Positions 1 to 64,000 of a stretch of DNA of 64,000 bases are shown here, piece after piece. Numbering within the stretch: position 1 is the first letter of the stretch; each line of letters begins with the position of its first letter. This DNA is from Spirochaetota bacterium (lineage in GTDB: Bacteria; Spirochaetota; UBA4802; UBA5550), in assembly GCA_036745755.1 (NCBI GenBank), contig DAIOFM010000001.1, positions 13,796 to 77,795 on the forward strand, given 5' to 3'. The position numbers and the translations under genes are program-made. A model generated the notes under the pieces. That model was given only the letters and a program-made list of their open reading frames with translations. It had not been told where the DNA came from and made no database searches.

Positions 1-842
1 GTTTCCTTAACTCTAAAATTGAAAAGGCGCTCTCTTCAGGTGAAAAGGACTCTTTTGAGACTGAATTTGACGACAGGTTTTTCGAGGCTGTAATAAACCC
101 GATTAAAACCGACAGCAACATGATACAGGGGATACTCCTCGTAATTCATGATATCTCGGAAAGAAAAAAGATAGAAAAGATCAAATCAGACCTGGTAACC
201 AACGTCTCCCATGAACTCAAAACCCCTATAGCCATAGTTAAGGGCTATCTTGAAACAATCAGGTCCAACCCCGGAAACCTGGAGATGCTGAACGACTTTA
301 TAGAACGCGCCATAGAAAACGTGGACAGGCAGAACGCCCTGATACAGGACATCATAAAGCTCAGCATGATCGAATCATCAAAGGCGTTTGAGAAGGAGGA
401 GATCAACATACAGCAGGTAATACTTAACTGCATAGATATTGTGAAACCTAAAATCACTGAAAAAGAAATCCGTCTTAAAATAGATTTTTCTCCTGACGCT
501 GACTATACAGTTGTGGCGAACCAGTTCCTTGTTGAGGAGATATTTTTCAATATTATAGATAACGGAATAAATTATAACAATCCCGGAGGGAAGCTCAGTA
601 TATCCGCTGAAAAAAAAGACAGGGGAATCAGCATATATATCTCAGATTCAGGTGTCGGAATACCTGCTGAATTTCTGGACCGGATATTTGAAAGATTCTA
701 CAGGGTGGATAAAAGCAGATCTCGCGCCACAGGGGGAACAGGCCTGGGTCTCTCAATAGTAAAGCACGCCGCCATAGTCCTGGGGTGGAACGTTTCAGTA
801 TCCTCGGATAAAAAGGGAACATCTTTTGCCATAGAAATTTAA
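1..842 (+). CDS. Sensor histidine kinase, PhoR-like (5' end cut by window edge)
   Basis: Frame is open from nt 3 upstream of the tracked ATG (…EFDDRFFEAVINPIKTDSNMIQG, PAS-like tail). H-box VSHELKTPI, then HATPase_c boxes DNGINYN, DSGVGIP, GGTGLGLSIV. Confidence 0.88.
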   Translation, partial: FLNSKIEKALSSGEKDSFETEFDDRFFEAVINPIKTDSNMIQGILLVIHDISERKKIEKIKSDLVTNVSHELKTPIAIVKGYLETIRSNPGNLEMLNDFIERAIENVDRQNALIQDIIKLSMIESSKAFEKEEINIQQVILNCIDIVKPKITEKEIRLKIDFSPDADYTVVANQFLVEEIFFNIIDNGINYNNPGGKLSISAEKKDRGISIYISDSGVGIPAEFLDRIFERFYRVDKSRSRATGGTGLGLSIVKHAAIVLGWNVSVSSDKKGTSFAIEI

Positions 843-905
843 TTTTCTTGAACTATTTTTTTTCAGATACAGATTTGTCCTAAACTTTTCAAAGGGATAT
901 AAAGA

Positions 906-1541
906 ATGATTCTGAACAGCGGAGAGCTCCCCTTCTTCCTCATTACGGTTATGGTGCTCCTTGTGACCCCCGGGCCGGACACAATGTTTATTATTGCCAC
1001 CTCCCTTAACCAGGGGAGAAAGCATGGTGTGTCAGGGGCTGTTGGCGTGGCCCTCTCAATGATCAACCACTCGTTTCTCGCTGCCATAGGTGTTGCCGCA
1101 CTTGTGGCAACGCATATATCTTTTTTTTACGCCATAAAATACACGGGTCTTGCCTATCTCCTTTTCCTGGCATTTAAATCTTTCAGGGAAAACAGTGTTA
1201 CAAACGAAACCGGCCCTGTGAGGAAAATATCCTTTTTTGCAAATTTCAGGAGGGGTTTTCTCACAAACCTACTTAACCCCAAGGCGATCCTTTTCTTTTC
1301 AGCTTTTCTGACACAGTTTGTAAATCCTTCCGTCGGAGGGGTATTTCAGCAGTTCCTGGTGATGGGTCTCATCATAGGTGTAATGGGATTTCTATACATG
1401 TCCCTCCTTGCCCTTACTGCAGGCACACTGGGGACTGCGGTTACAGGAAATGAAAAGGGAGGGAAAATTCTTTCAAAGCTTATGGGAGCGGTGTTTATCC
1501 TTCTTGCGATTAAACTTTTCTTTATAGACCGCAGTGAATAA
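906..1541 (+). CDS. LysE/RhtB family amino-acid exporter
   Basis: About 210 aa and multi-TM. N-terminal LLVTPGPDTMF motif typical of the LysE family. Confidence 0.82.
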   Translation: MILNSGELPFFLITVMVLLVTPGPDTMFIIATSLNQGRKHGVSGAVGVALSMINHSFLAAIGVAALVATHISFFYAIKYTGLAYLLFLAFKSFRENSVTNETGPVRKISFFANFRRGFLTNLLNPKAILFFSAFLTQFVNPSVGGVFQQFLVMGLIIGVMGFLYMSLLALTAGTLGTAVTGNEKGGKILSKLMGAVFILLAIKLFFIDRSE

Positions 1542-1557
1542 AAAACAGGAAATTTTA

Positions 1558-2142
1558 ATGAAAAAAATCGAAGTTGATAAAAGAGCAAAAGGGCTGATTT
1601 TTGACATGGACGGTACAATTGCCGATTCAATGCCTGTCCACCTTTTAGCCTGGAAGCTCACTGCAAAAGAACACGGGTTTGAGTACACCGAAGAACTGTT
1701 CTACGAACTTGCCGGAATGCCCACTTTTAAAATAGTATCAGTAGTCAACGAAAAACTCGGACTCAGTCTTAACCCCGGAACATTTTCAAAAAGGAAAGAG
1801 GAACTCTTTCTTGAAAACCTGAAAGAGGTCAAAGCCATTGAACCTGTTGCTGATATTGTAAGAAGGTATCACGGTAAACTCCCCATGTCGATTGGAACCG
1901 GCGGGAAAAAATATATCGCGGAACTTACCCTGAAAATGATCGGTTTCGACAGGATCTTTGATACGATAGTTTCTGCTGATGATGTTGTTAACCATAAACC
2001 ATTCCCTGATACATTCCTTAAATGCGCGGAAATAATGAAAGTTGAACCGCAATTCTGCCAGGTCTTTGAAGATGGAGAGATGGGTCTTCTTGCTGCAAAG
2101 AGGGCAGGGATGATCGCCACAGATATCAGGCCTTATTTATAA
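1558..2142 (+). CDS. HAD-superfamily hydrolase (beta-phosphoglucomutase-like subfamily IA)
   Basis: Motif I FDMDGTIADS; later SIGTGG and FEDGEMG motifs. ATG at 1558 preferred over the GTG extension at 1534. Confidence 0.82.
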   Translation: MKKIEVDKRAKGLIFDMDGTIADSMPVHLLAWKLTAKEHGFEYTEELFYELAGMPTFKIVSVVNEKLGLSLNPGTFSKRKEELFLENLKEVKAIEPVADIVRRYHGKLPMSIGTGGKKYIAELTLKMIGFDRIFDTIVSADDVVNHKPFPDTFLKCAEIMKVEPQFCQVFEDGEMGLLAAKRAGMIATDIRPYL

Positions 2143-2209
2143 AAGCCACTCCTATTATTGCTGGACAAAAAGAAACCGGATTTTAGGCTTTCCATAAAAG
2201 GAGGCAGTT

Positions 2210-2953
2210 ATGGAATACAAAAACACAACCCTTGCGGAACTGGGGAGCCTGAAACTCGCGGAACTTATTGTGGACATGTTTCATCGAATAACGGTTCATC
2301 ACACTCTCTGGTTCAATGAAGTCGCCCATCAGATAGGCCTTGAAAAAGCTCTCAAGATAATGGAGACCGCTTATGAACAGAGCCGTGATATTCAGATAAA
2401 AAGGCTCTCTAAATTCCTTGGCTTTGATCTTGAAGGGAATGTTCCCTCGGTTTTTTCAAAGATGCCTGTTGAAAAACAGATAGAGTTCATGGAGGAGATC
2501 TCCAAAAACTGGCTTGCCGGTGACGGTGTATGGTTCCAGGCCGTGGAAAACAGCAGGGGAATGAATGATGCGAAAAGATGCAATGACTCATGCTGGGCAA
2601 AATTTTCTCCATTTGAGGCATGGTCTATAAAAAAATTTCTTAATCTTTCCGAACAGCCAGGACTTGAAGGATTAAAAGAAGCCCTGGGCTACAGGATGTA
2701 TGCCCGTATAAACAGGCAGAGCATTTCAGATGAGACAGAAAAAAGTTTTATTTTCCAGATGAATGACTGCCGTGTCCAGTCAGCCCGCAAAAGAAGAAGC
2801 CTTGCGGATTATCCCTGTAAATCAGCCGGGCTGGTGGAATATGGAATGTTTGCGGAATCAATAGACAGCCGTATAAAAACCGAATGCATCGGCTGTCCCC
2901 CTGATGAACATCCTGATGAATGGTTCTGCGCCTGGAAATTTTATATTGACTGA
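2210..2953 (+). CDS. Hypothetical cytosolic protein with Cys-rich C-terminus (possibly ATC-hydrolase/DUF6125-like; uncertain)
   Basis: SD AAAGGAGG 6 nt upstream. 247-aa ORF ending in C…C…CxxC…C. No motif I can assign firmly. Confidence 0.55.
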   Translation: MEYKNTTLAELGSLKLAELIVDMFHRITVHHTLWFNEVAHQIGLEKALKIMETAYEQSRDIQIKRLSKFLGFDLEGNVPSVFSKMPVEKQIEFMEEISKNWLAGDGVWFQAVENSRGMNDAKRCNDSCWAKFSPFEAWSIKKFLNLSEQPGLEGLKEALGYRMYARINRQSISDETEKSFIFQMNDCRVQSARKRRSLADYPCKSAGLVEYGMFAESIDSRIKTECIGCPPDEHPDEWFCAWKFYID

Positions 2954-2957
2954 AAAT

Positions 2958-2987
2958 GAAGGCGGAAAATTTTCCGCCTTCTCTTTT
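2958..2987. terminator. Bidirectional intrinsic terminator between convergent genes
   Basis: GAAGGCGGAAAA/TTTTCCGCCTTC perfect hairpin followed by TCTTTT; A-rich on the other side. Confidence 0.7.
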
Positions 2988-3027
2988 GGATAGATTTAAA
3001 CAATTACTCAGGAGCTTTCAAGAAATC

Positions 3028-3453
3028 TTATCTGGTTATCTTTACTTCTTCCGCTTTGGCCTTTTCAGATTTGATATATTTCTTTTCATGCAGCTCCATT
3101 GGCCCAAGAAATTCCAGGAACACAATTTTTTTATCCTTCCACCCGACTTTTATTACCTGGATCGTTTCTGATGGAAGTTCATAAGATGACTCAATAATTC
3201 TCCCCTCCTCCCAGTAATAAACAATACCGTCTTTCGTCTCGGAAGCAATTATTCTTGAGTCCAGTAAAGTGCAGCATACCGGGAGTTTCTGCTGCATTTG
3301 CGGCGAAGCATACTTTTTAATTACGGTTCTGTACTTCTCGAGAGAACCATGCGCCTGCATGCATTCTTTCATTTCCGGTATAACATCTATACCACAACCG
3401 GAGATGATAAGAGTGGAAAAAAGGCACATAAGCAATAACCTTGCATATTTCAT
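3028..3453 (-). CDS. Hypothetical lipoprotein
   Basis: Signal peptide with lipobox LIISGC; GGAGG SD upstream. Confidence 0.7.
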   Translation of the reverse strand: MKYARLLLMCLFSTLIISGCGIDVIPEMKECMQAHGSLEKYRTVIKKYASPQMQQKLPVCCTLLDSRIIASETKDGIVYYWEEGRIIESSYELPSETIQVIKVGWKDKKIVFLEFLGPMELHEKKYIKSEKAKAEEVKITR

Positions 3454-3680
3454 CTTTATCCTCCTCTTGCTTTAATCCTGCCGCTATGCTGAACAGCAGG
3501 TTACTTCCGGCTAATACCTGTTATATGATTCTGTCAATATAATTAATGGTTTTTCTTTTTTTATGAACCATCATTGATACATTGGAGTCTTTTATCATGC
3601 AAATCGGCAAAAAAATTTTTTATTATTATGCCGGCACAATTATATTTTAAAAATTTTTTCAGCTGAAACATTCATAACCT

Positions 3681-4979
3681 TTATCTTATAACAACCGGTG
3701 TACAATACGGGCCCTCAGGTATAACAGCGAAAACCGCTCCCTCTTCTGAAAGGGTTCTGATCTCCGCCTGAACAGTTTTCTCAATTTCAGATTCTTTGCA
3801 GCAGAAAGCCTTTACCCCGAGAAACCCGCTTTCCTCCTGAACAATTCCATGACAGTAGAAATGAACATTCCTCCACCCCACGTGTGAATCAAAACGCGCC
3901 TGCATCTGGATCTGCCACTGATCTTTAACAATAGTTTCCGAAACCTTTATGTCATTAAGAAAACTTCTGTAGTCATTATTGTATTTTCGCAGCATCTCCC
4001 TGTAGGTCTCTGATCCAATCCCTTCAATACACCCACCTGCTGCAATAATTATCCCCGATTTTTTTACACAGGGGAGTGATGTAACAAGCGACTTTGTGCA
4101 TTGATAGAATGTTGCATCAAGAGGATAACCTCCACATCCTGTTATTACAACATCAGCCTCCCTTCTTACAGGAGGGCAGGCGTTTCCCCTGACATATTCA
4201 CACGCCTTTTTATGAGCCATAACAATTTCCCCGGCAAAGACCCTTATGATCTTTTTGCCGCTGTTAAGAACAACGTTAATACTGAAATCGACTCCTGCAA
4301 AAGCCGCTACAGAAAGGGCCTCATCGTGACAGGGGTTACCATGAAGATTTGCGGCACAGGCCCCGGGATTAGAGAGAAATTCGTAACCGTGAAAATTCTT
4401 AATCGTATCCAGAGACGACAAACCGGGGCAGAGAGTTTTCCGTCCTCCTGAAAAGCCCGCCATAAAGTGCGGTTCAACAAGGCCGATTGTAATTTTATAT
4501 CCCGCTTCTGCAAAAAAACGGTTAATTTTTATTTCTCCCCCGGATTGAGTTCTGCCGCTAATAACCGCAAGATCACCCTCAGCGTCATGATCCAGAATCC
4601 TGTAATTCTCCGCCACGAACCTCCCGAACATGTAAAGGTGCTCCTCTGCGGTACTCGGGCGGTGCATCCCCGTAGCAATAAGAATTGTTATTTCATCCCG
4701 GGAAATACCGTTGCTTTCAATAAAACGGAGCAGGGCCGGTAGAAATTCACGGTAGGGTATCGGACGAGTAATATCTGAAACCGCGATAACCACACCGCGG
4801 CCTGATCTTTTTTTCAGTGATTCAGAAAGCCCGGGGGAAGCAACCGGTTCAGCTGCAGCCTCCATTACCATCCTCTCCGCAGAACATGACGGTTCACCAT
4901 AAGTTGATTTATACACAAAGGAAAAGTCAGGCAGCTCAAGGCACAAAACTCCGCAGCTGTAAGGAATCTCAACTTTCAT
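3681..4979 (-). CDS. LarA-family (nickel-pincer nucleotide-dependent lactate racemase-like) protein
   Basis: N-terminal VIAVSDITRPIP and central PHFMAGFSGGRK motifs resemble the LarA/DUF2088 signature. Confidence 0.75.
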   Translation of the reverse strand: MKVEIPYSCGVLCLELPDFSFVYKSTYGEPSCSAERMVMEAAAEPVASPGLSESLKKRSGRGVVIAVSDITRPIPYREFLPALLRFIESNGISRDEITILIATGMHRPSTAEEHLYMFGRFVAENYRILDHDAEGDLAVISGRTQSGGEIKINRFFAEAGYKITIGLVEPHFMAGFSGGRKTLCPGLSSLDTIKNFHGYEFLSNPGACAANLHGNPCHDEALSVAAFAGVDFSINVVLNSGKKIIRVFAGEIVMAHKKACEYVRGNACPPVRREADVVITGCGGYPLDATFYQCTKSLVTSLPCVKKSGIIIAAGGCIEGIGSETYREMLRKYNNDYRSFLNDIKVSETIVKDQWQIQMQARFDSHVGWRNVHFYCHGIVQEESGFLGVKAFCCKESEIEKTVQAEIRTLSEEGAVFAVIPEGPYCTPVVIR

Positions 4980-4995
4980 TAATTTCTCGGTCCTG

Positions 4996-5652
4996 CTATC
5001 CTATTATTCCCACTGAAAAGGCAAGGGTGAACTGGGCAGTATAATACATGGGGAGGCCTATAAAACGGTTTATAATATTTTTCTCCACAAACCTGTGCCG
5101 GGCCACGAAGAGATCAGAACAGTAAAAAATCAATGCACCCACAAGAACCATCAACCTCCCGTTTAAATCAAAATCTGTCTTCCAGGCAAGCGACCCTGCT
5201 CCGATCACCATCATGGATATAATCAGGATATAGGCAATTACAGGAACCAGCATTGAATCAAGGCGGGATTTCAGCCACAGGAAGACCGTTATGGAAACAG
5301 CGCCTGTTGCAGCAACTGAAACCCAGGTTCCCCTGGTAACTCCTGACATGGAAAAAAACGCAACTACATAAAACAGGTGGCCTGTCAGAAAGAAAGCAAG
5401 TCCGGCTGTAAAGACTTTACGGTTAAAGAAAAAGGCAAGGCAGATATCCCCGATGAAACAGAACACCAGTCCGGCCAGAATAGAATTATAATATGAAGAA
5501 TTGAGCCCTGTCTGAATAACGGCCATAACAATGAAAAGACCTGAAAGAAAAGGTTTGGTCAGAAGAATCCCTTTCAGGCTCTCTTTTTTTTCAGACATCA
5601 GAAGCCCGGCGAGAAGAGGAACCGCTGCAGAAAGAATTATTATTTTATCCAT
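4996..5652 (-). CDS. YhhN-family membrane protein (lysoplasmalogenase-like)
   Basis: About 8 TM segments. FIGDICLAF and TGHLFYVVAF motifs typical of YhhN/TMEM86. Confidence 0.75.
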   Translation of the reverse strand: MDKIIILSAAVPLLAGLLMSEKKESLKGILLTKPFLSGLFIVMAVIQTGLNSSYYNSILAGLVFCFIGDICLAFFFNRKVFTAGLAFFLTGHLFYVVAFFSMSGVTRGTWVSVAATGAVSITVFLWLKSRLDSMLVPVIAYILIISMMVIGAGSLAWKTDFDLNGRLMVLVGALIFYCSDLFVARHRFVEKNIINRFIGLPMYYTAQFTLAFSVGIIG

Positions 5653-5869
5653 TATTAACCCCTTATCTGTTATTATGCCCCGTATCCGGAGTTCAGAATT
5701 AACATCGGAGTAAATCTATAAATTATTGACTATTGAATCAATCTTCGTGCAAACAAATTCCGGTTCAGCCTCCTGTATTAATTCTATATACCGGTATTCT
5801 CTGATTAAAATAATTAATTGATTTATTCCGGACTATCCATTACTGATTACCATAAAACAGGGAGACAAT

Positions 5870-6163
5870 ATGAGAAAGAAACCATTACTCATTCTGCTGA
5901 TAACAAATTTAATATTAACAGCCTGCAGCGGGCTTAAATTACAGGATTATCAATCTGAAAATTGTGCAAAAATGCCCGGAGAAAAAACTGTTACCATTAT
6001 CAGGGAAAAATGCTTTTTATGCCATAAAGGGGATTTCGCAACTAAAGAACTGATATGTTCCAGAAAAACCATTATAACAGACGCTGTTACATCAGGAAGA
6101 ATGCCTAAATTAAAAAAACTGAATAAAGAACAGCTTGATATTTTTTTAAAATGGGAACAGTAG
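5870..6163 (+). CDS. Small lipoprotein with one CxxCH haem-c motif (planctomycete-cytochrome-c/PSCyt1-like)
   Basis: Lipobox LTAC. CFLCH at nt 6011-6025, followed by …SGRMPK…LDIFLKWEQ, reminiscent of PSCyt1 domains. Confidence 0.6.
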   Translation: MRKKPLLILLITNLILTACSGLKLQDYQSENCAKMPGEKTVTIIREKCFLCHKGDFATKELICSRKTIITDAVTSGRMPKLKKLNKEQLDIFLKWEQ

Positions 6164-6224
6164 TCATATTTAATCTTATTTAAACAAAATCAGCTCCAAA
6201 CAGAAAACAGGGGTGATACTGACA

Positions 6225-7094
6225 ATGAAACTTATCGACTTAATAAACTCACTGATGGACAGGCTAGAAAAAATTTACGAATCCTCAAAAAGCCTGTCTG
6301 TTATAGGAACATGCCTTGCCCTGAGTTTTCTCTTTGGAATTTTCATGGTTGAAATGAATATAAGGGGAATGACTCCTGAGTTTCTTTCAAATGTTATACC
6401 GATGAAGCACCTGGAGATAATTGCACAGGTCTTCACTCTTGTGTTATGCTTTGAAGTTGTAAGCCTTGTATTCAGTTTTATCCATTCCGTATCGATATCG
6501 ATGGGCAAACAGATTGAAGTATTATCCCTTGTCCTTCTCCGGGACGTGTTCAAGGAATTTTCAAATTTCACTGAGCCTATAGACTGGATTCAGGCCAAGC
6601 CCTTCCTCCTGCCCATGATCTCAAGTGCCCTGGGCGCCTTTGCCCTTTTCTTTATCCTGGGGTTCTATTACAGAATATACCACTGCAGGCCCCTGACAAA
6701 TGATATAGAAGATACCAGAAATTTTATAAAGATTAAAAAGATTATCGCCTTTTTTCTCTTAATCAGTTTCATCATTATAATTATATATGAAGCAATTCAA
6801 TACCTTAAAACAGGTGAGCCGAACAAGGCCTTTGAAACCTTTTATACAATTCTGATCTTCAGTGATATTCTTATTATTCTGGTCTCCATGCGTTACAGCT
6901 CTGATTATCTCGTCACATTCAGAAATTCAGGTTTTGCAGTATCCACGGTTTTTATTCGTCTCGCTTTAATGTCCCCTCCGCCATTCAGTGCGCTTATAGG
7001 AGTCGGAAGCGCACTTTTCGCCATGGGGATAAGCATGAACTACAAATACTATAAATCCTCTGAGAGCTGTTTAGAACCTGAAAAGCCTGATTAA
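6225..7094 (+). CDS. Hypothetical integral membrane protein
   Basis: Multiple hydrophobic helices; no recognisable motif. ATG 6225 preferred to the GTG at 6213. Confidence 0.55.
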   Translation: MKLIDLINSLMDRLEKIYESSKSLSVIGTCLALSFLFGIFMVEMNIRGMTPEFLSNVIPMKHLEIIAQVFTLVLCFEVVSLVFSFIHSVSISMGKQIEVLSLVLLRDVFKEFSNFTEPIDWIQAKPFLLPMISSALGAFALFFILGFYYRIYHCRPLTNDIEDTRNFIKIKKIIAFFLLISFIIIIIYEAIQYLKTGEPNKAFETFYTILIFSDILIILVSMRYSSDYLVTFRNSGFAVSTVFIRLALMSPPPFSALIGVGSALFAMGISMNYKYYKSSESCLEPEKPD

Positions 7095-7117
7095 ATAGTA
7101 AAAAATTCCGGGACAAT

Positions 7118-8617
7118 TCAGGAAATCCTGAAAAGATTAACTGTCTCCTTCATTTCCCTCGCCCTGTCAAAAACCTCTGAACTGAGGCCCGATACCTCTT
7201 CAACAAGGGAGGCGTTCTGCTGTGTCATTTCATCCAGTTCAAATAGCGCGCTGTTAATTTGTCCTATGCCTGATATCTGCTTTTCACTCGCCCCTGCCAC
7301 TTCTGATATAAAATCGGTCGTTGCGCTTACAGAATCCTTTATGAGTAATTCGATATCCTTTGCCGCACTGCCGGATCTCTTTGCAAGTTTCCCCACCTCC
7401 CCTGCTACAACGGCAAAACCTCTGCCGTGTTCCCCTGCTCTTGCTGCCTCAATGGAAGCGTTCAGAGCAAGCAGGTTCGTCTGAAAAGCCTGTTCATTAA
7501 TAACAGAAATAATATCCACAATCTTTTTACTCGAATGGTTTATCTCATTAATTGATCTGGATGCCATATATGCCACATTGACACCGTCAGGCAAATCGCG
7601 GACATCATCTTCAGACTTAGGCTCATCATATTCATCATTCCTGGATAACCGGCCGGCTTCCCTGGCATTTTCCTTTACTGTAAGTGCAATCTGCTCAAGG
7701 GCCAGAGACTGCTCAGAGGTTCTCTGGGCAAGGTTGCTGTTTCCTTCAGTAATCTGATTCACTGCCATAAAAAGGGCCTCAGAGGAATCAAGGATCGTGC
7801 CGAGAGTACTATCCACACTCTCAATTGCATTATTCATTGACGCCATTAAGGTCCCGAACTCATCTTTCCTTTCCGAAACCAGTCTTGCCGTTACATCCCT
7901 GTTTCTTATCCTCTCACTGAAATCAAGCATCATCCGTATCGGAGAGGTAAAGCTGATTGTTGAAATAATCCCGGCTGATAAAAGCACAAGCATCGTTGCA
8001 AAGACAATTGATATGGATATTGCTATACTTCTGTTGTTATACTCATTAATCCCGTTATATTCCGCTTCAGCGATTTTCTCGGTTATTTCAGTCAGTTTAT
8101 CCATGGCGTCTCTGGTCTGACCGAAAACCTCCTGGTATTTCCCTGAATAAAGTCTGAATGCCTCGTCAGTACGGCCGCGCTTTAACATCGACTTAATCTT
8201 TTCAGTATATACACCCATGGGTGTATAATTATCACTAAACTGAAGAAACTCATCCACTTTCGTTCCGCCATTATCCAGATGAAGTTTTTTAAACTTATTG
8301 AAACGCTCTCCGACCTGCGTATAGTTTTCATCAACAGCATCAATATATCCGGCAATCTCTTTTGCTCCTGCCCCGGACATCTCTATGGCATTAAAGATCT
8401 GTGAAATGGCTATGCTTGACTGGTAGGCGTCCCTGTCAGCCTGAAGAAGGTAATTCATACTGAGCAGTCTGACTTTATAAACAGATTCAGCACTTCTCCC
8501 TATACTTTTGAGATTATTTAGCTGCCATAGTGAGCCTGCTATCGTAATTATTATTACTATTGAAAATAAAAAAATAAATTTTGACCGAATCTTCAGGTTA
8601 CTGAATTTCATAATCAT
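7118..8617 (-). CDS. Methyl-accepting chemotaxis protein
   Basis: N-terminal TM, periplasmic helical domain, second TM, HAMP. Signalling hairpin [38 protein letters not shown]. Start trimmed to MIMKFSNLK. Confidence 0.9.
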
Positions 8618-8779
8618 TACCCCATCTGCTGCTGATTTAAAAAGCGTTAAATAAAAAGTTATACAAAAATCAAAAAACGTCAAAATTAATCAGCATACTT
8701 AAAAAAAAGATCAATTTCTTGAAAGAGGAGCAGAATTACAGTCTATTAAATACATCACACTGCTCACGGAGGTTTATGC

Positions 8780-9718
8780 ATGAAATGGCTTAAAGGTTTA
8801 ATAATCGTCATTGTCATTTTAGTTTTCAGTTATATTACTGTATCACTCATCTATCCTGAAAAAATTTACAGTCTGGCATACAAAATTCAGCGAAGCAGCG
8901 CCAATCTCGAAAAAAAAGAAATTTCAACCGGTGATTATAAATTTATTTATCTTGAGGGGAACCCGGCAGCAGAGCAGAGTGCAACAATTGTTCTTCTACA
9001 CGGCTTCGGGGTAGATAAAGATCGATGGCTCAAGATGGCCGGCCACATGAAAGAGTATCACCTGGTAATCCCTGACATTCCAGGATTCGGGGAGTCTGAA
9101 AAAAATCCATCCCTTACATATGATATTCCTTCACAGGTAAAGCGTCTCAACAGCTTCACTGAAAAAATCGGCCTGAAAAAATTCTACATGGCGGGTAACT
9201 CAATGGGGGGCTACATTGCTGGTATTTACGCGGCAAAGCATCCCGGAAAGATCAACGGTCTGATTCTTATTGATAATGCCGGAGTTTCAATGCCGATAAA
9301 AAGCACTGCTTTTAAAATGGTTGATAACGGAATAAATCCCCTCCTGATATCTGATAAAAAGGAATTTGAGAGAATGATTAAGCTTGCCTTCTATGAAAAA
9401 CCTTTTATCCCCTTTCCTCTTAAAGGATACATGATTGAAAAATCTATACAGAACAGACCATTCAATGAAAAAATATTCATTGAAAGTTTTACAGATCATA
9501 CCATGCTTGAAAGGGAAATGAAAAAGCTTACAATGCCTGTTCTTATTATCTGGGGAGATAAAGACGAAATTCTTGATATATCTTCCGTTTCAGTACTTGA
9601 GAAAGGGATTAAAAAGTATACAACGAAAATTCTTAAAAACTGCGGGCATGTGCCCATGATGGAAAGGCCGGAGGAAACAGCCGGCTATATAACCTCTTTC
9701 ATAAAATCATCGAAGTAA
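8780..9718 (+). CDS. Alpha/beta-fold hydrolase
   Basis: HGFG oxyanion motif, nucleophile elbow GNSMGG, C-terminal CGHVPM. N-terminal membrane anchor. Confidence 0.85.
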   Translation: MKWLKGLIIVIVILVFSYITVSLIYPEKIYSLAYKIQRSSANLEKKEISTGDYKFIYLEGNPAAEQSATIVLLHGFGVDKDRWLKMAGHMKEYHLVIPDIPGFGESEKNPSLTYDIPSQVKRLNSFTEKIGLKKFYMAGNSMGGYIAGIYAAKHPGKINGLILIDNAGVSMPIKSTAFKMVDNGINPLLISDKKEFERMIKLAFYEKPFIPFPLKGYMIEKSIQNRPFNEKIFIESFTDHTMLEREMKKLTMPVLIIWGDKDEILDISSVSVLEKGIKKYTTKILKNCGHVPMMERPEETAGYITSFIKSSK

Positions 9719-9729
9719 CAAAAAATAAA

Positions 9730-9764
9730 AATCCCCCTTACCTTTATTCGCGGCAGGGGGGATT
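9730..9764. terminator. Possible terminator hairpin between convergent genes
   Basis: AATCCCCC … GGGGGATT stem with a long (about 19 nt) loop; A-run upstream. Confidence 0.35.
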
Positions 9765-9793
9765 CCGTAAAATTCAAACTGTAATGTTAATGA

Positions 9794-11038
9794 CTATTTT
9801 ATCCTGTAATATTCAATCTCGTTATCCAGGAAATTCGTAAAAGCCATATGCTTTCCGTCAGGAGATATGTCAAGACCGGTAGGCTGGTTTCTCCCCCATA
9901 CCCAGTCTATTATCTGGAGAGTTTCGGTATCAATAATATAAACTTTACCGAACTTGTAGCCTTTCTTCAAATAGGTCTCAGGGTTGTTCGGTCCTCTTGA
10001 TGAAACGAAAAGGTATTTCCCGTCAGGAGTGAGTTTCCCGGTATTGAGCTTCTGATCAACCGGTATCTCCTTAATCACTTTATCATCAGCAGCATTAATT
10101 ACATAAACGCTTCCTCTATACATGTCTGTTACATAGAGAATATTTTTCTTCTTATCAAGAATTATGTGTCTTTTCGCTCCCTTCGGAAACTTCATGGTTT
10201 TAACAATTTTTCTTGAAGCTATATCGATTTTCTGTATCTGGCCTGAACTGAAAATGCAGACATAAAGGTATTTATCATCAGCTGTTGTTACCATACCACG
10301 GGGGATTCCGGCAACTTTGACCTTACCGATAACCTTATACTGGTTCACGTCTATAACTGAAACATCATGTGATTCCCAGTTTGAGGCAAAAGCGAGTTTA
10401 TGATCATTTGTCATTGCTATTATTTTAGTCCAGATACCCTTTGTGGGGATTGTGAGCTTATAAGTGTAATCTTTCATATCAATTACATGGATAGCGTTCG
10501 CGGCCATCTGTGATACCCACATCTCGTTTCTGTCCGTAAAAAAGACAATCTCAACAAAGTTGCGGTGTTTCGAATACTTATATGGAATTTCAACAGTCTT
10601 TACTTTTTTAAAATCAGTTGTGGAAAAGAGATCAACACCCTTTCCCTCAAGAAGCGCGCTTGCAAAGTATTTTCCATCAGGGGTAAACTCAACACTCTTC
10701 GGGTGAGGGCCTGTCTTGAAGACAGCAACCTGTTCAATTAACGAATTTTTTTTCTCAAGTTTAATTTCAAGCATAGAAACTTTTGTGTCTATGTTGATTT
10801 TAACTTTTTTATCAATATACCCGGGCGAGGAGATGTGAAACTCCCTTTCCCCTGTATTAACAGTAATTCTTTTAAAATACCTGTTAACCCTGCGCGGCGT
10901 GACCGGTTTACTGTCAACAGAAATGGAATACTCGCTCGGAAAAATCTTCAGCGTTACATTTTTCCTGGCGGCAAAAAGAGGGGAACAGAATAATATAACT
11001 GAAACAGCTATTACCGGTATTATAAATTTTCTCTTCAT
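9794..11038 (-). CDS. Secreted YVTN/YncE-like beta-propeller repeat protein
   Basis: Signal peptide. Repeated blades with TPDGKYFAS / TADDKYLYV / TPDGKYLFV / SPDGKHMAF. Confidence 0.7.
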   Translation of the reverse strand: MKRKFIIPVIAVSVILFCSPLFAARKNVTLKIFPSEYSISVDSKPVTPRRVNRYFKRITVNTGEREFHISSPGYIDKKVKINIDTKVSMLEIKLEKKNSLIEQVAVFKTGPHPKSVEFTPDGKYFASALLEGKGVDLFSTTDFKKVKTVEIPYKYSKHRNFVEIVFFTDRNEMWVSQMAANAIHVIDMKDYTYKLTIPTKGIWTKIIAMTNDHKLAFASNWESHDVSVIDVNQYKVIGKVKVAGIPRGMVTTADDKYLYVCIFSSGQIQKIDIASRKIVKTMKFPKGAKRHIILDKKKNILYVTDMYRGSVYVINAADDKVIKEIPVDQKLNTGKLTPDGKYLFVSSRGPNNPETYLKKGYKFGKVYIIDTETLQIIDWVWGRNQPTGLDISPDGKHMAFTNFLDNEIEYYRIK

Positions 11039-11097
11039 ACGAATCTTCCTGAATAAATTATTTCCTTAAATTATTTTTATGGCCTGACGTCATGAAA

Positions 11098-12942
11098 TCA
11101 ACGACTTTTCTTTTTTGTCGAGCTTTTAATTCTCTTCTCCGGATTAGTCAGATGTTCAGACATCCCTATATCCTCAATTACCTTAAAATAATTTTCAATT
11201 ATATCATTGTGAGTTATTACACCGGCAAATTCGCTGTTATGCTCACTCATGACAACCGGTATAATTTCAAGCTCATACTCCCGGATCTTCTTTATGGCAA
11301 GAGCAACGGGATCATTAATCCTTACAGCCGGGACCTTTACAGCCAGATCTCCTGCTATTAGCAGATCCGCAAGGTCATTATCAAGGAGAGCGTGACGCAC
11401 ATCCTTGAGTGTAATAATCCCTATAAGATGATTCTTCTCGTTAACAACAAAGATGTCGCCGTACCTTGCGTTAATTATTATTCTTACAAGTTCCCTGAAA
11501 GGTGTCCTGTAATCCGCAACGTCCATATCCTTTTTAAGAATGCTTTTAACGCTTATCTTGCTGAAGATATCGAGATCACCCTTTTTAGTTACATCTATAT
11601 TTTCATCCATAAGGGCAAGTGTATACTCACTGCCCCTCCTGTAATAGAGTATTACCAGATAGGAAATTATCGAAACAAGCATAAGAGGGAGTATAAACTG
11701 ATAGTCACCGGTGACCTCAAATACAAGAAGAATCGAGGTAAGGGGGATTGAATTTATACCTGCAAGAACCCCTCCCATCCCGACAAGCGCAAAGGCAACG
11801 GGATCTATTACCACGGGGAAATACCTGTTCACAAAAAAAGCGAAAAGGTAACCGAGAAAAGCCCCTATACTGAGCGACGGGGCAAATGTCCCCCCGTAAG
11901 CCCCTGCCTGTAAAAACATCGCAAGAAAAACAATCTTAAGTATAAAAATGAGCGCCAGTTCAGTTATTGGAATATTATTATGAAGAACCTTATTGATGGT
12001 TGAATAGCCTATACCATAAAGCTCGTAATTCCAGATAAGGAAAAGTCCGAAAATAAGAGTAACAGGGAGAAGCCTGAGATAGGGATTGAAGACCCTGATC
12101 TTTTCGTTAAAAATCTTTTTAAACTGCTCGGATATTTTAAAATAACTGTACGACGTGACACCGCAGAAAATACCGAGCGCCAGATAATACGGATAAGATT
12201 CCAGTTCCCCCATATGATATGCTGGAATTGAAAAAATCTTCTCGTTCCCCAGAACCGCACGCGAAAGGATATCAGCCACAACCGAAGCAATTATAAGAGC
12301 GCTTAAGGCCCTGTTTTTTAAATCGTTTAAAAGAATAACCTCAATACCGAAAAAAACTCCGGCTATCGGCGCGTTAAAAACAGCAGATATTGCCGCCCCT
12401 CCCCCGGCTGAGGTATACATGATCATATCATTGCTGCTCAGCCTGAAAATCTGCGACATGAATGATCCGATTCCCCCTCCGATCTTTGCCGAAGGACCTT
12501 CAGGCCCCAGCGGAGCGCCTGCGCCTATTGATATAATCGGGGCAATGAGATGAAAAACAGTCTCCCGGAGAGGTATTACCCCTTTTCTTATAATAACAGC
12601 TTTTATTACACTTAATACACCCTTCTCCTTTGCCAGATCCGGGTACAGATGAGTCATAACAGAGGTTATTAGACCCCCTGCAACAGGTATTAATATTATG
12701 AAGAAGGGATTAATATCAAAGGAAGCCCTTATATTCTGGGGCTCAAAGAGCTCTCTCATCTGTTCAATGAGATAATGAAAAAGAATACCGCCGCTCCCGG
12801 CAAAAATCCCCAGGATTACTGAAATCATTACGTGGTACACATACCGGAAGATATCTGAGTCAAGATATCTCAAACGTAAAAATCCGTTTATAGCACCATG
12901 ATATATATCGTGATCTGAGTCTGGCAGATCCTTTTTACTCAT
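11098..12942 (-). CDS. ClC-family chloride/proton channel with C-terminal CBS pair
   Basis: GPEGPSAKIGGG selectivity motif, GGVLAG…, many TM helices. C-terminal tandem CBS-like segments. Confidence 0.9.
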   Translation of the reverse strand: MSKKDLPDSDHDIYHGAINGFLRLRYLDSDIFRYVYHVMISVILGIFAGSGGILFHYLIEQMRELFEPQNIRASFDINPFFIILIPVAGGLITSVMTHLYPDLAKEKGVLSVIKAVIIRKGVIPLRETVFHLIAPIISIGAGAPLGPEGPSAKIGGGIGSFMSQIFRLSSNDMIMYTSAGGGAAISAVFNAPIAGVFFGIEVILLNDLKNRALSALIIASVVADILSRAVLGNEKIFSIPAYHMGELESYPYYLALGIFCGVTSYSYFKISEQFKKIFNEKIRVFNPYLRLLPVTLIFGLFLIWNYELYGIGYSTINKVLHNNIPITELALIFILKIVFLAMFLQAGAYGGTFAPSLSIGAFLGYLFAFFVNRYFPVVIDPVAFALVGMGGVLAGINSIPLTSILLVFEVTGDYQFILPLMLVSIISYLVILYYRRGSEYTLALMDENIDVTKKGDLDIFSKISVKSILKKDMDVADYRTPFRELVRIIINARYGDIFVVNEKNHLIGIITLKDVRHALLDNDLADLLIAGDLAVKVPAVRINDPVALAIKKIREYELEIIPVVMSEHNSEFAGVITHNDIIENYFKVIEDIGMSEHLTNPEKRIKSSTKKKSR

Positions 12943-13844
12943 TCCATCTCCCCGTTACAGATTTTACACTCCTCTCCGCAGTTTCTGCAGAATTTTGCGC
13001 CGGCCCTGTTCCTTGTTCCGCATGAACGGCATTTATAAAAATAATCAGACACAAGGTAACTGCCGCAGTTTTTACAGTACCTGGCCCAGAAACCGTTATC
13101 AGTTCCGCATACGGGACAGACTCCCGGTTTTCTGAAAGGGCTCTCCCTTAAAAAAATCCGGAGTCTCCCTGACGCATAAATAATAATAAAAAAAGAAAAA
13201 ACCACCGCAAACATCAGACTCGATGGATCTCCGGGATTCATGAACTGATAAAAATTATAAACAGCATGAAGAAGAGCTGCGGGAACCACATAGGGAAAGA
13301 CGTTTTTTATGTAACCTCCACCCCTGTGAAATTTGGCCCGCGCAATACCGGAACCCCAGATCGAAGCAAGTCCTATATGAAGAGGTACAGCGGTAAATGA
13401 ACGGACAATTAAAACTCCTATACCCCCCGCAACAGTATATTCAATATTTTCAAAAGCAGCAAAACCTAGCGCTATTGTCATTGAATAGATCAGACCGTCA
13501 ACAGGCTCATTGAACTGCTTAAGCCTCTTAAGAATAATTATCGAAACAGAAGCCTTGAAAAACTCCTCATTAAATCCGACGAATAGAGAAAAAAAAGCAA
13601 AGGACAATAACGAAGCTGATGATTCCCCTGTAAGGACATCCCTGCTTATGCCAAGACCCATTGCAACTAAAGTATTTAAAAAAGAGGCAGGGAGAGCGCT
13701 CATAAGACCACCGGCAATACCCACAAACAAAAGGCATCTTACAGGCTCAGGTTCAAATCTATCATTTCGGTATATTAGATAAAGCCAGATCGCAGTGCTG
13801 AAACCTACTGATATGTAAACGGAAGTCATTAAAACCTGCCACAA
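12939..13844 (-). CDS. PrsW-family intramembrane metalloprotease with C-terminal double zinc ribbon
   Basis: FNEEFFKAS (EExxK) and HAVYN motifs. C-terminus CPVCG…CKNCG…CRSCG…CRNCG. 4-nt ATGA overlap with the ClC gene. Confidence 0.78.
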   Translation of the reverse strand: MWQVLMTSVYISVGFSTAIWLYLIYRNDRFEPEPVRCLLFVGIAGGLMSALPASFLNTLVAMGLGISRDVLTGESSASLLSFAFFSLFVGFNEEFFKASVSIIILKRLKQFNEPVDGLIYSMTIALGFAAFENIEYTVAGGIGVLIVRSFTAVPLHIGLASIWGSGIARAKFHRGGGYIKNVFPYVVPAALLHAVYNFYQFMNPGDPSSLMFAVVFSFFIIIYASGRLRIFLRESPFRKPGVCPVCGTDNGFWARYCKNCGSYLVSDYFYKCRSCGTRNRAGAKFCRNCGEECKICNGEME

Positions 13845-14103
13845 ACTTCAAATAAATGAATACAATTCAGTTACAATTAATCTTTTTACTCTCATCTATC
13901 AAGAACTTTATAAAAAAACAGATATAATATATAATTTCCCTCAGTATTAATGCCTGAAGATATATTTTTAATGAAAAATAAATGCCGTCTTATTCAGAGA
14001 TCTTAAAACCGGACAGATTTTCTCAGGTTGTCCTTTCTAATAAAACTGAAAAAAAGTTGTTAAAGATCAATATCTAAAAAATATGTCTTACATGGAGGTT
14101 GAT

Positions 14104-14961
14104 ATGGCTGTTAAGATAGACGCCCTGGTTGTTGAAGGAGGAGGCATGCGCGGTGTTTTTGCCGCAGGAGTTCTTGATGCCATGTTCGAGCTGGGATTTG
14201 ATCCTTTTACCATGTATTTCGGAGTATCAGCCGGGGCATGTAATCTTGCCTCACACCTTGCGGGCCAGTATAAAAGAAATTTCAGGTGTTATACCGACTA
14301 TATGCTCAGGCCGGAATTCATAAACGCATTAAAATATCTTAAAGGGGGACACTTCATGGATCTGGACTGGTTCTGGGACTACGTTGACATGTATGACACC
14401 CTTGACAGGAAAACAGCTACAAACCTGGGCAAAAAAAAATTTATAGTTGTGGCCACTGACGTTGAAACAGGAGAGGCCCTCTACATAGACGCGAAAGAAC
14501 AGATACTTGATGATCTGCTAAAAGGCTCAAGCTCCGTTCCCCTTATGTACAGAACCTTTGTAAAAGTGGAGGGGAGAAGAGTTACAGACGGCGGAGTGGC
14601 AGACTCCATCCCGGTGAATGAGGCATACAGGCGCGGCGCACGAAAAATAATGGTAATAAGATCGCGTCAATCTGATTACATAAAAAGCAGTTTTTTTGAA
14701 TCAAGGATAATTCCCGCCATGTTCAGATCCTATCCGGCACTTCAGAAGGCCCTGAGTCTCAGGGAGGAAAAATACATGGAGGCCGTGGATTTCATTAAAA
14801 ATCCCCCCTCCGGCTGTGAAATAATTGAAATAGCCCCTGAAACAATAAAAACAGGTAGAACAACAAGAAGCAGGGAAAAAATTGAAAACGATTACTGGCA
14901 GGGCCATGTCAAAGGATATAGAGTAATATCTGAGCTTAAAAAAAATGATTGTTATAAATAA
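14104..14961 (+). CDS. Patatin-like phospholipase
   Basis: GGGMRG oxyanion box, GVSAGA nucleophile motif, TDGGVAD catalytic Asp. GGAGG SD favours ATG 14104. Confidence 0.85.
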   Translation: MAVKIDALVVEGGGMRGVFAAGVLDAMFELGFDPFTMYFGVSAGACNLASHLAGQYKRNFRCYTDYMLRPEFINALKYLKGGHFMDLDWFWDYVDMYDTLDRKTATNLGKKKFIVVATDVETGEALYIDAKEQILDDLLKGSSSVPLMYRTFVKVEGRRVTDGGVADSIPVNEAYRRGARKIMVIRSRQSDYIKSSFFESRIIPAMFRSYPALQKALSLREEKYMEAVDFIKNPPSGCEIIEIAPETIKTGRTTRSREKIENDYWQGHVKGYRVISELKKNDCYK

Positions 14962-15018
14962 TTGCGTCACATAAAAAGATTCATCCAAACCTCTACTTCA
15001 GGAAAAAGGAGATTTTAC

Positions 15019-16497
15019 GTGTTAAGAAAAATAATCGTTGTTTCAGCAATTCTGCTGATGCCGTTCACAGTCCTCAATGCACAGTCACCTATAAGCAAAT
15101 CAGTTGTGAAAATATACACAGTTTCAGACAGCTTTAATTACGATAATCCCTGGCAGATGAGAGGCCAGTCAAAGGGAACAGGTTCAGGCTGCATCATTGA
15201 AGGAAACAGAATTCTTACCAATGCCCATGTTATAAGCAACAGCACGTTCATCCAGGTGAAGAGAGCCGGAGAAGCGAAGCGTTACACAGCAAAGGTCGAT
15301 TCCGTTTCACATCACAGTGACCTGGCAATACTCACAGTTAATGATCCCGTTTTTTTTAAAAACGTCACACCCGTTCAGATTGGAGATCTGCCTGAAGTGA
15401 GGGACAAAGTCGCGGTTTACGGTTTCCCCACAGGGGGGGACGAGATGAGTATAACTGAAGGCGTGGTATCACGCATTGAACAGAGAAACTACGCGCACAG
15501 TAATGCGAACCTCCTGACCTGCCAGATAGACGCTGCTATAAACCCGGGAAACAGCGGAGGGCCTGTAATCAAAAATGATCGTATTGTAGGAGTGGCGTTC
15601 CAGTCCTCAATGAGAGGCGAGAATATAGGCTACATGGTCCCTGCCCCTATAATAAACCATTTCCTAAAAGATATTTCCGACGGAAAATATGACGGGTTCC
15701 CTGAACTGGGGATACTCTTCCAGGATATGGAAAACCCGGACATGAGGGAAAAGTACCGCATGTCTTCAGAACAGAGCGGCGTTCTTATCGTCAATATGCT
15801 TATCGACTCCCCCGCAAAAGGGATTCTACGGATAGATGATGTAGTGATGGCCATTGAGAGAGTAAAAATAGAAAACGACGGTTCCATTGAGTTCAGGCCG
15901 GGGGAGAGAACGTCCCTTAACTATCTGGTACAGAAAAAATATATTAACGACTGGATTAACGTCCGCATACTCAGGGACGGGAAGATCAGAGACGTTAAAA
16001 TTAAGCTGACAGTCCCCATGAATTCAACACGGCTTGTATCTTTCGAAAAATACGATACCCGTCCCACATACTATATTACAGGAGGCCTTGTTTTTGAACC
16101 TCTTACTAAAAATTATATCCTTGAATGGGGGAGCCAGTGGTTCTTCAGCGCGCCCTCAAAACTCCTCCATTTTTATCAGAACGGCATCAGGACCCCGGAA
16201 AAAAAGGAGATAGTGCTTCTGACCAAGGTGCTTGCTGACGAAATAAATCTCGGTTATCACGACATGGACAACGCTGTCATTGAAAAGGTAAATGGTAAAA
16301 AAATCTCCCATATGACAGACCTTGTAAGGGCCGTTGAGGAAAACCAGAATCCTTTTCATGTATTCGAGGACGATTCAGGAAATAAAATAGTATTAAAAAG
16401 AGAGAAGGTTGAAAAATACAGCAACCGGATACTTGAGACCTACAAAATAAGATCCGACAGATCTGAAGATCTCAGGTCTATAAACCGGCAGAAATAA
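15019..16497 (+). CDS. Deg/HtrA-like trypsin-fold serine protease with PDZ-like C-terminus
   Basis: Signal peptide. TNAHV (His), SDLAIL (Asp), GNSGGPV (Ser). GTG 15019 follows AAAGGAG. Confidence 0.85.
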   Translation: MLRKIIVVSAILLMPFTVLNAQSPISKSVVKIYTVSDSFNYDNPWQMRGQSKGTGSGCIIEGNRILTNAHVISNSTFIQVKRAGEAKRYTAKVDSVSHHSDLAILTVNDPVFFKNVTPVQIGDLPEVRDKVAVYGFPTGGDEMSITEGVVSRIEQRNYAHSNANLLTCQIDAAINPGNSGGPVIKNDRIVGVAFQSSMRGENIGYMVPAPIINHFLKDISDGKYDGFPELGILFQDMENPDMREKYRMSSEQSGVLIVNMLIDSPAKGILRIDDVVMAIERVKIENDGSIEFRPGERTSLNYLVQKKYINDWINVRILRDGKIRDVKIKLTVPMNSTRLVSFEKYDTRPTYYITGGLVFEPLTKNYILEWGSQWFFSAPSKLLHFYQNGIRTPEKKEIVLLTKVLADEINLGYHDMDNAVIEKVNGKKISHMTDLVRAVEENQNPFHVFEDDSGNKIVLKREKVEKYSNRILETYKIRSDRSEDLRSINRQK

Positions 16498-16783
16498 AAA
16501 GAAAAGTCGCAAGCACAGTAAGCAGTACTGTAATAATAATATTGCTGTTAAACCAGGCAATTATAACTGCCGAGGCAATCCCCAGTGCCGACACAACGGG
16601 TTTACCGCTAACAGCGCTTATACTCCCGGGGAGAATAAGCGCACCGAGTGCGGCATAAGGGATAAATGACAGAAAAAGCTTAAGCCTTCCGGGAATCTTT
16701 TCAACATCTATAAGATACATAGGGACAAGACGAGGCAGGTAAGTGACAACACCCATTAAAACTATAATCGAAATTATTTCCAT
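16478..16783 (-). CDS. azlD: AzlD branched-chain amino-acid transport protein
   Basis: About 100 aa with 3-4 TM, immediately downstream of azlC. ATG 16783 preferred to the tracked extension that overlaps azlC. Confidence 0.72.
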   Translation of the reverse strand: MEIISIIVLMGVVTYLPRLVPMYLIDVEKIPGRLKLFLSFIPYAALGALILPGSISAVSGKPVVSALGIASAVIIAWFNSNIIITVLLTVLATFLFISAGL

Positions 16784-16784
16784 A

Positions 16785-17462
16785 TCACTCCTCCCTGAAT
16801 AAAAAGATCCCCGCTGCTGACGCCGCGAGAATTGAAAGAATAATGTTCCACCCTGAACCGAACATATCAAAATAGCCGAGTGCTGAATTACATAAACCGG
16901 CAATGAGGGCGATAATTCCCGCCCTGTATGATTTCCTCACAGCAGGAATAAGTATGGCAACAAACATTGCGTAAAGACAGATAGAGATGCTCTCCTGTAT
17001 TACAGGAGGAAGAAAGTCCCCTGCCACAAAGCCTGCAACAGTTCCGGTAATCCATCCTGTGTAGGCCGTAAAATTCAGCCCCAGCATATACTTTTCAGAA
17101 AGATCATTCTTTTCCATTGATGCAACAGAAAAGGTCTCATCAGTAATTCCGAATGCAATAAAAGGGATATAACCTTTCTTAAAAGACGCCCTTGATGAGA
17201 TAGAAGCACTCATGAGAAAATGCCTGAAGTTCAGTAAAAATGTGGTAAGAACAATTTCACCTGTACCGATTCCGGCATTAATCATATTGAGCCCCACAAA
17301 CTGGCTTGCTCCTGCAAAAACAATAACAGAAAAACCGAAGGTATCAACAAGTGAAATGTTAACAGAAACTGCTAAAAGGCCGAATGTTACCGCAATTGGA
17401 AAGTATCCTATAAAAACAGGAATCCCCGCATAAATACCATTAATCAAACCCGGCTTCTTCAA
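16785..17462 (-). CDS. azlC: AzlC-family branched-chain amino-acid permease subunit
   Basis: GIPVFIGYFPIAVTFG…FAGASQF motifs typical of AzlC; paired with azlD. Confidence 0.82.
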   Translation of the reverse strand: MKKPGLINGIYAGIPVFIGYFPIAVTFGLLAVSVNISLVDTFGFSVIVFAGASQFVGLNMINAGIGTGEIVLTTFLLNFRHFLMSASISSRASFKKGYIPFIAFGITDETFSVASMEKNDLSEKYMLGLNFTAYTGWITGTVAGFVAGDFLPPVIQESISICLYAMFVAILIPAVRKSYRAGIIALIAGLCNSALGYFDMFGSGWNIILSILAASAAGIFLFREE

Positions 17463-17728
17463 ATCAGCACCTTTATCAAGATTAAAGTTAAAAGGTACCT
17501 TCTATGGTGCCGGCATTCTGTCAATGTTTTAATATACGGCGGAATATTTATAATTCCATCATTACATAGAGACTTATTATTCCGGTTTTAAAAACCTTTT
17601 TTTAAAAATATTTAAAACTCCAAAAAAGATATTCTGATTGATTTTTACACTATAAGGATTATTATGTCGCAAACACAGATAACAACTCTCTTGAACAATC
17701 TTATTTGAAGAGAAATCATGATTTAAAT

Positions 17729-17755
17729 AATCCGCGGCAGACTCTTTGCCGCGGA
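17729..17755. other. Isolated GC-rich perfect hairpin in AT-rich divergent intergenic region
   Basis: ATCCGCGGCA-gactctt(t)-TGCCGCGGAT. U-rich only when read on the minus strand (azlCD leader direction). Confidence 0.4.
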
Positions 17756-17982
17756 TCTACTATCATTCAATCGTTAATTATACAGAACCGACTAAATCAG
17801 TAACAATCACCTGTTTCCGGCGAAATATTTTATAGCGGAAAACTATTTTAAAAAACCCCAAAGTTATTTCATAGAAAATTAAATTCATGTTAATAATCGT
17901 AATGATTCTTAAAAAAAGCTTGCAAAAATTTTATTCTTTTATAATTAAATTAAATCAGTAAATGCAATTACAGGCGGATATA

Positions 17983-18693
17983 ATGGAAACAGTCGCTCAG
18001 GAAAATAATTCAGAGGCCTTTTTTAAAATTTCTTACGGCCTTTATATTGTCAGCTCAGGGATAAAGGGAAAAGAGAACGGGTATATTTCAAATGCGGTCT
18101 TCCAGGTTACTGCTGAACCGGCACAATTTGCTGTATGCTGCAGCAAAAACAATTATACCTCATCAATTATCGAAAAGAGCGGAGCATTCTCCGTCTCTGT
18201 GCTTAAAAAGGATGTGGACCAGTCCCTTATATCGCTGTTCGGTTATAAAAGCGGTAAGGACCTGAACAAATTTGAAAACGTAGCTTATATTAAAGGTATT
18301 ACCAGGTCGCCCATAGTCACTCAGGATTCTCTAGCATGGTTTGAATGCAGGGTAATACAGAAAATTGATGTTGGGACCCATATTCTTTTTACAGGAGAAA
18401 TATTAAACAACAGCCTTCTTGAGGATGGGGAGCCTCTGACTTACTCATACTACAGGGAGGTTCGGAAGGGGAAGGCGCCGGTAAACGCCCCGACCTATAT
18501 TAATCCTGAAAAGAACAAGGAGAAGAAAACAGCTGCAGAAAAGTATAAATGCCTTATATGCGGCTACATATATGATCCGGAAAAAGGTGATCCTGACGGG
18601 AAAGTAAATGCGGAAACGCCTTTCAGTGAACTGCCCGAAACCTGGCAGTGCCCTGTATGCGGAACGGATAAGGGAAACTTTGAAAGGATTTAA
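17983..18693 (+). CDS. Flavin-reductase-domain / rubredoxin fusion (high-molecular-weight rubredoxin, Hrb-like)
   Basis: Flavin_Reduct-like N-domain. C-terminal rubredoxin YKCLICGYIYDPEKGDP…WQCPVCG. Confidence 0.85.
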   Translation: METVAQENNSEAFFKISYGLYIVSSGIKGKENGYISNAVFQVTAEPAQFAVCCSKNNYTSSIIEKSGAFSVSVLKKDVDQSLISLFGYKSGKDLNKFENVAYIKGITRSPIVTQDSLAWFECRVIQKIDVGTHILFTGEILNNSLLEDGEPLTYSYYREVRKGKAPVNAPTYINPEKNKEKKTAAEKYKCLICGYIYDPEKGDPDGKVNAETPFSELPETWQCPVCGTDKGNFERI

Positions 18694-18738
18694 CGGTCTT
18701 TTAAATAATTCAATTATACAAAAAAGGAGAACAATTTA

Positions 18739-19314
18739 ATGGCATCAATAAAAGGGACTAAAACAGAACAGAATCTTTTAAAGGCATTTGCCGGTGAATC
18801 TCAGGCCAGGATGAGGTATAATTATTTCGCAAGCGCTGCGAAAAAAGAGGGGCTTGAACAGATAGCAGCAATGTTTGAAGAGACTGCGCTCAATGAAAAG
18901 GAACATGCAAAACTCTTCTTTAAATATCTTGAAGGGGGGATGGTTGAGATCACTGCTTCATACCCCGCAGGAGTTATAGGTAACACTCTTGAAAACCTGA
19001 AAGCTGCTGCAGACGGAGAACTTGAAGAGTGGGGAGAGCTTTATCCTGAATTCGCGAAAATTGCCGAGGAAGAGGGCTTTAAAGACGTGGCAGCCACATT
19101 CAAGCTGATTGCCACAGTGGAAAAGGCCCATGAAGCGCGCTACAGAAAACTCTACGATAATCTTATGAATGGAAAGATCTTCGAGAAAGACGGAAAGCAG
19201 ATCTGGAAATGCAGAAACTGCGGATATATACATGAAGGGGAGAAGGCCCCCCAGCAGTGTCCTGCGTGTAAACATCCACAGGCATATTTTGAAATTAAGG
19301 AAACAAATTACTGA
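18739..19314 (+). CDS. rbr: Rubrerythrin
   Basis: KGTKTEQNLLKAFAGESQARMRY four-helix diiron domain plus C-terminal CRNCG…CPAC rubredoxin-like centre. AAAGGAG SD. Confidence 0.92.
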   Translation: MASIKGTKTEQNLLKAFAGESQARMRYNYFASAAKKEGLEQIAAMFEETALNEKEHAKLFFKYLEGGMVEITASYPAGVIGNTLENLKAAADGELEEWGELYPEFAKIAEEEGFKDVAATFKLIATVEKAHEARYRKLYDNLMNGKIFEKDGKQIWKCRNCGYIHEGEKAPQQCPACKHPQAYFEIKETNY

Positions 19315-19365
19315 TAAAAAACCTGTATTTTTACCACAACTTTTTTATGGCAAAAATGCTCTATT

Positions 19366-19392
19366 ATCACCGCTGCCGCAGGCGGCGGTGAT
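19366..19392 (+). terminator. Intrinsic terminator after rbr
   Basis: ATCACCGCTGCC-gca-GGCGGCGGTGAT stem (one G·U pair), followed by a weak T-rich run. Confidence 0.55.
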
Positions 19393-19484
19393 ATATCTTT
19401 CTATATAAAAATTCTTCCATGAAGAAAAAACTTTATTTTGTTTAATTCAACTGAATCCGTTATTTTCTCCGGGCCGATTTTGAA

Positions 19485-19513
19485 TTGACAGGTTGTATCT
19501 TTACTTTTATACT
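19485..19513 (+). promoter_or_regulatory. Sigma70-type promoter for the PilZ gene
   Basis: TTGACA (19485-19490), 17-nt spacer, TATACT (19508-19513), about 45 nt upstream of the ATG. Confidence 0.5.
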
Positions 19514-19557
19514 CTCTGAAAACGATGTTAAAGCCCCTGTCCTGATGAGGAAGAAAG

Positions 19558-19914
19558 ATGGATAAAAGAGAATACCCCAGATACGACAAAGACCTTCAGG
19601 TTGATTACGCCTATCAGCAGAAAGTCCCAACAACAGAAGAACATGGAAGGATTCTCAACATAAGCCTTGGAGGGATTTATATGCTCTCAGGCTCAATTCT
19701 TGAAAAGGGGATGGAAATTACACTGACTTTCACAATCAATAAAAACAACAAAATGACTACACTAACCACTACCGGTTCTGTACTGAGATCAGGAAAAATT
19801 TCTGATGAACCGGAAATGTCACAAAAGTATGATATTAAGGCTCCTGAAAACAGATGCTTTGCCGTAATTAAATTTAACGCGCCTTTTATTGAGCTTTCAT
19901 TTATGCTTCACTGA
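19558..19914 (+). CDS. Stand-alone PilZ-domain c-di-GMP receptor
   Basis: RxxxR (REYPR) near the N-terminus and N-x-S-x-x-G (NISLGG). Confidence 0.8.
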   Translation: MDKREYPRYDKDLQVDYAYQQKVPTTEEHGRILNISLGGIYMLSGSILEKGMEITLTFTINKNNKMTTLTTTGSVLRSGKISDEPEMSQKYDIKAPENRCFAVIKFNAPFIELSFMLH

Positions 19915-20999
19915 AACTGAAGAATCAGATCTCCCCAGTTGAATTTTTTTCCGATAAAAAGCTCAATACAGGAATCAACAACTCCCGGTTCATATTTCAC
20001 ACCCCTGTATTTCTTTATCTCCTCAAGAGCACTGTCCAGGCCGGGAGAAATTCTGTAGGGCCTGTTTGTCCCCATTGCCTCAACAACATCCGCAACACAT
20101 AAAATTTTTGCCTCAAGCCTGATCTCATCCCCTTCAAGAGCGAAAGGATATCCGCTTCCATCTATCTTCTCATGGTGTTGAAGCACAATAGACGCAACAG
20201 GCCAGGGAAACTCTATATCTCTGAGAATATCAAATCCCCTCCTGGGATGTGTCCTGATTACGTTTAATTCCTCTTCAGGAAGCTCCCCCGGTTTTGTCAG
20301 AAATTCACTGGGTACATAAATTTTACCGATATCATGCAGAAGTCCCGCGACCCTTATTCCCTCAACTGTATGCTCATCAAGCCCCATGTTCGCGGCTATG
20401 GCACTTGCAAGCTTTGCAACTCTCTGCTGGTGGCCCGAGGTATACGGGTCCCTAAGCTCAAGGGCATATGTCAGTGAATTGACAGTCTGAAGAAAAAGCC
20501 TTTTAGCAAGATCCGAACTCTCGTTAAACTGTTTTGTCCTTATTGCCACTTTCTCCTCAAGCTCCCTGTTTATCATGTCCAGGTCCCGGTTCTTGTCTAT
20601 AAGCTCATGCTGCAGAAGCTGTATCTCATTTCTGCTCTGCTGTAGAGAATGGTAAAAAAGCGTCTCATTGGTAACGTTCCTTATGACAACTATTGCGGGA
20701 AAACCCCTGTAGCTGTGACTGAGGAAATAGAGGTTAAAAAAAATATCAAACTCGCTGCTTCTGTTTATTCTTCTTATACTGAATTCCTTCTTCTCCCCTT
20801 TGATAACTCTCATTATCTCCGGTTCAAGGCCTATTGCCTCATTAAAAAAATCAGTAAGGTACACATCGCGCAGAGAGGGCTTTACAGAGAGGAAATCGCA
20901 TATGCTGTCATTTTCAAAATGGAGAACCAGTTCACTGTCTATCATGCCGTAATAGAGACCGAACCTGTTAAAGAGCGACAGTGCGAAGCTGTTATTCAT
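19908..20999 (-). CDS. HD-GYP c-di-GMP phosphodiesterase with N-terminal PAS-like sensor domain
   Basis: HDIGKI … HHEKIDGSGYP. N-terminal about 120 aa paralogous to the N-terminus of the PP2C gene at 21558-23120. Confidence 0.9.
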   Translation of the reverse strand: MNNSFALSLFNRFGLYYGMIDSELVLHFENDSICDFLSVKPSLRDVYLTDFFNEAIGLEPEIMRVIKGEKKEFSIRRINRSSEFDIFFNLYFLSHSYRGFPAIVVIRNVTNETLFYHSLQQSRNEIQLLQHELIDKNRDLDMINRELEEKVAIRTKQFNESSDLAKRLFLQTVNSLTYALELRDPYTSGHQQRVAKLASAIAANMGLDEHTVEGIRVAGLLHDIGKIYVPSEFLTKPGELPEEELNVIRTHPRRGFDILRDIEFPWPVASIVLQHHEKIDGSGYPFALEGDEIRLEAKILCVADVVEAMGTNRPYRISPGLDSALEEIKKYRGVKYEPGVVDSCIELFIGKKFNWGDLILQFQ

Positions 21000-21525
21000 C
21001 TGGATTACCCCTTAAAATCAATTCAGCAAGGGATTTAAAAAGTTCATTAACATTCTCCCCGCTCCTGGCGCTTGTAAAAAAAACTTCAGGCGTCCCGCTG
21101 TTTTTTTCACTGAAAATACCGCTCTTCAGGTACGCCTCCCTGTCATCACCCTTTTTCAGCAGGTCAACCTTGTTCAGCGCAATTACAATTCCCGCCCCGC
21201 TGTTCATAGAGTGAATCATGTCAATATGACTTTTTATATTTTCAACCGAATCTCTCCGGTTAATGTCGGCAACAATTATTCCCCCGGACGCACCGCGGAG
21301 ATATTCAGGTGATATTGCTGTAAACCTGTCGCTCCCGGCAATGTCCCAGAGGAGCATCGAGACTTCTCTTTTTTCCAGGGAGAGATCCTTTTTTGTAACT
21401 TTTACCCCTATTGTAGTAAGATAGGAATCGCTGAACTCATCATAAACAAAGCGGCGGACCAGGCTTGTTTTACCAACAGCAAAATCACCAAGCATCACAA
21501 TCTTCCATTTATAACCATCTGTCAT
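20992..21525 (-). CDS. Ras-superfamily small GTPase (Rab-like)
   Basis: G1 GDFAVGKTS, switch I YLTTIGV, G3 WDIAGSDRF, G4 LNKVD, G5 TSARSG. AAGGGAG SD. Confidence 0.9.
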   Translation of the reverse strand: MTDGYKWKIVMLGDFAVGKTSLVRRFVYDEFSDSYLTTIGVKVTKKDLSLEKREVSMLLWDIAGSDRFTAISPEYLRGASGGIIVADINRRDSVENIKSHIDMIHSMNSGAGIVIALNKVDLLKKGDDREAYLKSGIFSEKNSGTPEVFFTSARSGENVNELFKSLAELILRGNPDE

Positions 21526-21557
21526 CAGCAGCTCCCTTTTATCTTTTTTACCTTACA

Positions 21558-23120
21558 CTAATTTATATAAAAACCAAGGAGAAGGATATCATCCTCCTGC
21601 CTGTTCTCCCCCCTGAATAATATAACTTCATCAATCACCGATTTCACCGTTTCTTTTAAGGTTTTTTTTCGCGCCCGTTTAAAAAGCTCAAGAAGGGAAT
21701 CGTCAAAGCCTATTATGCTGCCGTTTATGTCGGATGTTGACGGGATCCCGTCAGTATAGAGAAAGAGCATGTCCCCCGGATCCAGTTCAATTCTGAACTC
21801 ATCAAATTTCTGTTCCTCAAAGATGCCTATGACAGCGTTGTTCCCTCCCGCAAAAAAAACCTCCCCGCTTCTTTTCATTATTACAGGATGGGGGTGACCG
21901 CCGTTGGCGAAACGGAATTCCATCTTCTCCCCGTGAACGATAGAACCGGCAATTGCTGAAAAAAAATAGAACATCGTATTTCCTTTGAAATACTCCCTGT
22001 TTATAAGGCTTAAATATTCCGAAGGGGCAATCCAGTTCCACTGATCAAGGTTTTCGGTAAAATACTTTATAAGAGAGAGAAAAAGCGCTGAAGCCACACC
22101 ATGCCCTGTTATATCACAGACAAAGACCCCGGTAAAACCGTCAAAGGAGACTACCGAGTAGTAATCACCTCCTATCTGCTCAAGGGGGAGATATGAACAT
22201 TCTATCTCAACCCCCTCTGTTTCAGGAAACTCCTTCTGGATCAGTGTATCAACAGCCTTCCTGGCAATGAGAAGGTTGTTTTCCATTATCTCAATCTTCT
22301 GGCTCAGGGCATTTTTACTTAAAGCAAGATCGGTCAGGGCGGTTCTCAGCTGCTCCTCCATTACTTTTCTTTCTGTTATATCAACAATCGCACTGACAAT
22401 TACCCTGCTATTTATATCCGGGCCGAAAAAGATCGATTTACTGATCATCACATGCCTCTCTTCCCCTTTTCCGTCACTGATGCCTGCCTCATAACTCCTG
22501 ATTCCGCCGGATTTCAAAAGCTCATCATCAAAGCGCAATAACTCCGCACCCCTAGCAGTTATAAAATTAATATCACTCCCTATTATATCCGATCTGCTTT
22601 TTGAGGTAAACTCCTCAAATCCCCTGTTGCAACCCAGGCAGATTCCTTTTGAATCCCTGTAGAAGATCGGGGCCGGTATTGTATCAAGAAGGGTATTTAT
22701 GAACTCCTCCCTCTTTACAAGCTCAAGGTTTTTTAAAACCACCTCGTTTCTTCTCTGCTGAGCCTCCCGGAACGAAATGCTGTTTTCAGTAATATCCTCA
22801 ACAACAACATACGAGTATCCGCTCCCTTTAATGTCTGAAAAAAAATGAAGGTTAAAAAAGATCTCCTCCCCGGCTGTCCTGTTTATCCTTCTTATCGATA
22901 CGCTTTCCCTCTCACCCTTTATAACTTCAATAATTTCATTTTCAATCCCTATAACCTCGGGGAAAAGTTCCTGAAGCGATACTTCATTCTCCATGCAGAT
23001 TCCGCATGCAAGGTATTCAACAAGCCTGCTGTCAGGAAATTTTACATTCAGGGAGAGATCCGTTACAGCGTAAAAAATTCCGAACCTGCTGCTTATAATG
23101 TTGCTTAATCCCCGTTCCAT
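21558..23120 (-). CDS. PAS-like + PAS + SpoIIE/PP2C-type serine phosphatase
   Basis: Central PAS (…VSAIVDITERK). C-terminal PP2C motifs GGDYY, DITGHG, LYTDGI. N-terminal domain shared with the HD-GYP protein. Confidence 0.85.
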   Translation of the reverse strand: MERGLSNIISSRFGIFYAVTDLSLNVKFPDSRLVEYLACGICMENEVSLQELFPEVIGIENEIIEVIKGERESVSIRRINRTAGEEIFFNLHFFSDIKGSGYSYVVVEDITENSISFREAQQRRNEVVLKNLELVKREEFINTLLDTIPAPIFYRDSKGICLGCNRGFEEFTSKSRSDIIGSDINFITARGAELLRFDDELLKSGGIRSYEAGISDGKGEERHVMISKSIFFGPDINSRVIVSAIVDITERKVMEEQLRTALTDLALSKNALSQKIEIMENNLLIARKAVDTLIQKEFPETEGVEIECSYLPLEQIGGDYYSVVSFDGFTGVFVCDITGHGVASALFLSLIKYFTENLDQWNWIAPSEYLSLINREYFKGNTMFYFFSAIAGSIVHGEKMEFRFANGGHPHPVIMKRSGEVFFAGGNNAVIGIFEEQKFDEFRIELDPGDMLFLYTDGIPSTSDINGSIIGFDDSLLELFKRARKKTLKETVKSVIDEVILFRGENRQEDDILLLGFYIN

Positions 23121-23124
23121 TTAA

Positions 23125-24891
23125 TTAATCATTTTTTAGTGTAGGGAAGAGCATTATTCCTCTTCGGTCTGAAAATCCCGCGTACCTGGGATCAGCGGAA
23201 ATCACATCGGGATTGAACCCGGTCAGATGGATTCTCTCTCTTTCAATTCCCAGGGACTCAAGGGAGGAGGCGACCCCCCTCATCCTCCCCTCCGCCAGCC
23301 TTTTATTTACTTCAAATCCCCCGGCCGGATCATTGAAAGCAATAATATCAAGATGTATCCCGGGATACCCCTTTACTATTTCGTATACTCTTCTGGCCTG
23401 AAGGTTCTGGCTGTTCCCCATCCTGTCAACGCCTGTGGGAAACTGGATGACAATCTTCTCAAGTTCCTGTCTTATAAGAAGGAGCTGGAGATCCTCGAAT
23501 TTTTTCTCAAGTTCCAGAAAGTTTTTATGGTACTTTTCAGCTGTCCTGAAATCAGCGAGTACCGTTTTGTTTTCCACATCCTTAATCCCGGGAAGGGAGG
23601 ATGCTATTTCCGCCAGGTTTTCTGAAACTTCAGGAGTGCTCACAAGCCCGGTAAGAAGCAACCTGCTCCCCTCCGCATCAGCCTTTACATCAAAGGAATA
23701 CCTGGGAAGTTTATCCGCCTCAGCATAAAATTTCTTTTCAAGCCGGCAGTCATCTATTTCAGACTTTACGGCAAAACCTGCCAGCAGCAGTAAAGCAACC
23801 AGCAGAACTCCGACAGCGAACTTCAGTTTCCTGAAATTCCTGTTCACCCCCTGCCCCGGAACAATCACCATGTTTATCCTTGAAATAAAATTCTCCAGCA
23901 TCGGGTTCATACCCTCAAGGCCGTACATAGATCCGTCAAATTTCTTCAGTTTCATTCTGAATGTTTCATGAATGTCACTGTCAAGGGATGCGCTCTCTGT
24001 TATGAAATCCATTCCCGGCGCCCCCTGCACAACATAGGCACTGTAGAAAAAAGGTGTCTCCTGGATTAGAATCCTGGAATCCCCGAACTCAATCCCGTTA
24101 AGGGAGGCCCCCCCCTCCTCCCCCTTCTTCTTTTTTTTAAAAGAGGTACGGACAAAATCCATTATGGCTGAAAGCATTGCCACAACAATATCCCTGTCGC
24201 TCTCCGCATCCCCATGCCTTGAAGCGTGCCCTATAAGGAGTGAACTTTTCTTTTCAATAACCAGCACCTCGTCAACAACGCATGCCAGGCTCTCCTTCAG
24301 TATCACCTCCCCGACGGGAAGACCTGTTCTGAAAGCTATATACCTGAAGCGCCACATCTTCCCGCTAAGAGCGGATTCAAGCCTGTCATTGACGTAATTT
24401 ACAAGGGCGCGAAATGCCTCGGAGATCCTGGCGGCAATAAGCCTCCCCACAAGAGGAGAGATCCGTTCAAATAGATCACCCGAAGGAACATAGTCCATCC
24501 TTTTCATATATGAGACGTCCTCTTCGAGATGCTTGATCTTCCTGGCATTAACATAGGCAAGGACGATCTCCTCAATGGTCTCCTCTATTTCATTAAAGGA
24601 TATATGTACGAATTTCCCGGCAGGTTTATAATCAATTATCCTGTACCTGTGAAGGGTATTAATGCTCTGGTAAACCTCCATTGATGAAAGGTCTGTAGCC
24701 TCTGCTATGAGGTTGTAGTGGGTCTTAATATCTGTTTTACTCTGGTTGGTCAGTTCAAGCAGCACACCAAGGACAACCGAGTCCTTCTCGTCCAGTGAGT
24801 GTTTCTTTACAAAATGCCGCAATATCGGATTATCAAATGTTATGCTCTTCTTAAGAATTGATACCTCTTTACCGATCTCTCCCTTTTTCAT
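23125..24891 (-). CDS. Membrane protein: wHTH-like N-terminus, Roadblock/LC7-like middle, one TM, BON-like and OmpA_C-like periplasmic end
   Basis: TM FAVGVLLVALLLLAGFAV (nt about 23768-23820). BON-like …LLLTGLVSTPEVSENLAEIASSLPGIKDVENKTV. OmpA-like …NKRLAEGRMRGVASSLESLGI. Roadblock call is pattern-based (nt about 24008-24293). ATG 24891 has a GGAAGG SD; the tracked TTG 24945 does not. Confidence 0.7.
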   Translation of the reverse strand: MKKGEIGKEVSILKKSITFDNPILRHFVKKHSLDEKDSVVLGVLLELTNQSKTDIKTHYNLIAEATDLSSMEVYQSINTLHRYRIIDYKPAGKFVHISFNEIEETIEEIVLAYVNARKIKHLEEDVSYMKRMDYVPSGDLFERISPLVGRLIAARISEAFRALVNYVNDRLESALSGKMWRFRYIAFRTGLPVGEVILKESLACVVDEVLVIEKKSSLLIGHASRHGDAESDRDIVVAMLSAIMDFVRTSFKKKKKGEEGGASLNGIEFGDSRILIQETPFFYSAYVVQGAPGMDFITESASLDSDIHETFRMKLKKFDGSMYGLEGMNPMLENFISRINMVIVPGQGVNRNFRKLKFAVGVLLVALLLLAGFAVKSEIDDCRLEKKFYAEADKLPRYSFDVKADAEGSRLLLTGLVSTPEVSENLAEIASSLPGIKDVENKTVLADFRTAEKYHKNFLELEKKFEDLQLLLIRQELEKIVIQFPTGVDRMGNSQNLQARRVYEIVKGYPGIHLDIIAFNDPAGGFEVNKRLAEGRMRGVASSLESLGIERERIHLTGFNPDVISADPRYAGFSDRRGIMLFPTLKND

Positions 24892-24944
24892 CCCGACCTT
24901 CCGGTTTAAAAAAATTTTGTAAAACTTCTCCTCAGGTATATTCA

Positions 24945-24973
24945 AATTTACACTTTAAAAGCAGGTGAGTCAA
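24945..24973 (-). promoter_or_regulatory. Putative sigma70 promoter of the GTPase operon
   Basis: Minus strand TTGACT (24973-24968), 17-nt spacer, TAAATT (24950-24945). The implied TSS lies downstream of the tracked TTG, supporting the ATG at 24891. Confidence 0.35.
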
Positions 24974-25043
24974 GTCATATCACTTCATTAAATTAATATA
25001 CCTCCGGGCTTTAGCGCACCGGCACAGGAATTTCTTTGTTGAC

Positions 25044-25071
25044 AAAAATAGTTTTGTATAAAACTATTTTT
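25044..25071. promoter_or_regulatory. Perfect 28-bp palindrome, candidate MarR operator
   Basis: AAAAATAGTTTT-GTAT-AAAACTATTTTT (12-bp arms), abutting TTGACA at 25039-25044, upstream of marR. Confidence 0.5.
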
Positions 25072-25098
25072 TTATTAACTTATAAAGAACAGGGAAAA

Positions 25099-25551
25099 AT
25101 GATGACGATCAACAGTGATAATTTTCTTTACGCAATCTCAAAAATCCGGCAGAACCTTTTTTCCTTTCTTGAAAGAGAGATGGCAGAAAAAAAAATCAGC
25201 GACATATCCCCTTCAGACGGAGATATCCTCTTCGCAATCGACCGTAACGGCCCACTCTCCCTGCAGGAGCTTGCGGCACTGACAATGAAGGACAAGTCAA
25301 CAGTATCATCGGTAGTAAAAAAACTCGAAAAAAAAGGCTACCTTACAAAAGAAAAGGGGGCGGAAGACGGGCGTCTTTTGAAAATTTCACTCACGCCCAG
25401 GGCCCTGAAAAGAAAAGCGGTACTCTGGAAAATATCTTTCTCGATGAATGAAAGGATCTTCACCGGACTGACTGACGAAGAGAAGACGAAACTTTTTGAA
25501 ATTATGGAAAAAATTTACAAAAACCTTAAACCGGGAGAAAGTTATGATTGA
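25099..25551 (+). CDS. MarR-family transcriptional regulator
   Basis: Winged helix …LSLQELAALTMKDKSTVSSVVKKLEKKGYLTKEK…DGR. ATG 25099 preferred, since the tracked start lies inside the promoter/palindrome. Confidence 0.85.
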   Translation: MMTINSDNFLYAISKIRQNLFSFLEREMAEKKISDISPSDGDILFAIDRNGPLSLQELAALTMKDKSTVSSVVKKLEKKGYLTKEKGAEDGRLLKISLTPRALKRKAVLWKISFSMNERIFTGLTDEEKTKLFEIMEKIYKNLKPGESYD

Positions 25552-26350
25552 AGTCAACGATTTCGGTAAAGTGACTCAGATCAGGCTTAGCAGGGAACTC
25601 AACGGAAACGCTGTTTACTGGGTATCATCCTATCTCGTTGACGGCCTCCTTATAGATACCGGGAGCGATCATACCTCGGATGAACTTGTTTCTTTCCTCA
25701 AAACGCGTAAAATAAAACAGGCCGTAAATACTCACTACCATGAAGATCACATAGGGGGTAACAAAAAAATCAGGGAAACCTTCGGGATAGATATCTATGC
25801 TCACAGGGATTCTGTTCCTCTGATAAATTCAAAACCGGAACTCTATCCATATCAGGAAATTGCATTCGGTTACCCTGAACCCTCTGAGGTGAAAATCATT
25901 CCGGATACAATTGAAACCGGTAAATATAAATTCAGGGTAATAGAGACCCCGGGCCACAGCAGGGGGCACGTGGTACTCATGGAGATGTCAGAAGGATGGT
26001 GCTTTTCAGGCGATATATTCGTCAGGGAAAACATTAAATATATCCGTCCCGAGGAGAATATCGGTGAACAGATTGAGTCTATGAAGATGCTCTACTCTCT
26101 ACCCTCTGAAAAACTTGTTTTATTTACAGCAACAGGGAGAGTTATTGAGGATGGGAGAAAGTCCCTGAATGAATGTGTTGAAAATCTCAATGCACTGGGG
26201 AAAAAAGTCAGGGAGATGTCCGGAAAGGGAAAATCCCCTGAAGAGATAATGACAGCCCTTTTCGGAGGGGAACACTCTTTTTCGCAGTTAACCAACGGGC
26301 AGTTCTCAACACTTAACCTGGTTAAATCTATCCTTGAAGTCAGTCTTTAA
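25544..26350 (+). CDS. MBL-fold metallo-hydrolase
   Basis: HYHEDHIGG motif, TPGHSRGH. GGAGAAAG SD. 8-nt overlap with marR. Confidence 0.85.
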   Translation: MIEVNDFGKVTQIRLSRELNGNAVYWVSSYLVDGLLIDTGSDHTSDELVSFLKTRKIKQAVNTHYHEDHIGGNKKIRETFGIDIYAHRDSVPLINSKPELYPYQEIAFGYPEPSEVKIIPDTIETGKYKFRVIETPGHSRGHVVLMEMSEGWCFSGDIFVRENIKYIRPEENIGEQIESMKMLYSLPSEKLVLFTATGRVIEDGRKSLNECVENLNALGKKVREMSGKGKSPEEIMTALFGGEHSFSQLTNGQFSTLNLVKSILEVSL

Positions 26351-26385
26351 TTCTTAAATTATTTCAGGTAAAAAATACTCTGTTA

Positions 26386-26410
26386 CCCCCGCCGCCTTCA
26401 GCGGCGGGGG
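26386..26410 (+). terminator. GC-rich hairpin after the MBL gene
   Basis: CCCCCGCCGC-cttca-GCGGCGGGGG; no clear U-tract. Confidence 0.45.
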
Positions 26411-26475
26411 TATATAATCTTTACTTTACTTTTAACGCCTGAATTAAAATTCAAAAATTATTACAGCCTTTAAAT

Positions 26476-26510
26476 AAAATAATCCCCGCGATGCGGGGAT
26501 TATTTTTTCT
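26476..26510. terminator. Bidirectional intrinsic terminator
   Basis: 14-bp stem AAAATAATCCCCGC-gat-GCGGGGATTATTTT with flanking A/T runs, between convergent genes. Confidence 0.75.
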
Positions 26511-26542
26511 GTCAGATGAAAAATTTTTTTACTTACAGCTTA

Positions 26543-27823
26543 TCAGTGAGTATCATTGGCCAGTTTGTATTTTTCTATAAAATAGAAAATTAAACTGAGA
26601 AGCATACCTGCAACAGTGGCAAGGGCCATACCCTTGAGCTGAACATGACCTATCTTAAGATAAGCGCCGCTTATACCAACGATAAAAACTACAGAAGTAA
26701 GTATAAGGTTTGATGCCCTGCTGTAATCAACTTTTTCATCAACAAGCATCCTGATACCTGAAGCTGCAATTACACCGAAAAGAAGGAGGCTTATTCCGCC
26801 CATTACAGGAACAGGGATAGACTGGATCAGGCCGGAAAGCTTTCCGATAAAAGCAAGAAATATAGAAATCACAGCCGCTCCGCCAATTACCCATACAGAG
26901 TAGACGCGTGTTATGGCCATAACGCCCATGTTCTCCCCGTATGTTGTTGTAGGAACAGAACCTGTAAAACCTGAAATTACTGTTGATATACCGTCACCCA
27001 TAAGCGACCTGTGGAGGCCCGGATCCCTGGTAAGATCCCTCTCAACGATATTACCTGTTACGATAAGGTGACCTATATGTTCAGATACAACAACAAGGGC
27101 TGCCGGTAATATTACGATTATTGCATTTATATTGAATTTCGGAAAATAAAACTGCGGAACAGCAAGGATACCCGCTTTTGCCACAGGCTCAAAATTCACA
27201 AGATCCAGAGGGAGTGCAACACAGTAACCGACAATAATGGCAATAAGAATCGGTATAACAGCCAGAAAACCCCTGAGCATAACTGAACCGAAAACAGCCA
27301 CTGCAAGTGTAACCATGGAGACAAGAACAGCCTTGCCGTTATAAACTCCCTGAGCATCAGGAATAATCCCAGACATTGATGCAGCAACTGTCCCAAGCTC
27401 AAGACCGATAAGTGCAACTATAGGGCCCATTGCTGCGGGAGGGAGAACAACCTTCAGCCACTCTATTCCGAAAAAGCCTATAATAAGAGCAACAAGAATA
27501 AATACACACCCCGAAGCTATAAATCCTCCGAGAACAAAACTGTAATTACCGTGCCACAATGCTTTGTCCGCGCCCAGTACAACAAACACCGGAGATATAA
27601 ATGCGAAGCTGGAACCGAGAAAAGCAGGGGCTTTTCCCTTACATATAAATAGATAGATCAATGTTCCGATACCGTTCATAAGAAGAACAATAGCCGGATC
27701 AATCCCGAAAAGCGTCGGGACAAGAACAGACGCGCCGAACATAGCAAACAGGTGCTGAAGACTCAGCGGGAAACCTTCAAGCAGGCCCACCTTCTCCTCA
27801 ACCTGAATAATTCTTCTGGCCAT
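26543..27823 (-). CDS. uraA: NCS2-family uracil/xanthine permease
   Basis: N-terminus …LSLQHLFAMFGASVLVPTLFG and about 12-14 TM helices typical of UraA/PyrP. Confidence 0.88.
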   Translation of the reverse strand: MARRIIQVEEKVGLLEGFPLSLQHLFAMFGASVLVPTLFGIDPAIVLLMNGIGTLIYLFICKGKAPAFLGSSFAFISPVFVVLGADKALWHGNYSFVLGGFIASGCVFILVALIIGFFGIEWLKVVLPPAAMGPIVALIGLELGTVAASMSGIIPDAQGVYNGKAVLVSMVTLAVAVFGSVMLRGFLAVIPILIAIIVGYCVALPLDLVNFEPVAKAGILAVPQFYFPKFNINAIIVILPAALVVVSEHIGHLIVTGNIVERDLTRDPGLHRSLMGDGISTVISGFTGSVPTTTYGENMGVMAITRVYSVWVIGGAAVISIFLAFIGKLSGLIQSIPVPVMGGISLLLFGVIAASGIRMLVDEKVDYSRASNLILTSVVFIVGISGAYLKIGHVQLKGMALATVAGMLLSLIFYFIEKYKLANDTH

Positions 27824-28076
27824 AAGAGACTCCTTTTTATTTTTTTATAGAGATGATTAATGGATTATTAACGGGGCGGAAAAAATGAAAAACCGGATGA
27901 AATATCCACCTTTCCACCCTGTAATAGATAAAACCTGTAAGAGGAGCAGTCAAGGTTTTTATGACATAATCCGCAAAATTATACCAGTTCTTAATATTTC
28001 AGAAGAAACAATTCTTTCAAATACTATAAAAACAAAAACTCTATTATTGCATTACCCTTCCGCATAAGGGGATTTT

Positions 28077-30836
28077 TCAACTGTTTACACCTATAAATTC
28101 CTTCAGCTCTTTCATAGGTATAGGCCGGCTTATCAGATAACCCTGGGCAATATCACACCCGGAATTTTTCAAAAATTCAAGCTGCGACTCCTTCTCAACG
28201 CCTTCAGCTACAACTTCGATCCCCACCCTGCGGGACATCGCAATTATCGATTCAGTAATATGGGCGTCATTCCTGTTGTTATCCAGTTCCCGGATAAAAC
28301 TGGCATCAATTTTAAGAGTATGAATCGGCAGGTTTTTTAACTGGGAAAGGGAGGAGTAACCTGTACCGAAATCATCCAGTGTAATTGAGATCCCGGTTTC
28401 AAGAAGCATATACAGAATAGCCCTGCTCGCCTCTATATCTCTCATGATTGAAGTTTCAGTTATCTCAAGTTCAAACCATTCCGGCCTGAAGTTATATCTG
28501 GAAAGGGCATTGCTGATTACATCAGGAAGCCCCTTATAATGAAGGGACTTTGCTGAACAGTTAAGTGCAAGCCTGAGAGAAACCATCCCTGAATTAATTA
28601 GCTCCCCTGCCTCCCTCAGTGCCTTATGCATTACCAGGCGGTCAATTTCCGATATAAGGCCTATCTCCTCGGCAAGAGGTATAAATTCACCCGGGCTTAC
28701 TATCCCGTGGGCATGTTTCCACCTCACCAGCCCCTCCATACCCATAATGCTGCCGCTTCTTATATCCAGCTTGGGCTGATAATAAACTTCGAAATTTGAA
28801 TCATTAATGGCCTGCCTTAATTCATTCTCCAGTTTAAGCTTTCTGGCCACGCTTTCGTTAAGGGAGGGCTTGAAAAGAGCAAAGGTCTGCCTCCCCTCGT
28901 CCTTTGCCCTGTACATCGCAGCGTCCGCGTTCTTTATCAGGCTGTCAGACTCCTCGCCATCCTCGGGATACATTGCAATACCGATACTGGCCCCGACATG
29001 AAGGTTATTCCCCTTTATCTGGAAGGGTTCCCTGAATGCCTGAATAATCCTCCTTGAAAGAACAACCGAGGGTTTCTCATCGGAAATGTCCTCCACAAGA
29101 ATTATGAACTCATCCCCGCCAAGCCGGGCAACGGTATCGTCATTTCTTGCAAGACGCCTCAGCCTGTCAGCCGCGTCTTTAAGAAGGATGTCCCCCACAG
29201 CATGCCCGAGGCTGTCGTTTATAACCTTGAAATTATCGAGATCGAGAAAAATCACACCAAACCTGTTTTTATGCCTTGCTGAATGGGCTATCGCCTTATC
29301 GATCCTGCTTTTGAGAAGAATCCTGTTGGGAAGACCGGTAAGGGCGTCATGATATGCCTGGTATTTAATCAGCTCCTCCTGCCTTTTGATATCGCTTATA
29401 TCATGGAAAATGCCGACAAAATGCGTAATCTTTCCGGAAAGGTCCCTGATTGCGCTGATCGAAAGCCATTCAGGATAGGCCTTCCCGTCCTTATGCCTGT
29501 TCCATATTTCACTGGACCAGTGCCCTGTTGCAAGAAGGGCCTTCCACATCCCGTCAAAATAGAAGGAGTCGTGAAGGTCGGATTTCAATATCCTCGGGTT
29601 CTCCCCTTTGACCTCATCCTGAGTATATCCTGTAATACTTGTAAATGCCGGGTTTACGCTTAAAATTTTTGACTCCGCATCTGTTATAATTATTCCTTCC
29701 AGTGAGTACTCAAATATCTGGCGCATCAGTACCAGCTCCAGGTTAACGGTTGTCAGAGCCGATGTTCTCTCAGCAACCTTGACCTCAAGACTGCTGTTCG
29801 CTTTTACAAGCATATCAAGAATTGAATTAAAAGAACTCCCCAGTATCTGGAATTCATCGGTATTACCACCGGGAAGTCTCTTTGTAAAATCCCGGTTTCT
29901 TGTAATCTCGTCAGCCCGGAATGTGAGAAGCTCCATCGGGTTTAATACACTCTTTTTGAGAAAGAGAATAACAAGAACAACAAGGATAATTGATAAAGCG
30001 GCAACAAGGAGGAGAGTGAATTTAACGGTCTGAACCCCTATCCCTTTCATGTCCCGATGATGATTAAGGAGAGTCAATGCTACGGGATTCCCGCAAAGAT
30101 CTTTAATAACTGAATATATCTTTATAACGTCCCTTTCTATTTCATATGAATATTTTATTTTACCGTCCCGTTTATTGTCAGGATAATCAGTAAATGAAAT
30201 ACCCGCTTGTTCAGGGGAAAAAATAGCAATATTAACTTTAAGCATAGATGAAATCCTCGCGACTTCATCACTGCTTAAAAACCTTCCCATAATTATTTTT
30301 CCATCAGGAGGGGCCTTCATAATACTGTCACTAACAGGCCTTGATGAAAGCATAATGTAACCGAGATATGTACTGACTATTCCCTTCTCCACTTTCAGAT
30401 CTTTCTGCGAAAAAATTATACTGTTCATTGCAGTACCCTCTGCAGAAAGCCTGTTAAAATCGGCACTTTTATAATTATCAGGATTATAAATTGCCTTATA
30501 GATTATTTTTCCTTTAAGATTAACAAGACATATCAGATGAACCCTCTGTGTTTTCAGATAGGGAACGTTGAAATTGTCCCGCACATAACCCTTATCATAT
30601 CTTTTTACAAAATTATATGTATCATCCCAGAAGGCGTAATCCTTACAGTAACTGTCAACCGCTTCAATCTCCCTGTGCAGAACACCCAGGACTCTTTCCA
30701 TATCCTTTTCAGCATTCTGAATTTCGGTCTCCCTGAATTTCATGTTAATATACACCCATAACAGGGATGACATGAGAAACATCCCGGCCAGCATCAATAG
30801 CGAAATAGAGAGGAGTGTTTTTTTCGTAAGGCTCAT
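28077..30836 (-). CDS. CHASE4-HAMP-PAS-GGDEF-EAL signalling protein
   Basis: Periplasmic YAFWDDTYNFV (CHASE4-like), PAS. I-site RNDD 5 aa before RLGGDEF. EAL-domain motifs YYQPK, EGLVRW, ELEITE, DDFGTGYSS, KIDASF, AEGVE, QGY. Confidence 0.9.
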   Translation of the reverse strand: MSLTKKTLLSISLLMLAGMFLMSSLLWVYINMKFRETEIQNAEKDMERVLGVLHREIEAVDSYCKDYAFWDDTYNFVKRYDKGYVRDNFNVPYLKTQRVHLICLVNLKGKIIYKAIYNPDNYKSADFNRLSAEGTAMNSIIFSQKDLKVEKGIVSTYLGYIMLSSRPVSDSIMKAPPDGKIIMGRFLSSDEVARISSMLKVNIAIFSPEQAGISFTDYPDNKRDGKIKYSYEIERDVIKIYSVIKDLCGNPVALTLLNHHRDMKGIGVQTVKFTLLLVAALSIILVVLVILFLKKSVLNPMELLTFRADEITRNRDFTKRLPGGNTDEFQILGSSFNSILDMLVKANSSLEVKVAERTSALTTVNLELVLMRQIFEYSLEGIIITDAESKILSVNPAFTSITGYTQDEVKGENPRILKSDLHDSFYFDGMWKALLATGHWSSEIWNRHKDGKAYPEWLSISAIRDLSGKITHFVGIFHDISDIKRQEELIKYQAYHDALTGLPNRILLKSRIDKAIAHSARHKNRFGVIFLDLDNFKVINDSLGHAVGDILLKDAADRLRRLARNDDTVARLGGDEFIILVEDISDEKPSVVLSRRIIQAFREPFQIKGNNLHVGASIGIAMYPEDGEESDSLIKNADAAMYRAKDEGRQTFALFKPSLNESVARKLKLENELRQAINDSNFEVYYQPKLDIRSGSIMGMEGLVRWKHAHGIVSPGEFIPLAEEIGLISEIDRLVMHKALREAGELINSGMVSLRLALNCSAKSLHYKGLPDVISNALSRYNFRPEWFELEITETSIMRDIEASRAILYMLLETGISITLDDFGTGYSSLSQLKNLPIHTLKIDASFIRELDNNRNDAHITESIIAMSRRVGIEVVAEGVEKESQLEFLKNSGCDIAQGYLISRPIPMKELKEFIGVNS

Positions 30837-31168
30837 TTCATTAATTCCCTGTTTAACCGGCCTGTAATTCAGGCTTAGTCAATCTAATCTGATAAATAAA
30901 ACTTAATGCTGTTGAAGCCCAATTTCAATCAGCAGAAGAGTGAAAACAGCAAAAAACCTGATATTACTCCGACCGACTTCAAGGTCAGAATAAAGCCCTT
31001 CAGAGGGACGAACCTGTACATTCCGGCAGAAGTACCAGTTTTTTACTGATCCGGCGATCACAGACCTTTTCTGCAACTTGCTTCAGTTTAAAAACGGTAA
31101 TATTAATTTCTTGAAAAATTATTTAATATAATAGGCAATAACACAAGACCTGAATAACAGGAGCACCG

Positions 31169-31366
31169 ATGTCTGAAAAAAAGAAACCTGTGTTTGCATT
31201 CACCAGGAACAGCCCATACATGATAATTGACCTTGAAAAGATGGAAGACAGAAAAGGTAAGCCGCTGACACTACAGCCCGTTACCATGCTCTGCAGATAC
31301 GGATTCTCGAAAAACAAACCGTTCTGTGACGGAAAACACCTGAGGAACAGATTTTCAGATGCATAA
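31169..31366 (+). CDS. CDGSH-type iron-sulfur-domain-like small protein (one Cys ligand replaced)
   Basis: LCRYGFSKNKPFCDGKH versus canonical C-x-C-x2-S-x3-P-x-C-D-G-x-H. SD AGGAG. 8-nt overlap with ccmA. Confidence 0.68.
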   Translation: MSEKKKPVFAFTRNSPYMIIDLEKMEDRKGKPLTLQPVTMLCRYGFSKNKPFCDGKHLRNRFSDA

Positions 31367-31982
31367 TAAATATTCACTCAATGTAAACAAAATATCAAAA
31401 CGGTTCGGAAGGCAGCTCCTGTTCAGGGACATCTCCTTTTCTCTCGTAACAGGGGACTCTTTTTTTATAACAGGGCCGAACGGTTCGGGTAAATCAACGA
31501 TGCTCCAGATAGTTGCCGGCCTGCAGAAGAGCACCTCCGGGGACGTCTCCTTTTTCATGGATGAAAAAAAGATACCGGAAGATGAAAGGTTCAGGCACTT
31601 CGGATTCGCAAGCCCGGCAATGAACCCATATGATACTCTTACAGCCGTTGAAAATATAATGTTCGCCTCATCCGGCATAAAAAAAGAAAGCATAGATGAG
31701 ATGCTCAACCTCTTCGGCCTTTACCCCCACAGGGAAAAGCATGTGGGCATATACTCATCAGGAATGAAACAGAGACTCCGAATAATACTCTCAATGATCA
31801 ATTCGCCGGGGATTCTCCTTCTTGATGAACCATCAAGCAACCTGGACTCAGAGGGGAAGGATATAGTCTTCTCTGCAATCGAAAAGCTAAGGGAGAAAAC
31901 CCTGGTTATAATCGCCACGAATGAACATGATGAAATGAAACTTTGCCATAAGGGGATAGACATTGCAGAGCAGAATTATTAA
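31359..31982 (+). CDS. ccmA: Haem exporter ABC ATPase CcmA
   Basis: Walker A GPNGSGKST, signature SSGMKQRL, Walker B LLLDEP. Position ahead of ccmBC. Confidence 0.85.
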   Translation: MHNKYSLNVNKISKRFGRQLLFRDISFSLVTGDSFFITGPNGSGKSTMLQIVAGLQKSTSGDVSFFMDEKKIPEDERFRHFGFASPAMNPYDTLTAVENIMFASSGIKKESIDEMLNLFGLYPHREKHVGIYSSGMKQRLRIILSMINSPGILLLDEPSSNLDSEGKDIVFSAIEKLREKTLVIIATNEHDEMKLCHKGIDIAEQNY

Positions 31983-32625
31983 AAACCTGAGAAAAGATTT
32001 TCTCATTGAGTTCAGAAACAGGTCGGCCCTGAACATAAGCTTCGCCTTCGCAGGGATAACAACCCTTTCTGTCAGCCTTGCATGCGGCGGCGCTTCACTC
32101 TCCTCCCAGGTCAATGCCGTGCTTCTCTGGGTTATAATTTTTTTCAGCGGTATGAGCGGACTCTCTCACATCTTCATAAGGGAGGAGGAGGAGAAGACAG
32201 CTCTTTTCCTCTCGCTATGTTCAGACCCGGAAAACATATACCTGTCCAAACTGCTCTTTAATATTATACTGTTCGCCTGCATTACAGCCCTTGTTACCCC
32301 TCTCTATCTTTTCTTCATGCAGGTGGTACCTGTGTACATACTATATTTTATATCCACTGTTGCAGCCGGAAGCCTTGCTGTATCATCAATAACAACAATC
32401 CTGGGCGCCATGGTGGCTAAAGCTGAATCACGGGGTTCTCTTTTCACTGTGATCTCATTCCCTGTGATGATACCCGTTCTCTGGATCTCAATTAAACTGA
32501 CAGCTGACTCAATCGAAGGAGGAGCCCCGCCGGAAGTGAGGAGCATCCTTTTTTTACTTGCCTTTTCCGGAGTTATAATATCAGTCTCTTATCTCGTTTT
32601 TAAATTCATCTGGACGGAAAACTGA
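31963..32625 (+). CDS. ccmB: Haem exporter permease CcmB
   Basis: About 220 aa with 6 TM, between ccmA and ccmC. TTG start overlapping the ccmA end. Confidence 0.78.
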   Translation: MQSRIIKNLRKDFLIEFRNRSALNISFAFAGITTLSVSLACGGASLSSQVNAVLLWVIIFFSGMSGLSHIFIREEEEKTALFLSLCSDPENIYLSKLLFNIILFACITALVTPLYLFFMQVVPVYILYFISTVAAGSLAVSSITTILGAMVAKAESRGSLFTVISFPVMIPVLWISIKLTADSIEGGAPPEVRSILFLLAFSGVIISVSYLVFKFIWTEN

Positions 32626-33291
32626 ATGAACATATACAGGCTTGTTTTTATCTTCATGCCGGTTGTAATATACATGGCTTTAATATGGGCCCCTCCTGCG
32701 GCGATACTCGGTGACGCAAGCAGGATTCTCTATTTTCATGTTCCTGTTGCGTGGGTCTCCATTGTTGCATTCCTTGTCGCCGGCATAAATTCCATCATTC
32801 TCCTTGTTTCAGAAAAGAACAGGAGGGAGAGGGAGTTCATGGCTCACAACTCCGCTGTTGCGGGCATGGTCTTCATAATACTTGCACTGATAACAGGTTC
32901 AATCTGGGCTAAGCTCAGCTGGGGGAGCTACTGGAACTGGGACCCCAGGGAGACATCCATCGTTATTCTGATGCTCATATATATTGCTTACCTGAGCCTG
33001 TACTCATCCCTAAAAGATAACCCTAACAGGGGAAGCATAAGCGCCGTATATCTTATAATCGCAATGATAACAATGCCTTTCCTGGTTTTTATCATTCCCA
33101 GGATATACCCCTCCCTCCATCCCGATACGATTATCAACCAGGAGAGAAAAATACACCTTGAAGCTGCAATGAGGATAACCCTTTTCGCCTCAATTGTAAC
33201 ATTTACTCTCCTTTACGGCTATATATATAGACTGATGAACAGAATCAGCGCCCTCGAAATTAAAGCGGAGGAAAAACATTATGACATCTAA
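32626..33291 (+). CDS. ccmC: Haem exporter/haem lyase-family protein CcmC
   Basis: WWD motif WGSYWNWDPRETS; flanking His-containing loops. Confidence 0.9.
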   Translation: MNIYRLVFIFMPVVIYMALIWAPPAAILGDASRILYFHVPVAWVSIVAFLVAGINSIILLVSEKNRREREFMAHNSAVAGMVFIILALITGSIWAKLSWGSYWNWDPRETSIVILMLIYIAYLSLYSSLKDNPNRGSISAVYLIIAMITMPFLVFIIPRIYPSLHPDTIINQERKIHLEAAMRITLFASIVTFTLLYGYIYRLMNRISALEIKAEEKHYDI

Positions 33292-33406
33292 TCCACTCAT
33301 GACACTCATGACAGTGGTTATGATTATATGGATCGGCCTTGCCCTTTTTCTCTACAGGCTCGACAGGAGAGTATCAAAAATCGAGGAGGAGATGAATGAA
33401 CCGTAA
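33281..33406 (+). CDS. ccmD: CcmD-like small membrane protein (41 aa; below the ORF-track cutoff)
   Basis: MTSNPLMTLMTVVMIIWIGLALFLYRLDRRVSKIEEEMNEP: one TM plus a charged tail. Overlaps the ccmC stop and the ccmE start, at the position expected for ccmD. Confidence 0.55.
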   Translation: MTSNPLMTLMTVVMIIWIGLALFLYRLDRRVSKIEEEMNEP

Positions 33407-33773
33407 AAAGATAATAGTCTTTGTCTCCGCAGTTGTACTCCTCACGGCATCTGTAATCCTTATGAGCGACGACCTCTTCTCCCCCTATGTCTCCTTTGCA
33501 TACGCGGAAAAACATCCGGGCAAATATGTGCAGATTATAGGTAAGAGGGCAAAAACAGACGCGGTCATTCATGATGAAAAAGGTTACTCCTTCTCAATAA
33601 CAGACGATTCAGGCGCGGAGCTCAAAGTATATCACGCCGGAGTAAAACCGCTTAACTTTGAACATACTGAAAAGATCGTAGCTCTTGGAAAATTTTCAGG
33701 CGAAAATTCAATTTTCATGGCTGACAAGATACTGGTCAAATGCCCTTCAAAATACGAAAAGGAGGGGAAATAA
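33396..33773 (+). CDS. ccmE: Haem chaperone CcmE, CXXXY variant
   Basis: N-terminal anchor and OB-fold-length body. C-terminal KCPSKYE (nt 33741-33755) in place of the canonical His motif. Confidence 0.85.
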   Translation: MNRKKIIVFVSAVVLLTASVILMSDDLFSPYVSFAYAEKHPGKYVQIIGKRAKTDAVIHDEKGYSFSITDDSGAELKVYHAGVKPLNFEHTEKIVALGKFSGENSIFMADKILVKCPSKYEKEGK

Positions 33774-33774
33774 C

Positions 33775-35949
33775 ATGAATACAGGGAGCATACTGCTCAT
33801 AGCATCACTGATTCTTTCGATTGCCTCACTCTTTTTATTATGGAGAGAAAGGGAGGGTCAGGAGGCCCCATTAATTACCGCCGGAAGAATCTATTACATA
33901 TCAGGAGCTCTTATATTTTTCGCTGTTCTGCTCCTCCTCAGCTCATTCATTAACAACGAATTTCAGTACGCCTACGTCTTTAACAACAGTGAAAGATCAA
34001 TGGGTCTTATGTATAAAATCGCGGGCCTCTGGGCCGGGAACGAGGGGAGTTTTCTCATCTGGCTCATGTTACTGAATTTCTGCGGCCTTATTCTTGTTTA
34101 TAAAAAGGACAAATCTGAAATACCTGTACTTGGAGCAGTTATACTGACCCAGATATTTATACTTGTTGTCCTTCTGATAAAAAACCCGTTCACCTTTGTA
34201 TGGGATTATTTCCCCGGAGATATCGCCCCGGGAGAGATTCCAGGAGAAGGGTCCGGAATGAACCCTCTACTTATGGATCCCTGGATGGTGGTGCACCCCC
34301 CGGTACTTTTTTTAGGATACGCTTCATCAACTGTTATTTTCGGCTACGCCATTGCTGCATTAATCAGCAGAAAGTATGATGAATGGATCAGACCGGCCTA
34401 TCCCTGGCTTCTTTTCAGTTCACTCACTCTCGGCATCGGGATATTCATGGGCGGCTACTGGGCCTATAAGGTTCTCGGCTGGGGGGGATACTGGGGCTGG
34501 GATCCAGTTGAAAACTCCTCTCTTATACCATGGCTTGTTTCAGTTGCACTTCTGCATGGATTAATTCTGCAGAAAAGAAAATCAATGGTTAAAAGGGGAA
34601 ATATCGCCATGGCCCTGGCGTATTTCATACTTGTCATATACAGCACGTTTCTCACCAGAAGCGGTGTGCTTGCTGATTTTTCTGTTCACTCCTTCGGGAG
34701 ATCGGATGTTACCCTCTATCTTATCGCCGGGATTGCCGCTTTTCTCGGAATATCTCTTTACCTTTTTATTAAAAGGTTCAGGGAAATCACCAGCAAAGAA
34801 GATGACTCCGGATTCTTCTCCTTTGAAACAATTCTTGCTTACGGAATTATCACCCTTGTAATATATGCCCTGATAATCTTTTTCGGCACTTCGCTCCCTT
34901 TATTTTCAGGAATGATGGAAAATCCCCTCTCTGTAACAGAAAAATTCTACAACAACCTGTCGATCCCCTTCGGGCTGATTATACTCGGTTTCATCATAAC
35001 CTACATGTTTATATTAAGAAAATTCAGGCTGACCGAAATTTTAATCTGCGCCGCATTCGCGGTAACAGCAGGATTACTGATAAACATATTCTTTGAATTT
35101 TACCCGGTAGCGTATATTTTTACACTTCCATCTTTTTTTCTGATCTCTCAGATATCCCTCCATCTTTACAGAAACAGAAAACCTGCGGCCTTCCAGTCAG
35201 GCCTTGCCCATCTCGGTATAGCGGTTTTCATAATAGGAGTGATAACATCCGGATTCTATTCATGGACAGAGCAGAAAAAAATCATAACCGGAAAGAGCTC
35301 TGCCGCAGGCCCTGTCAGCATAACCCTGAAAGGTTTCACCGATGGTGAAAAATCCACTGTAGACGCCCTTATTCATAAAGGCAACCGAAGTACTGATGCC
35401 TCAATGTATTACTACATTGACAGTAAAACCCGGTCCCTTTACAGGGAACCCTTTATAATGACCGGAATTGCCGGGGACATCTACATAACACCGCAGCAGT
35501 ATAATTTTTCCTCAGTAAACTACAGCACGGCACTCCTTCATGAGAAAGAGGAAAAAATGGTAAGCGGACTCCCTGTTAAATTCAACGGATTCATCACTAA
35601 CAACATGGGTGCCCAGGGGATGATTATAAGGGCTGATATTCTCATTCAGGGGATGAAATACTTCCCTGCTGTAAGATTCAGCAAAGGGGAAAGCGAGCAG
35701 ATAACACAGAATGTAAACGGCAGCCGTCTTCTAAGAATTGAGGGGATCGATGCTACACACAAAGTGGTGAAAATCTACCTTGAGCCGGAAAAGGGTTCTG
35801 TTGTTCCTCCCGATTTCGCCATATTCGATATATCGATGAAGAGGTTTATCTGGGTGGTATGGCTTGGCACGCTTCTTATGTCAGCCGGTTTTACAATTGC
35901 AATGGTAAGGGGATTAAAAAAAAGAAAGGCGGAGATTAAGACAGATTAA
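33775..35949 (+). CDS. ccmF: Cytochrome c haem lyase subunit CcmF
   Basis: WGGYWGWDPVENSS WWD motif and many TM helices. ATG 33775 follows AAGGAGGGG and the ccmE stop. Confidence 0.9.
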   Translation: MNTGSILLIASLILSIASLFLLWREREGQEAPLITAGRIYYISGALIFFAVLLLLSSFINNEFQYAYVFNNSERSMGLMYKIAGLWAGNEGSFLIWLMLLNFCGLILVYKKDKSEIPVLGAVILTQIFILVVLLIKNPFTFVWDYFPGDIAPGEIPGEGSGMNPLLMDPWMVVHPPVLFLGYASSTVIFGYAIAALISRKYDEWIRPAYPWLLFSSLTLGIGIFMGGYWAYKVLGWGGYWGWDPVENSSLIPWLVSVALLHGLILQKRKSMVKRGNIAMALAYFILVIYSTFLTRSGVLADFSVHSFGRSDVTLYLIAGIAAFLGISLYLFIKRFREITSKEDDSGFFSFETILAYGIITLVIYALIIFFGTSLPLFSGMMENPLSVTEKFYNNLSIPFGLIILGFIITYMFILRKFRLTEILICAAFAVTAGLLINIFFEFYPVAYIFTLPSFFLISQISLHLYRNRKPAAFQSGLAHLGIAVFIIGVITSGFYSWTEQKKIITGKSSAAGPVSITLKGFTDGEKSTVDALIHKGNRSTDASMYYYIDSKTRSLYREPFIMTGIAGDIYITPQQYNFSSVNYSTALLHEKEEKMVSGLPVKFNGFITNNMGAQGMIIRADILIQGMKYFPAVRFSKGESEQITQNVNGSRLLRIEGIDATHKVVKIYLEPEKGSVVPPDFAIFDISMKRFIWVVWLGTLLMSAGFTIAMVRGLKKRKAEIKTD

Positions 35950-36514
35950 CAGAAGCAGATTCGTGGCGGAGGAGTTTTTCCTTGATCTCCTCTCCCCCTG
36001 AAAAAAGACCCATGGAACCATCTGATCTTATCACCCTGTGACAGGGGATTATTACCGGGAACCTGTTCTTTGCCATCGTATTACCGGTAAAACGCCCCCC
36101 TCCGGGTATACCGCACCTGGCCGCAAGTTCACCGTAGGAGATCGTTTTCCCGGAACCGACTTTCACAAGCTCCCTGTATACATTGACTTCTTTTTCAGTA
36201 AAACCCTCCATATCAAGGACAATACTTCCAACCGGTGAAACCCCCTTCCTGACCATAATGTCTTTATAATTGAACCTGAAGATTACAGAAAACTTTTCGT
36301 CACTTTCGCCGCTGAAATAATTCTGAAGGTATTCTTTCATAAACTTTACCGGTGCAGAAGCCGGGGACTCCTCCGATACCCTGAAATTCCTCCCCCTGAA
36401 AAAACTTACCTCTTTCAGAAACAGATCATCAGAAACAATCCTGAACCTGAAACCGTTTATTTCGCAGAAATATTCATAAAGAAAGTCCCCGAAATAAATT
36501 TTATTTTTTTTCAT
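35936..36514 (-). CDS. ogt: Methylated-DNA-protein-cysteine methyltransferase
   Basis: Active site IIPCHRVI. Preceding YGELA…G helix-turn-helix region. Confidence 0.85.
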   Translation of the reverse strand: MKKNKIYFGDFLYEYFCEINGFRFRIVSDDLFLKEVSFFRGRNFRVSEESPASAPVKFMKEYLQNYFSGESDEKFSVIFRFNYKDIMVRKGVSPVGSIVLDMEGFTEKEVNVYRELVKVGSGKTISYGELAARCGIPGGGRFTGNTMAKNRFPVIIPCHRVIRSDGSMGLFSGGEEIKEKLLRHESASVNLS

Positions 36515-37442
36515 CCAGAATCTTCCTGATTACAACTTCATCTCTCGTAATCTGATCAACAAGCTCCTGAGCTGATGGAAATTTCATCTCGTCCCTTATC
36601 CTGTCATAAAATTCAAGGGAAAGGTTCTCACCGTAAAGATCCCCGTTGAAATCGAAAATATTGACCTCAATGGTTTTCTCCTTTCCGTCAAAAGTCGGCG
36701 TCATTCCTATATTGAGCATCCCCTTTCTCTCCTCACCTGAAGGGAAAAACACTTTCACCGCATAAACACCGCCTGCTGGAATAATCTTATCAGGATTATC
36801 CGGAAGAATATTCGCCGTGGGGAACCCGAGCTTCTTTCCTCCCCTGCCGGCACCGTTCACGACTTTACCTGAAAGAGTATATCTTCTGCCCAGGAGCTTT
36901 TCCACCTTCTCCATATTGCCGTTGTCAATTTCTTCCCTGAGCAGGGTGGATGAAATAATTTCACTGTCGCACGACTCCTCGCCGATCTGCGTAATCTCAA
37001 CGCCGGTCTCCTGAGACAGCCTGAGGAGGTAATCGATATTCCCCTCCCTGTTTTTGCCGAAAGCGTGGTCATAGCCTATAACAATCTCCCTGGCCTTCAG
37101 CCTCTCCACAAGGAGGCCGTTATAAAACTCATCAGCCGTCAGCTCTGAAAACTCTTTAGTAAATTCAAGCATTACTACATTGGCAACACCGAGCTCAAAT
37201 AACGCTTTCTGCTTCTCCTCCACGGTTGTTATCAGCCGGCACACGGAGCCGGGATGAATAACAGTTCTGGGATGATTCCTGAATGTAATAACAAAGGGCT
37301 CACCCTTATGCTCGGCACTCTTTTTCAGCAGGGTTGATATTATCTTTCCATGCCCCACATGCACACCGTCAAAATTGCCTATTGTAACAACAGGATTTTT
37401 AAACTGGCCCGTATTTTCCGGAATTTCTGTATATACTTTCAT
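36501..37442 (-). CDS. ribF: Bifunctional riboflavin kinase / FMN adenylyltransferase
   Basis: GNFDGVHVGH; C-terminal kinase GxGRGxxLGFPTAN and PTF…E. Confidence 0.92.
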   Translation of the reverse strand: MKVYTEIPENTGQFKNPVVTIGNFDGVHVGHGKIISTLLKKSAEHKGEPFVITFRNHPRTVIHPGSVCRLITTVEEKQKALFELGVANVVMLEFTKEFSELTADEFYNGLLVERLKAREIVIGYDHAFGKNREGNIDYLLRLSQETGVEITQIGEESCDSEIISSTLLREEIDNGNMEKVEKLLGRRYTLSGKVVNGAGRGGKKLGFPTANILPDNPDKIIPAGGVYAVKVFFPSGEERKGMLNIGMTPTFDGKEKTIEVNIFDFNGDLYGENLSLEFYDRIRDEMKFPSAQELVDQITRDEVVIRKILDEKK

Positions 37443-37597
37443 ATAATTCTTTATAATTTAAAATTTATGTTCATTTGATTAACACCCCTCTCCTTTTCAA
37501 CGTTTTTTTATATTTATTTAATTTTGATAACCGGAACATTGATTTACCGCTGACCCTTCTGCCGATATTATTTAAAAGAGGGAGTTATAAACAGACT

Positions 37598-38455
37598 ATG
37601 CACAGGTTTTATAAGACAACAGCCCTGATACTTCTTATTGTTTTGAATGCCCCGGCTGCCCGTCCCGGACTTTACGCCCGGAACAGTGAAGATATAACCG
37701 GAAACGGGAGCTATCCGAAATACAGGATATACCCGCAGGATGATATCCTTTTCTGCACAGGGGATGATATAGCGGGAAGGGAAAACAACAAAGCAGCTGT
37801 GCTGATGCAGGAGGGGAAATGGGACGAAGCAGCTTCGATACTTGAAAAGGCCATAATCCATGCCCCCCTTTTTTTTCCATTCCGCTATAACCTTGGAATA
37901 TGCCTGCTCTACCTTAACAGGCTTGACCTCTCGCTCATGCACTTCACAAAGGCAATTCACCTCGTTCCCGGTTATTACAGGACATACCTGCAGGTGGGAT
38001 ATATATACAACAGGTGGGGAAAAGAGAGTGAAGCTCTCAGGTACTTCAGAAAGGCCCTGAAACTAAACCCGCGGGAACTCAATACATATATCCTTATGGG
38101 AGATATTCACTTTGACCGTAAACAGCTTTCAACAGCGAGAAAATATTATGAAGCCGCCCTCTCCCTGAACCATACATTTCCCAACGGACTGCTGGGACTG
38201 GCAAAAATTCATTTCATTAATGAAGAGTATGTTAAAGCCATTGTTCTTATTAAATCTGTCGATACAAAAGAAGATTATGACAAAGCTCTCCATTATTACT
38301 ATGCGGAGTCTTCATACAAAACAGGAGATTACAAAACAGCGGCCGTTCAGTATGAAAAACTGCTGCAATATAAAAACGACCGTTTTTTTCTTATAAATTC
38401 AGCGCTCCTCATTAAGCACAAACTTGAACTCTCAAGAAGATTCGCCGAAAGATAA
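37598..38455 (+). CDS. TPR-repeat protein (secreted/periplasmic)
   Basis: Signal-like N-terminus MHRFYKTTALILLIVLNAPAA. Repeated A..YF.KAL.L.P TPR units. Tracked start trimmed. Confidence 0.78.
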   Translation: MHRFYKTTALILLIVLNAPAARPGLYARNSEDITGNGSYPKYRIYPQDDILFCTGDDIAGRENNKAAVLMQEGKWDEAASILEKAIIHAPLFFPFRYNLGICLLYLNRLDLSLMHFTKAIHLVPGYYRTYLQVGYIYNRWGKESEALRYFRKALKLNPRELNTYILMGDIHFDRKQLSTARKYYEAALSLNHTFPNGLLGLAKIHFINEEYVKAIVLIKSVDTKEDYDKALHYYYAESSYKTGDYKTAAVQYEKLLQYKNDRFFLINSALLIKHKLELSRRFAER

Positions 38456-38456
38456 A

Positions 38457-41400
38457 CTACTTTATCTGAAGCTTGGAGACCTCTACCCTGTAAAAATTAT
38501 AAACATTATTAAGCATCTGCCTGACGTTTCTGTTAAGTTCCCTGTCCGTGGAACGCCTGTTCATGTAAATTTCAATTTCATCAAGCATGCCCTTCATCTT
38601 TATACCGACATTCTCCAGTTCTCCCGCAATAGCTATAGAGGTGGTCGACCTGTTGCCCGTACTGAGCATCTTTACCTGCGCATCGATCTGGGCCTTCAGC
38701 TCCTTTTGGTTTGCAATCCCCTCCTCCTTTACCCTCAGCATCTCAAAGACAATATCATTAAAATTCACAGGTGAAACCAGTTCATGGTGAAGCCTGTCCG
38801 AGAGTTTATTTGAATAAAGAAGTTCAGGAATCGGTGTAGTATAATATTTCTCCCTCAGGATCTCCTCGCTTTTTGAATCGAGAATAATGCAGTTAGCAAG
38901 AGGCATTGTGAGATTACAGTTAACACTCAATTTTAAAGGCTCAATAATTTCATCCCCTTTCACAGAAAAATTATCTGTCATAATATTGATACGAATAGAC
39001 AACCGCCTGTCAAAGGTTACTGAACTGTTATACAATACTATATTTTTCAAAACAGAGTAACCGGCTTTAACGGCACTTTCTGTTTCATCAAAAAGCGCAG
39101 CCACATAACTGCTGTCCTTGTGGGATATAATACCGGAAAAACCTGTTATTGAAGGAAGTATCAGAGAATCAACATTCAGATAAAGCTCTATCATCTGAAA
39201 AAAATTCATTCCTGATGAAATTTTTTCAAAATTCTCAATAGTAACCAGAAGCACACTGCAGTCCCTCTTTTCAGGGCCGCTCTTCGGCCCCTCCTTCTGC
39301 TGGGCCGGACTTCCCTGGGGCAGCTCAAACTTGCGGAACATATTAACGATAAAGGTTTCCAGCTCTTTCAGGTCTTCCTGAGGGAGTTTTTCAAGAACAT
39401 TGGTAATGTCCATGCTGATCCCGAACTCCTCCCTTAGAAGAGAGACAAGAAAAAAATAAAAATCAGGGGTCCGTATATCCCTCAGAATAGAAAGTATCTC
39501 ACGCTGAATGCCCTTATTTTTGATTATAAGCATCTCCCTGATAGATCTGAAGGCGTCCTTGTTTCCCAGTCTGATAAGAATCATGCACGAAAAAATCCTT
39601 ACCCTTATACCGGGATCTTTAAGATACTCCTGTACCATCCTCCCCAGGCTCTGCTTGTTATAATCGGTCCTGAAGGCCATTACTGAAGCTATCGATTTAA
39701 CAATACTCTCCTTGACGCTCTGCTCAGTAAATTTTTTAAAAAGAGAATTGAGATATTCAATATCCTCTGTAAAGGCACAATGCCCTATACCTGTAATGGC
39801 GATCTGTTTTATCTTTAAATCAGGATTACTTTCTATTAATTCCTTAAAAATGCTCACTGCATTAATATTTGATTTAATATCCTGCATCGCAAGTATCGAG
39901 GCAATCCCGTATGTAATATTGCTGTCTGAAACAACATTATTTTTAAGGTACTCCACCAGGATATTGATCAGCCTCTTTTCAGTAAAAAGAGGCAGCAGCC
40001 TTACGGCAAGCTCCTGCTCTTCAGGGCTTCCCGCTGTCAGCATTATTTCAACTTCACTGAGCATGTAGGAGTAGTTCATACGGCACAGGGCATTTACCGC
40101 TGCTTCAAAAATTTCCCTGTCAGGGTATTTTTTCAGATAATTATAGATGAAGACAAGGGATTTTGCCGCGCCCTCTATTTTAAGAGAGCTGATTATATTG
40201 CACAGCCTGACTATCCTTGACTGCAGGTACCTCTTCTCAAAATTAACCGAATCTATTCTGGAAGCGCTGTTCTCCAGTGAAACCCTGTCCTCGTCAAGCA
40301 TCAGGTCAAGAAGCTGGGACACTGCCTCCTTCTCATTGTCCCGCACAAACATTACCCAGTCTGAGATTATTGATATCATATCCCTGACACGATTTTTTCC
40401 CTCGTCATTAAAAGAGGTTACCAGCCTTCTTTTATGTTCAGGGTCAAGATTTTTCAGAACATACTGTCTAACCAGCCTGAAACTTTCAGAAAACGATTTT
40501 TCAACAACATCGGGAATCATAAATTCACGCCTGTATGTCTCAAAAAAATTCTCAAGAGTCGATGCTATATTTCCATACTGTTTGTCCCTGAAAAGTATAT
40601 CTGTTCTTGAAACAGACCTCTCCGTGAAATACCTGGTGAAGATATCAACAATAAGTTCATTATATCTCTCGCTTTCAACACTCATTGAAATCAGGCTTCT
40701 GAATATTTTCTCAGGATTTCTGAGAGACGTAATGTTGCTGTATAGTGAATAAAGGGTCTGCTTCACCAGTTCCAGGTCCCTGGATTCAAGGGCCTTCATT
40801 ACATATATCACGGCCTCCCTGTGATTACATGAAAGCATTGCATTAAGGTACGCTATTTTTACATATACCGGATAATCATCATACCTTGATGTGACTTTCC
40901 CGAGAAGGACCTTGATCTGGAGAAGGAGTTCATCTTCCGGAGTCAGGTTCTTAGGGGGAGTCCATTCGGATGATGAATAATCATCATCCTCTTCAACTGA
41001 CTGGCTTAATGAAAGGTTTAAGTTATAAATAGAGAGAAAAACATGGTATGAAATGCGATCGTCATTTCTCTTAAGAAGATCCTCAAAAACAGCAGTATTA
41101 TTAAAAACCGATATAGTATTTATTGCCCCGGCAAGAAGAAACTCCGGAGTGATCTGATCATTTATTAAAGAATTCAGGTATTCCAGAAGAGAACTACTCC
41201 CTGCACCGGCTTTTTTCAGGGTATTAAATGCCCTTGTTATGAGATATTCCTTCTGCCTTTCACTTCTGTTCTTTTCAATCAGATTGATTACAGGAGCCAG
41301 AACCTTTTCATCCCTGATTCCTGAAAGATAATTTAAAATAATTATATTCTCTTCATCCGGCAGATCTTTCTCCAGAAGCTGAATAAAAATATCTGTCAGG

Positions 41401-41609
41401 GAAGGGTCATCGAATCCGGACAGGACATTTAATGCACTGAAACGAAGATCCTCTCCTTTTTCAAATTCCCTAAGAAGAATATCCCTCCCCTGCTCAGATT
41501 TCACAAGTGCAAGAATTCTATGAAAAGCCTTACGTTCATAGGGTTCCAGCCTGAAATTTCTGCTTATTTCAAGTTTTATAGACTGAAGAAAATTTTTCTC
41601 ATCGCTCAA
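38457..41609 (-). CDS. Large HEAT/ARM-like repeat protein with degenerate cyclase-homology-like C-terminal domain
   Basis: 1050 aa, all-helical repeat character. C-terminal segment (nt about 38850-39260) aligns by eye to the class III nucleotidyl cyclase fold with catalytic residues replaced. TTG start. Confidence 0.65.
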   Translation of the reverse strand: MSDEKNFLQSIKLEISRNFRLEPYERKAFHRILALVKSEQGRDILLREFEKGEDLRFSALNVLSGFDDPSLTDIFIQLLEKDLPDEENIIILNYLSGIRDEKVLAPVINLIEKNRSERQKEYLITRAFNTLKKAGAGSSSLLEYLNSLINDQITPEFLLAGAINTISVFNNTAVFEDLLKRNDDRISYHVFLSIYNLNLSLSQSVEEDDDYSSSEWTPPKNLTPEDELLLQIKVLLGKVTSRYDDYPVYVKIAYLNAMLSCNHREAVIYVMKALESRDLELVKQTLYSLYSNITSLRNPEKIFRSLISMSVESERYNELIVDIFTRYFTERSVSRTDILFRDKQYGNIASTLENFFETYRREFMIPDVVEKSFSESFRLVRQYVLKNLDPEHKRRLVTSFNDEGKNRVRDMISIISDWVMFVRDNEKEAVSQLLDLMLDEDRVSLENSASRIDSVNFEKRYLQSRIVRLCNIISSLKIEGAAKSLVFIYNYLKKYPDREIFEAAVNALCRMNYSYMLSEVEIMLTAGSPEEQELAVRLLPLFTEKRLINILVEYLKNNVVSDSNITYGIASILAMQDIKSNINAVSIFKELIESNPDLKIKQIAITGIGHCAFTEDIEYLNSLFKKFTEQSVKESIVKSIASVMAFRTDYNKQSLGRMVQEYLKDPGIRVRIFSCMILIRLGNKDAFRSIREMLIIKNKGIQREILSILRDIRTPDFYFFLVSLLREEFGISMDITNVLEKLPQEDLKELETFIVNMFRKFELPQGSPAQQKEGPKSGPEKRDCSVLLVTIENFEKISSGMNFFQMIELYLNVDSLILPSITGFSGIISHKDSSYVAALFDETESAVKAGYSVLKNIVLYNSSVTFDRRLSIRINIMTDNFSVKGDEIIEPLKLSVNCNLTMPLANCIILDSKSEEILREKYYTTPIPELLYSNKLSDRLHHELVSPVNFNDIVFEMLRVKEEGIANQKELKAQIDAQVKMLSTGNRSTTSIAIAGELENVGIKMKGMLDEIEIYMNRRSTDRELNRNVRQMLNNVYNFYRVEVSKLQIK

Positions 41610-41838
41610 TTTTTTACACTCATTTCATATTTTAAGTAAAGAGTATACCCTTCCATGTTTTTAATCAAGCAAATATATATTAAAATATTTTTATAAACAT
41701 AACCCGGGTTTACATACAGTTTTGCACATACATATAATAAAAATAATTGACTACAGCCCTTATAAAATATTAAATTCAATATCATGTTATTATCCTGAAT
41801 CAGGATTAAATATCACACATTTTGAAAGGAGCCAAACA

Positions 41839-43083
41839 ATGAAGAAGGGTTTAATACTGGCATTATCATTTGTTCTCCTCACGGTATTCGCTTCATGCGG
41901 GGGGGGGAAAAATGTTAAGGATGAAAACTCATCCGGCAAATCATCTAAAAATATGAACAGAGGTCAGGAAACCGGTTACGCCACAATTTTTGACAATGAT
42001 ACAGCCCTTGCAAGAGACAGGGCAACGGATGACGCTAAATCCAAACTCGTAAGAAAAGTACTCGGTGAAACAGTATCCGGAACAAGTATCATGGAAAACT
42101 ATGAGCTTGTGGCCAATATTGTTGAGGCAAAATCATACGGTCTTGTTAAAAATGTTGAAATAATAAAAAAATGGCAGGAGGGGACAGAATACTTCGTAAT
42201 TATCGAAGGTACTGTTGAACCTGCTGTTGTTGAAGACGCTATTGAAGATGCTCTTGAAAGATACGGCAGACCGAAGTTCATGGTTCTGATAAGCGAAAAA
42301 TTTAACGGCAAGCAGAACATCCCCGGTTTTACAGAAACAGAAATGCTCATTCAGGAGATCATGGGCAACTCTGGCTTCCAGTTCGTTGATGCAGCAATGA
42401 CCCAGGAACTGATGAAAAGAGAGAAAAGCAAAATGAAAAAAGCGGTTTCAGGTCAGGTATCTGATGACGTTCAGGATCTTCTCCTTGATGATGCCGGCGC
42501 CGAGGTTATTATTGTAGGAACAGCTGAAACGAAAGCTCAGGGAGCTGCCACTCTTCGCAGGATGGGTGCCACAGAAATGAAATCAAGGTCAGCCATAATC
42601 AGGATCAAGGCCATTGATGTCTACACCGGCAATATCCTCGCTTCAACAAGTAAACAGGCTCCAGGCCTTCACATTGAAGATGAAACTGCTTCCAAAAAAG
42701 CCATTGAAGCCGCCCTTAAACAGGTACTTGGAAAAATTGATGATAACGGTAAATTCCAGGCTGCCGGTTTTATGAAAACCATAATCAATAAATTCGTCAA
42801 AGCAGCAAATAAAAGAGAGATTAAAGTCCTCATCGCAGGCCTTGACGCAAAGGAACTCCGCGATTTCAGAAGCCAGGTATCAAACCGGGTAAGGGGCGTA
42901 AGCCAGGTTCTGGAGAAAGGACGATCTGGAAGAGCAGCAAGACTCGAAGTCCTCTTTGCAGGCAAAACAGGTGATTTCGAAGAGGAACTCTCTGCTAAAG
43001 CATCAAACATGGGGTTCGAAATTGATGTGAAATCATCAAGGCCCAACAAACTTGAAATTGTCGCAAAAAAAATAACACAGTAG
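41839..43083 (+). CDS. Lipoprotein (LPP20/FlgT-like N-domain; uncertain)
   Basis: AAAGGAG SD. Signal peptide with lipobox FASC. Tracked upstream extension rejected. Confidence 0.7.
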   Translation: MKKGLILALSFVLLTVFASCGGGKNVKDENSSGKSSKNMNRGQETGYATIFDNDTALARDRATDDAKSKLVRKVLGETVSGTSIMENYELVANIVEAKSYGLVKNVEIIKKWQEGTEYFVIIEGTVEPAVVEDAIEDALERYGRPKFMVLISEKFNGKQNIPGFTETEMLIQEIMGNSGFQFVDAAMTQELMKREKSKMKKAVSGQVSDDVQDLLLDDAGAEVIIVGTAETKAQGAATLRRMGATEMKSRSAIIRIKAIDVYTGNILASTSKQAPGLHIEDETASKKAIEAALKQVLGKIDDNGKFQAAGFMKTIINKFVKAANKREIKVLIAGLDAKELRDFRSQVSNRVRGVSQVLEKGRSGRAARLEVLFAGKTGDFEEELSAKASNMGFEIDVKSSRPNKLEIVAKKITQ

Positions 43084-43105
43084 CAACCTGAAAGATCATA
43101 TATAT

Positions 43106-43138
43106 AAAAAAGGCGTCCCGTTATGGGGCGCCTTTTTT
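43106..43138. terminator. Bidirectional intrinsic terminator
   Basis: AAAAAGGCGTCCC-gttat-GGGGCGCCTTTTTT between convergent genes. Confidence 0.8.
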
Positions 43139-43142
43139 ATTT

Positions 43143-44273
43143 TCAGATAAAACGTCCTGTCATTTCCATCGCGGCATTGTCTATGGTGCCGTACATGCTC
43201 TTCATCCGATCTCTTAAATCTTCAAGCTGGGAAGTTTTTCTGTAATCCGCCAGAAAACGGATCTGACCCGTCCTTCTTCCCACAATAAAACACTCCTGAT
43301 CATCCTCGCTCATACTGAGGAAAGAGTCAAACGGCTTTAAAACAGCTTCCCTCTCCTCAGGAAATTTTCCGTTTGCGTCTTCAATAAGATTCATCATATG
43401 ATCACTCTGAACGAATGACGTAATCCCCTCAAGAAGTGAGATCATATATCGTATCTCCTCAACCTTCCCCTTTTCAGAAAGAGGGATCCACTCCCCGTCA
43501 TCCATCATTCTTCTTAACTCTGTACCCTGAACAGGCGTAGTTGTCCTTATCCTTATGAATGACGGATTAATGGCGTTAAGGACCCTTGCCGTATCCTCGG
43601 CATTCTCATCTGTAAGAGCTTTACCACCTATACCGGGCATAAAGTACTCTGAAAGTTCAAAGCCGGCCTCAACAACCTTCCTGCCGGAACTGATATGTTC
43701 ATCACCTGTAACACCTTTTTTTATCAGCTTAAGTACAGCATCTGAACCGGACTCCATACCTATATGAATCCTGTTAAGGCCTGCAGCCCTTATTTCTTTC
43801 ATTTCATCAGGAGTTCTGGCGACCAGTGTTTTTGATCTGCTGTAACAGGTTATCCTTTCAATAGATGGAAACTTCTCCCTTATATACTTCAGAATCTCCA
43901 CAAGATTTCCGGGTTTCATAACCATAGAATCAGCATCCTGCAGAAAAAGGCTCTTCATGCCGTAATGCATCCAGAATATCATCTGCTGAAGATAATACTG
44001 CGGAATGTTGTCTTCATTAAGAAGCAGCGACACCGTTCTTTCATCCAGCTGTCCGGTGCCATTCCGTGATATTCTTTCATAAACTTTCTCCGCTATGGCA
44101 TACATTGAATCTATATCAGCTTTTATCTCCTCAACGCTCCTGAGCGAAAACTTCTGCCCCTTATAAACAGGGCAGAAGGCGCATTTATTCCAGGGACAGT
44201 TCCGTGTAATCCTCAAGAGGATGCTGTAAGCTTCGCTGGGGGGCCTTATCGGCCCAAGTTCAAATTCATACAA
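43143..44273 (-). CDS. Radical SAM protein (CX4CX2C cluster motif)
   Basis: RNCPWNKCAFCPVY near the N-terminus (nt 44172-44198). TIM-barrel-length body. Confidence 0.8.
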   Translation of the reverse strand: MYEFELGPIRPPSEAYSILLRITRNCPWNKCAFCPVYKGQKFSLRSVEEIKADIDSMYAIAEKVYERISRNGTGQLDERTVSLLLNEDNIPQYYLQQMIFWMHYGMKSLFLQDADSMVMKPGNLVEILKYIREKFPSIERITCYSRSKTLVARTPDEMKEIRAAGLNRIHIGMESGSDAVLKLIKKGVTGDEHISSGRKVVEAGFELSEYFMPGIGGKALTDENAEDTARVLNAINPSFIRIRTTTPVQGTELRRMMDDGEWIPLSEKGKVEEIRYMISLLEGITSFVQSDHMMNLIEDANGKFPEEREAVLKPFDSFLSMSEDDQECFIVGRRTGQIRFLADYRKTSQLEDLRDRMKSMYGTIDNAAMEMTGRFI

Positions 44274-44601
44274 AAGTCATCCCTCCTCTTTTTCAGAATA
44301 AAAAATAAAACCGGAAATTATTAAGATTTTCAAGATAAGCCTTTGTTACCAGTTTTTTTTATTTTAAAATCTTAAACCTCGATCTAAAGGAAAGAATCTA
44401 TATCATTTATGAAATAGTAAAGACTTTAAAACTTCTCTTTAAAATTAATTTGACATAGCCGTATTTAAAAAAAAAGGTGATTATTAGTTCCCTGTTAATA
44501 AATTTTACCGGACATAATTATACAGAAAAAACAGGGAACAGATTACTCTTAATAAACTTTCAGATAACCGGAATACGGAATATAACTATCAGGTGAAATA
44601 A

Positions 44602-46083
44602 ATGGAAGACACAGGCAGTTTGATTAAGATCAGGATTGATAAAATCAATGAAATCAGGGAAAATTTCGGGGTAAACCCCTTCCCCTACAGATACGATGTC
44701 ACTGACTACAGCAATGGTATAATTGAAAATTTTGATTCGATTTCAGAATCGGAAAAAAAGGTTTCAGTTGCCGGTCGTATAATGGCAATGAGAATTATGG
44801 GTAAAGCCAGCTTCTGCACAATACAGGACAGGGACGGCAGGATACAGACATATATTGCAGGCGATGCTATTGGTGAGCAGTCATACAGCATTTTTAAAAA
44901 ACTCGATCTTGGCGACATTGTCGGTGTTAAAGGTATCGTAAAAAAAACAAAAAAGGGTGAGATTTCAGTATTCGCAGATGAGTTTACACTGCTGACAAAA
45001 AACATCCGCCCTCTCCCTGTTGTAAAAGAGAAAGACGGGGAAACCTTCGACCTCTTTGCGGATAAGGAGTTGAGATACAGAAACAGGCAGGTTGACCTCA
45101 TTGTAACTCCGGGTGTGAAGGAAACCTTTTTAAAGAGAATACAGATAATAAAGAACATTAAAAGAATTCTGGACAGCAGGGACTTTCTTGAGGTTGAGAC
45201 CCCTGTACTTCAGCCTGTTTACGGAGGAGCTGCAGCTTCACCCTTCACCTCTCACCACAACGCTCTTGATATAAATCTCTATCTCCGGATATCACTTGAG
45301 CCCTATCTTAAAAGGCTTATTGTGGGAGGATTTGACAGGGTATACGAAATTGGCAAGTGCTTCAGAAATGAGGGGATTGACCGCACACATAATCCTGAAT
45401 TTACGATGCTTGAACTCTATCAGGCCTACGGAGATTACAACGACATGATGGCCCTGGCAGAGGAGCTTATTGTTGACACAACTGTAAAAATAAACGGCTC
45501 AACAAAGGTAAATTTTGACGGCAAAGAGATAGACCTTTCAACGCCCTGGAAAAAGATAAAAATGACTGACGCAATAAAGGAATATTCAGGTCTTGATGTA
45601 ATGACCATGAGCGATAAGGAGTTAAAGGAAGAGGTAAAAAAACATGGCGGGGAACTTAAAGGTGATTATGTACGCGGCCTTGCCATAAATGAACTCTTTG
45701 AACTCCTCGTCGAGGACAAGCTCATCAATCCTACATTCGTTACCCATCAGCCCGTTGAGACAACACCTCTCTGTAAACCTGACATTGAAGATGAAAGGTT
45801 CCTGCAGAGATTTGAACTTTTCATAAACGGGACAGAATTTGCCAATGCCTACAGTGAATCAAACGACCCCGTTTTCCAGAGAAAGACTCTTTATGAACAG
45901 TCTCTGAGAAGAGAGGTGGATGAAGAGGCTCCGCCAATGGATGAAAATTTTGTACAGGCCATTGAAGCCGGTATGCCCCCTACAGGAGGAATGGGTATCG
46001 GTATAGACAGACTTGTAATGCTGCTTACAGGTGAAAGCTCAATAAGGGACATTCTATTATTCCCTACAATGAAGCCTGAATAA
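44602..46083 (+). CDS. lysS: Lysyl-tRNA synthetase, class II
   Basis: OB anticodon domain (VSVAGRIMAMRIMGKASF), motif 2 FRNEGID..HNPEFT, motif 3 GMGIGIDRL. Confidence 0.95.
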   Translation: MEDTGSLIKIRIDKINEIRENFGVNPFPYRYDVTDYSNGIIENFDSISESEKKVSVAGRIMAMRIMGKASFCTIQDRDGRIQTYIAGDAIGEQSYSIFKKLDLGDIVGVKGIVKKTKKGEISVFADEFTLLTKNIRPLPVVKEKDGETFDLFADKELRYRNRQVDLIVTPGVKETFLKRIQIIKNIKRILDSRDFLEVETPVLQPVYGGAAASPFTSHHNALDINLYLRISLEPYLKRLIVGGFDRVYEIGKCFRNEGIDRTHNPEFTMLELYQAYGDYNDMMALAEELIVDTTVKINGSTKVNFDGKEIDLSTPWKKIKMTDAIKEYSGLDVMTMSDKELKEEVKKHGGELKGDYVRGLAINELFELLVEDKLINPTFVTHQPVETTPLCKPDIEDERFLQRFELFINGTEFANAYSESNDPVFQRKTLYEQSLRREVDEEAPPMDENFVQAIEAGMPPTGGMGIGIDRLVMLLTGESSIRDILLFPTMKPE

Positions 46084-46111
46084 ATCAATTCAAACAAAAT
46101 ATGAATTTTAG

Positions 46112-46139
46112 AAAAAACCGGAGTTTACCTCCGGTTTTT
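46112..46139. terminator. Bidirectional intrinsic terminator (overlaps the last codons of the minus-strand gene)
   Basis: AAAAAACCGGAG-tttac-CTCCGGTTTTT. Confidence 0.7.
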
Positions 46140-47255
46140 AATTTTATCAAGACAGTGATAAAAATGCCTTTTTGTAATATCCCTTATTTTTTCAGAGGAA
46201 ATATTCTTTATCTGTCCCGGATTATTTACAAGATCCCTGTTTCCCGTATTTTCTGATACAAAAGTAATATAGTTCATTGCAGCCATTCTGTGAGGATTAA
46301 GACTGCCGTAATTAAGATAACTGAACATAACAGAAAGACCGAGATACGGATTGACATATATAGTACTGGAAAGCGAGATCTCCTCTCCCGTTATCTGATC
46401 GTAATTATTAAACCTGTTGTTCATAAATTTATGAGTCAGCTCATGAATCACGAACATTTTCCAGATTTCATCTTTAATAGACTGCCTCTCCTTAAATGCC
46501 ATATTAAGACAGTATTTAATATCGTCAGTCACTTTTGAACCGACAAAAAACATTGTTTTAATATCCTTTCCATTAATTATATTTTTCGCAATGACATAAT
46601 CATTATAGACCTCTTCAGGATTTATATAAATCATGTCATGATAGAAAGTGGAATTACTGGTTGAAAATTCATCATAATAGATATAAGGCTTTATGTAATA
46701 CATCACTTCATTTGATTCAAAAAAAGGATGTTTAATATCAATTCTTACCTTTTCTCCGTATATACAGTAATCAAGGGTAAGCCTGGCCCCCTTGTATACC
46801 CCTTCCCTGTAAAATTTTAAAACAATACTGCGCTTAACAAGGCTGTTCTCTATTACTTTCAATCGTGAATCATCGAAACCGTCCGGCTCAAGAAAGACCC
46901 TGAGTATAAGCTCCGCCTCTCTCCGCAGCCTCTGATCCTGAATTGTTAACATATAATTTTTATAAGCCTTAATACTGAAGCCTTCATATGACATCTCTTT
47001 CATGGGAATGGTCCCCTTCTGTATAAGATTTACAAAATGAGGATTCTCATTGAAAAGAAGTACAATGTAGGCATAAAATTTTCCATTAACCGTCTTAATA
47101 CTTGTCCCTCTGTACTTATATCTGTATTCCACAGGATATTCACTGCGAAATATTTCAGCTGACAGACCGGAAGATGAAAGGGAAATGATCAGGGAAAAAA
47201 ATAAAATTAGAAAAGGTTTATATAAATTCTCTGAAGATATCATATAAATTTTCAC
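46125..47255 (-). CDS. Secreted hypothetical protein with HExxH motif (putative zinc metallopeptidase)
   Basis: Signal peptide. VIHELTHKF followed about 20 aa later by …TGEE. No other family assignment. Confidence 0.55.
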   Translation of the reverse strand: MKIYMISSENLYKPFLILFFSLIISLSSSGLSAEIFRSEYPVEYRYKYRGTSIKTVNGKFYAYIVLLFNENPHFVNLIQKGTIPMKEMSYEGFSIKAYKNYMLTIQDQRLRREAELILRVFLEPDGFDDSRLKVIENSLVKRSIVLKFYREGVYKGARLTLDYCIYGEKVRIDIKHPFFESNEVMYYIKPYIYYDEFSTSNSTFYHDMIYINPEEVYNDYVIAKNIINGKDIKTMFFVGSKVTDDIKYCLNMAFKERQSIKDEIWKMFVIHELTHKFMNNRFNNYDQITGEEISLSSTIYVNPYLGLSVMFSYLNYGSLNPHRMAAMNYITFVSENTGNRDLVNNPGQIKNISSEKIRDITKRHFYHCLDKIKNRR

Positions 47256-47602
47256 TTATACATAGATCACATATTTTAATACAAAATTCACAAATGTATA
47301 TAATATAATAATACCAAACAGTATAAGCATTGTCACAAAAAACTTTGGAAATCTGTATATTAACCTGTATATCGCAAGATTCCTGGCTTTCATTATAAAA
47401 CCGAGGATTTTGTTAGTAGTTATATGCTTCACTTTTTTTTCACCTGCCTGAAGATTGGATTACTATATTTTCTAAACCAAAAAAAGTAAAATCATTTTTT
47501 ATCATATTCAGCTGGTAAACCCCGCCATATAAAAACAATCAGAATTAAAAAAACTTGACTGTTACATCAACGGGAATTCTCCTGTTCTCCCGGAGAAAAA
47601 AA

Positions 47603-47881
47603 ATGACTGAAATTCTTATTATAATGATAACCGGAATAACGGCGGGTATAATTCTGAAGAAAAGGAAAACCTTAATTGCCTCGGCGGAAAAACTTACCAT
47701 GTGGGCAATCTACCTGCTGCTGTTTCTCCTTGGCCTCTCTGTCGGAACCAACGAGCAGGTCATAAAGAATTTCGGAGTCATCGGATTTCAGTCAGTTATT
47801 CTTACAATTTCCGGAATTGCCGGCAGTATAATCCTGGCATTTATTCTATACATTATAATGTTCAAAGATAAAGAGGATTAA
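47603..47881 (+). CDS. LysO/DUF340 lysine-exporter family, small subunit
   Basis: About 92 aa with 3 TM. The TAATG junction couples it to the following DUF340 gene. Confidence 0.68.
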   Translation: MTEILIIMITGITAGIILKKRKTLIASAEKLTMWAIYLLLFLLGLSVGTNEQVIKNFGVIGFQSVILTISGIAGSIILAFILYIIMFKDKED

Positions 47882-48486
47882 TGAGAGGAAGTATTATTAT
47901 TGTTCTTTTTTTCTGCGCAGGGCTTTTAGCCGGCCTTAACGGATTTTCTCTTACCGGTATTACCTCAACAGATCCGAGCGTATACGCGCTCTACCTTCTG
48001 ATGTTCCTCGTGGGTATAGGAATCGGCGCCGACAGTCATGTATGGTCCGTACTTAAAAGAATGAATTTTGAAATACTCCTTGTTCCTGTTATTATTATAA
48101 TCGGAACACTGACCGGCACTGCAATCTGCTCAATTTTCTTTAATGATCTATCCCTCGCCGATTCTCTGGCAATAGGATCCGGTTTCGGTTATTACTCCCT
48201 TTCAAGTATAATTATATCAAAAATACGCAACGAGACGCTCGGTGTTATGGCCCTTATTTCTAATATTTCGCGGGAGATATTTACACTCATAGCCACTCCT
48301 CTCCTTGCCAGGTATTTCGGCAAACTGGCGCCCATAGCATCAGGAGGGGCAACATCAATGGACACAACTCTCCCTGTAATAGCAAAATTTTCAGGCAAAG
48401 AATATGCGGTAATTGCCGTATTCAGCGGAGTTGTGCTGACAATACTGGTTCCATTTATAATAACACTTATCTACAGAATTATCTGA
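47881..48486 (+). CDS. LysO/DUF340 lysine-exporter family, large subunit
   Basis: About 200 aa with 6 TM. GFGYYSLSS and SGGATSMDTTLP motifs typical of YbjE/LysO. Confidence 0.75.
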   Translation: MRGSIIIVLFFCAGLLAGLNGFSLTGITSTDPSVYALYLLMFLVGIGIGADSHVWSVLKRMNFEILLVPVIIIIGTLTGTAICSIFFNDLSLADSLAIGSGFGYYSLSSIIISKIRNETLGVMALISNISREIFTLIATPLLARYFGKLAPIASGGATSMDTTLPVIAKFSGKEYAVIAVFSGVVLTILVPFIITLIYRII

Positions 48487-49342
48487 GCCCTCTCCTGAAC
48501 CTGTACCTGAGAACCAGACCGAACATATTAAGCAGAAGAACCAGTCCTATCAGGACTATTGCAGTACCATACTGCAGATGTCTTGTAGCCTGGATATGAG
48601 TACCTGCCGTGGCCATAACATATATATGATAAGGAAGAGCCATCACCTCGTTAAATACTGATACCGGAAGATCGGGCGTATAAAACGCCGCCGCCGTAAA
48701 CATAATAGGGGCCGTTTCACCTGCAGCCCTGCCAAGAGAAAGCATTACACCAGTAAGAATACCGGGAAGCGCGCTGGGAAGAACTATTTTATATATAGTC
48801 TGCCATTTAGTTGCACCAAGAGAAACAGAAGCCTCTCTGTAGGTATCAGGTACAACCATAAGAGCTTCCTCTGTTGACCTGATAATAACAGGAAGATTGA
48901 GCAGCCCAAGGGTAAGAGAGCCGGCCAGAATAGAGGTGCCGAATCCGAGAAAAATAACAAATAGGCTGAGACCGAAAAGACCGAAAACAACTGAAGGAAC
49001 ACCCGCAAGATTGTTTATACCCATTCTTATAATTTTAACAAGGCGGGGATTTCCAGCGTATTCTGAAAGATACACTGCAGTAATTACACCAACAGGTATT
49101 GAGATAATCGAAGAACCTATCATAAGATAAAATGTACCGATAATGGCAGGAAAAATACCACCTTCTGTCATCTCATTCCGCGGTACCTCTGTAAGAAATT
49201 CCCAGGAAATAGCGGAAGCTCCTTTAAGAAAAATATAACCAAGTATAAAAATGAGAGCAGCAATAACTGTAAATGCAGAAACCCTTATCAGAAAAAATGC
49301 TGCTTTTTCCTCAACATTATATTTATTAAATCTTTTGCTCAT
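48479..49342 (-). CDS. pstA: Phosphate ABC transporter permease PstA
   Basis: EAS..LGATKWQT… signature of PstA/PstC permeases. Follows pstC with a 10-nt gap. ATG 49342 preferred. Confidence 0.88.
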   Translation of the reverse strand: MSKRFNKYNVEEKAAFFLIRVSAFTVIAALIFILGYIFLKGASAISWEFLTEVPRNEMTEGGIFPAIIGTFYLMIGSSIISIPVGVITAVYLSEYAGNPRLVKIIRMGINNLAGVPSVVFGLFGLSLFVIFLGFGTSILAGSLTLGLLNLPVIIRSTEEALMVVPDTYREASVSLGATKWQTIYKIVLPSALPGILTGVMLSLGRAAGETAPIMFTAAAFYTPDLPVSVFNEVMALPYHIYVMATAGTHIQATRHLQYGTAIVLIGLVLLLNMFGLVLRYRFRRGLR

Positions 49343-49352
49343 TAACTTTAAC

Positions 49353-50288
49353 CTAATTCGATTTAAACTTATATTTATTCGACAGATAATCCGCCACAAT
49401 ATTAAAAAGAAATGTTATCACAAAAAGAATAATACCGATAGCAAACAGCGCATTATAATGAATCCCCCCCACTTCCGCTTCTGCCATCTCAGCGGCAATA
49501 TTTGAAGTAAGAGGCCTGACTGGATCAAAAACAGAATGAGGTATAAGGGTCGCTCCACCTGCGACCATCAGTACAACCATGGTCTCCCCTATAACCCTTG
49601 AGATACCCAGTATTATTGCTGTCCAGATTCCGGAAAGAGATGCGGGAAGGGTAACGTGAAATATAGTCTGCCATCTGTTGGCTCCCAGAGCGTACGACGC
49701 CTCTTTCAGGTTTACCGGTACTGATGATATTGCGTCTTCAGATATACTGGCAATTGTCGGAACAGCCATGAAAGCAAGCATGAGAGAAGCGTTAAACATA
49801 TTAAGGCCAGAATCGATATTAAATTCATTAATAAGAAAAGGAGCAACCACTACCATCCCGAAAAAACCGATAACAACTGATGGAATCGATGCTATTATCT
49901 CAACAACAGGTTTTACTATCTCTCTGACCCTGCTTCCTGCAAGTTCCGCAAGATAAACTGCAACAGCAAGACTGAGAGGGATAGAAATTACTGATGCAAG
50001 AACTGTTACTGAAACAGAAGCCATGATAAGAGGAAAAACTCCGTATCTTGGATTTTCACTTGTGGGATACCATTCACTACCTGCAATGAAATCCGAAACG
50101 CTTATTTCAGTGAAGAGGGGCACACCTTCTCTAATAAGAAAAATCATTATCAGAAAGAGTATAAAGAGACATGAAAGCCCTACAACAAGGAAAAATTTTT
50201 CAATAAAAACATCAAACACAATACTGTTATACTTCATCCCGATCTTCAGACTTTTTATTTTAATTTTTTTTTCCGCAATTTCATTCAC
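49353..50288 (-). CDS. pstC: Phosphate ABC transporter permease PstC
   Basis: EASYALGANRWQTIFHVTLP and 6 TM. Confidence 0.88.
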   Translation of the reverse strand: MNEIAEKKIKIKSLKIGMKYNSIVFDVFIEKFFLVVGLSCLFILFLIMIFLIREGVPLFTEISVSDFIAGSEWYPTSENPRYGVFPLIMASVSVTVLASVISIPLSLAVAVYLAELAGSRVREIVKPVVEIIASIPSVVIGFFGMVVVAPFLINEFNIDSGLNMFNASLMLAFMAVPTIASISEDAISSVPVNLKEASYALGANRWQTIFHVTLPASLSGIWTAIILGISRVIGETMVVLMVAGGATLIPHSVFDPVRPLTSNIAAEMAEAEVGGIHYNALFAIGIILFVITFLFNIVADYLSNKYKFKSN

Positions 50289-50453
50289 GACAACACCTGT
50301 ATATAACGTATTTATTCTTTAACGTGAATAAAAGGGATATTTATTAAGAAATTATAAAGAAAATATTAATAAAAAATAATAATCATGCGAAACTATAGGG
50401 AAATATCCTGAATATAGAAAGGAACTGAAAAGAAACTCGGAGTTAATATAAAT

Positions 50454-51404
50454 TTATTCTTTATTTTTTGAAATATTTTTTCTGTTTATAAGATCAAGAA
50501 GCGCATAAATTGATTTAAGATAGGGAACACCGACTCCGTATTTATCCGCAATTCTGACAGCATTTCCGAGAATTGCCTCAACCTCCATGGGACGGCCTGC
50601 CTCGAAATCAAGAAGCATACTCGTTTTATACGGAACCATTTTATATGTATCTTCAAGATTCTTTTTTATAAGATTTTCATCAACAGGATGACCGTCAGCA
50701 ACCGACAGAGCATATACTTCCTTCATTATATTTTCAATAAATGATTCAGTAAGAGGATCAGCAAGCATCTCTTTTGTGCTTACCCCTCCCCCTATAACCG
50801 AAACAGGATTAAAAGGGGCATTCCAGAGAAGTTTTTTCCAGCGCGCAGAAATTATATCATCAGCTGTTTCAACAGGAGTCCCGGAGGCCTTAAACATCTC
50901 TTCAAGAAGCTTAACTTTACCGGAAACCCCGGACGGGAAAGAACCAATTACAACCCTTCCGTAATCCTGGTGATCTATAAGTCCGTATTCAACCCTCGAA
51001 ACACAGACAAATGCCAGTGCACTTATTATTTCATTATCAGGAAACGCGTCAGTAACTTCCTTTTCAATATTAATCCCGTTTTGAAGAAGAACTATTGAAG
51101 TTGATGGTTTAACCGCATCTCTTATAATAGACACAACATCTATATCAGGCAAAACTTTTGTTGCTACAACCAGAAAATCCGCGGTATCATTGTACTCAGA
51201 GGCTTTCTTAAAAACAGAATCAGGTTTAAAATCAAAATCACCATTAATACTTTTTATTCTAATCCCCTTCTCTTTTACAATATTATAGTCAGACCTGCAT
51301 ACAGCTGAGACTGCTGCTCCTGCCTGGGAAAGTTTGCCTCCGTAAAAACTGCCTATAGCCCCTGTTCCGATTAAAAGAACCTTAATCCCGCTGTAGTTGT
51401 CCAT
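50454..51404 (-). CDS. panE: 2-dehydropantoate 2-reductase (ketopantoate reductase)
   Basis: Rossmann LLIGTGAIGSFYGGKL. C-terminal ApbA domain with …KTSMLLDFEAGRPMEVE. Confidence 0.85.
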   Translation of the reverse strand: MDNYSGIKVLLIGTGAIGSFYGGKLSQAGAAVSAVCRSDYNIVKEKGIRIKSINGDFDFKPDSVFKKASEYNDTADFLVVATKVLPDIDVVSIIRDAVKPSTSIVLLQNGINIEKEVTDAFPDNEIISALAFVCVSRVEYGLIDHQDYGRVVIGSFPSGVSGKVKLLEEMFKASGTPVETADDIISARWKKLLWNAPFNPVSVIGGGVSTKEMLADPLTESFIENIMKEVYALSVADGHPVDENLIKKNLEDTYKMVPYKTSMLLDFEAGRPMEVEAILGNAVRIADKYGVGVPYLKSIYALLDLINRKNISKNKE

Positions 51405-51427
51405 TTTAACCATCCTTTAAAAAAAAT

Positions 51428-51458
51428 AATTCCGGTAAAGTTAGTACCGGAATTTTTT
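51428..51458. terminator. Intrinsic terminator downstream of the OMP gene
   Basis: AATTCCGGTA-aagttag-TACCGGAATT with A6/T6 flanks. Confidence 0.65.
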
Positions 51459-51486
51459 CAGTAACATATAAAAGCACAATTATTTT

Positions 51487-52029
51487 TTATATGTCAACTT
51501 TAAGACCTAAATTAATAGATTGTGCCTTTATATACGAATCATGTTCCGTGTAGTCATACATGTATTCACCGAAAATCCTGAGAAAGGGGAAAACAGTGAA
51601 TTCCACACCGGCACCGAACCCGTATCCCTTAAATTTTTCAGTGTCAGAATAATCTGCCACCTCCATCTTGTCATAAAATGAATAGGTCCCCCTTACATAA
51701 GGGTGTATTATCGGAAGGCCAAGAATCAGGTTCGCATCAAGACCCATTGTCTGCCTTGTGATATCCTCATCCGAATTTGTGATATCAATTTTAAGCTTGG
51801 AATACTGATAGTATGCTCCTACACCAAGCTCAAGCAAGGGAATAAGGGATGTATTATAATGGCCCTTAATTCCATATACCCCGCCTTTAGGATCATCATT
51901 ATTGTCTTCAAGTTCACCCTTGAAAACATAGCCGCCCCATACCGCTGCATCAACAAGGGCAAAACTGTTAGTTGTGACAAAAAAAACAAATCCCAAAGCA
52001 ATTATTGATACTTTGAAAAAATTTTTCAC
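51487..52029 (-). CDS. Outer-membrane beta-barrel protein (OmpW/opacity-porin-like)
   Basis: Signal peptide, alternating-hydrophobic strands, C-terminal aromatic-rich strand. GTG start after GGAGG. Confidence 0.72.
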   Translation of the reverse strand: MKNFFKVSIIALGFVFFVTTNSFALVDAAVWGGYVFKGELEDNNDDPKGGVYGIKGHYNTSLIPLLELGVGAYYQYSKLKIDITNSDEDITRQTMGLDANLILGLPIIHPYVRGTYSFYDKMEVADYSDTEKFKGYGFGAGVEFTVFPFLRIFGEYMYDYTEHDSYIKAQSINLGLKVDI

Positions 52030-52329
52030 AGCAATCCTCCATGGATATTTGTTAAAAACCGGAGAAAAATCCCGGTTTCATATGAAAATTTATAAAACAA
52101 TCGGAAAAAATCAATAGTAAATATAATTTATTTTTCCTGTCAATGTTTTATAATTTTCAGATTCCTTACTTTAAAACCTAAATTTCTATTTCAAATTCAT
52201 TATTTCTTAACTTCTTTCAGGGAAGAGAGACTACGTTCCCCCATATCATTTATTCTGTTTCAACTTTTTAATAATTGAATACTTGACAGAAGATCCAATT
52301 TAACAGGAAATACAAAAAAAGGAATTAAA

Positions 52330-53088
52330 ATGAAAATACTTCTTACAAACGATGACGGCATAAATGCAGAAGGACTTATAATTCTTGAAAGGGTCCTTTC
52401 CAAATATCATGAAACCTATATCATAGCTCCTGACAGGGAGAGGAGCGCATGCTCAAATATATTTACTATAAGGGATGAACTTATATTAACAAAAATCAGC
52501 AAAAACAGATTCTCAATAAACGGATACCCTGCAGACTGTGTAAGCATTGCCATGCATTCAGATTTTATACCTGAAATAGATCTTGTTATTTCCGGCATAA
52601 ATCACGGCCCGAACCTGGGAGACGATGTTCATTTCTCCGGCACTGTCGCAGGAGCACGGACAGCCTTTATCTTCGGAAAACCTGGTATTGCTTTCTCAAT
52701 AGACAGTTTTCACAAGGCTTCTCCAAACATGCCTGAAGCATCTGAATTTCTTGCTGAATATATAAAAAACACTCCTGTTTCACCTGACACATTTCTTAAT
52801 ATAAATTATCCCGATATACCATATTCAGAAACTTCAGGTATAAAATATACCTTTTTATCAAAAAGATACTACAGGGATTTATACATAAAAAGAGAAATCG
52901 CACCGAATCAAACAGCGGTTTCCCTTAATGGCGAAATAGAGACAGAATTTTCTGAGGGAAGTGACGATGATGCTATGAAAAGAGGATATATATCAATAAC
53001 ACCATTGACTATTGATTCAACTGACTATAAAAAAATTGATGAACTGTCTGAAAAACAGGGATACATCTACAGCCTCAGGGGGACCTGA
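52330..53088 (+). CDS. surE: 5'/3'-nucleotidase SurE
   Basis: MKILLTNDDGINAEGL…, SGINHGPNLGDDVHFSGTVAGA. Confidence 0.92.
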   Translation: MKILLTNDDGINAEGLIILERVLSKYHETYIIAPDRERSACSNIFTIRDELILTKISKNRFSINGYPADCVSIAMHSDFIPEIDLVISGINHGPNLGDDVHFSGTVAGARTAFIFGKPGIAFSIDSFHKASPNMPEASEFLAEYIKNTPVSPDTFLNINYPDIPYSETSGIKYTFLSKRYYRDLYIKREIAPNQTAVSLNGEIETEFSEGSDDDAMKRGYISITPLTIDSTDYKKIDELSEKQGYIYSLRGT

Positions 53089-53095
53089 AATTTAA

Positions 53096-53791
53096 ATGGA
53101 CGATTTAAACAGCTCAATCCAGTCAATTCTGAAATCTGCAGCAGGTAATCTCATCTCCTCTGATTATAATTCAGCTCTGGAAGAACTGAAAAAAGCAGAA
53201 GTAAAAGATAAAGATAATCCTGAAATACTATATAACCTTGGAATAACATATACCAGATTAGGCCTTTTTAAAACAGCACTTGATTACTTCAACAGGGTAG
53301 TATCCCTGGAAATCCGTTTTATTGATATACAGCATGTAAAAAAGAACCTTGCCTTCTGTCTTATCCATATGGAAAGATACGATGAAGCTATACAGTATCT
53401 CGACAGCGTACTTCAGGATTTTCCCTCAGATATACAGGCTCTGAATATGAAAGGTTATTCTCTGGAGAAATCCGGGAAAATTAACGATTCACTGAGAACT
53501 TACAGTGAAGTTTTTAAATATGATAAAACCAATATAAACACACTCAACTCAACAGCATACCTTATGGCAAAACAGGGAATAAACCTGGATAAAGCCCTGG
53601 AAATTGCCGCTTACATATACAGACGCGACAGAAATAATCCCGCATACAGGGACACTCTCGGTTATATCTATCTGAAATCAGGAAATTATGATCTGGCGGA
53701 AAAACATCTGAATGCAGCTTTAAACGAACTCCCCTTTAATACTGAAATAGCTGAACATATGAAAGAACTCAGGTCTAAAAAAGATATATAA
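53096..53791 (+). CDS. TPR-repeat protein
   Basis: Several 34-aa TPR units (YNLGITYTRLGLFKTALDYFNRVV…). Confidence 0.78.
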   Translation: MDDLNSSIQSILKSAAGNLISSDYNSALEELKKAEVKDKDNPEILYNLGITYTRLGLFKTALDYFNRVVSLEIRFIDIQHVKKNLAFCLIHMERYDEAIQYLDSVLQDFPSDIQALNMKGYSLEKSGKINDSLRTYSEVFKYDKTNINTLNSTAYLMAKQGINLDKALEIAAYIYRRDRNNPAYRDTLGYIYLKSGNYDLAEKHLNAALNELPFNTEIAEHMKELRSKKDI

Positions 53792-54895
53792 TCATTGTTT
53801 AATTGAAAAAATCTCTTTTTCAAGATAATAAAGAATCTCGTTTCTCAATTTCTGAAGGAGATCGTATTTCATGTTTCTCAGATAATAAAATTCAATTATC
53901 TTGCTCACCCTGTATATAAAATCAATAATCTCAGAATAAGACATTCTGTCAGGACCGAAATCCAGTAAACCGGCACTTTCAAAGTATAATTTATATTCCC
54001 TGAAAGCACCCCTTATCTCTTCATAGGAATCATATATATCTTTTGTTATTCTACCTTCTTCAAGTTTTGATTTCAGGGAATCGCTTATAAAATTAAGCCG
54101 GAAAAGCTTGCCGTCATTTTCATTATAATAATATTTTAAAAATGAATAATAAGAAGTAAGCTGTTTCTTATATTCAAAACCAGCTTTTACTATTTTATTA
54201 AATTCAGCTATTTTAACAACATGGTTCGATCCATCAAGATATTCCTTGACCGCGAATTCATTCATTCTCCAGCCCAACTGATTCGAACTTTTCTGAAATA
54301 AAGACTTTATTTCATCATTGTATTCGGAAAACTTCCCTACAAGTTTTTCAGTATTCCTGTACCCGGAAAGAATTTTAACAAAATCAGCTAGTATATTTTT
54401 AACGTCTTTCTCAAAAGTAAAATTCCGTTTATAAAAAAATCTGCTGTAAGAACCAAGAATATAATAAAAATCACTGACCGAACGTTTAGCAAGTGTAAGC
54501 ATAAGATATTTAAAATTCAGAAGTTCCCCATCTATTTCAAGAATAAGGCTGTTAAGTGAATCTATGGTTTCATCAATCTCCTGTTCATCAACCGTTTTCT
54601 GCTGCATAACGGCTATAATTTTATTTTCTATATCAGTTATATAAAAAAGATAAAGACTTTCAAGTTTGAGTTCCCAGGATTTCTTTTTTTTAATATCATT
54701 CAGTCTAACTTTAATATCCTCATTCAATTTTGTTCCTTCAGCCGGGATATAGTTTTCCCAGTCTTCAGGAATTTTTAAAAATTTACCCAGAATATTTTTA
54801 TCCTCATTCCTTATTACAAACCTGTAATAATTCATCTTTACCTGAAAAAACTTCTCTTCAAGTTCTCTTATATAAGATCTTCCCGAGTCCGGCAT
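53792..54895 (-). CDS. Hypothetical helical cytosolic protein
   Basis: 367-aa ORF, K/E/Y/F-rich with no recognisable motif. Abuts the TPR gene stop with zero gap. Confidence 0.5.
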   Translation of the reverse strand: MPDSGRSYIRELEEKFFQVKMNYYRFVIRNEDKNILGKFLKIPEDWENYIPAEGTKLNEDIKVRLNDIKKKKSWELKLESLYLFYITDIENKIIAVMQQKTVDEQEIDETIDSLNSLILEIDGELLNFKYLMLTLAKRSVSDFYYILGSYSRFFYKRNFTFEKDVKNILADFVKILSGYRNTEKLVGKFSEYNDEIKSLFQKSSNQLGWRMNEFAVKEYLDGSNHVVKIAEFNKIVKAGFEYKKQLTSYYSFLKYYYNENDGKLFRLNFISDSLKSKLEEGRITKDIYDSYEEIRGAFREYKLYFESAGLLDFGPDRMSYSEIIDFIYRVSKIIEFYYLRNMKYDLLQKLRNEILYYLEKEIFSIKQ

Positions 54896-55344
54896 ATCCT
54901 TAACCTGTTTTTTTAATTAATTGTGTTAAAAATCACCGTAAATGTTATTAAAAAATTATTAACAGGATTCACAATGATATTAACAGAATCTTTAAGTTAT
55001 AAACATCTTATACCAATATTATCAATACATTTTCACTTTTTTAGAAATCCTATGACCATCATTTAATTAATTTGTTGCCAAAAACGCTTTCTAAAACTAC
55101 ATAATTAATCCGGTCATCTAACCGGAAATTTTTATACAAAAAATATCCAAATTAATCTTTTACAATATTTCTGCTTTAATGATTTTCCATTAAACAGTTT
55201 TTATAGAAAACTGATATTTAAAGATTTGTGAATTGAAATATTCATTTTTAAATGTATGATTTCGTGATAAAAGATATTATGGAAAGTTGTCGTATTTATA
55301 AACAATCTTATTAACAATTGTTGATAACATAATGAGGTATAATC
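54896..55344. other. Candidate oriC segment upstream of dnaA
   Basis: 449-bp very AT-rich non-coding region. TTAT(A/T)AACA at 54956, 54997, 55296 and 55308. Other 7/9 matches to TTATCCACA (TTATCAATA, ATATCCAAA). Confidence 0.5.
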
Positions 55345-56688
55345 TTGGCACAGGCTATATGGGATAATGTTCTTAAAAATCTCGAAAAAAGAATAAATAA
55401 ACAGTCTTACGCAATGTGGCTTAAAGACACTGCCCCCCTCTCCATAGAGGGTGACATATTGAAAATAAAAGTCAAAGATGATGTTGCTGTAAGACATCTT
55501 CAGGATCAATATCAAAAGGATATAGAAAAGATACTGGAATCTGCAACAGGAAAAAAATATATCTGTGAATTTGTAACTGAATCTTCTATTCCCGATAAGA
55601 AGGAGCAGAATAATAATTCACCTTTTACCGGTATATCAACAACACCAAAAGTTGAAAATGAACGAATTTCACCTCTTAATGCCAACTATACATTCGAAAA
55701 CTTTGTAGTAGGACCAAATAACCAGCTGGCTCACGCTGCAGCAAAATCAGTATCCAGATCTCCCGCAACACAGTTTAACCCCCTCTTTATCTACGGGGGA
55801 ACAGGCCTTGGAAAAACCCACCTTATACAGGCAATAGGGCATAATATCCTTAAAGAACGCCCCTACCTGAAGGTACTTTATATATCAACAGAACAGTTTA
55901 TTAATGAATTTATATATTCAATACAGACCAACACCCAGCAGAGTTTTAAAATAAAATACCGGAATGTTGATATTCTGTTGATAGATGACATTCAGTTTCT
56001 TGAAAAAAAAGAAGAGACCCAGAATGAGTTTTTCCATACATTCAACACTCTTTATGAAAACAAAAAGCAGATAGTTATATCAAGTGACAGGCCTCCAAAA
56101 CAGATAGCCACTCTTGCTGACAGGCTCCGTACAAGATTTGAATGGGGCATGATAACAGATATACAGACTCCTAACCTTGAAACAAGGGAAGCAATTCTCA
56201 GAAATAAGGCCTCTAAAGAGACTATAGAAATATCAGACGAGGCTTTTAACTATATTGCCCGTAGAATTACATCAAGCATAAGGGCCCTGGAATCAGCTCT
56301 TGCAAACCTCAGAATGGTTTACGACATATACAGGGAGCCTATTACAGTAAGACACGTTAAGGAACACCTTAAACATCTCTTTGATGAAGAAACAAGTCGA
56401 AAAGTAACTCCAAACGATATTATATCAAAGGTTGCTGATATATACAGTATAAGTGTTGAAGATATAATATCAAAAAGCAGACAGAGTAAAGTTGTAACAC
56501 CTCGCTTCGTTGCCATGTATCTGACAAGAAAACTTACTGATATGACAACAACCGATATAGGTAAACAGTTTGGAGACAGAGATCACTCAACAGTAGTAAA
56601 TGCAATCAATAAAATTGAAGAAGATATGAAAAATAATTTCGAATTTAAAGAGCAGATAGAAGATCTGAAGGTGGAATTGCGCAGTTAA
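55345..56688 (+). CDS. dnaA: Chromosomal replication initiator DnaA
   Basis: AAA+ GGTGLGKTHL, LLIDDIQF, SDRPP. C-terminal DNA-binding …FGDRDHSTVVNA. TTG start after GAGG. Confidence 0.97.
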   Translation: MAQAIWDNVLKNLEKRINKQSYAMWLKDTAPLSIEGDILKIKVKDDVAVRHLQDQYQKDIEKILESATGKKYICEFVTESSIPDKKEQNNNSPFTGISTTPKVENERISPLNANYTFENFVVGPNNQLAHAAAKSVSRSPATQFNPLFIYGGTGLGKTHLIQAIGHNILKERPYLKVLYISTEQFINEFIYSIQTNTQQSFKIKYRNVDILLIDDIQFLEKKEETQNEFFHTFNTLYENKKQIVISSDRPPKQIATLADRLRTRFEWGMITDIQTPNLETREAILRNKASKETIEISDEAFNYIARRITSSIRALESALANLRMVYDIYREPITVRHVKEHLKHLFDEETSRKVTPNDIISKVADIYSISVEDIISKSRQSKVVTPRFVAMYLTRKLTDMTTTDIGKQFGDRDHSTVVNAINKIEEDMKNNFEFKEQIEDLKVELRS

Positions 56689-56927
56689 TAAACTGTTAAT
56701 TTCCTCTTAATAATCTGTTAAAATAATCTGATAAATCTTTGAAACTTATAAACAAATTAACAAAACAAAATTTTTTGAATTTAGATTGAAAAATATCAAC
56801 ATGGTTAATTATAATAAATTCCTGATTAAATCAGAAGTTTCAATCATTATTAACATATACAGTAAACTACAACTACTGCTAATTAATAATAAAAAATTAA
56901 TATAATATATATAGTAGGAGTCACTGA
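56689..56927. other. Candidate second oriC segment (dnaA-dnaN spacer)
   Basis: 239-bp AT-rich spacer. TTATAAACA (56746) and TTATTAACA (56847). Tandem AATAATCTG(T/A)TA at about 56710-56734. Confidence 0.42.
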
Positions 56928-58052
56928 ATGAAAATTAATGTTAACAAGGATCTTTTACTGAAAGGTATAGGTATAGCTGATTCAGTAATATCTTCAAAAA
57001 ATATAAACACAGTCCTGTCCAACTGCCTGTTTAATATTTCAAATGATCAGGTTGAAATAATCGGAACAGACAATGAAATGGCTATTAAAACAAAAATCGA
57101 AGCGGTATCAAATGGCAGTCTATCATTCACTGCAAACGGAAAAAAATTCTCAAGCATTGTGAAAGAACTCCCTGATGATGAAATTGTAATTAATATTAAC
57201 GACTCCAATGTTATAGAAATTAAATCAGCAAACGTAAAAGGACATTATACTCTTTACGGTACAGCATCAGATGAATATCCTGAACTCCCTGAGATAAGTA
57301 TGGATAATTCCATGGAACTGGATCAGGCCGTATTAAAAGAGATGATAAAAAAAGTAATATATGCGGCAGCAAACGATACAATAAAACCGGTTTTCAACAG
57401 TATTTATCTTGTCTCTGAAAATCCGGGATCAATAACAGCCATCGCTACTGATTCCCGAAGATTATCAATGATAACACGGAGTATAGATAGCGACATAATC
57501 GTAGGGGAAGGAATAATAATTCCGCTTAAAACTATAAATGAGGTCTTCAGACTTCTTAATAATACAGGTACCTGCAGAATATCCTTTGATAGTAATCAGT
57601 GTTATTTCAAAATTGATGATACTGAAATTATATCCAGAATTGTCGACGGCCAGTTTCCAAATTATAAACAGATTATACCTAAAGAATACAGCCTGAAGGC
57701 TGTTATAGAAACCACACGAATACTTGATTCTGTAAAAAGGGCAATGATATTTACACGGGAGCCTGCTTATAAAATAATAATGACTTTTAATAAGGATAAT
57801 CTTAAAATCGAGGCAAATACTCCTGAACTTGGAAAAGCTGAAGAGGAGATTAATTTTGAATCGGACAGCAAAGAAAAAATTATTCTTGGGATTAACGCTC
57901 AGTTTCTTCTGGATACCCTTAAACAGGTAAATTCCTATTCATTCGTATGCGGTATAACGGGACAGATGAGTCCTGTAACAATTATACCAGAGGATGATAA
58001 AAACTATATATCTGTTATTATGCCTATACAGATAAAAACCGCATCTGAATAG
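56928..58052 (+). CDS. dnaN: DNA polymerase III beta sliding clamp
   Basis: Three-domain length (374 aa). Motifs …ATDSRRL…, IVDGQFPNYKQIIP, position after dnaA. Confidence 0.95.
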   Translation: MKINVNKDLLLKGIGIADSVISSKNINTVLSNCLFNISNDQVEIIGTDNEMAIKTKIEAVSNGSLSFTANGKKFSSIVKELPDDEIVININDSNVIEIKSANVKGHYTLYGTASDEYPELPEISMDNSMELDQAVLKEMIKKVIYAAANDTIKPVFNSIYLVSENPGSITAIATDSRRLSMITRSIDSDIIVGEGIIIPLKTINEVFRLLNNTGTCRISFDSNQCYFKIDDTEIISRIVDGQFPNYKQIIPKEYSLKAVIETTRILDSVKRAMIFTREPAYKIIMTFNKDNLKIEANTPELGKAEEEINFESDSKEKIILGINAQFLLDTLKQVNSYSFVCGITGQMSPVTIIPEDDKNYISVIMPIQIKTASE

Positions 58053-58054
58053 TA

Positions 58055-59155
58055 ATGATACTTCAGACTCTTAAACTTATGAATTTCAGAAACTACCAGT
58101 CTCTGGAAATCAGTTTTTCTCCTGATATTAATTTTATTACAGGAAATAACGGATCTGGTAAAACAAATATTATTGAAGCCGTTTCAGTAATATCAAACCT
58201 GAAATCTTTCAGAAATATATCAGATTCGCATATAGTAAAATGGGGAAACAAATCATATTACTGCAGCGGGGATATTGAAAAATCTGAATATGAAAAATTT
58301 GAAGTCGGTTTTTTTAATGACAGTGAAAAGATAAAAAAAAAAATTAAAATAGACGGCAGAGAGATTACCAGGGCTTCTGACTATTACGGCAAACTTCTCA
58401 CAGTGGTTTTCAGCCCTTCTGACATAAATATAATTAACGGGGCTCCTGAAATACGCAGAAGGTATATTGATTCAGTTATATCTAAAATATATCCTGATTA
58501 TATAGATGAGTTGAATGAATTCAGGTCTGTTTTAAATTCAAGAAATGTACTTCTGAAAAAAATAAGAGAAGGTCATTCTGACAGTAAGCAGCTGAATATA
58601 TGGGACAGGCTTTTTGCTGATAAGGCATTTATAATATTTAAAAGACGTAAAGATTTTATTAAAATATTTAACGGTTATTTTAAGGATTCCTATTCCCTGA
58701 TAAGCAGTGAACCAGAGTCACCTGAAATAAGGTATGCTTCTGCAAATTTTGAAAATGCTGATGAATTATACAGTTTTGTTCAGGCAAGGTTAAAAGAGGA
58801 TATGAGAAAGGGGAATACCGGTACTGGTCCGCAGAGAGACGATTATATTTTTCATAACAGCTCTTTAGTAAATTTTAATAATTTTGCATCACAGGGACAG
58901 AGACGGACGGCATCTATATCTTTAAAACTTGCTGAATTTGAGATTATAAGACAGATAAAAGGTAAAAAAAGTATTATTCTGGTCGATGATATATTTTCAG
59001 AACTTGACGAAAAGAGACGTGGTAATATGATTGATCTACTGAGAGATAAAAACCAGATTATTTTTACCATGGTCACAACTGATTATATTAAGAGCGACAT
59101 TCCAGGTGATATTAAAAGATTTTCTGTTGAAAGCGGAATAATACAAAATAATTGA
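58055..59155 (+). CDS. recF: DNA replication and repair protein RecF
   Basis: Walker A GNNGSGKTNIIEA, signature SQGQRRT, Walker B ILVDDIFSELD. Confidence 0.95.
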   Translation: MILQTLKLMNFRNYQSLEISFSPDINFITGNNGSGKTNIIEAVSVISNLKSFRNISDSHIVKWGNKSYYCSGDIEKSEYEKFEVGFFNDSEKIKKKIKIDGREITRASDYYGKLLTVVFSPSDINIINGAPEIRRRYIDSVISKIYPDYIDELNEFRSVLNSRNVLLKKIREGHSDSKQLNIWDRLFADKAFIIFKRRKDFIKIFNGYFKDSYSLISSEPESPEIRYASANFENADELYSFVQARLKEDMRKGNTGTGPQRDDYIFHNSSLVNFNNFASQGQRRTASISLKLAEFEIIRQIKGKKSIILVDDIFSELDEKRRGNMIDLLRDKNQIIFTMVTTDYIKSDIPGDIKRFSVESGIIQNN

Positions 59156-59168
59156 TCAGGAAAAAAAT

Positions 59169-59509
59169 TTGAAATTCAGGTTTGGAGATAAAAGGAAAAA
59201 AAATACAGTTTCTTTCAGTAATCTGGTTTCTGATATTATTGATGATCTTGATTTAAATGAATCTTTTTTCATGGAAAGACTTAGAGAAAGGTGGCCTGAA
59301 TATGTTGGCAACATTCTTTCAACTCATAGTTTTCCTGACAGGATATTCAGTAATATCCTGTTTATCAGAGTAGACCATTCCGTATATGCCAATGAGCTTT
59401 CTATGCATCAGGGTTTTATACTTAAAAAAGTAAAAGAGGATTTCGGTTCAGGTTATATTAATGCTATAAGGTTTGAAGTTAAGAAAAGCAGATGGAACAG
59501 GAATAAATA

Positions 59510-59510
<1 letters not shown>
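59169..59510 (+). CDS. DUF721/DciA-family protein
   Basis: LRERWPEYVGNILSTHSFPDRIFSNILFIRVDHSVYANEL matches the DUF721 pattern. Classic recF-gyrB location. TTG start. Confidence 0.72.
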
Positions 59511-61664
<2,154 letters not shown>

Positions 61665-61688
61665 TATTATATTTACCGGAGATAAGAA

Positions 61689-64000
61689 GTGCCATCGAAA
61701 AAAGATAAATACAAGCCACAGAATAGCAGTGTAATTAATGTCGAAATAGAAGACCAGATGAAAGTTGCATATATTGATTATGCAATGAGCGTAATTGTAG
61801 GAAGGGCTCTTCCGGATGTAAGGGATGGGCTTAAACCTGTTCACAGGCGTATTCTACATGCCATGAACGAAAGAGCCTGGAGAAGCGACAGGCCATATGT
61901 AAAATCAGCGAAAATTGTCGGTGAAGTTATAGGTAATTATCATCCCCATGGTGATGCTGCTGTCTATGATACAATGGTCAGGATGGCCCAGGATTTTTCA
62001 ATGAGAATGACTTTAATTGACGGCCAGGGCAACTTCGGATCTGTTGATGGAGATCCAGCTGCAGCTTACAGGTATACTGAAGCAAGAATGAACAAAATGG
62101 CAGAAGAACTGCTGCATGATATTGACAAGGAAACAGTTGATTTCACTCCGAACTTTGATGATACCAGGAAGGAACCGGTTGTACTTCCTGCAGCTTATCC
62201 TAATCTCCTGGTAAACGGCTCAGAAGGTATTGCTGTGGGGATGGCAACAAAGATTCCTCCTCACAACCTTGGAGAAGTAATAGATGCGACAGTTCACCTA
62301 ATTGATAATCCTGATGCCACAATAAAGAATCTGATGAAATTTATAAAAGGTCCTGATTTTCCCACAGGTGCTTCAATTATGGGAAATGAGGGAATTGTTA
62401 AAGCCTATTCAACAGGGCGTGGAAGCGTTATTATACGTGGAAAATATAGTATTGAAGAGGGTAAGAAAGGAAGAGAGGAGATAATTATTACTGAAATACC
62501 TTTTCAGGTAAATAAGGCCAATCTTATAACACGAATCGCTGATCTTGTAAATGGCAAGATCATTGAAGGAATATCAGAATTAAGGGACGAATCTGACAGA
62601 AACGGTATGAGAATATATATCGGCCTGAAAAAAGATGCTAACAGCAATATTATTATAAATAAACTTCTTAAACATACGCCTCTTCAGACTTCTTTCGGAA
62701 TCATACTTCTTGCTCTTGTTGAAGGAGTGCCGAAAATTCTGGATCTTAAAGGGCTTCTTTCTAATTATATTCTTCACAGGCGTGAAGTTGTTATAAGAAG
62801 AACTAAATATGATTTAAGAAAAGCAGAAGAGAGAGCTCATATTCTCGAAGGTCTGAAAATTGCCCTGGAAAATATAGATGAAGTTATTGCTATAATTAAA
62901 GGTTCTAAAACTCCGGATGAAGCTTCCGGTAAACTCATTAAAAAATTTCAACTTACGGAAATTCAGGCAAAAGCTATTCTTGAAATGAGACTGCAGAGAC
63001 TTACAAGTCTTGAAGTTAAAAAGATAATAGATGAGTTAAAAGAACTCCAGAAACTTATAAGTGAGCTTAAAGCACTTTTGAAAAGTGAAGTAAAAATAAA
63101 TAATCTTATTAAAACAGAACTTACGACAATAAGAGACAAATATTCTGATAAAAGAAAAACTGAAATATTACTTGGTGCCGCATCAAATACAGATTTTGAT
63201 ATAGAAGACCTCATTGCTGACGAGAGTATGGTTGTTTCAATAACAAATGACGGTTTTATCAGAAGAATGCCAATTGATACTTTTAAAAAACAGGGCCGTG
63301 GTGGTAAAGGTGTCATGGGGATGTCTTCCAAACGTGAAGATTTTATTAAAATGATGACCGTTGCTGCAACACATGATACTGTTTTTCTTTTTTCAAATAA
63401 AGGTAAGATTTTTGCGCTGAAGACATATGAAATTCCTCAATCTTCAAAAGCAAGCAGAGGTAAATCTCTCAAGGGAATAATAAACCTTGCATCAGGCGAG
63501 AACATAACAGCTATCTGTTCAATTAAAAGTTTTGATACTGATGATTATCTCTGCATGGCAACAAAATTCGGTATACTTAAAAAGACAGCTGTTGATGAAT
63601 TTGTGAATGCAAAAAAAGGGGGAATTATCTGTGTAAATCTTAAAAAAGATGATGAACTCGTTGATGTTAAGGTTGTTGAAAAAGAGAGTGATATTGTAAT
63701 AGCATCTAAAAAAGGCTCTCTTCTTCGTACAAATCTTCTTAAAATGCGATCTATGGGGCGTACTGCTGCCGGGATAATAGGGATGAGACTTGCCAGTGAT
63801 GATTATATTATAGGAATGGATATAGTTAAATCAAATTCCTCCCTTTTTGTGATAACTGATAAAGGTTTTGGGAAAAGGGTTTCTTATAATAATTTTGTAA
63901 ATAAGGGCCGTGGCGGCAAAGGAATGGCATATCTTAAGATAACTGATAAAAACGGTGATGCTGCAGGTATCAGATCTGTTATGATAAAGGATGAGATAAT
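61689..64000 (+). CDS. gyrA: DNA gyrase subunit A (3' end beyond the window)
   Basis: Absent from the ORF track because no stop occurs before the window end. GTG after GGAG. YIDYAMSVIVGRALPDVRDGLKPVHRR, HPHGD, active-site AAYRYTEAR. C-terminal beta-pinwheel repeats begin. Confidence 0.97.
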   Translation, partial: MPSKKDKYKPQNSSVINVEIEDQMKVAYIDYAMSVIVGRALPDVRDGLKPVHRRILHAMNERAWRSDRPYVKSAKIVGEVIGNYHPHGDAAVYDTMVRMAQDFSMRMTLIDGQGNFGSVDGDPAAAYRYTEARMNKMAEELLHDIDKETVDFTPNFDDTRKEPVVLPAAYPNLLVNGSEGIAVGMATKIPPHNLGEVIDATVHLIDNPDATIKNLMKFIKGPDFPTGASIMGNEGIVKAYSTGRGSVIIRGKYSIEEGKKGREEIIITEIPFQVNKANLITRIADLVNGKIIEGISELRDESDRNGMRIYIGLKKDANSNIIINKLLKHTPLQTSFGIILLALVEGVPKILDLKGLLSNYILHRREVVIRRTKYDLRKAEERAHILEGLKIALENIDEVIAIIKGSKTPDEASGKLIKKFQLTEIQAKAILEMRLQRLTSLEVKKIIDELKELQKLISELKALLKSEVKINNLIKTELTTIRDKYSDKRKTEILLGAASNTDFDIEDLIADESMVVSITNDGFIRRMPIDTFKKQGRGGKGVMGMSSKREDFIKMMTVAATHDTVFLFSNKGKIFALKTYEIPQSSKASRGKSLKGIINLASGENITAICSIKSFDTDDYLCMATKFGILKKTAVDEFVNAKKGGIICVNLKKDDELVDVKVVEKESDIVIASKKGSLLRTNLLKMRSMGRTAAGIIGMRLASDDYIIGMDIVKSNSSLFVITDKGFGKRVSYNNFVNKGRGGKGMAYLKITDKNGDAAGIRSVMIKDEI

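What the first reader, a model, noticed from the sequence alone, without database searches (positions are those of the whole stretch)
19558..24973. Small Rab/Ras-like GTPase operon wired to an envelope-anchored Roadblock-like protein, a PP2C phosphatase and c-di-GMP turnover
Four tightly packed minus-strand genes (4-nt gap, 32-nt gap, 8-nt overlap) form the cluster. (i) An approx. 590-aa protein that I read as a winged-helix-like N-terminus, a central Roadblock/LC7 (MglB-like) segment, one TM helix, and a periplasmic BON-like plus OmpA_C-like peptidoglycan-binding end. The Roadblock reading rests on the pattern VLVIEKKSSLLIGHASRHGDAESDRDIVVAMLSAIMDFV…LNGIEFGDSRILIQETPFFYSAYVVQG. (ii) A PAS-PAS-SpoIIE/PP2C phosphatase. 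(iii) A 177-aa GTPase with complete G1-G5 boxes and a Rab-like switch I. (iv) A PAS-like HD-GYP phosphodiesterase. A stand-alone PilZ gene converges on the operon end and overlaps it. A MarR gene with a perfect palindromic operator candidate diverges from its start. Roadblock + small-GTPase pairs are established (MglA/MglB). The actinobacterial conservons CvnA-D likewise combine a membrane sensor, a Roadblock protein, an HTH protein and a GTPase. I know of no characterised system where such a pair is fused to an OmpA/BON envelope anchor and co-transcribed with PP2C and HD-GYP outputs. Hypothesis: an envelope-state sensor whose GTPase switch gates c-di-GMP degradation and Ser/Thr dephosphorylation.
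Basis: partly seen in the sequence, partly recalled or inferred. Interest (0 to 1): 0.75.

Follow-up and report, generated by a model that had tools for sequence, protein, structure and literature searches.

The report
Envelope-anchored Ras-like GTPase signalling operon
This spirochaete operon is a variant of the little-studied "Group 1 Rup" bacterial Ras-like GTPase system, and its membrane partner is predicted to carry the same Roadblock/longin fold that regulates small GTPases in eukaryotes and in Myxococcus.

Summary
Four tightly packed minus-strand genes encode, in order:
- a 588-aa protein: winged helix, long helices, Roadblock/longin-like core, one TM helix, BON-like and OmpA-like domains;
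- a PAS-like/PAS/SpoIIE phosphatase;
- a 177-aa Ras-family GTPase;
- a PAS-like HD-GYP phosphodiesterase.

A PilZ gene converges on the operon end.

The Roadblock reading is supported by fold only. Two AlphaFold models give an α-β-β-α-β-β-β core, and Foldseek hits are Roadblock/longin proteins. Pfam and an MglB comparison give no sequence match.

The system is not unprecedented. It fits the "Group 1 Rup" module described computationally by Wuichet & Søgaard-Andersen (2015):
- a GTPase lacking the catalytic Gln;
- an unknown-domain + TM + OmpA partner;
- output enzymes whose N-terminal region carries an invariant Gln.

I found the partner gene with a GTPase gene in 39 of 41 loci across several phyla. 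The partner domain has 5,436 representative clusters.

Differences in the spirochaete version:
- no separate coiled-coil gene;
- an added winged-helix N-terminus on the partner;
- HD-GYP and PP2C outputs together.

MarR and its palindrome are not conserved neighbours. The mechanism is inferred, not shown. Verdict: new variant of a known but uncharacterised kind.

The parts
23125..24891 (-). Partner protein of the GTPase (588 aa from the ATG at 24891; the ORF extends to a TTG at 24945). Order of parts: winged helix, long helices, Roadblock/longin-like core, TM helix, BON-like, OmpA-like.
   Evidence: ORF. Homologues are 582-590 aa. Alignment A1. AF2 models. Fold hits. The family has 5,436 representative clusters.
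24595..24828 (-). N-terminal winged helix-turn-helix (residues 22-99). It is specific to the spirochaete clade.
   Evidence: AF2 pattern H-H-E-H-H-E-E with pLDDT 84-95. Foldseek hits to SlyA, MepR, SmtB, CadC and HpaR. Relatives outside the Spirochaetota instead begin with an LRxLLLG-type motif.
23944..24315 (-). Roadblock/longin-like core (residues 193-316): α1-β1-β2-α2-β3-β4-β5-α3. The signature DxDxxxxMLSAIxDFxxxSF lies on α2.
   Evidence: pLDDT above 90 over much of the core in the deeper model; all 50 top hits are Roadblock/longin proteins. Mon1-Ccz1 E 5.6e-4, AP sigma, LAMTOR, Rag CTD, dynein LC7. Sequence bridge: the archaeal L042 protein matches this core (hhalign 98.5%, E 2e-15) and weakly matches Pfam Robl_LC7 (E 0.0073).
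23770..23832 (-). Single transmembrane helix (residues 354-374), preceded by the basic stretch RNFRKLK. This implies a cytoplasmic N-terminus and a periplasmic C-terminus.
   Evidence: Sequence. Helix 354-374 in the model.
23203..23697 (-). Periplasmic BON-like segment (about residues 399-444) followed by a divergent OmpA-like peptidoglycan-binding domain (about residues 449-563). It carries the motif NDPAGGFEVNKRLAEGRMRGV.
   Evidence: BON 23.9-24 bits, below the Pfam cut-off. BON found in 6 of 20 and OmpA in 17 of 20 homologues. NCBIfam OmpA-like hits E 2e-8 to 1e-3. Asp and Arg of the OmpA motif are invariant, and the Arg is at least 90% conserved in 132 diverse relatives.
21558..23120 (-). 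Output 1 (520 aa): shared PAS-like N-terminal domain (residues 1-~140, nt 22701-23120; conserved Gln122 at 22755-22757), then PAS (136-258), then a SpoIIE/PP2C phosphatase (330-515).
   Evidence: PP2C metal-binding motifs DITGHG, TDG and EDD are seen in the sequence.
20992..21525 (-). Rup-type (Group 1 Rup / Rup1-like) small GTPase, 177 aa. Motifs: G1 GDFAVGKT, switch I YLTTIGV, G3 DIAGS (no catalytic Gln), G4 NKVD, G5 SAR.
   Evidence: Pfam Ras 1e-33. Alignment with H-Ras and 40 partner-linked GTPases. An identical protein in NCBI is named 'Rab family GTPase [Spirochaetota bacterium]'.
19908..20999 (-). Output 2 (363 aa): shared PAS-like N-terminal domain (residues 1-~140, nt 20580-20999; nearly invariant Gln121 at 20637-20639), then an HD-GYP c-di-GMP phosphodiesterase domain (179-339).
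   Evidence: HD_5 6e-36. The N-terminal domain is paralogous to that of output 1. Q121 is at least 90% conserved in 36 outputs and in 24 N-terminal domains.
19558..19914 (+). Stand-alone PilZ c-di-GMP receptor that converges on and overlaps the operon end. It is a likely accessory, not a core part.
   Evidence: Pfam PilZ 1.6e-6. RxxxR and NxSxxG motifs are present. The same convergent neighbour occurs in L007, L011 and L013 but not in other spirochaete loci.

Best explanation
**What it is (shown or strongly supported)**
- A Spirochaetota version of the Group 1 Rup (Rup1) small-GTPase signalling module.
- The large protein sits in the inner membrane.
- Its OmpA-like/BON-like end lies in the periplasm, where it probably contacts peptidoglycan.
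- Its cytoplasmic part presents a Roadblock/longin-fold platform.
- The Rup GTPase has canonical nucleotide-binding motifs but lacks the catalytic glutamine. It also carries Phe at the Ras Gly12 position.
- Two enzymes are encoded with it: an HD-GYP c-di-GMP phosphodiesterase and a SpoIIE-type PP2C phosphatase. They share one paralogous PAS-like N-terminal domain that ends in a conserved DIT...QQxRNE linker.

**How it most likely works (inferred)**
1. The Roadblock-like platform, probably as a dimer, binds the GTPase at the membrane.
2. It sets the GTPase's nucleotide state in response to the state of the envelope, acting as exchange factor, anchor or co-GAP.
3. GTP-bound Rup docks on the shared N-terminal domain of the two enzymes and switches their activity. 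This changes the c-di-GMP level, which the adjacent PilZ protein may read, and Ser/Thr dephosphorylation.
4. The conserved Gln of the N-terminal domain may be inserted into the GTPase active site. The effector would then also time the switch off. Established precedents are the TBC RabGAP Gln finger and the Rap1GAP Asn thumb.

**Confidence by part**
- Identity as a Rup1-type module: about 0.9.
- Roadblock/longin fold of the partner: about 0.8.
- The signalling mechanism above: about 0.4.
For: **Module membership**
- None of 41 partner-linked GTPases has Gln at the Ras Q61 position (Ser in 12, Glu in 9). Phe occupies the Ras Gly12 position in 25 of 41.
- The partner gene has a small GTPase gene in the same locus in 39 of 41 loci. 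It lies immediately downstream, or one output gene further. The loci come from Spirochaetota, Gammaproteobacteria, Bacteroidales, Helicobacteraceae and Chloroflexota.
- Genes next to these GTPases encode proteins with GGDEF (13, of which EAL 11), HD-GYP (12), SpoIIE (5) or histidine-kinase (4) domains.
- The outputs' N-terminal regions align with a nearly invariant Gln. hhalign between spirochaete and other N-terminal domains gives E 1.2e-4.
- The published description of the Group 1 Rup neighbourhood matches (PMC4316618).

**Partner fold**
- Two independent AF2 models (pLDDT 69.6 and 79.0) give an α-β-β-α-β-β-β core.
- Foldseek hits are Rag CTD, LAMTOR, dynein LC7, Asgard Roadblock, AP sigma, Sec22b and Mon1-Ccz1.
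- An archaeal relative of the core weakly hits Pfam Robl_LC7.

**Topology and anchor**
- One TM helix.
- The OmpA motif Asp and Arg are conserved.

**Shared effector domain**
- 37% identity, E 1e-23 between the two window enzymes.
- PAS_4 hits in 3 of 24 members.

**Enzymes**
- Both look catalytically competent from their motifs.
Against: - No interaction, nucleotide-state or enzymatic data exist for any Group 1 Rup system (PMC4316618). No later paper on Group 1 Rup systems turned up in the library searched.
- The Roadblock assignment rests on predicted structure. Foldseek E-values are modest (5.6e-4 to 2e-2) and TM-scores normalised to the target are 0.4-0.64. Pfam, PDB-sequence HMM and MglB hhalign comparisons are negative.
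- The conserved Gln sits about 10 residues after a PAS-type DIT motif, in what looks like a signalling helix. It could be structural rather than catalytic. One relative (L031) has Asn there.
- The coiled-coil protein conserved in other phyla is missing here. The spirochaete module may therefore work differently.
- The window protein's own OmpA and BON matches are below curated thresholds.
- Homology of the N-terminal domain across phyla is weakly supported (hhalign probability 55%).
Confidence: 0.7

Rival explanations
1. Same module, different division of labour. The Roadblock-like domain is the GTPase-activating protein, as MglB is for MglA and MfpD for MfpB. The N-terminal domain of the enzymes is a pure effector (PAS-like sensor plus signalling helix). 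Its conserved Gln would then be structural.
For: Bacterial Roadblock proteins with known activity on small GTPases are GAPs that work without a catalytic finger (MglB and MfpD; PMC13015309). The Gln lies in a helix just after a PAS-type DIT motif. L031 has Asn at this position.
Against: MglA keeps its own catalytic Gln, so MglB-type GAPs need not supply one. These GTPases have no Gln at all, so some residue is probably supplied in trans. The core shows no sequence similarity to MglB. Its best fold hits include GEF-type longin and Roadblock proteins such as Mon1-Ccz1 and Ragulator.
Confidence: 0.3
2. In the spirochaete clade the partner is foremost a membrane-tethered transcription factor of the ToxR/CadC kind: a winged helix, a TM helix and a periplasmic sensor. 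The GTPase and enzymes would be modulators or co-regulated genes.
For: A confident MarR/SlyA-like winged helix sits at the N-terminus. It replaces the coiled-coil partner and N-terminal motif seen in other phyla.
Against: The winged helix is confined to one clade. The Roadblock-like core, TM helix, OmpA domain and GTPase pairing are conserved across phyla. No conserved operator was found. The only palindrome belongs to the non-conserved MarR gene. Winged helices also serve as protein-protein modules.
Confidence: 0.1
3. An MglA/MglB-type polarity or motility switch, or a conservon homologue.
For: It has a small GTPase plus a Roadblock-fold partner. Wuichet & Søgaard-Andersen also drew the conservon analogy.
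Against: The GTPase has a canonical DxxG G3 and Rab-like switch I, unlike MglA. It has 38-49% identical relatives in Chloroflexota and other MAGs. Two such GTPases, both encoded beside a histidine kinase, are followed by Group-1-Rup-type neighbourhoods. There are no Pfam Robl_LC7, DUF742 or CvnA-type kinase matches. hhalign against MglB finds nothing. In the 2015 survey, 0 of 121 Rup genes were coupled to MglB.
Confidence: 0.05
4. The genes are neighbours by chance, or the cluster is an anti-phage defence island.
For: MarR and MBL next door are not conserved, which shows local gene flux.
Against: The partner-GTPase-output order recurs in several phyla, often with overlapping stop and start codons. 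PADLOC finds only a generic HD similarity. The locus sits among housekeeping genes about 30 kb from dnaA.
Confidence: 0.02

Closest known systems
Group 1 Rup (Rup1) gene neighbourhood (Wuichet & Søgaard-Andersen 2015, Genome Biol Evol; PMC4316618)
   Same: A Ras/Rab-like GTPase without the G3 Gln. An adjacent protein with a conserved uncharacterised domain, one TM helix and a C-terminal OmpA domain. A signalling enzyme whose N-terminal region carries an invariant Gln. c-di-GMP turnover as an output.
   Different: Spirochaetota were not among the taxa listed. There is no separate coiled-coil gene. The partner gains a winged-helix N-terminus. Two outputs occur in one operon, and they are HD-GYP and PP2C rather than GGDEF/EAL or histidine kinase. 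The 2015 paper left the partner domain unassigned and reported no Rup-Roadblock coupling.
MglA/MglB (Myxococcus, Thermus) and the actinobacterial conservon / Mfp system (CvnB/MfpD Roadblock GAP with CvnD/MfpB GTPase)
   Same: A small Ras-superfamily GTPase is encoded next to a Roadblock-fold regulator. The output is signal transduction rather than translation.
   Different: The GTPase here is Rup-type, not MglA-type. The Roadblock-like domain has no detectable sequence similarity to MglB or PF03259. It is embedded in a 588-aa membrane protein. There is no CvnA kinase-like sensor and no CvnC/DUF742.
Eukaryotic Roadblock/longin GTPase regulators (Ragulator-Rag, Mon1-Ccz1, TRAPP, AP sigma subunits)
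   Same: These are the best structural matches of the core. They are membrane-associated platforms that bind Ras/Rab/Arf/Rag-type GTPases.
   Different: There is no sequence similarity. The bacterial domain is fused to a peptidoglycan-binding anchor. Whether it acts as GEF, GAP or scaffold is unknown.
TBC RabGAP Gln finger and Rap1GAP Asn thumb (catalytic residue supplied in trans; from established knowledge, not tested here)
   Same: A GTPase lacking a usable cis-Gln is paired with a partner that carries an invariant Gln or Asn.
   Different: The candidate Gln here sits in a PAS-like domain and linker that is unrelated to TBC or RapGAP folds. No arginine finger has been identified.
OmpA-C/MotB/Pal-type peptidoglycan anchors, and ToxR-like membrane-bound winged-helix regulators
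   Same: A single-pass inner-membrane protein with a periplasmic OmpA-like domain that keeps the conserved Asp and Arg. As in ToxR-like regulators, the cytoplasmic winged helix is N-terminal to the TM helix.
   Different: The Roadblock-like GTPase platform lies between the two. The OmpA domain is divergent: the window protein itself is below the Pfam threshold.

Membership tests
Group 1 Rup (Rup1) system | Small Ras-like GTPase with canonical G1-G5 but no catalytic Gln in G3 | tested here: met
   G3 is DIAGS. 0 of 41 partner-linked GTPases have Gln at the Ras Q61 position. G1, switch I Thr, NKxD and SAK/SAR are present.
Group 1 Rup (Rup1) system | [quoted passage not shown] | tested here: met
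   The central module is homologous to that of Chloroflexota, gammaproteobacterial, Bacteroidales and Helicobacteraceae partners. Those carry OmpA or SH3_3 at the C-terminus. OmpA is found in 17 of 20 close homologues.
Group 1 Rup (Rup1) system | Output signalling protein whose N-terminal region carries an invariant Gln | tested here: met
   Both enzymes share the domain. Q121 is at least 90% conserved in 36 outputs and in 24 N-terminal domains. Cross-phylum homology is weak (hhalign E 1.2e-4, probability 55%).
Group 1 Rup (Rup1) system | Conserved cytoplasmic coiled-coil protein encoded in the neighbourhood | tested here: not met
   It lies upstream of the partner gene in 24 of the 25 non-spirochaete bacterial loci with a recovered partner ORF; L029 has too little upstream sequence. 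It is absent from all spirochaete loci and from the whole 64-kb window (HMM search).
Group 1 Rup (Rup1) system | GTPase falls in the Rup1 clade in a phylogeny with reference sequences | not tested
   No reference Rup1 sequences were available. Indirect evidence only: 45% identity to Chloroflexota GTPases that sit in four-gene Rup-type neighbourhoods.
MglA/MglB module | MglA-type GTPase and a partner that is a sequence-level member of Roadblock/LC7 (PF03259) | tested here: not met
   G3 is a canonical DxxG and switch I is Rab-like. There is no PF03259 hit on the window protein. hhalign of the 43-sequence profile against M. xanthus MglB (sequence verified against 6h5b_B) finds nothing.
Roadblock/longin fold superfamily | α-β-β-α-β-β-β sandwich with structural matches to known members | tested here: met
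   Topology in two AF2 models. Foldseek: 50 of 50 top hits and about half of the hits are Roadblock/longin proteins, with probability 0.97-1.0, E 5.6e-4 to 2e-2 and target-normalised TM 0.4-0.64. This rests on a prediction, not a solved structure.
Roadblock/longin fold superfamily | Dimerisation and direct binding or regulation of a GTPase | not testable with these tools
   This needs multimer modelling with access to interface scores, or biochemistry.
Actinobacterial conservon (CvnA-D) | Histidine-kinase-like CvnA, Roadblock CvnB, DUF742 CvnC and MglA-type CvnD | tested here: not met
   None of the four proteins matches a histidine-kinase (HisKA/HATPase_c) domain or DUF742. The GTPase is not MglA-type.
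HD-GYP phosphodiesterase / SpoIIE-PP2C phosphatase / PilZ receptor | Family HMM above threshold and catalytic or ligand-binding motifs | tested here: met
   HD_5 124 bits, SpoIIE 116 bits and PilZ 28.8 bits are all above their cut-offs. Motifs HD, HHE..DGSGYP, DITGHG, TDG, EDD, REYPR and NISLGG are read. Activity was not tested.
OmpA-like peptidoglycan-binding domain | PF00691 match with the conserved Asp and Arg of the binding motif | tested here: inconclusive
   The window protein has no PF00691 hit at E 0.01 and only weak NCBIfam hits. 17 of 20 homologues match. The NDxxGG...NxxLAxxRM motif is conserved.

The most novel reading that the evidence does not exclude
The conserved, never-assigned partner domain of bacterial Rup1 GTPases is a Roadblock/longin-fold platform. 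Rup1 GTPases are reported to cluster with eukaryotic Rab/Ras/Rho/Ran and Asgard RasL GTPases.

If so, pairing of Ras/Rab-like switches with Roadblock/longin regulators at a membrane is ancient, not a eukaryotic or MglA-specific invention.

In this module the platform would be wired to a peptidoglycan-binding anchor, so the GTPase would report cell-envelope state. Interchangeable enzymes (HD-GYP, PP2C, GGDEF/EAL, histidine kinase) would plug in through one shared PAS-like domain. That domain would act as both effector and Gln-finger GAP.
Probability: 0.35. Interest if true: 0.8.

Novelty: new variant of a known kind. Interest (0 to 1): 0.55.

Why it matters
- Rup1 GTPases cluster with eukaryotic Rab/Ras/Rho/Ran GTPases in published analyses. 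No member has been characterised experimentally (PMC4316618).
- The partner family is large: 5,436 clusters at 50% identity. It has no Pfam model.
- A Roadblock/longin fold for the partner would put both prokaryotic small-GTPase families under one regulatory logic. It would also bear on the origin of the eukaryotic GTPase-longin/Roadblock machinery.
- The spirochaete operon is a compact test case. It has no coiled-coil subunit and two readily assayable enzymes: c-di-GMP hydrolysis and phosphatase.
- It could be used to ask how a bacterial Ras-like switch couples the envelope to second-messenger signalling.

Tried and rejected
**Searches that found nothing useful**
- Profile HMM searches of the central module, the N-terminal winged helix and the enzymes' N-terminal domain against PDB sequences gave only chance hits.
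- The archaeal L042 protein against PDB sequences gave nothing.
- hhalign of the partner profile against MglB gave no similarity.
- PADLOC returned only generic HD/Cas3-HD similarity, so a defence-system reading was rejected.
- Rfam found no RNA family in the window, so there is no riboswitch.
- Promoter and terminator scans over 19300-25300 gave counts no higher than shuffled controls and are uninformative.
- Literature searches for later work on Rup1 systems, or on the fold of the partner, found none in the held library.

**Calls that failed or were wasted**
The domain's PAS-like nature therefore rests on weak Pfam PAS_4 hits and the DIT motif.
- The Pfam scan of 132 diverse partner proteins exceeded the residue limit. 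I used the alignment consensus instead.

**Hypotheses tested and dropped**
- A coiled-coil partner elsewhere in the window: none found.
- The ~220-aa genes lying divergent from the partner gene in L001 and L002 as candidate coiled-coil proteins: they are unrelated secreted proteins.
- MarR and MBL as part of the system: rejected, because they are absent from every related locus.

Full report
**1. What is in the sequence**

- PilZ, 19558-19914 (+).
- HD-GYP protein, 19908-20999 (-, 363 aa).
- GTPase, 20992-21525 (-, 177 aa).
- PAS/SpoIIE protein, 21558-23120 (-, 520 aa).
- A large protein, 23125-24945 (-).

The spacings are also as stated: a 4-nt gap, a 32-nt gap, an 8-nt overlap, and a 7-nt convergent overlap with PilZ. 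Homologues of the large protein are 582-590 aa. Its real start is therefore probably the ATG at 24891, giving 588 aa.

Pfam and NCBIfam confirm most domain calls:
- PilZ, E 1.6e-6.
- HD_5/HD-GYP, 6e-36.
- Ras family, 1e-33.
- SpoIIE, 2e-33, with a PAS domain at residues 136-258.
- MarR and a metallo-β-lactamase-fold protein on the other side of the cluster.

The large protein gives only a sub-threshold BON hit (23.9 bits against a cut-off of 27) and weak OmpA-like NCBIfam hits. Nothing covers its first 400 residues. Among 20 homologues, OmpA (PF00691) is found in 17 and BON in 6. The OmpA-type motif NDxxGG...NxxLAxxRM is conserved.

Catalytic and ligand motifs are intact in the sequences:
- HD-GYP: HD and HHE..DGSGYP.
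- PP2C: DITGHG, TDG, EDD.
- PilZ: REYPR and NISLGG.

**2. The Roadblock question**

Sequence methods do not see Roadblock:
- No Pfam PF03259 hit.
- No PDB-sequence hit for a profile of the central region.
- No hhalign similarity between a 43-sequence profile and M. xanthus MglB. The MglB sequence was checked against 6h5b_B.

Structure prediction does see it.
- A first AF2 model of residues ~125-360 used 12 sequences and reached pLDDT 69.6.
- A second model of residues 1-375 used 43 sequences, including 27 diverse relatives. It reached pLDDT 79.0, with values above 90 over much of the core.
- Both give α1-β1-β2-α2-β3-β4-β5-α3 at residues 193-316.
These include RagA/C C-terminal domains, LAMTOR subunits, dynein LC7/Roadblock, Asgard Roadblock proteins, AP sigma subunits, Sec22b, Ykt6 and Mon1-Ccz1.
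- The second model returned the same class (Mon1-Ccz1 5ldd_B, E 5.6e-4), interleaved with MarR/SlyA/MepR/SmtB winged-helix regulators.
- The winged-helix hits match the confident H-H-E-H-H-E-E element at residues 22-99.
- E-values are modest (5.6e-4 to 2e-2). Target-normalised TM-scores are 0.4-0.64.

One sequence bridge exists. A 209-aa archaeal membrane protein (L042) is clearly homologous to the core (hhalign 98.5%, E 2e-15). It weakly matches Pfam Robl_LC7 (E 0.0073).

I conclude that the Roadblock/longin fold is well supported. Membership of the MglB/LC7 sequence family is not.

**3. Conservation of the neighbourhood**

Close homologues of the large protein occur only in Spirochaetota/Leptospirales metagenome-assembled genomes (MAGs). 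The window's GTPase is identical to an NCBI protein named "Rab family GTPase [Spirochaetota bacterium]".

A profile of the central module finds a very large family: 5,436 clusters at 50% identity with E ≤ 1e-3, and 1,586 with E ≤ 1e-30.

A scan of species-representative genomes gave 38 loci. They come from Spirochaetota, Gammaproteobacteria (Alteromonas, Thalassotalea, Colwellia, Kangiellaceae and others), Bacteroidales, Helicobacteraceae, an alphaproteobacterium and one Thermoplasmata archaeon.

I ran HMMs built here over all ORFs of 43 sequences: 42 fetched loci plus the window region.
- The partner ORF was recovered in 41 of them.
- It has a small GTPase gene in the same locus in 39 of the 41. 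The GTPase gene lies immediately downstream, or one output gene further.
- That is 37 of 39 after removing two duplicate loci.
- The exceptions are a truncated contig (L005) and the archaeal locus (L042).

Chloroflexota loci reached through GTPase homologues show the same order, with an SH3_3 end instead of OmpA and a histidine-kinase output.

Outside the Spirochaetota the order is a 150-210-aa coiled-coil protein, then the partner, then the GTPase, then an output. The coiled-coil protein has an N-terminal LRxIxFG motif and a C-terminal SSKTDRKTLAKLL motif. The spirochaete loci lack it, and an HMM for it finds nothing in the 64-kb window.

The spirochaete loci vary in outputs:
- partner, PP2C, GTPase, HD-GYP (the window, L007, L011);
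- partner, GTPase, HD-GYP;
- partner, GTPase, PP2C;
- one form with a stand-alone 156-aa N-terminal-domain gene.

**4. The GTPase and the shared effector domain**

I aligned the window GTPase with H-Ras and 40 other partner-linked GTPases.
- It has G1 GDFAVGKT, switch I YLTTIGV, G3 DIAGS, G4 NKVD and G5 SAR.
- None of the 41 has Gln at the Ras Q61 position (Ser 12, Glu 9, Ile 5, Asn 4 and others).
- Phe occupies the Ras Gly12 position in 25 of 41.

The two window enzymes share a paralogous N-terminal domain of about 125 aa (37% identity, E 1e-23).

I aligned 36 output proteins from all phyla.
- One glutamine is at least 90% conserved: Q121 of the HD-GYP protein and Q122 of the PP2C protein, in LQQSRNE and AQQRRNE.
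- It lies about ten residues after a PAS-type D(I/V)T motif.
- Three of 24 N-terminal domains weakly match Pfam PAS_4, the best at 1.4e-4.
- Cross-phylum homology of the domain is weak (hhalign E 1.2e-4, probability 55%).

Domains found in the 36 outputs:

| Output domain | Number of proteins |
|---|---|
| GGDEF | 13 (11 also with EAL) |
| HD-GYP | 12 |
| SpoIIE | 5 |
| Histidine kinase | 4 |

**5. Comparison with what is known**

These features match, point for point, the "Group 1 Rup" neighbourhood described computationally by Wuichet & Søgaard-Andersen (PMC4316618). That neighbourhood has four parts:
- a Rup GTPase lacking the G3 glutamine;
- a coiled-coil protein;
- a GGDEF/EAL or histidine-kinase output whose N-terminal region has an invariant Gln, which the authors proposed to act in trans.

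Those authors compared the arrangement with the conservon. They stated that no Rup member had been characterised, and that 0 of 121 Rup genes were coupled to MglB homologues. Later papers in the held library only use Rup1 as a phylogenetic group close to Rab/Ras/Rho/Ran and Asgard RasL. I found no follow-up on the partner.

It is correct that none has been characterised.

What is different or new here:
- The phylum.
- The missing coiled-coil gene.
- The winged-helix N-terminus on the partner.
- Two outputs (HD-GYP and PP2C) in one operon.
- The structural assignment of the partner's unknown domain to the Roadblock/longin fold.

**6. Mechanism**

Shown or strongly supported:
- Membrane topology.
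- Fold assignments.
- Conserved gene coupling.
- Absence of the cis-Gln.
- A shared effector domain with a conserved Gln.
- Catalytically competent-looking outputs.

Inferred:
- The periplasmic OmpA/BON part senses or anchors to peptidoglycan.
- The Roadblock-like platform binds the GTPase and sets its nucleotide state.
- Rup-GTP engages the shared N-terminal domain to control HD-GYP and PP2C activity.
- The conserved Gln may complete the GTPase active site. Precedents from established knowledge are the TBC RabGAP Gln finger and the Rap1GAP Asn thumb.

The main rival is that the Roadblock-like domain is the GAP, as MglB and MfpD are, and that the Gln is structural. None of this can be decided with the tools at hand.

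**7. Neighbours**

- PilZ is a convergent neighbour in three relatives whose partner modules are 51-79% identical to the window's over the matched segment (L007, L011, L013). It is absent from other spirochaete loci. I treat it as a plausible accessory reader of the c-di-GMP output.
- MarR and the MBL gene are absent from every related locus.
- In L007 the permease homologue that lies beyond MarR and MBL in the window directly precedes the partner gene.
- The perfect 12+12 palindrome (25044-25071) lies about 30 nt upstream of the MarR ATG at 25100 and overlaps a TTGACA. It is most simply MarR's own operator, not a control element of the GTPase operon.

**8. Verdict**

This is a new variant of a known but experimentally untouched kind of system.

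The useful added insight is that the conserved partner of Rup1 GTPases is predicted to have a Roadblock/longin fold. Interest is moderate to high for specialists in bacterial small GTPases and c-di-GMP signalling. It is tempered by prior description of the module and by the lack of any functional data.

Noticed in passing
window 53800-61700: dnaA (55345-56688) and gyrB (59748-61664) lie here, with two ORFs of 374 and 366 aa between them that I did not identify. G+C drops to about 31%, and cumulative GC skew reaches its minimum at about 54-56 kb. The chromosomal replication origin is probably in the 54.9-55.3 kb intergenic region, about 30 kb from the GTPase operon.
   Followed up: partly
window 28077-30836 (-): A 919-aa CHASE4-PAS-GGDEF-EAL protein is encoded about 3 kb from the operon. 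It is a second c-di-GMP-turnover enzyme in the neighbourhood.
   Followed up: no
L001 9808-10278 and L014 9436-9906: A stand-alone 156-aa gene lies between the partner and the GTPase. It consists only of the shared PAS-like N-terminal domain (with QQRKNE) and ends in an odd hydrophobic tail. It is either a truncated PP2C output or a free regulatory subunit.
   Followed up: partly
L024 6256-6804 (-) and L025 2585-3133 (-): Two gammaproteobacterial MAG loci carry a second small GTPase of the same family (182 aa). It is divergently oriented upstream of the coiled-coil/partner/GTPase/output cluster.
   Followed up: no
L042 5619-6248 (Thermoplasmata archaeon MAG): A 209-aa archaeal membrane protein consists of TM helices plus the Roadblock-like core and has no adjacent GTPase. 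It is the only relative that touches Pfam Robl_LC7 (E 0.0073).
   Followed up: partly
P0166 (representative library): A 2,171-aa protein contains three separate stretches that match the partner's central module. This suggests tandem Roadblock-like modules in one polypeptide.
   Followed up: no
window 20992-21525 and 40 related GTPases: Phe occupies the Ras Gly12 position in 25 of 41 partner-linked GTPases (G1 GDFAVGKT). In Ras, any side chain at this position blocks GAP-assisted hydrolysis. This hints at an unusual catalytic geometry.
   Followed up: partly
window 25036-26350 (+): A MarR gene (likely start ATG 25100) is followed by a metallo-β-lactamase-fold gene. A perfect 12-nt inverted repeat (25044-25071) overlaps a TTGACA. 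The pair is absent from all related loci, so it is a local insertion between the permease gene and the GTPase operon.
   Followed up: yes
window 17962-19393 (+): A flavin reductase-rubredoxin fusion is followed by rubrerythrin. After them comes a strong terminator-like hairpin (19365-19393, 13 pairs) just upstream of PilZ. Rubrerythrin keeps the same position relative to the operon in L007 and L013, which is consistent with an anaerobic lifestyle.
   Followed up: no
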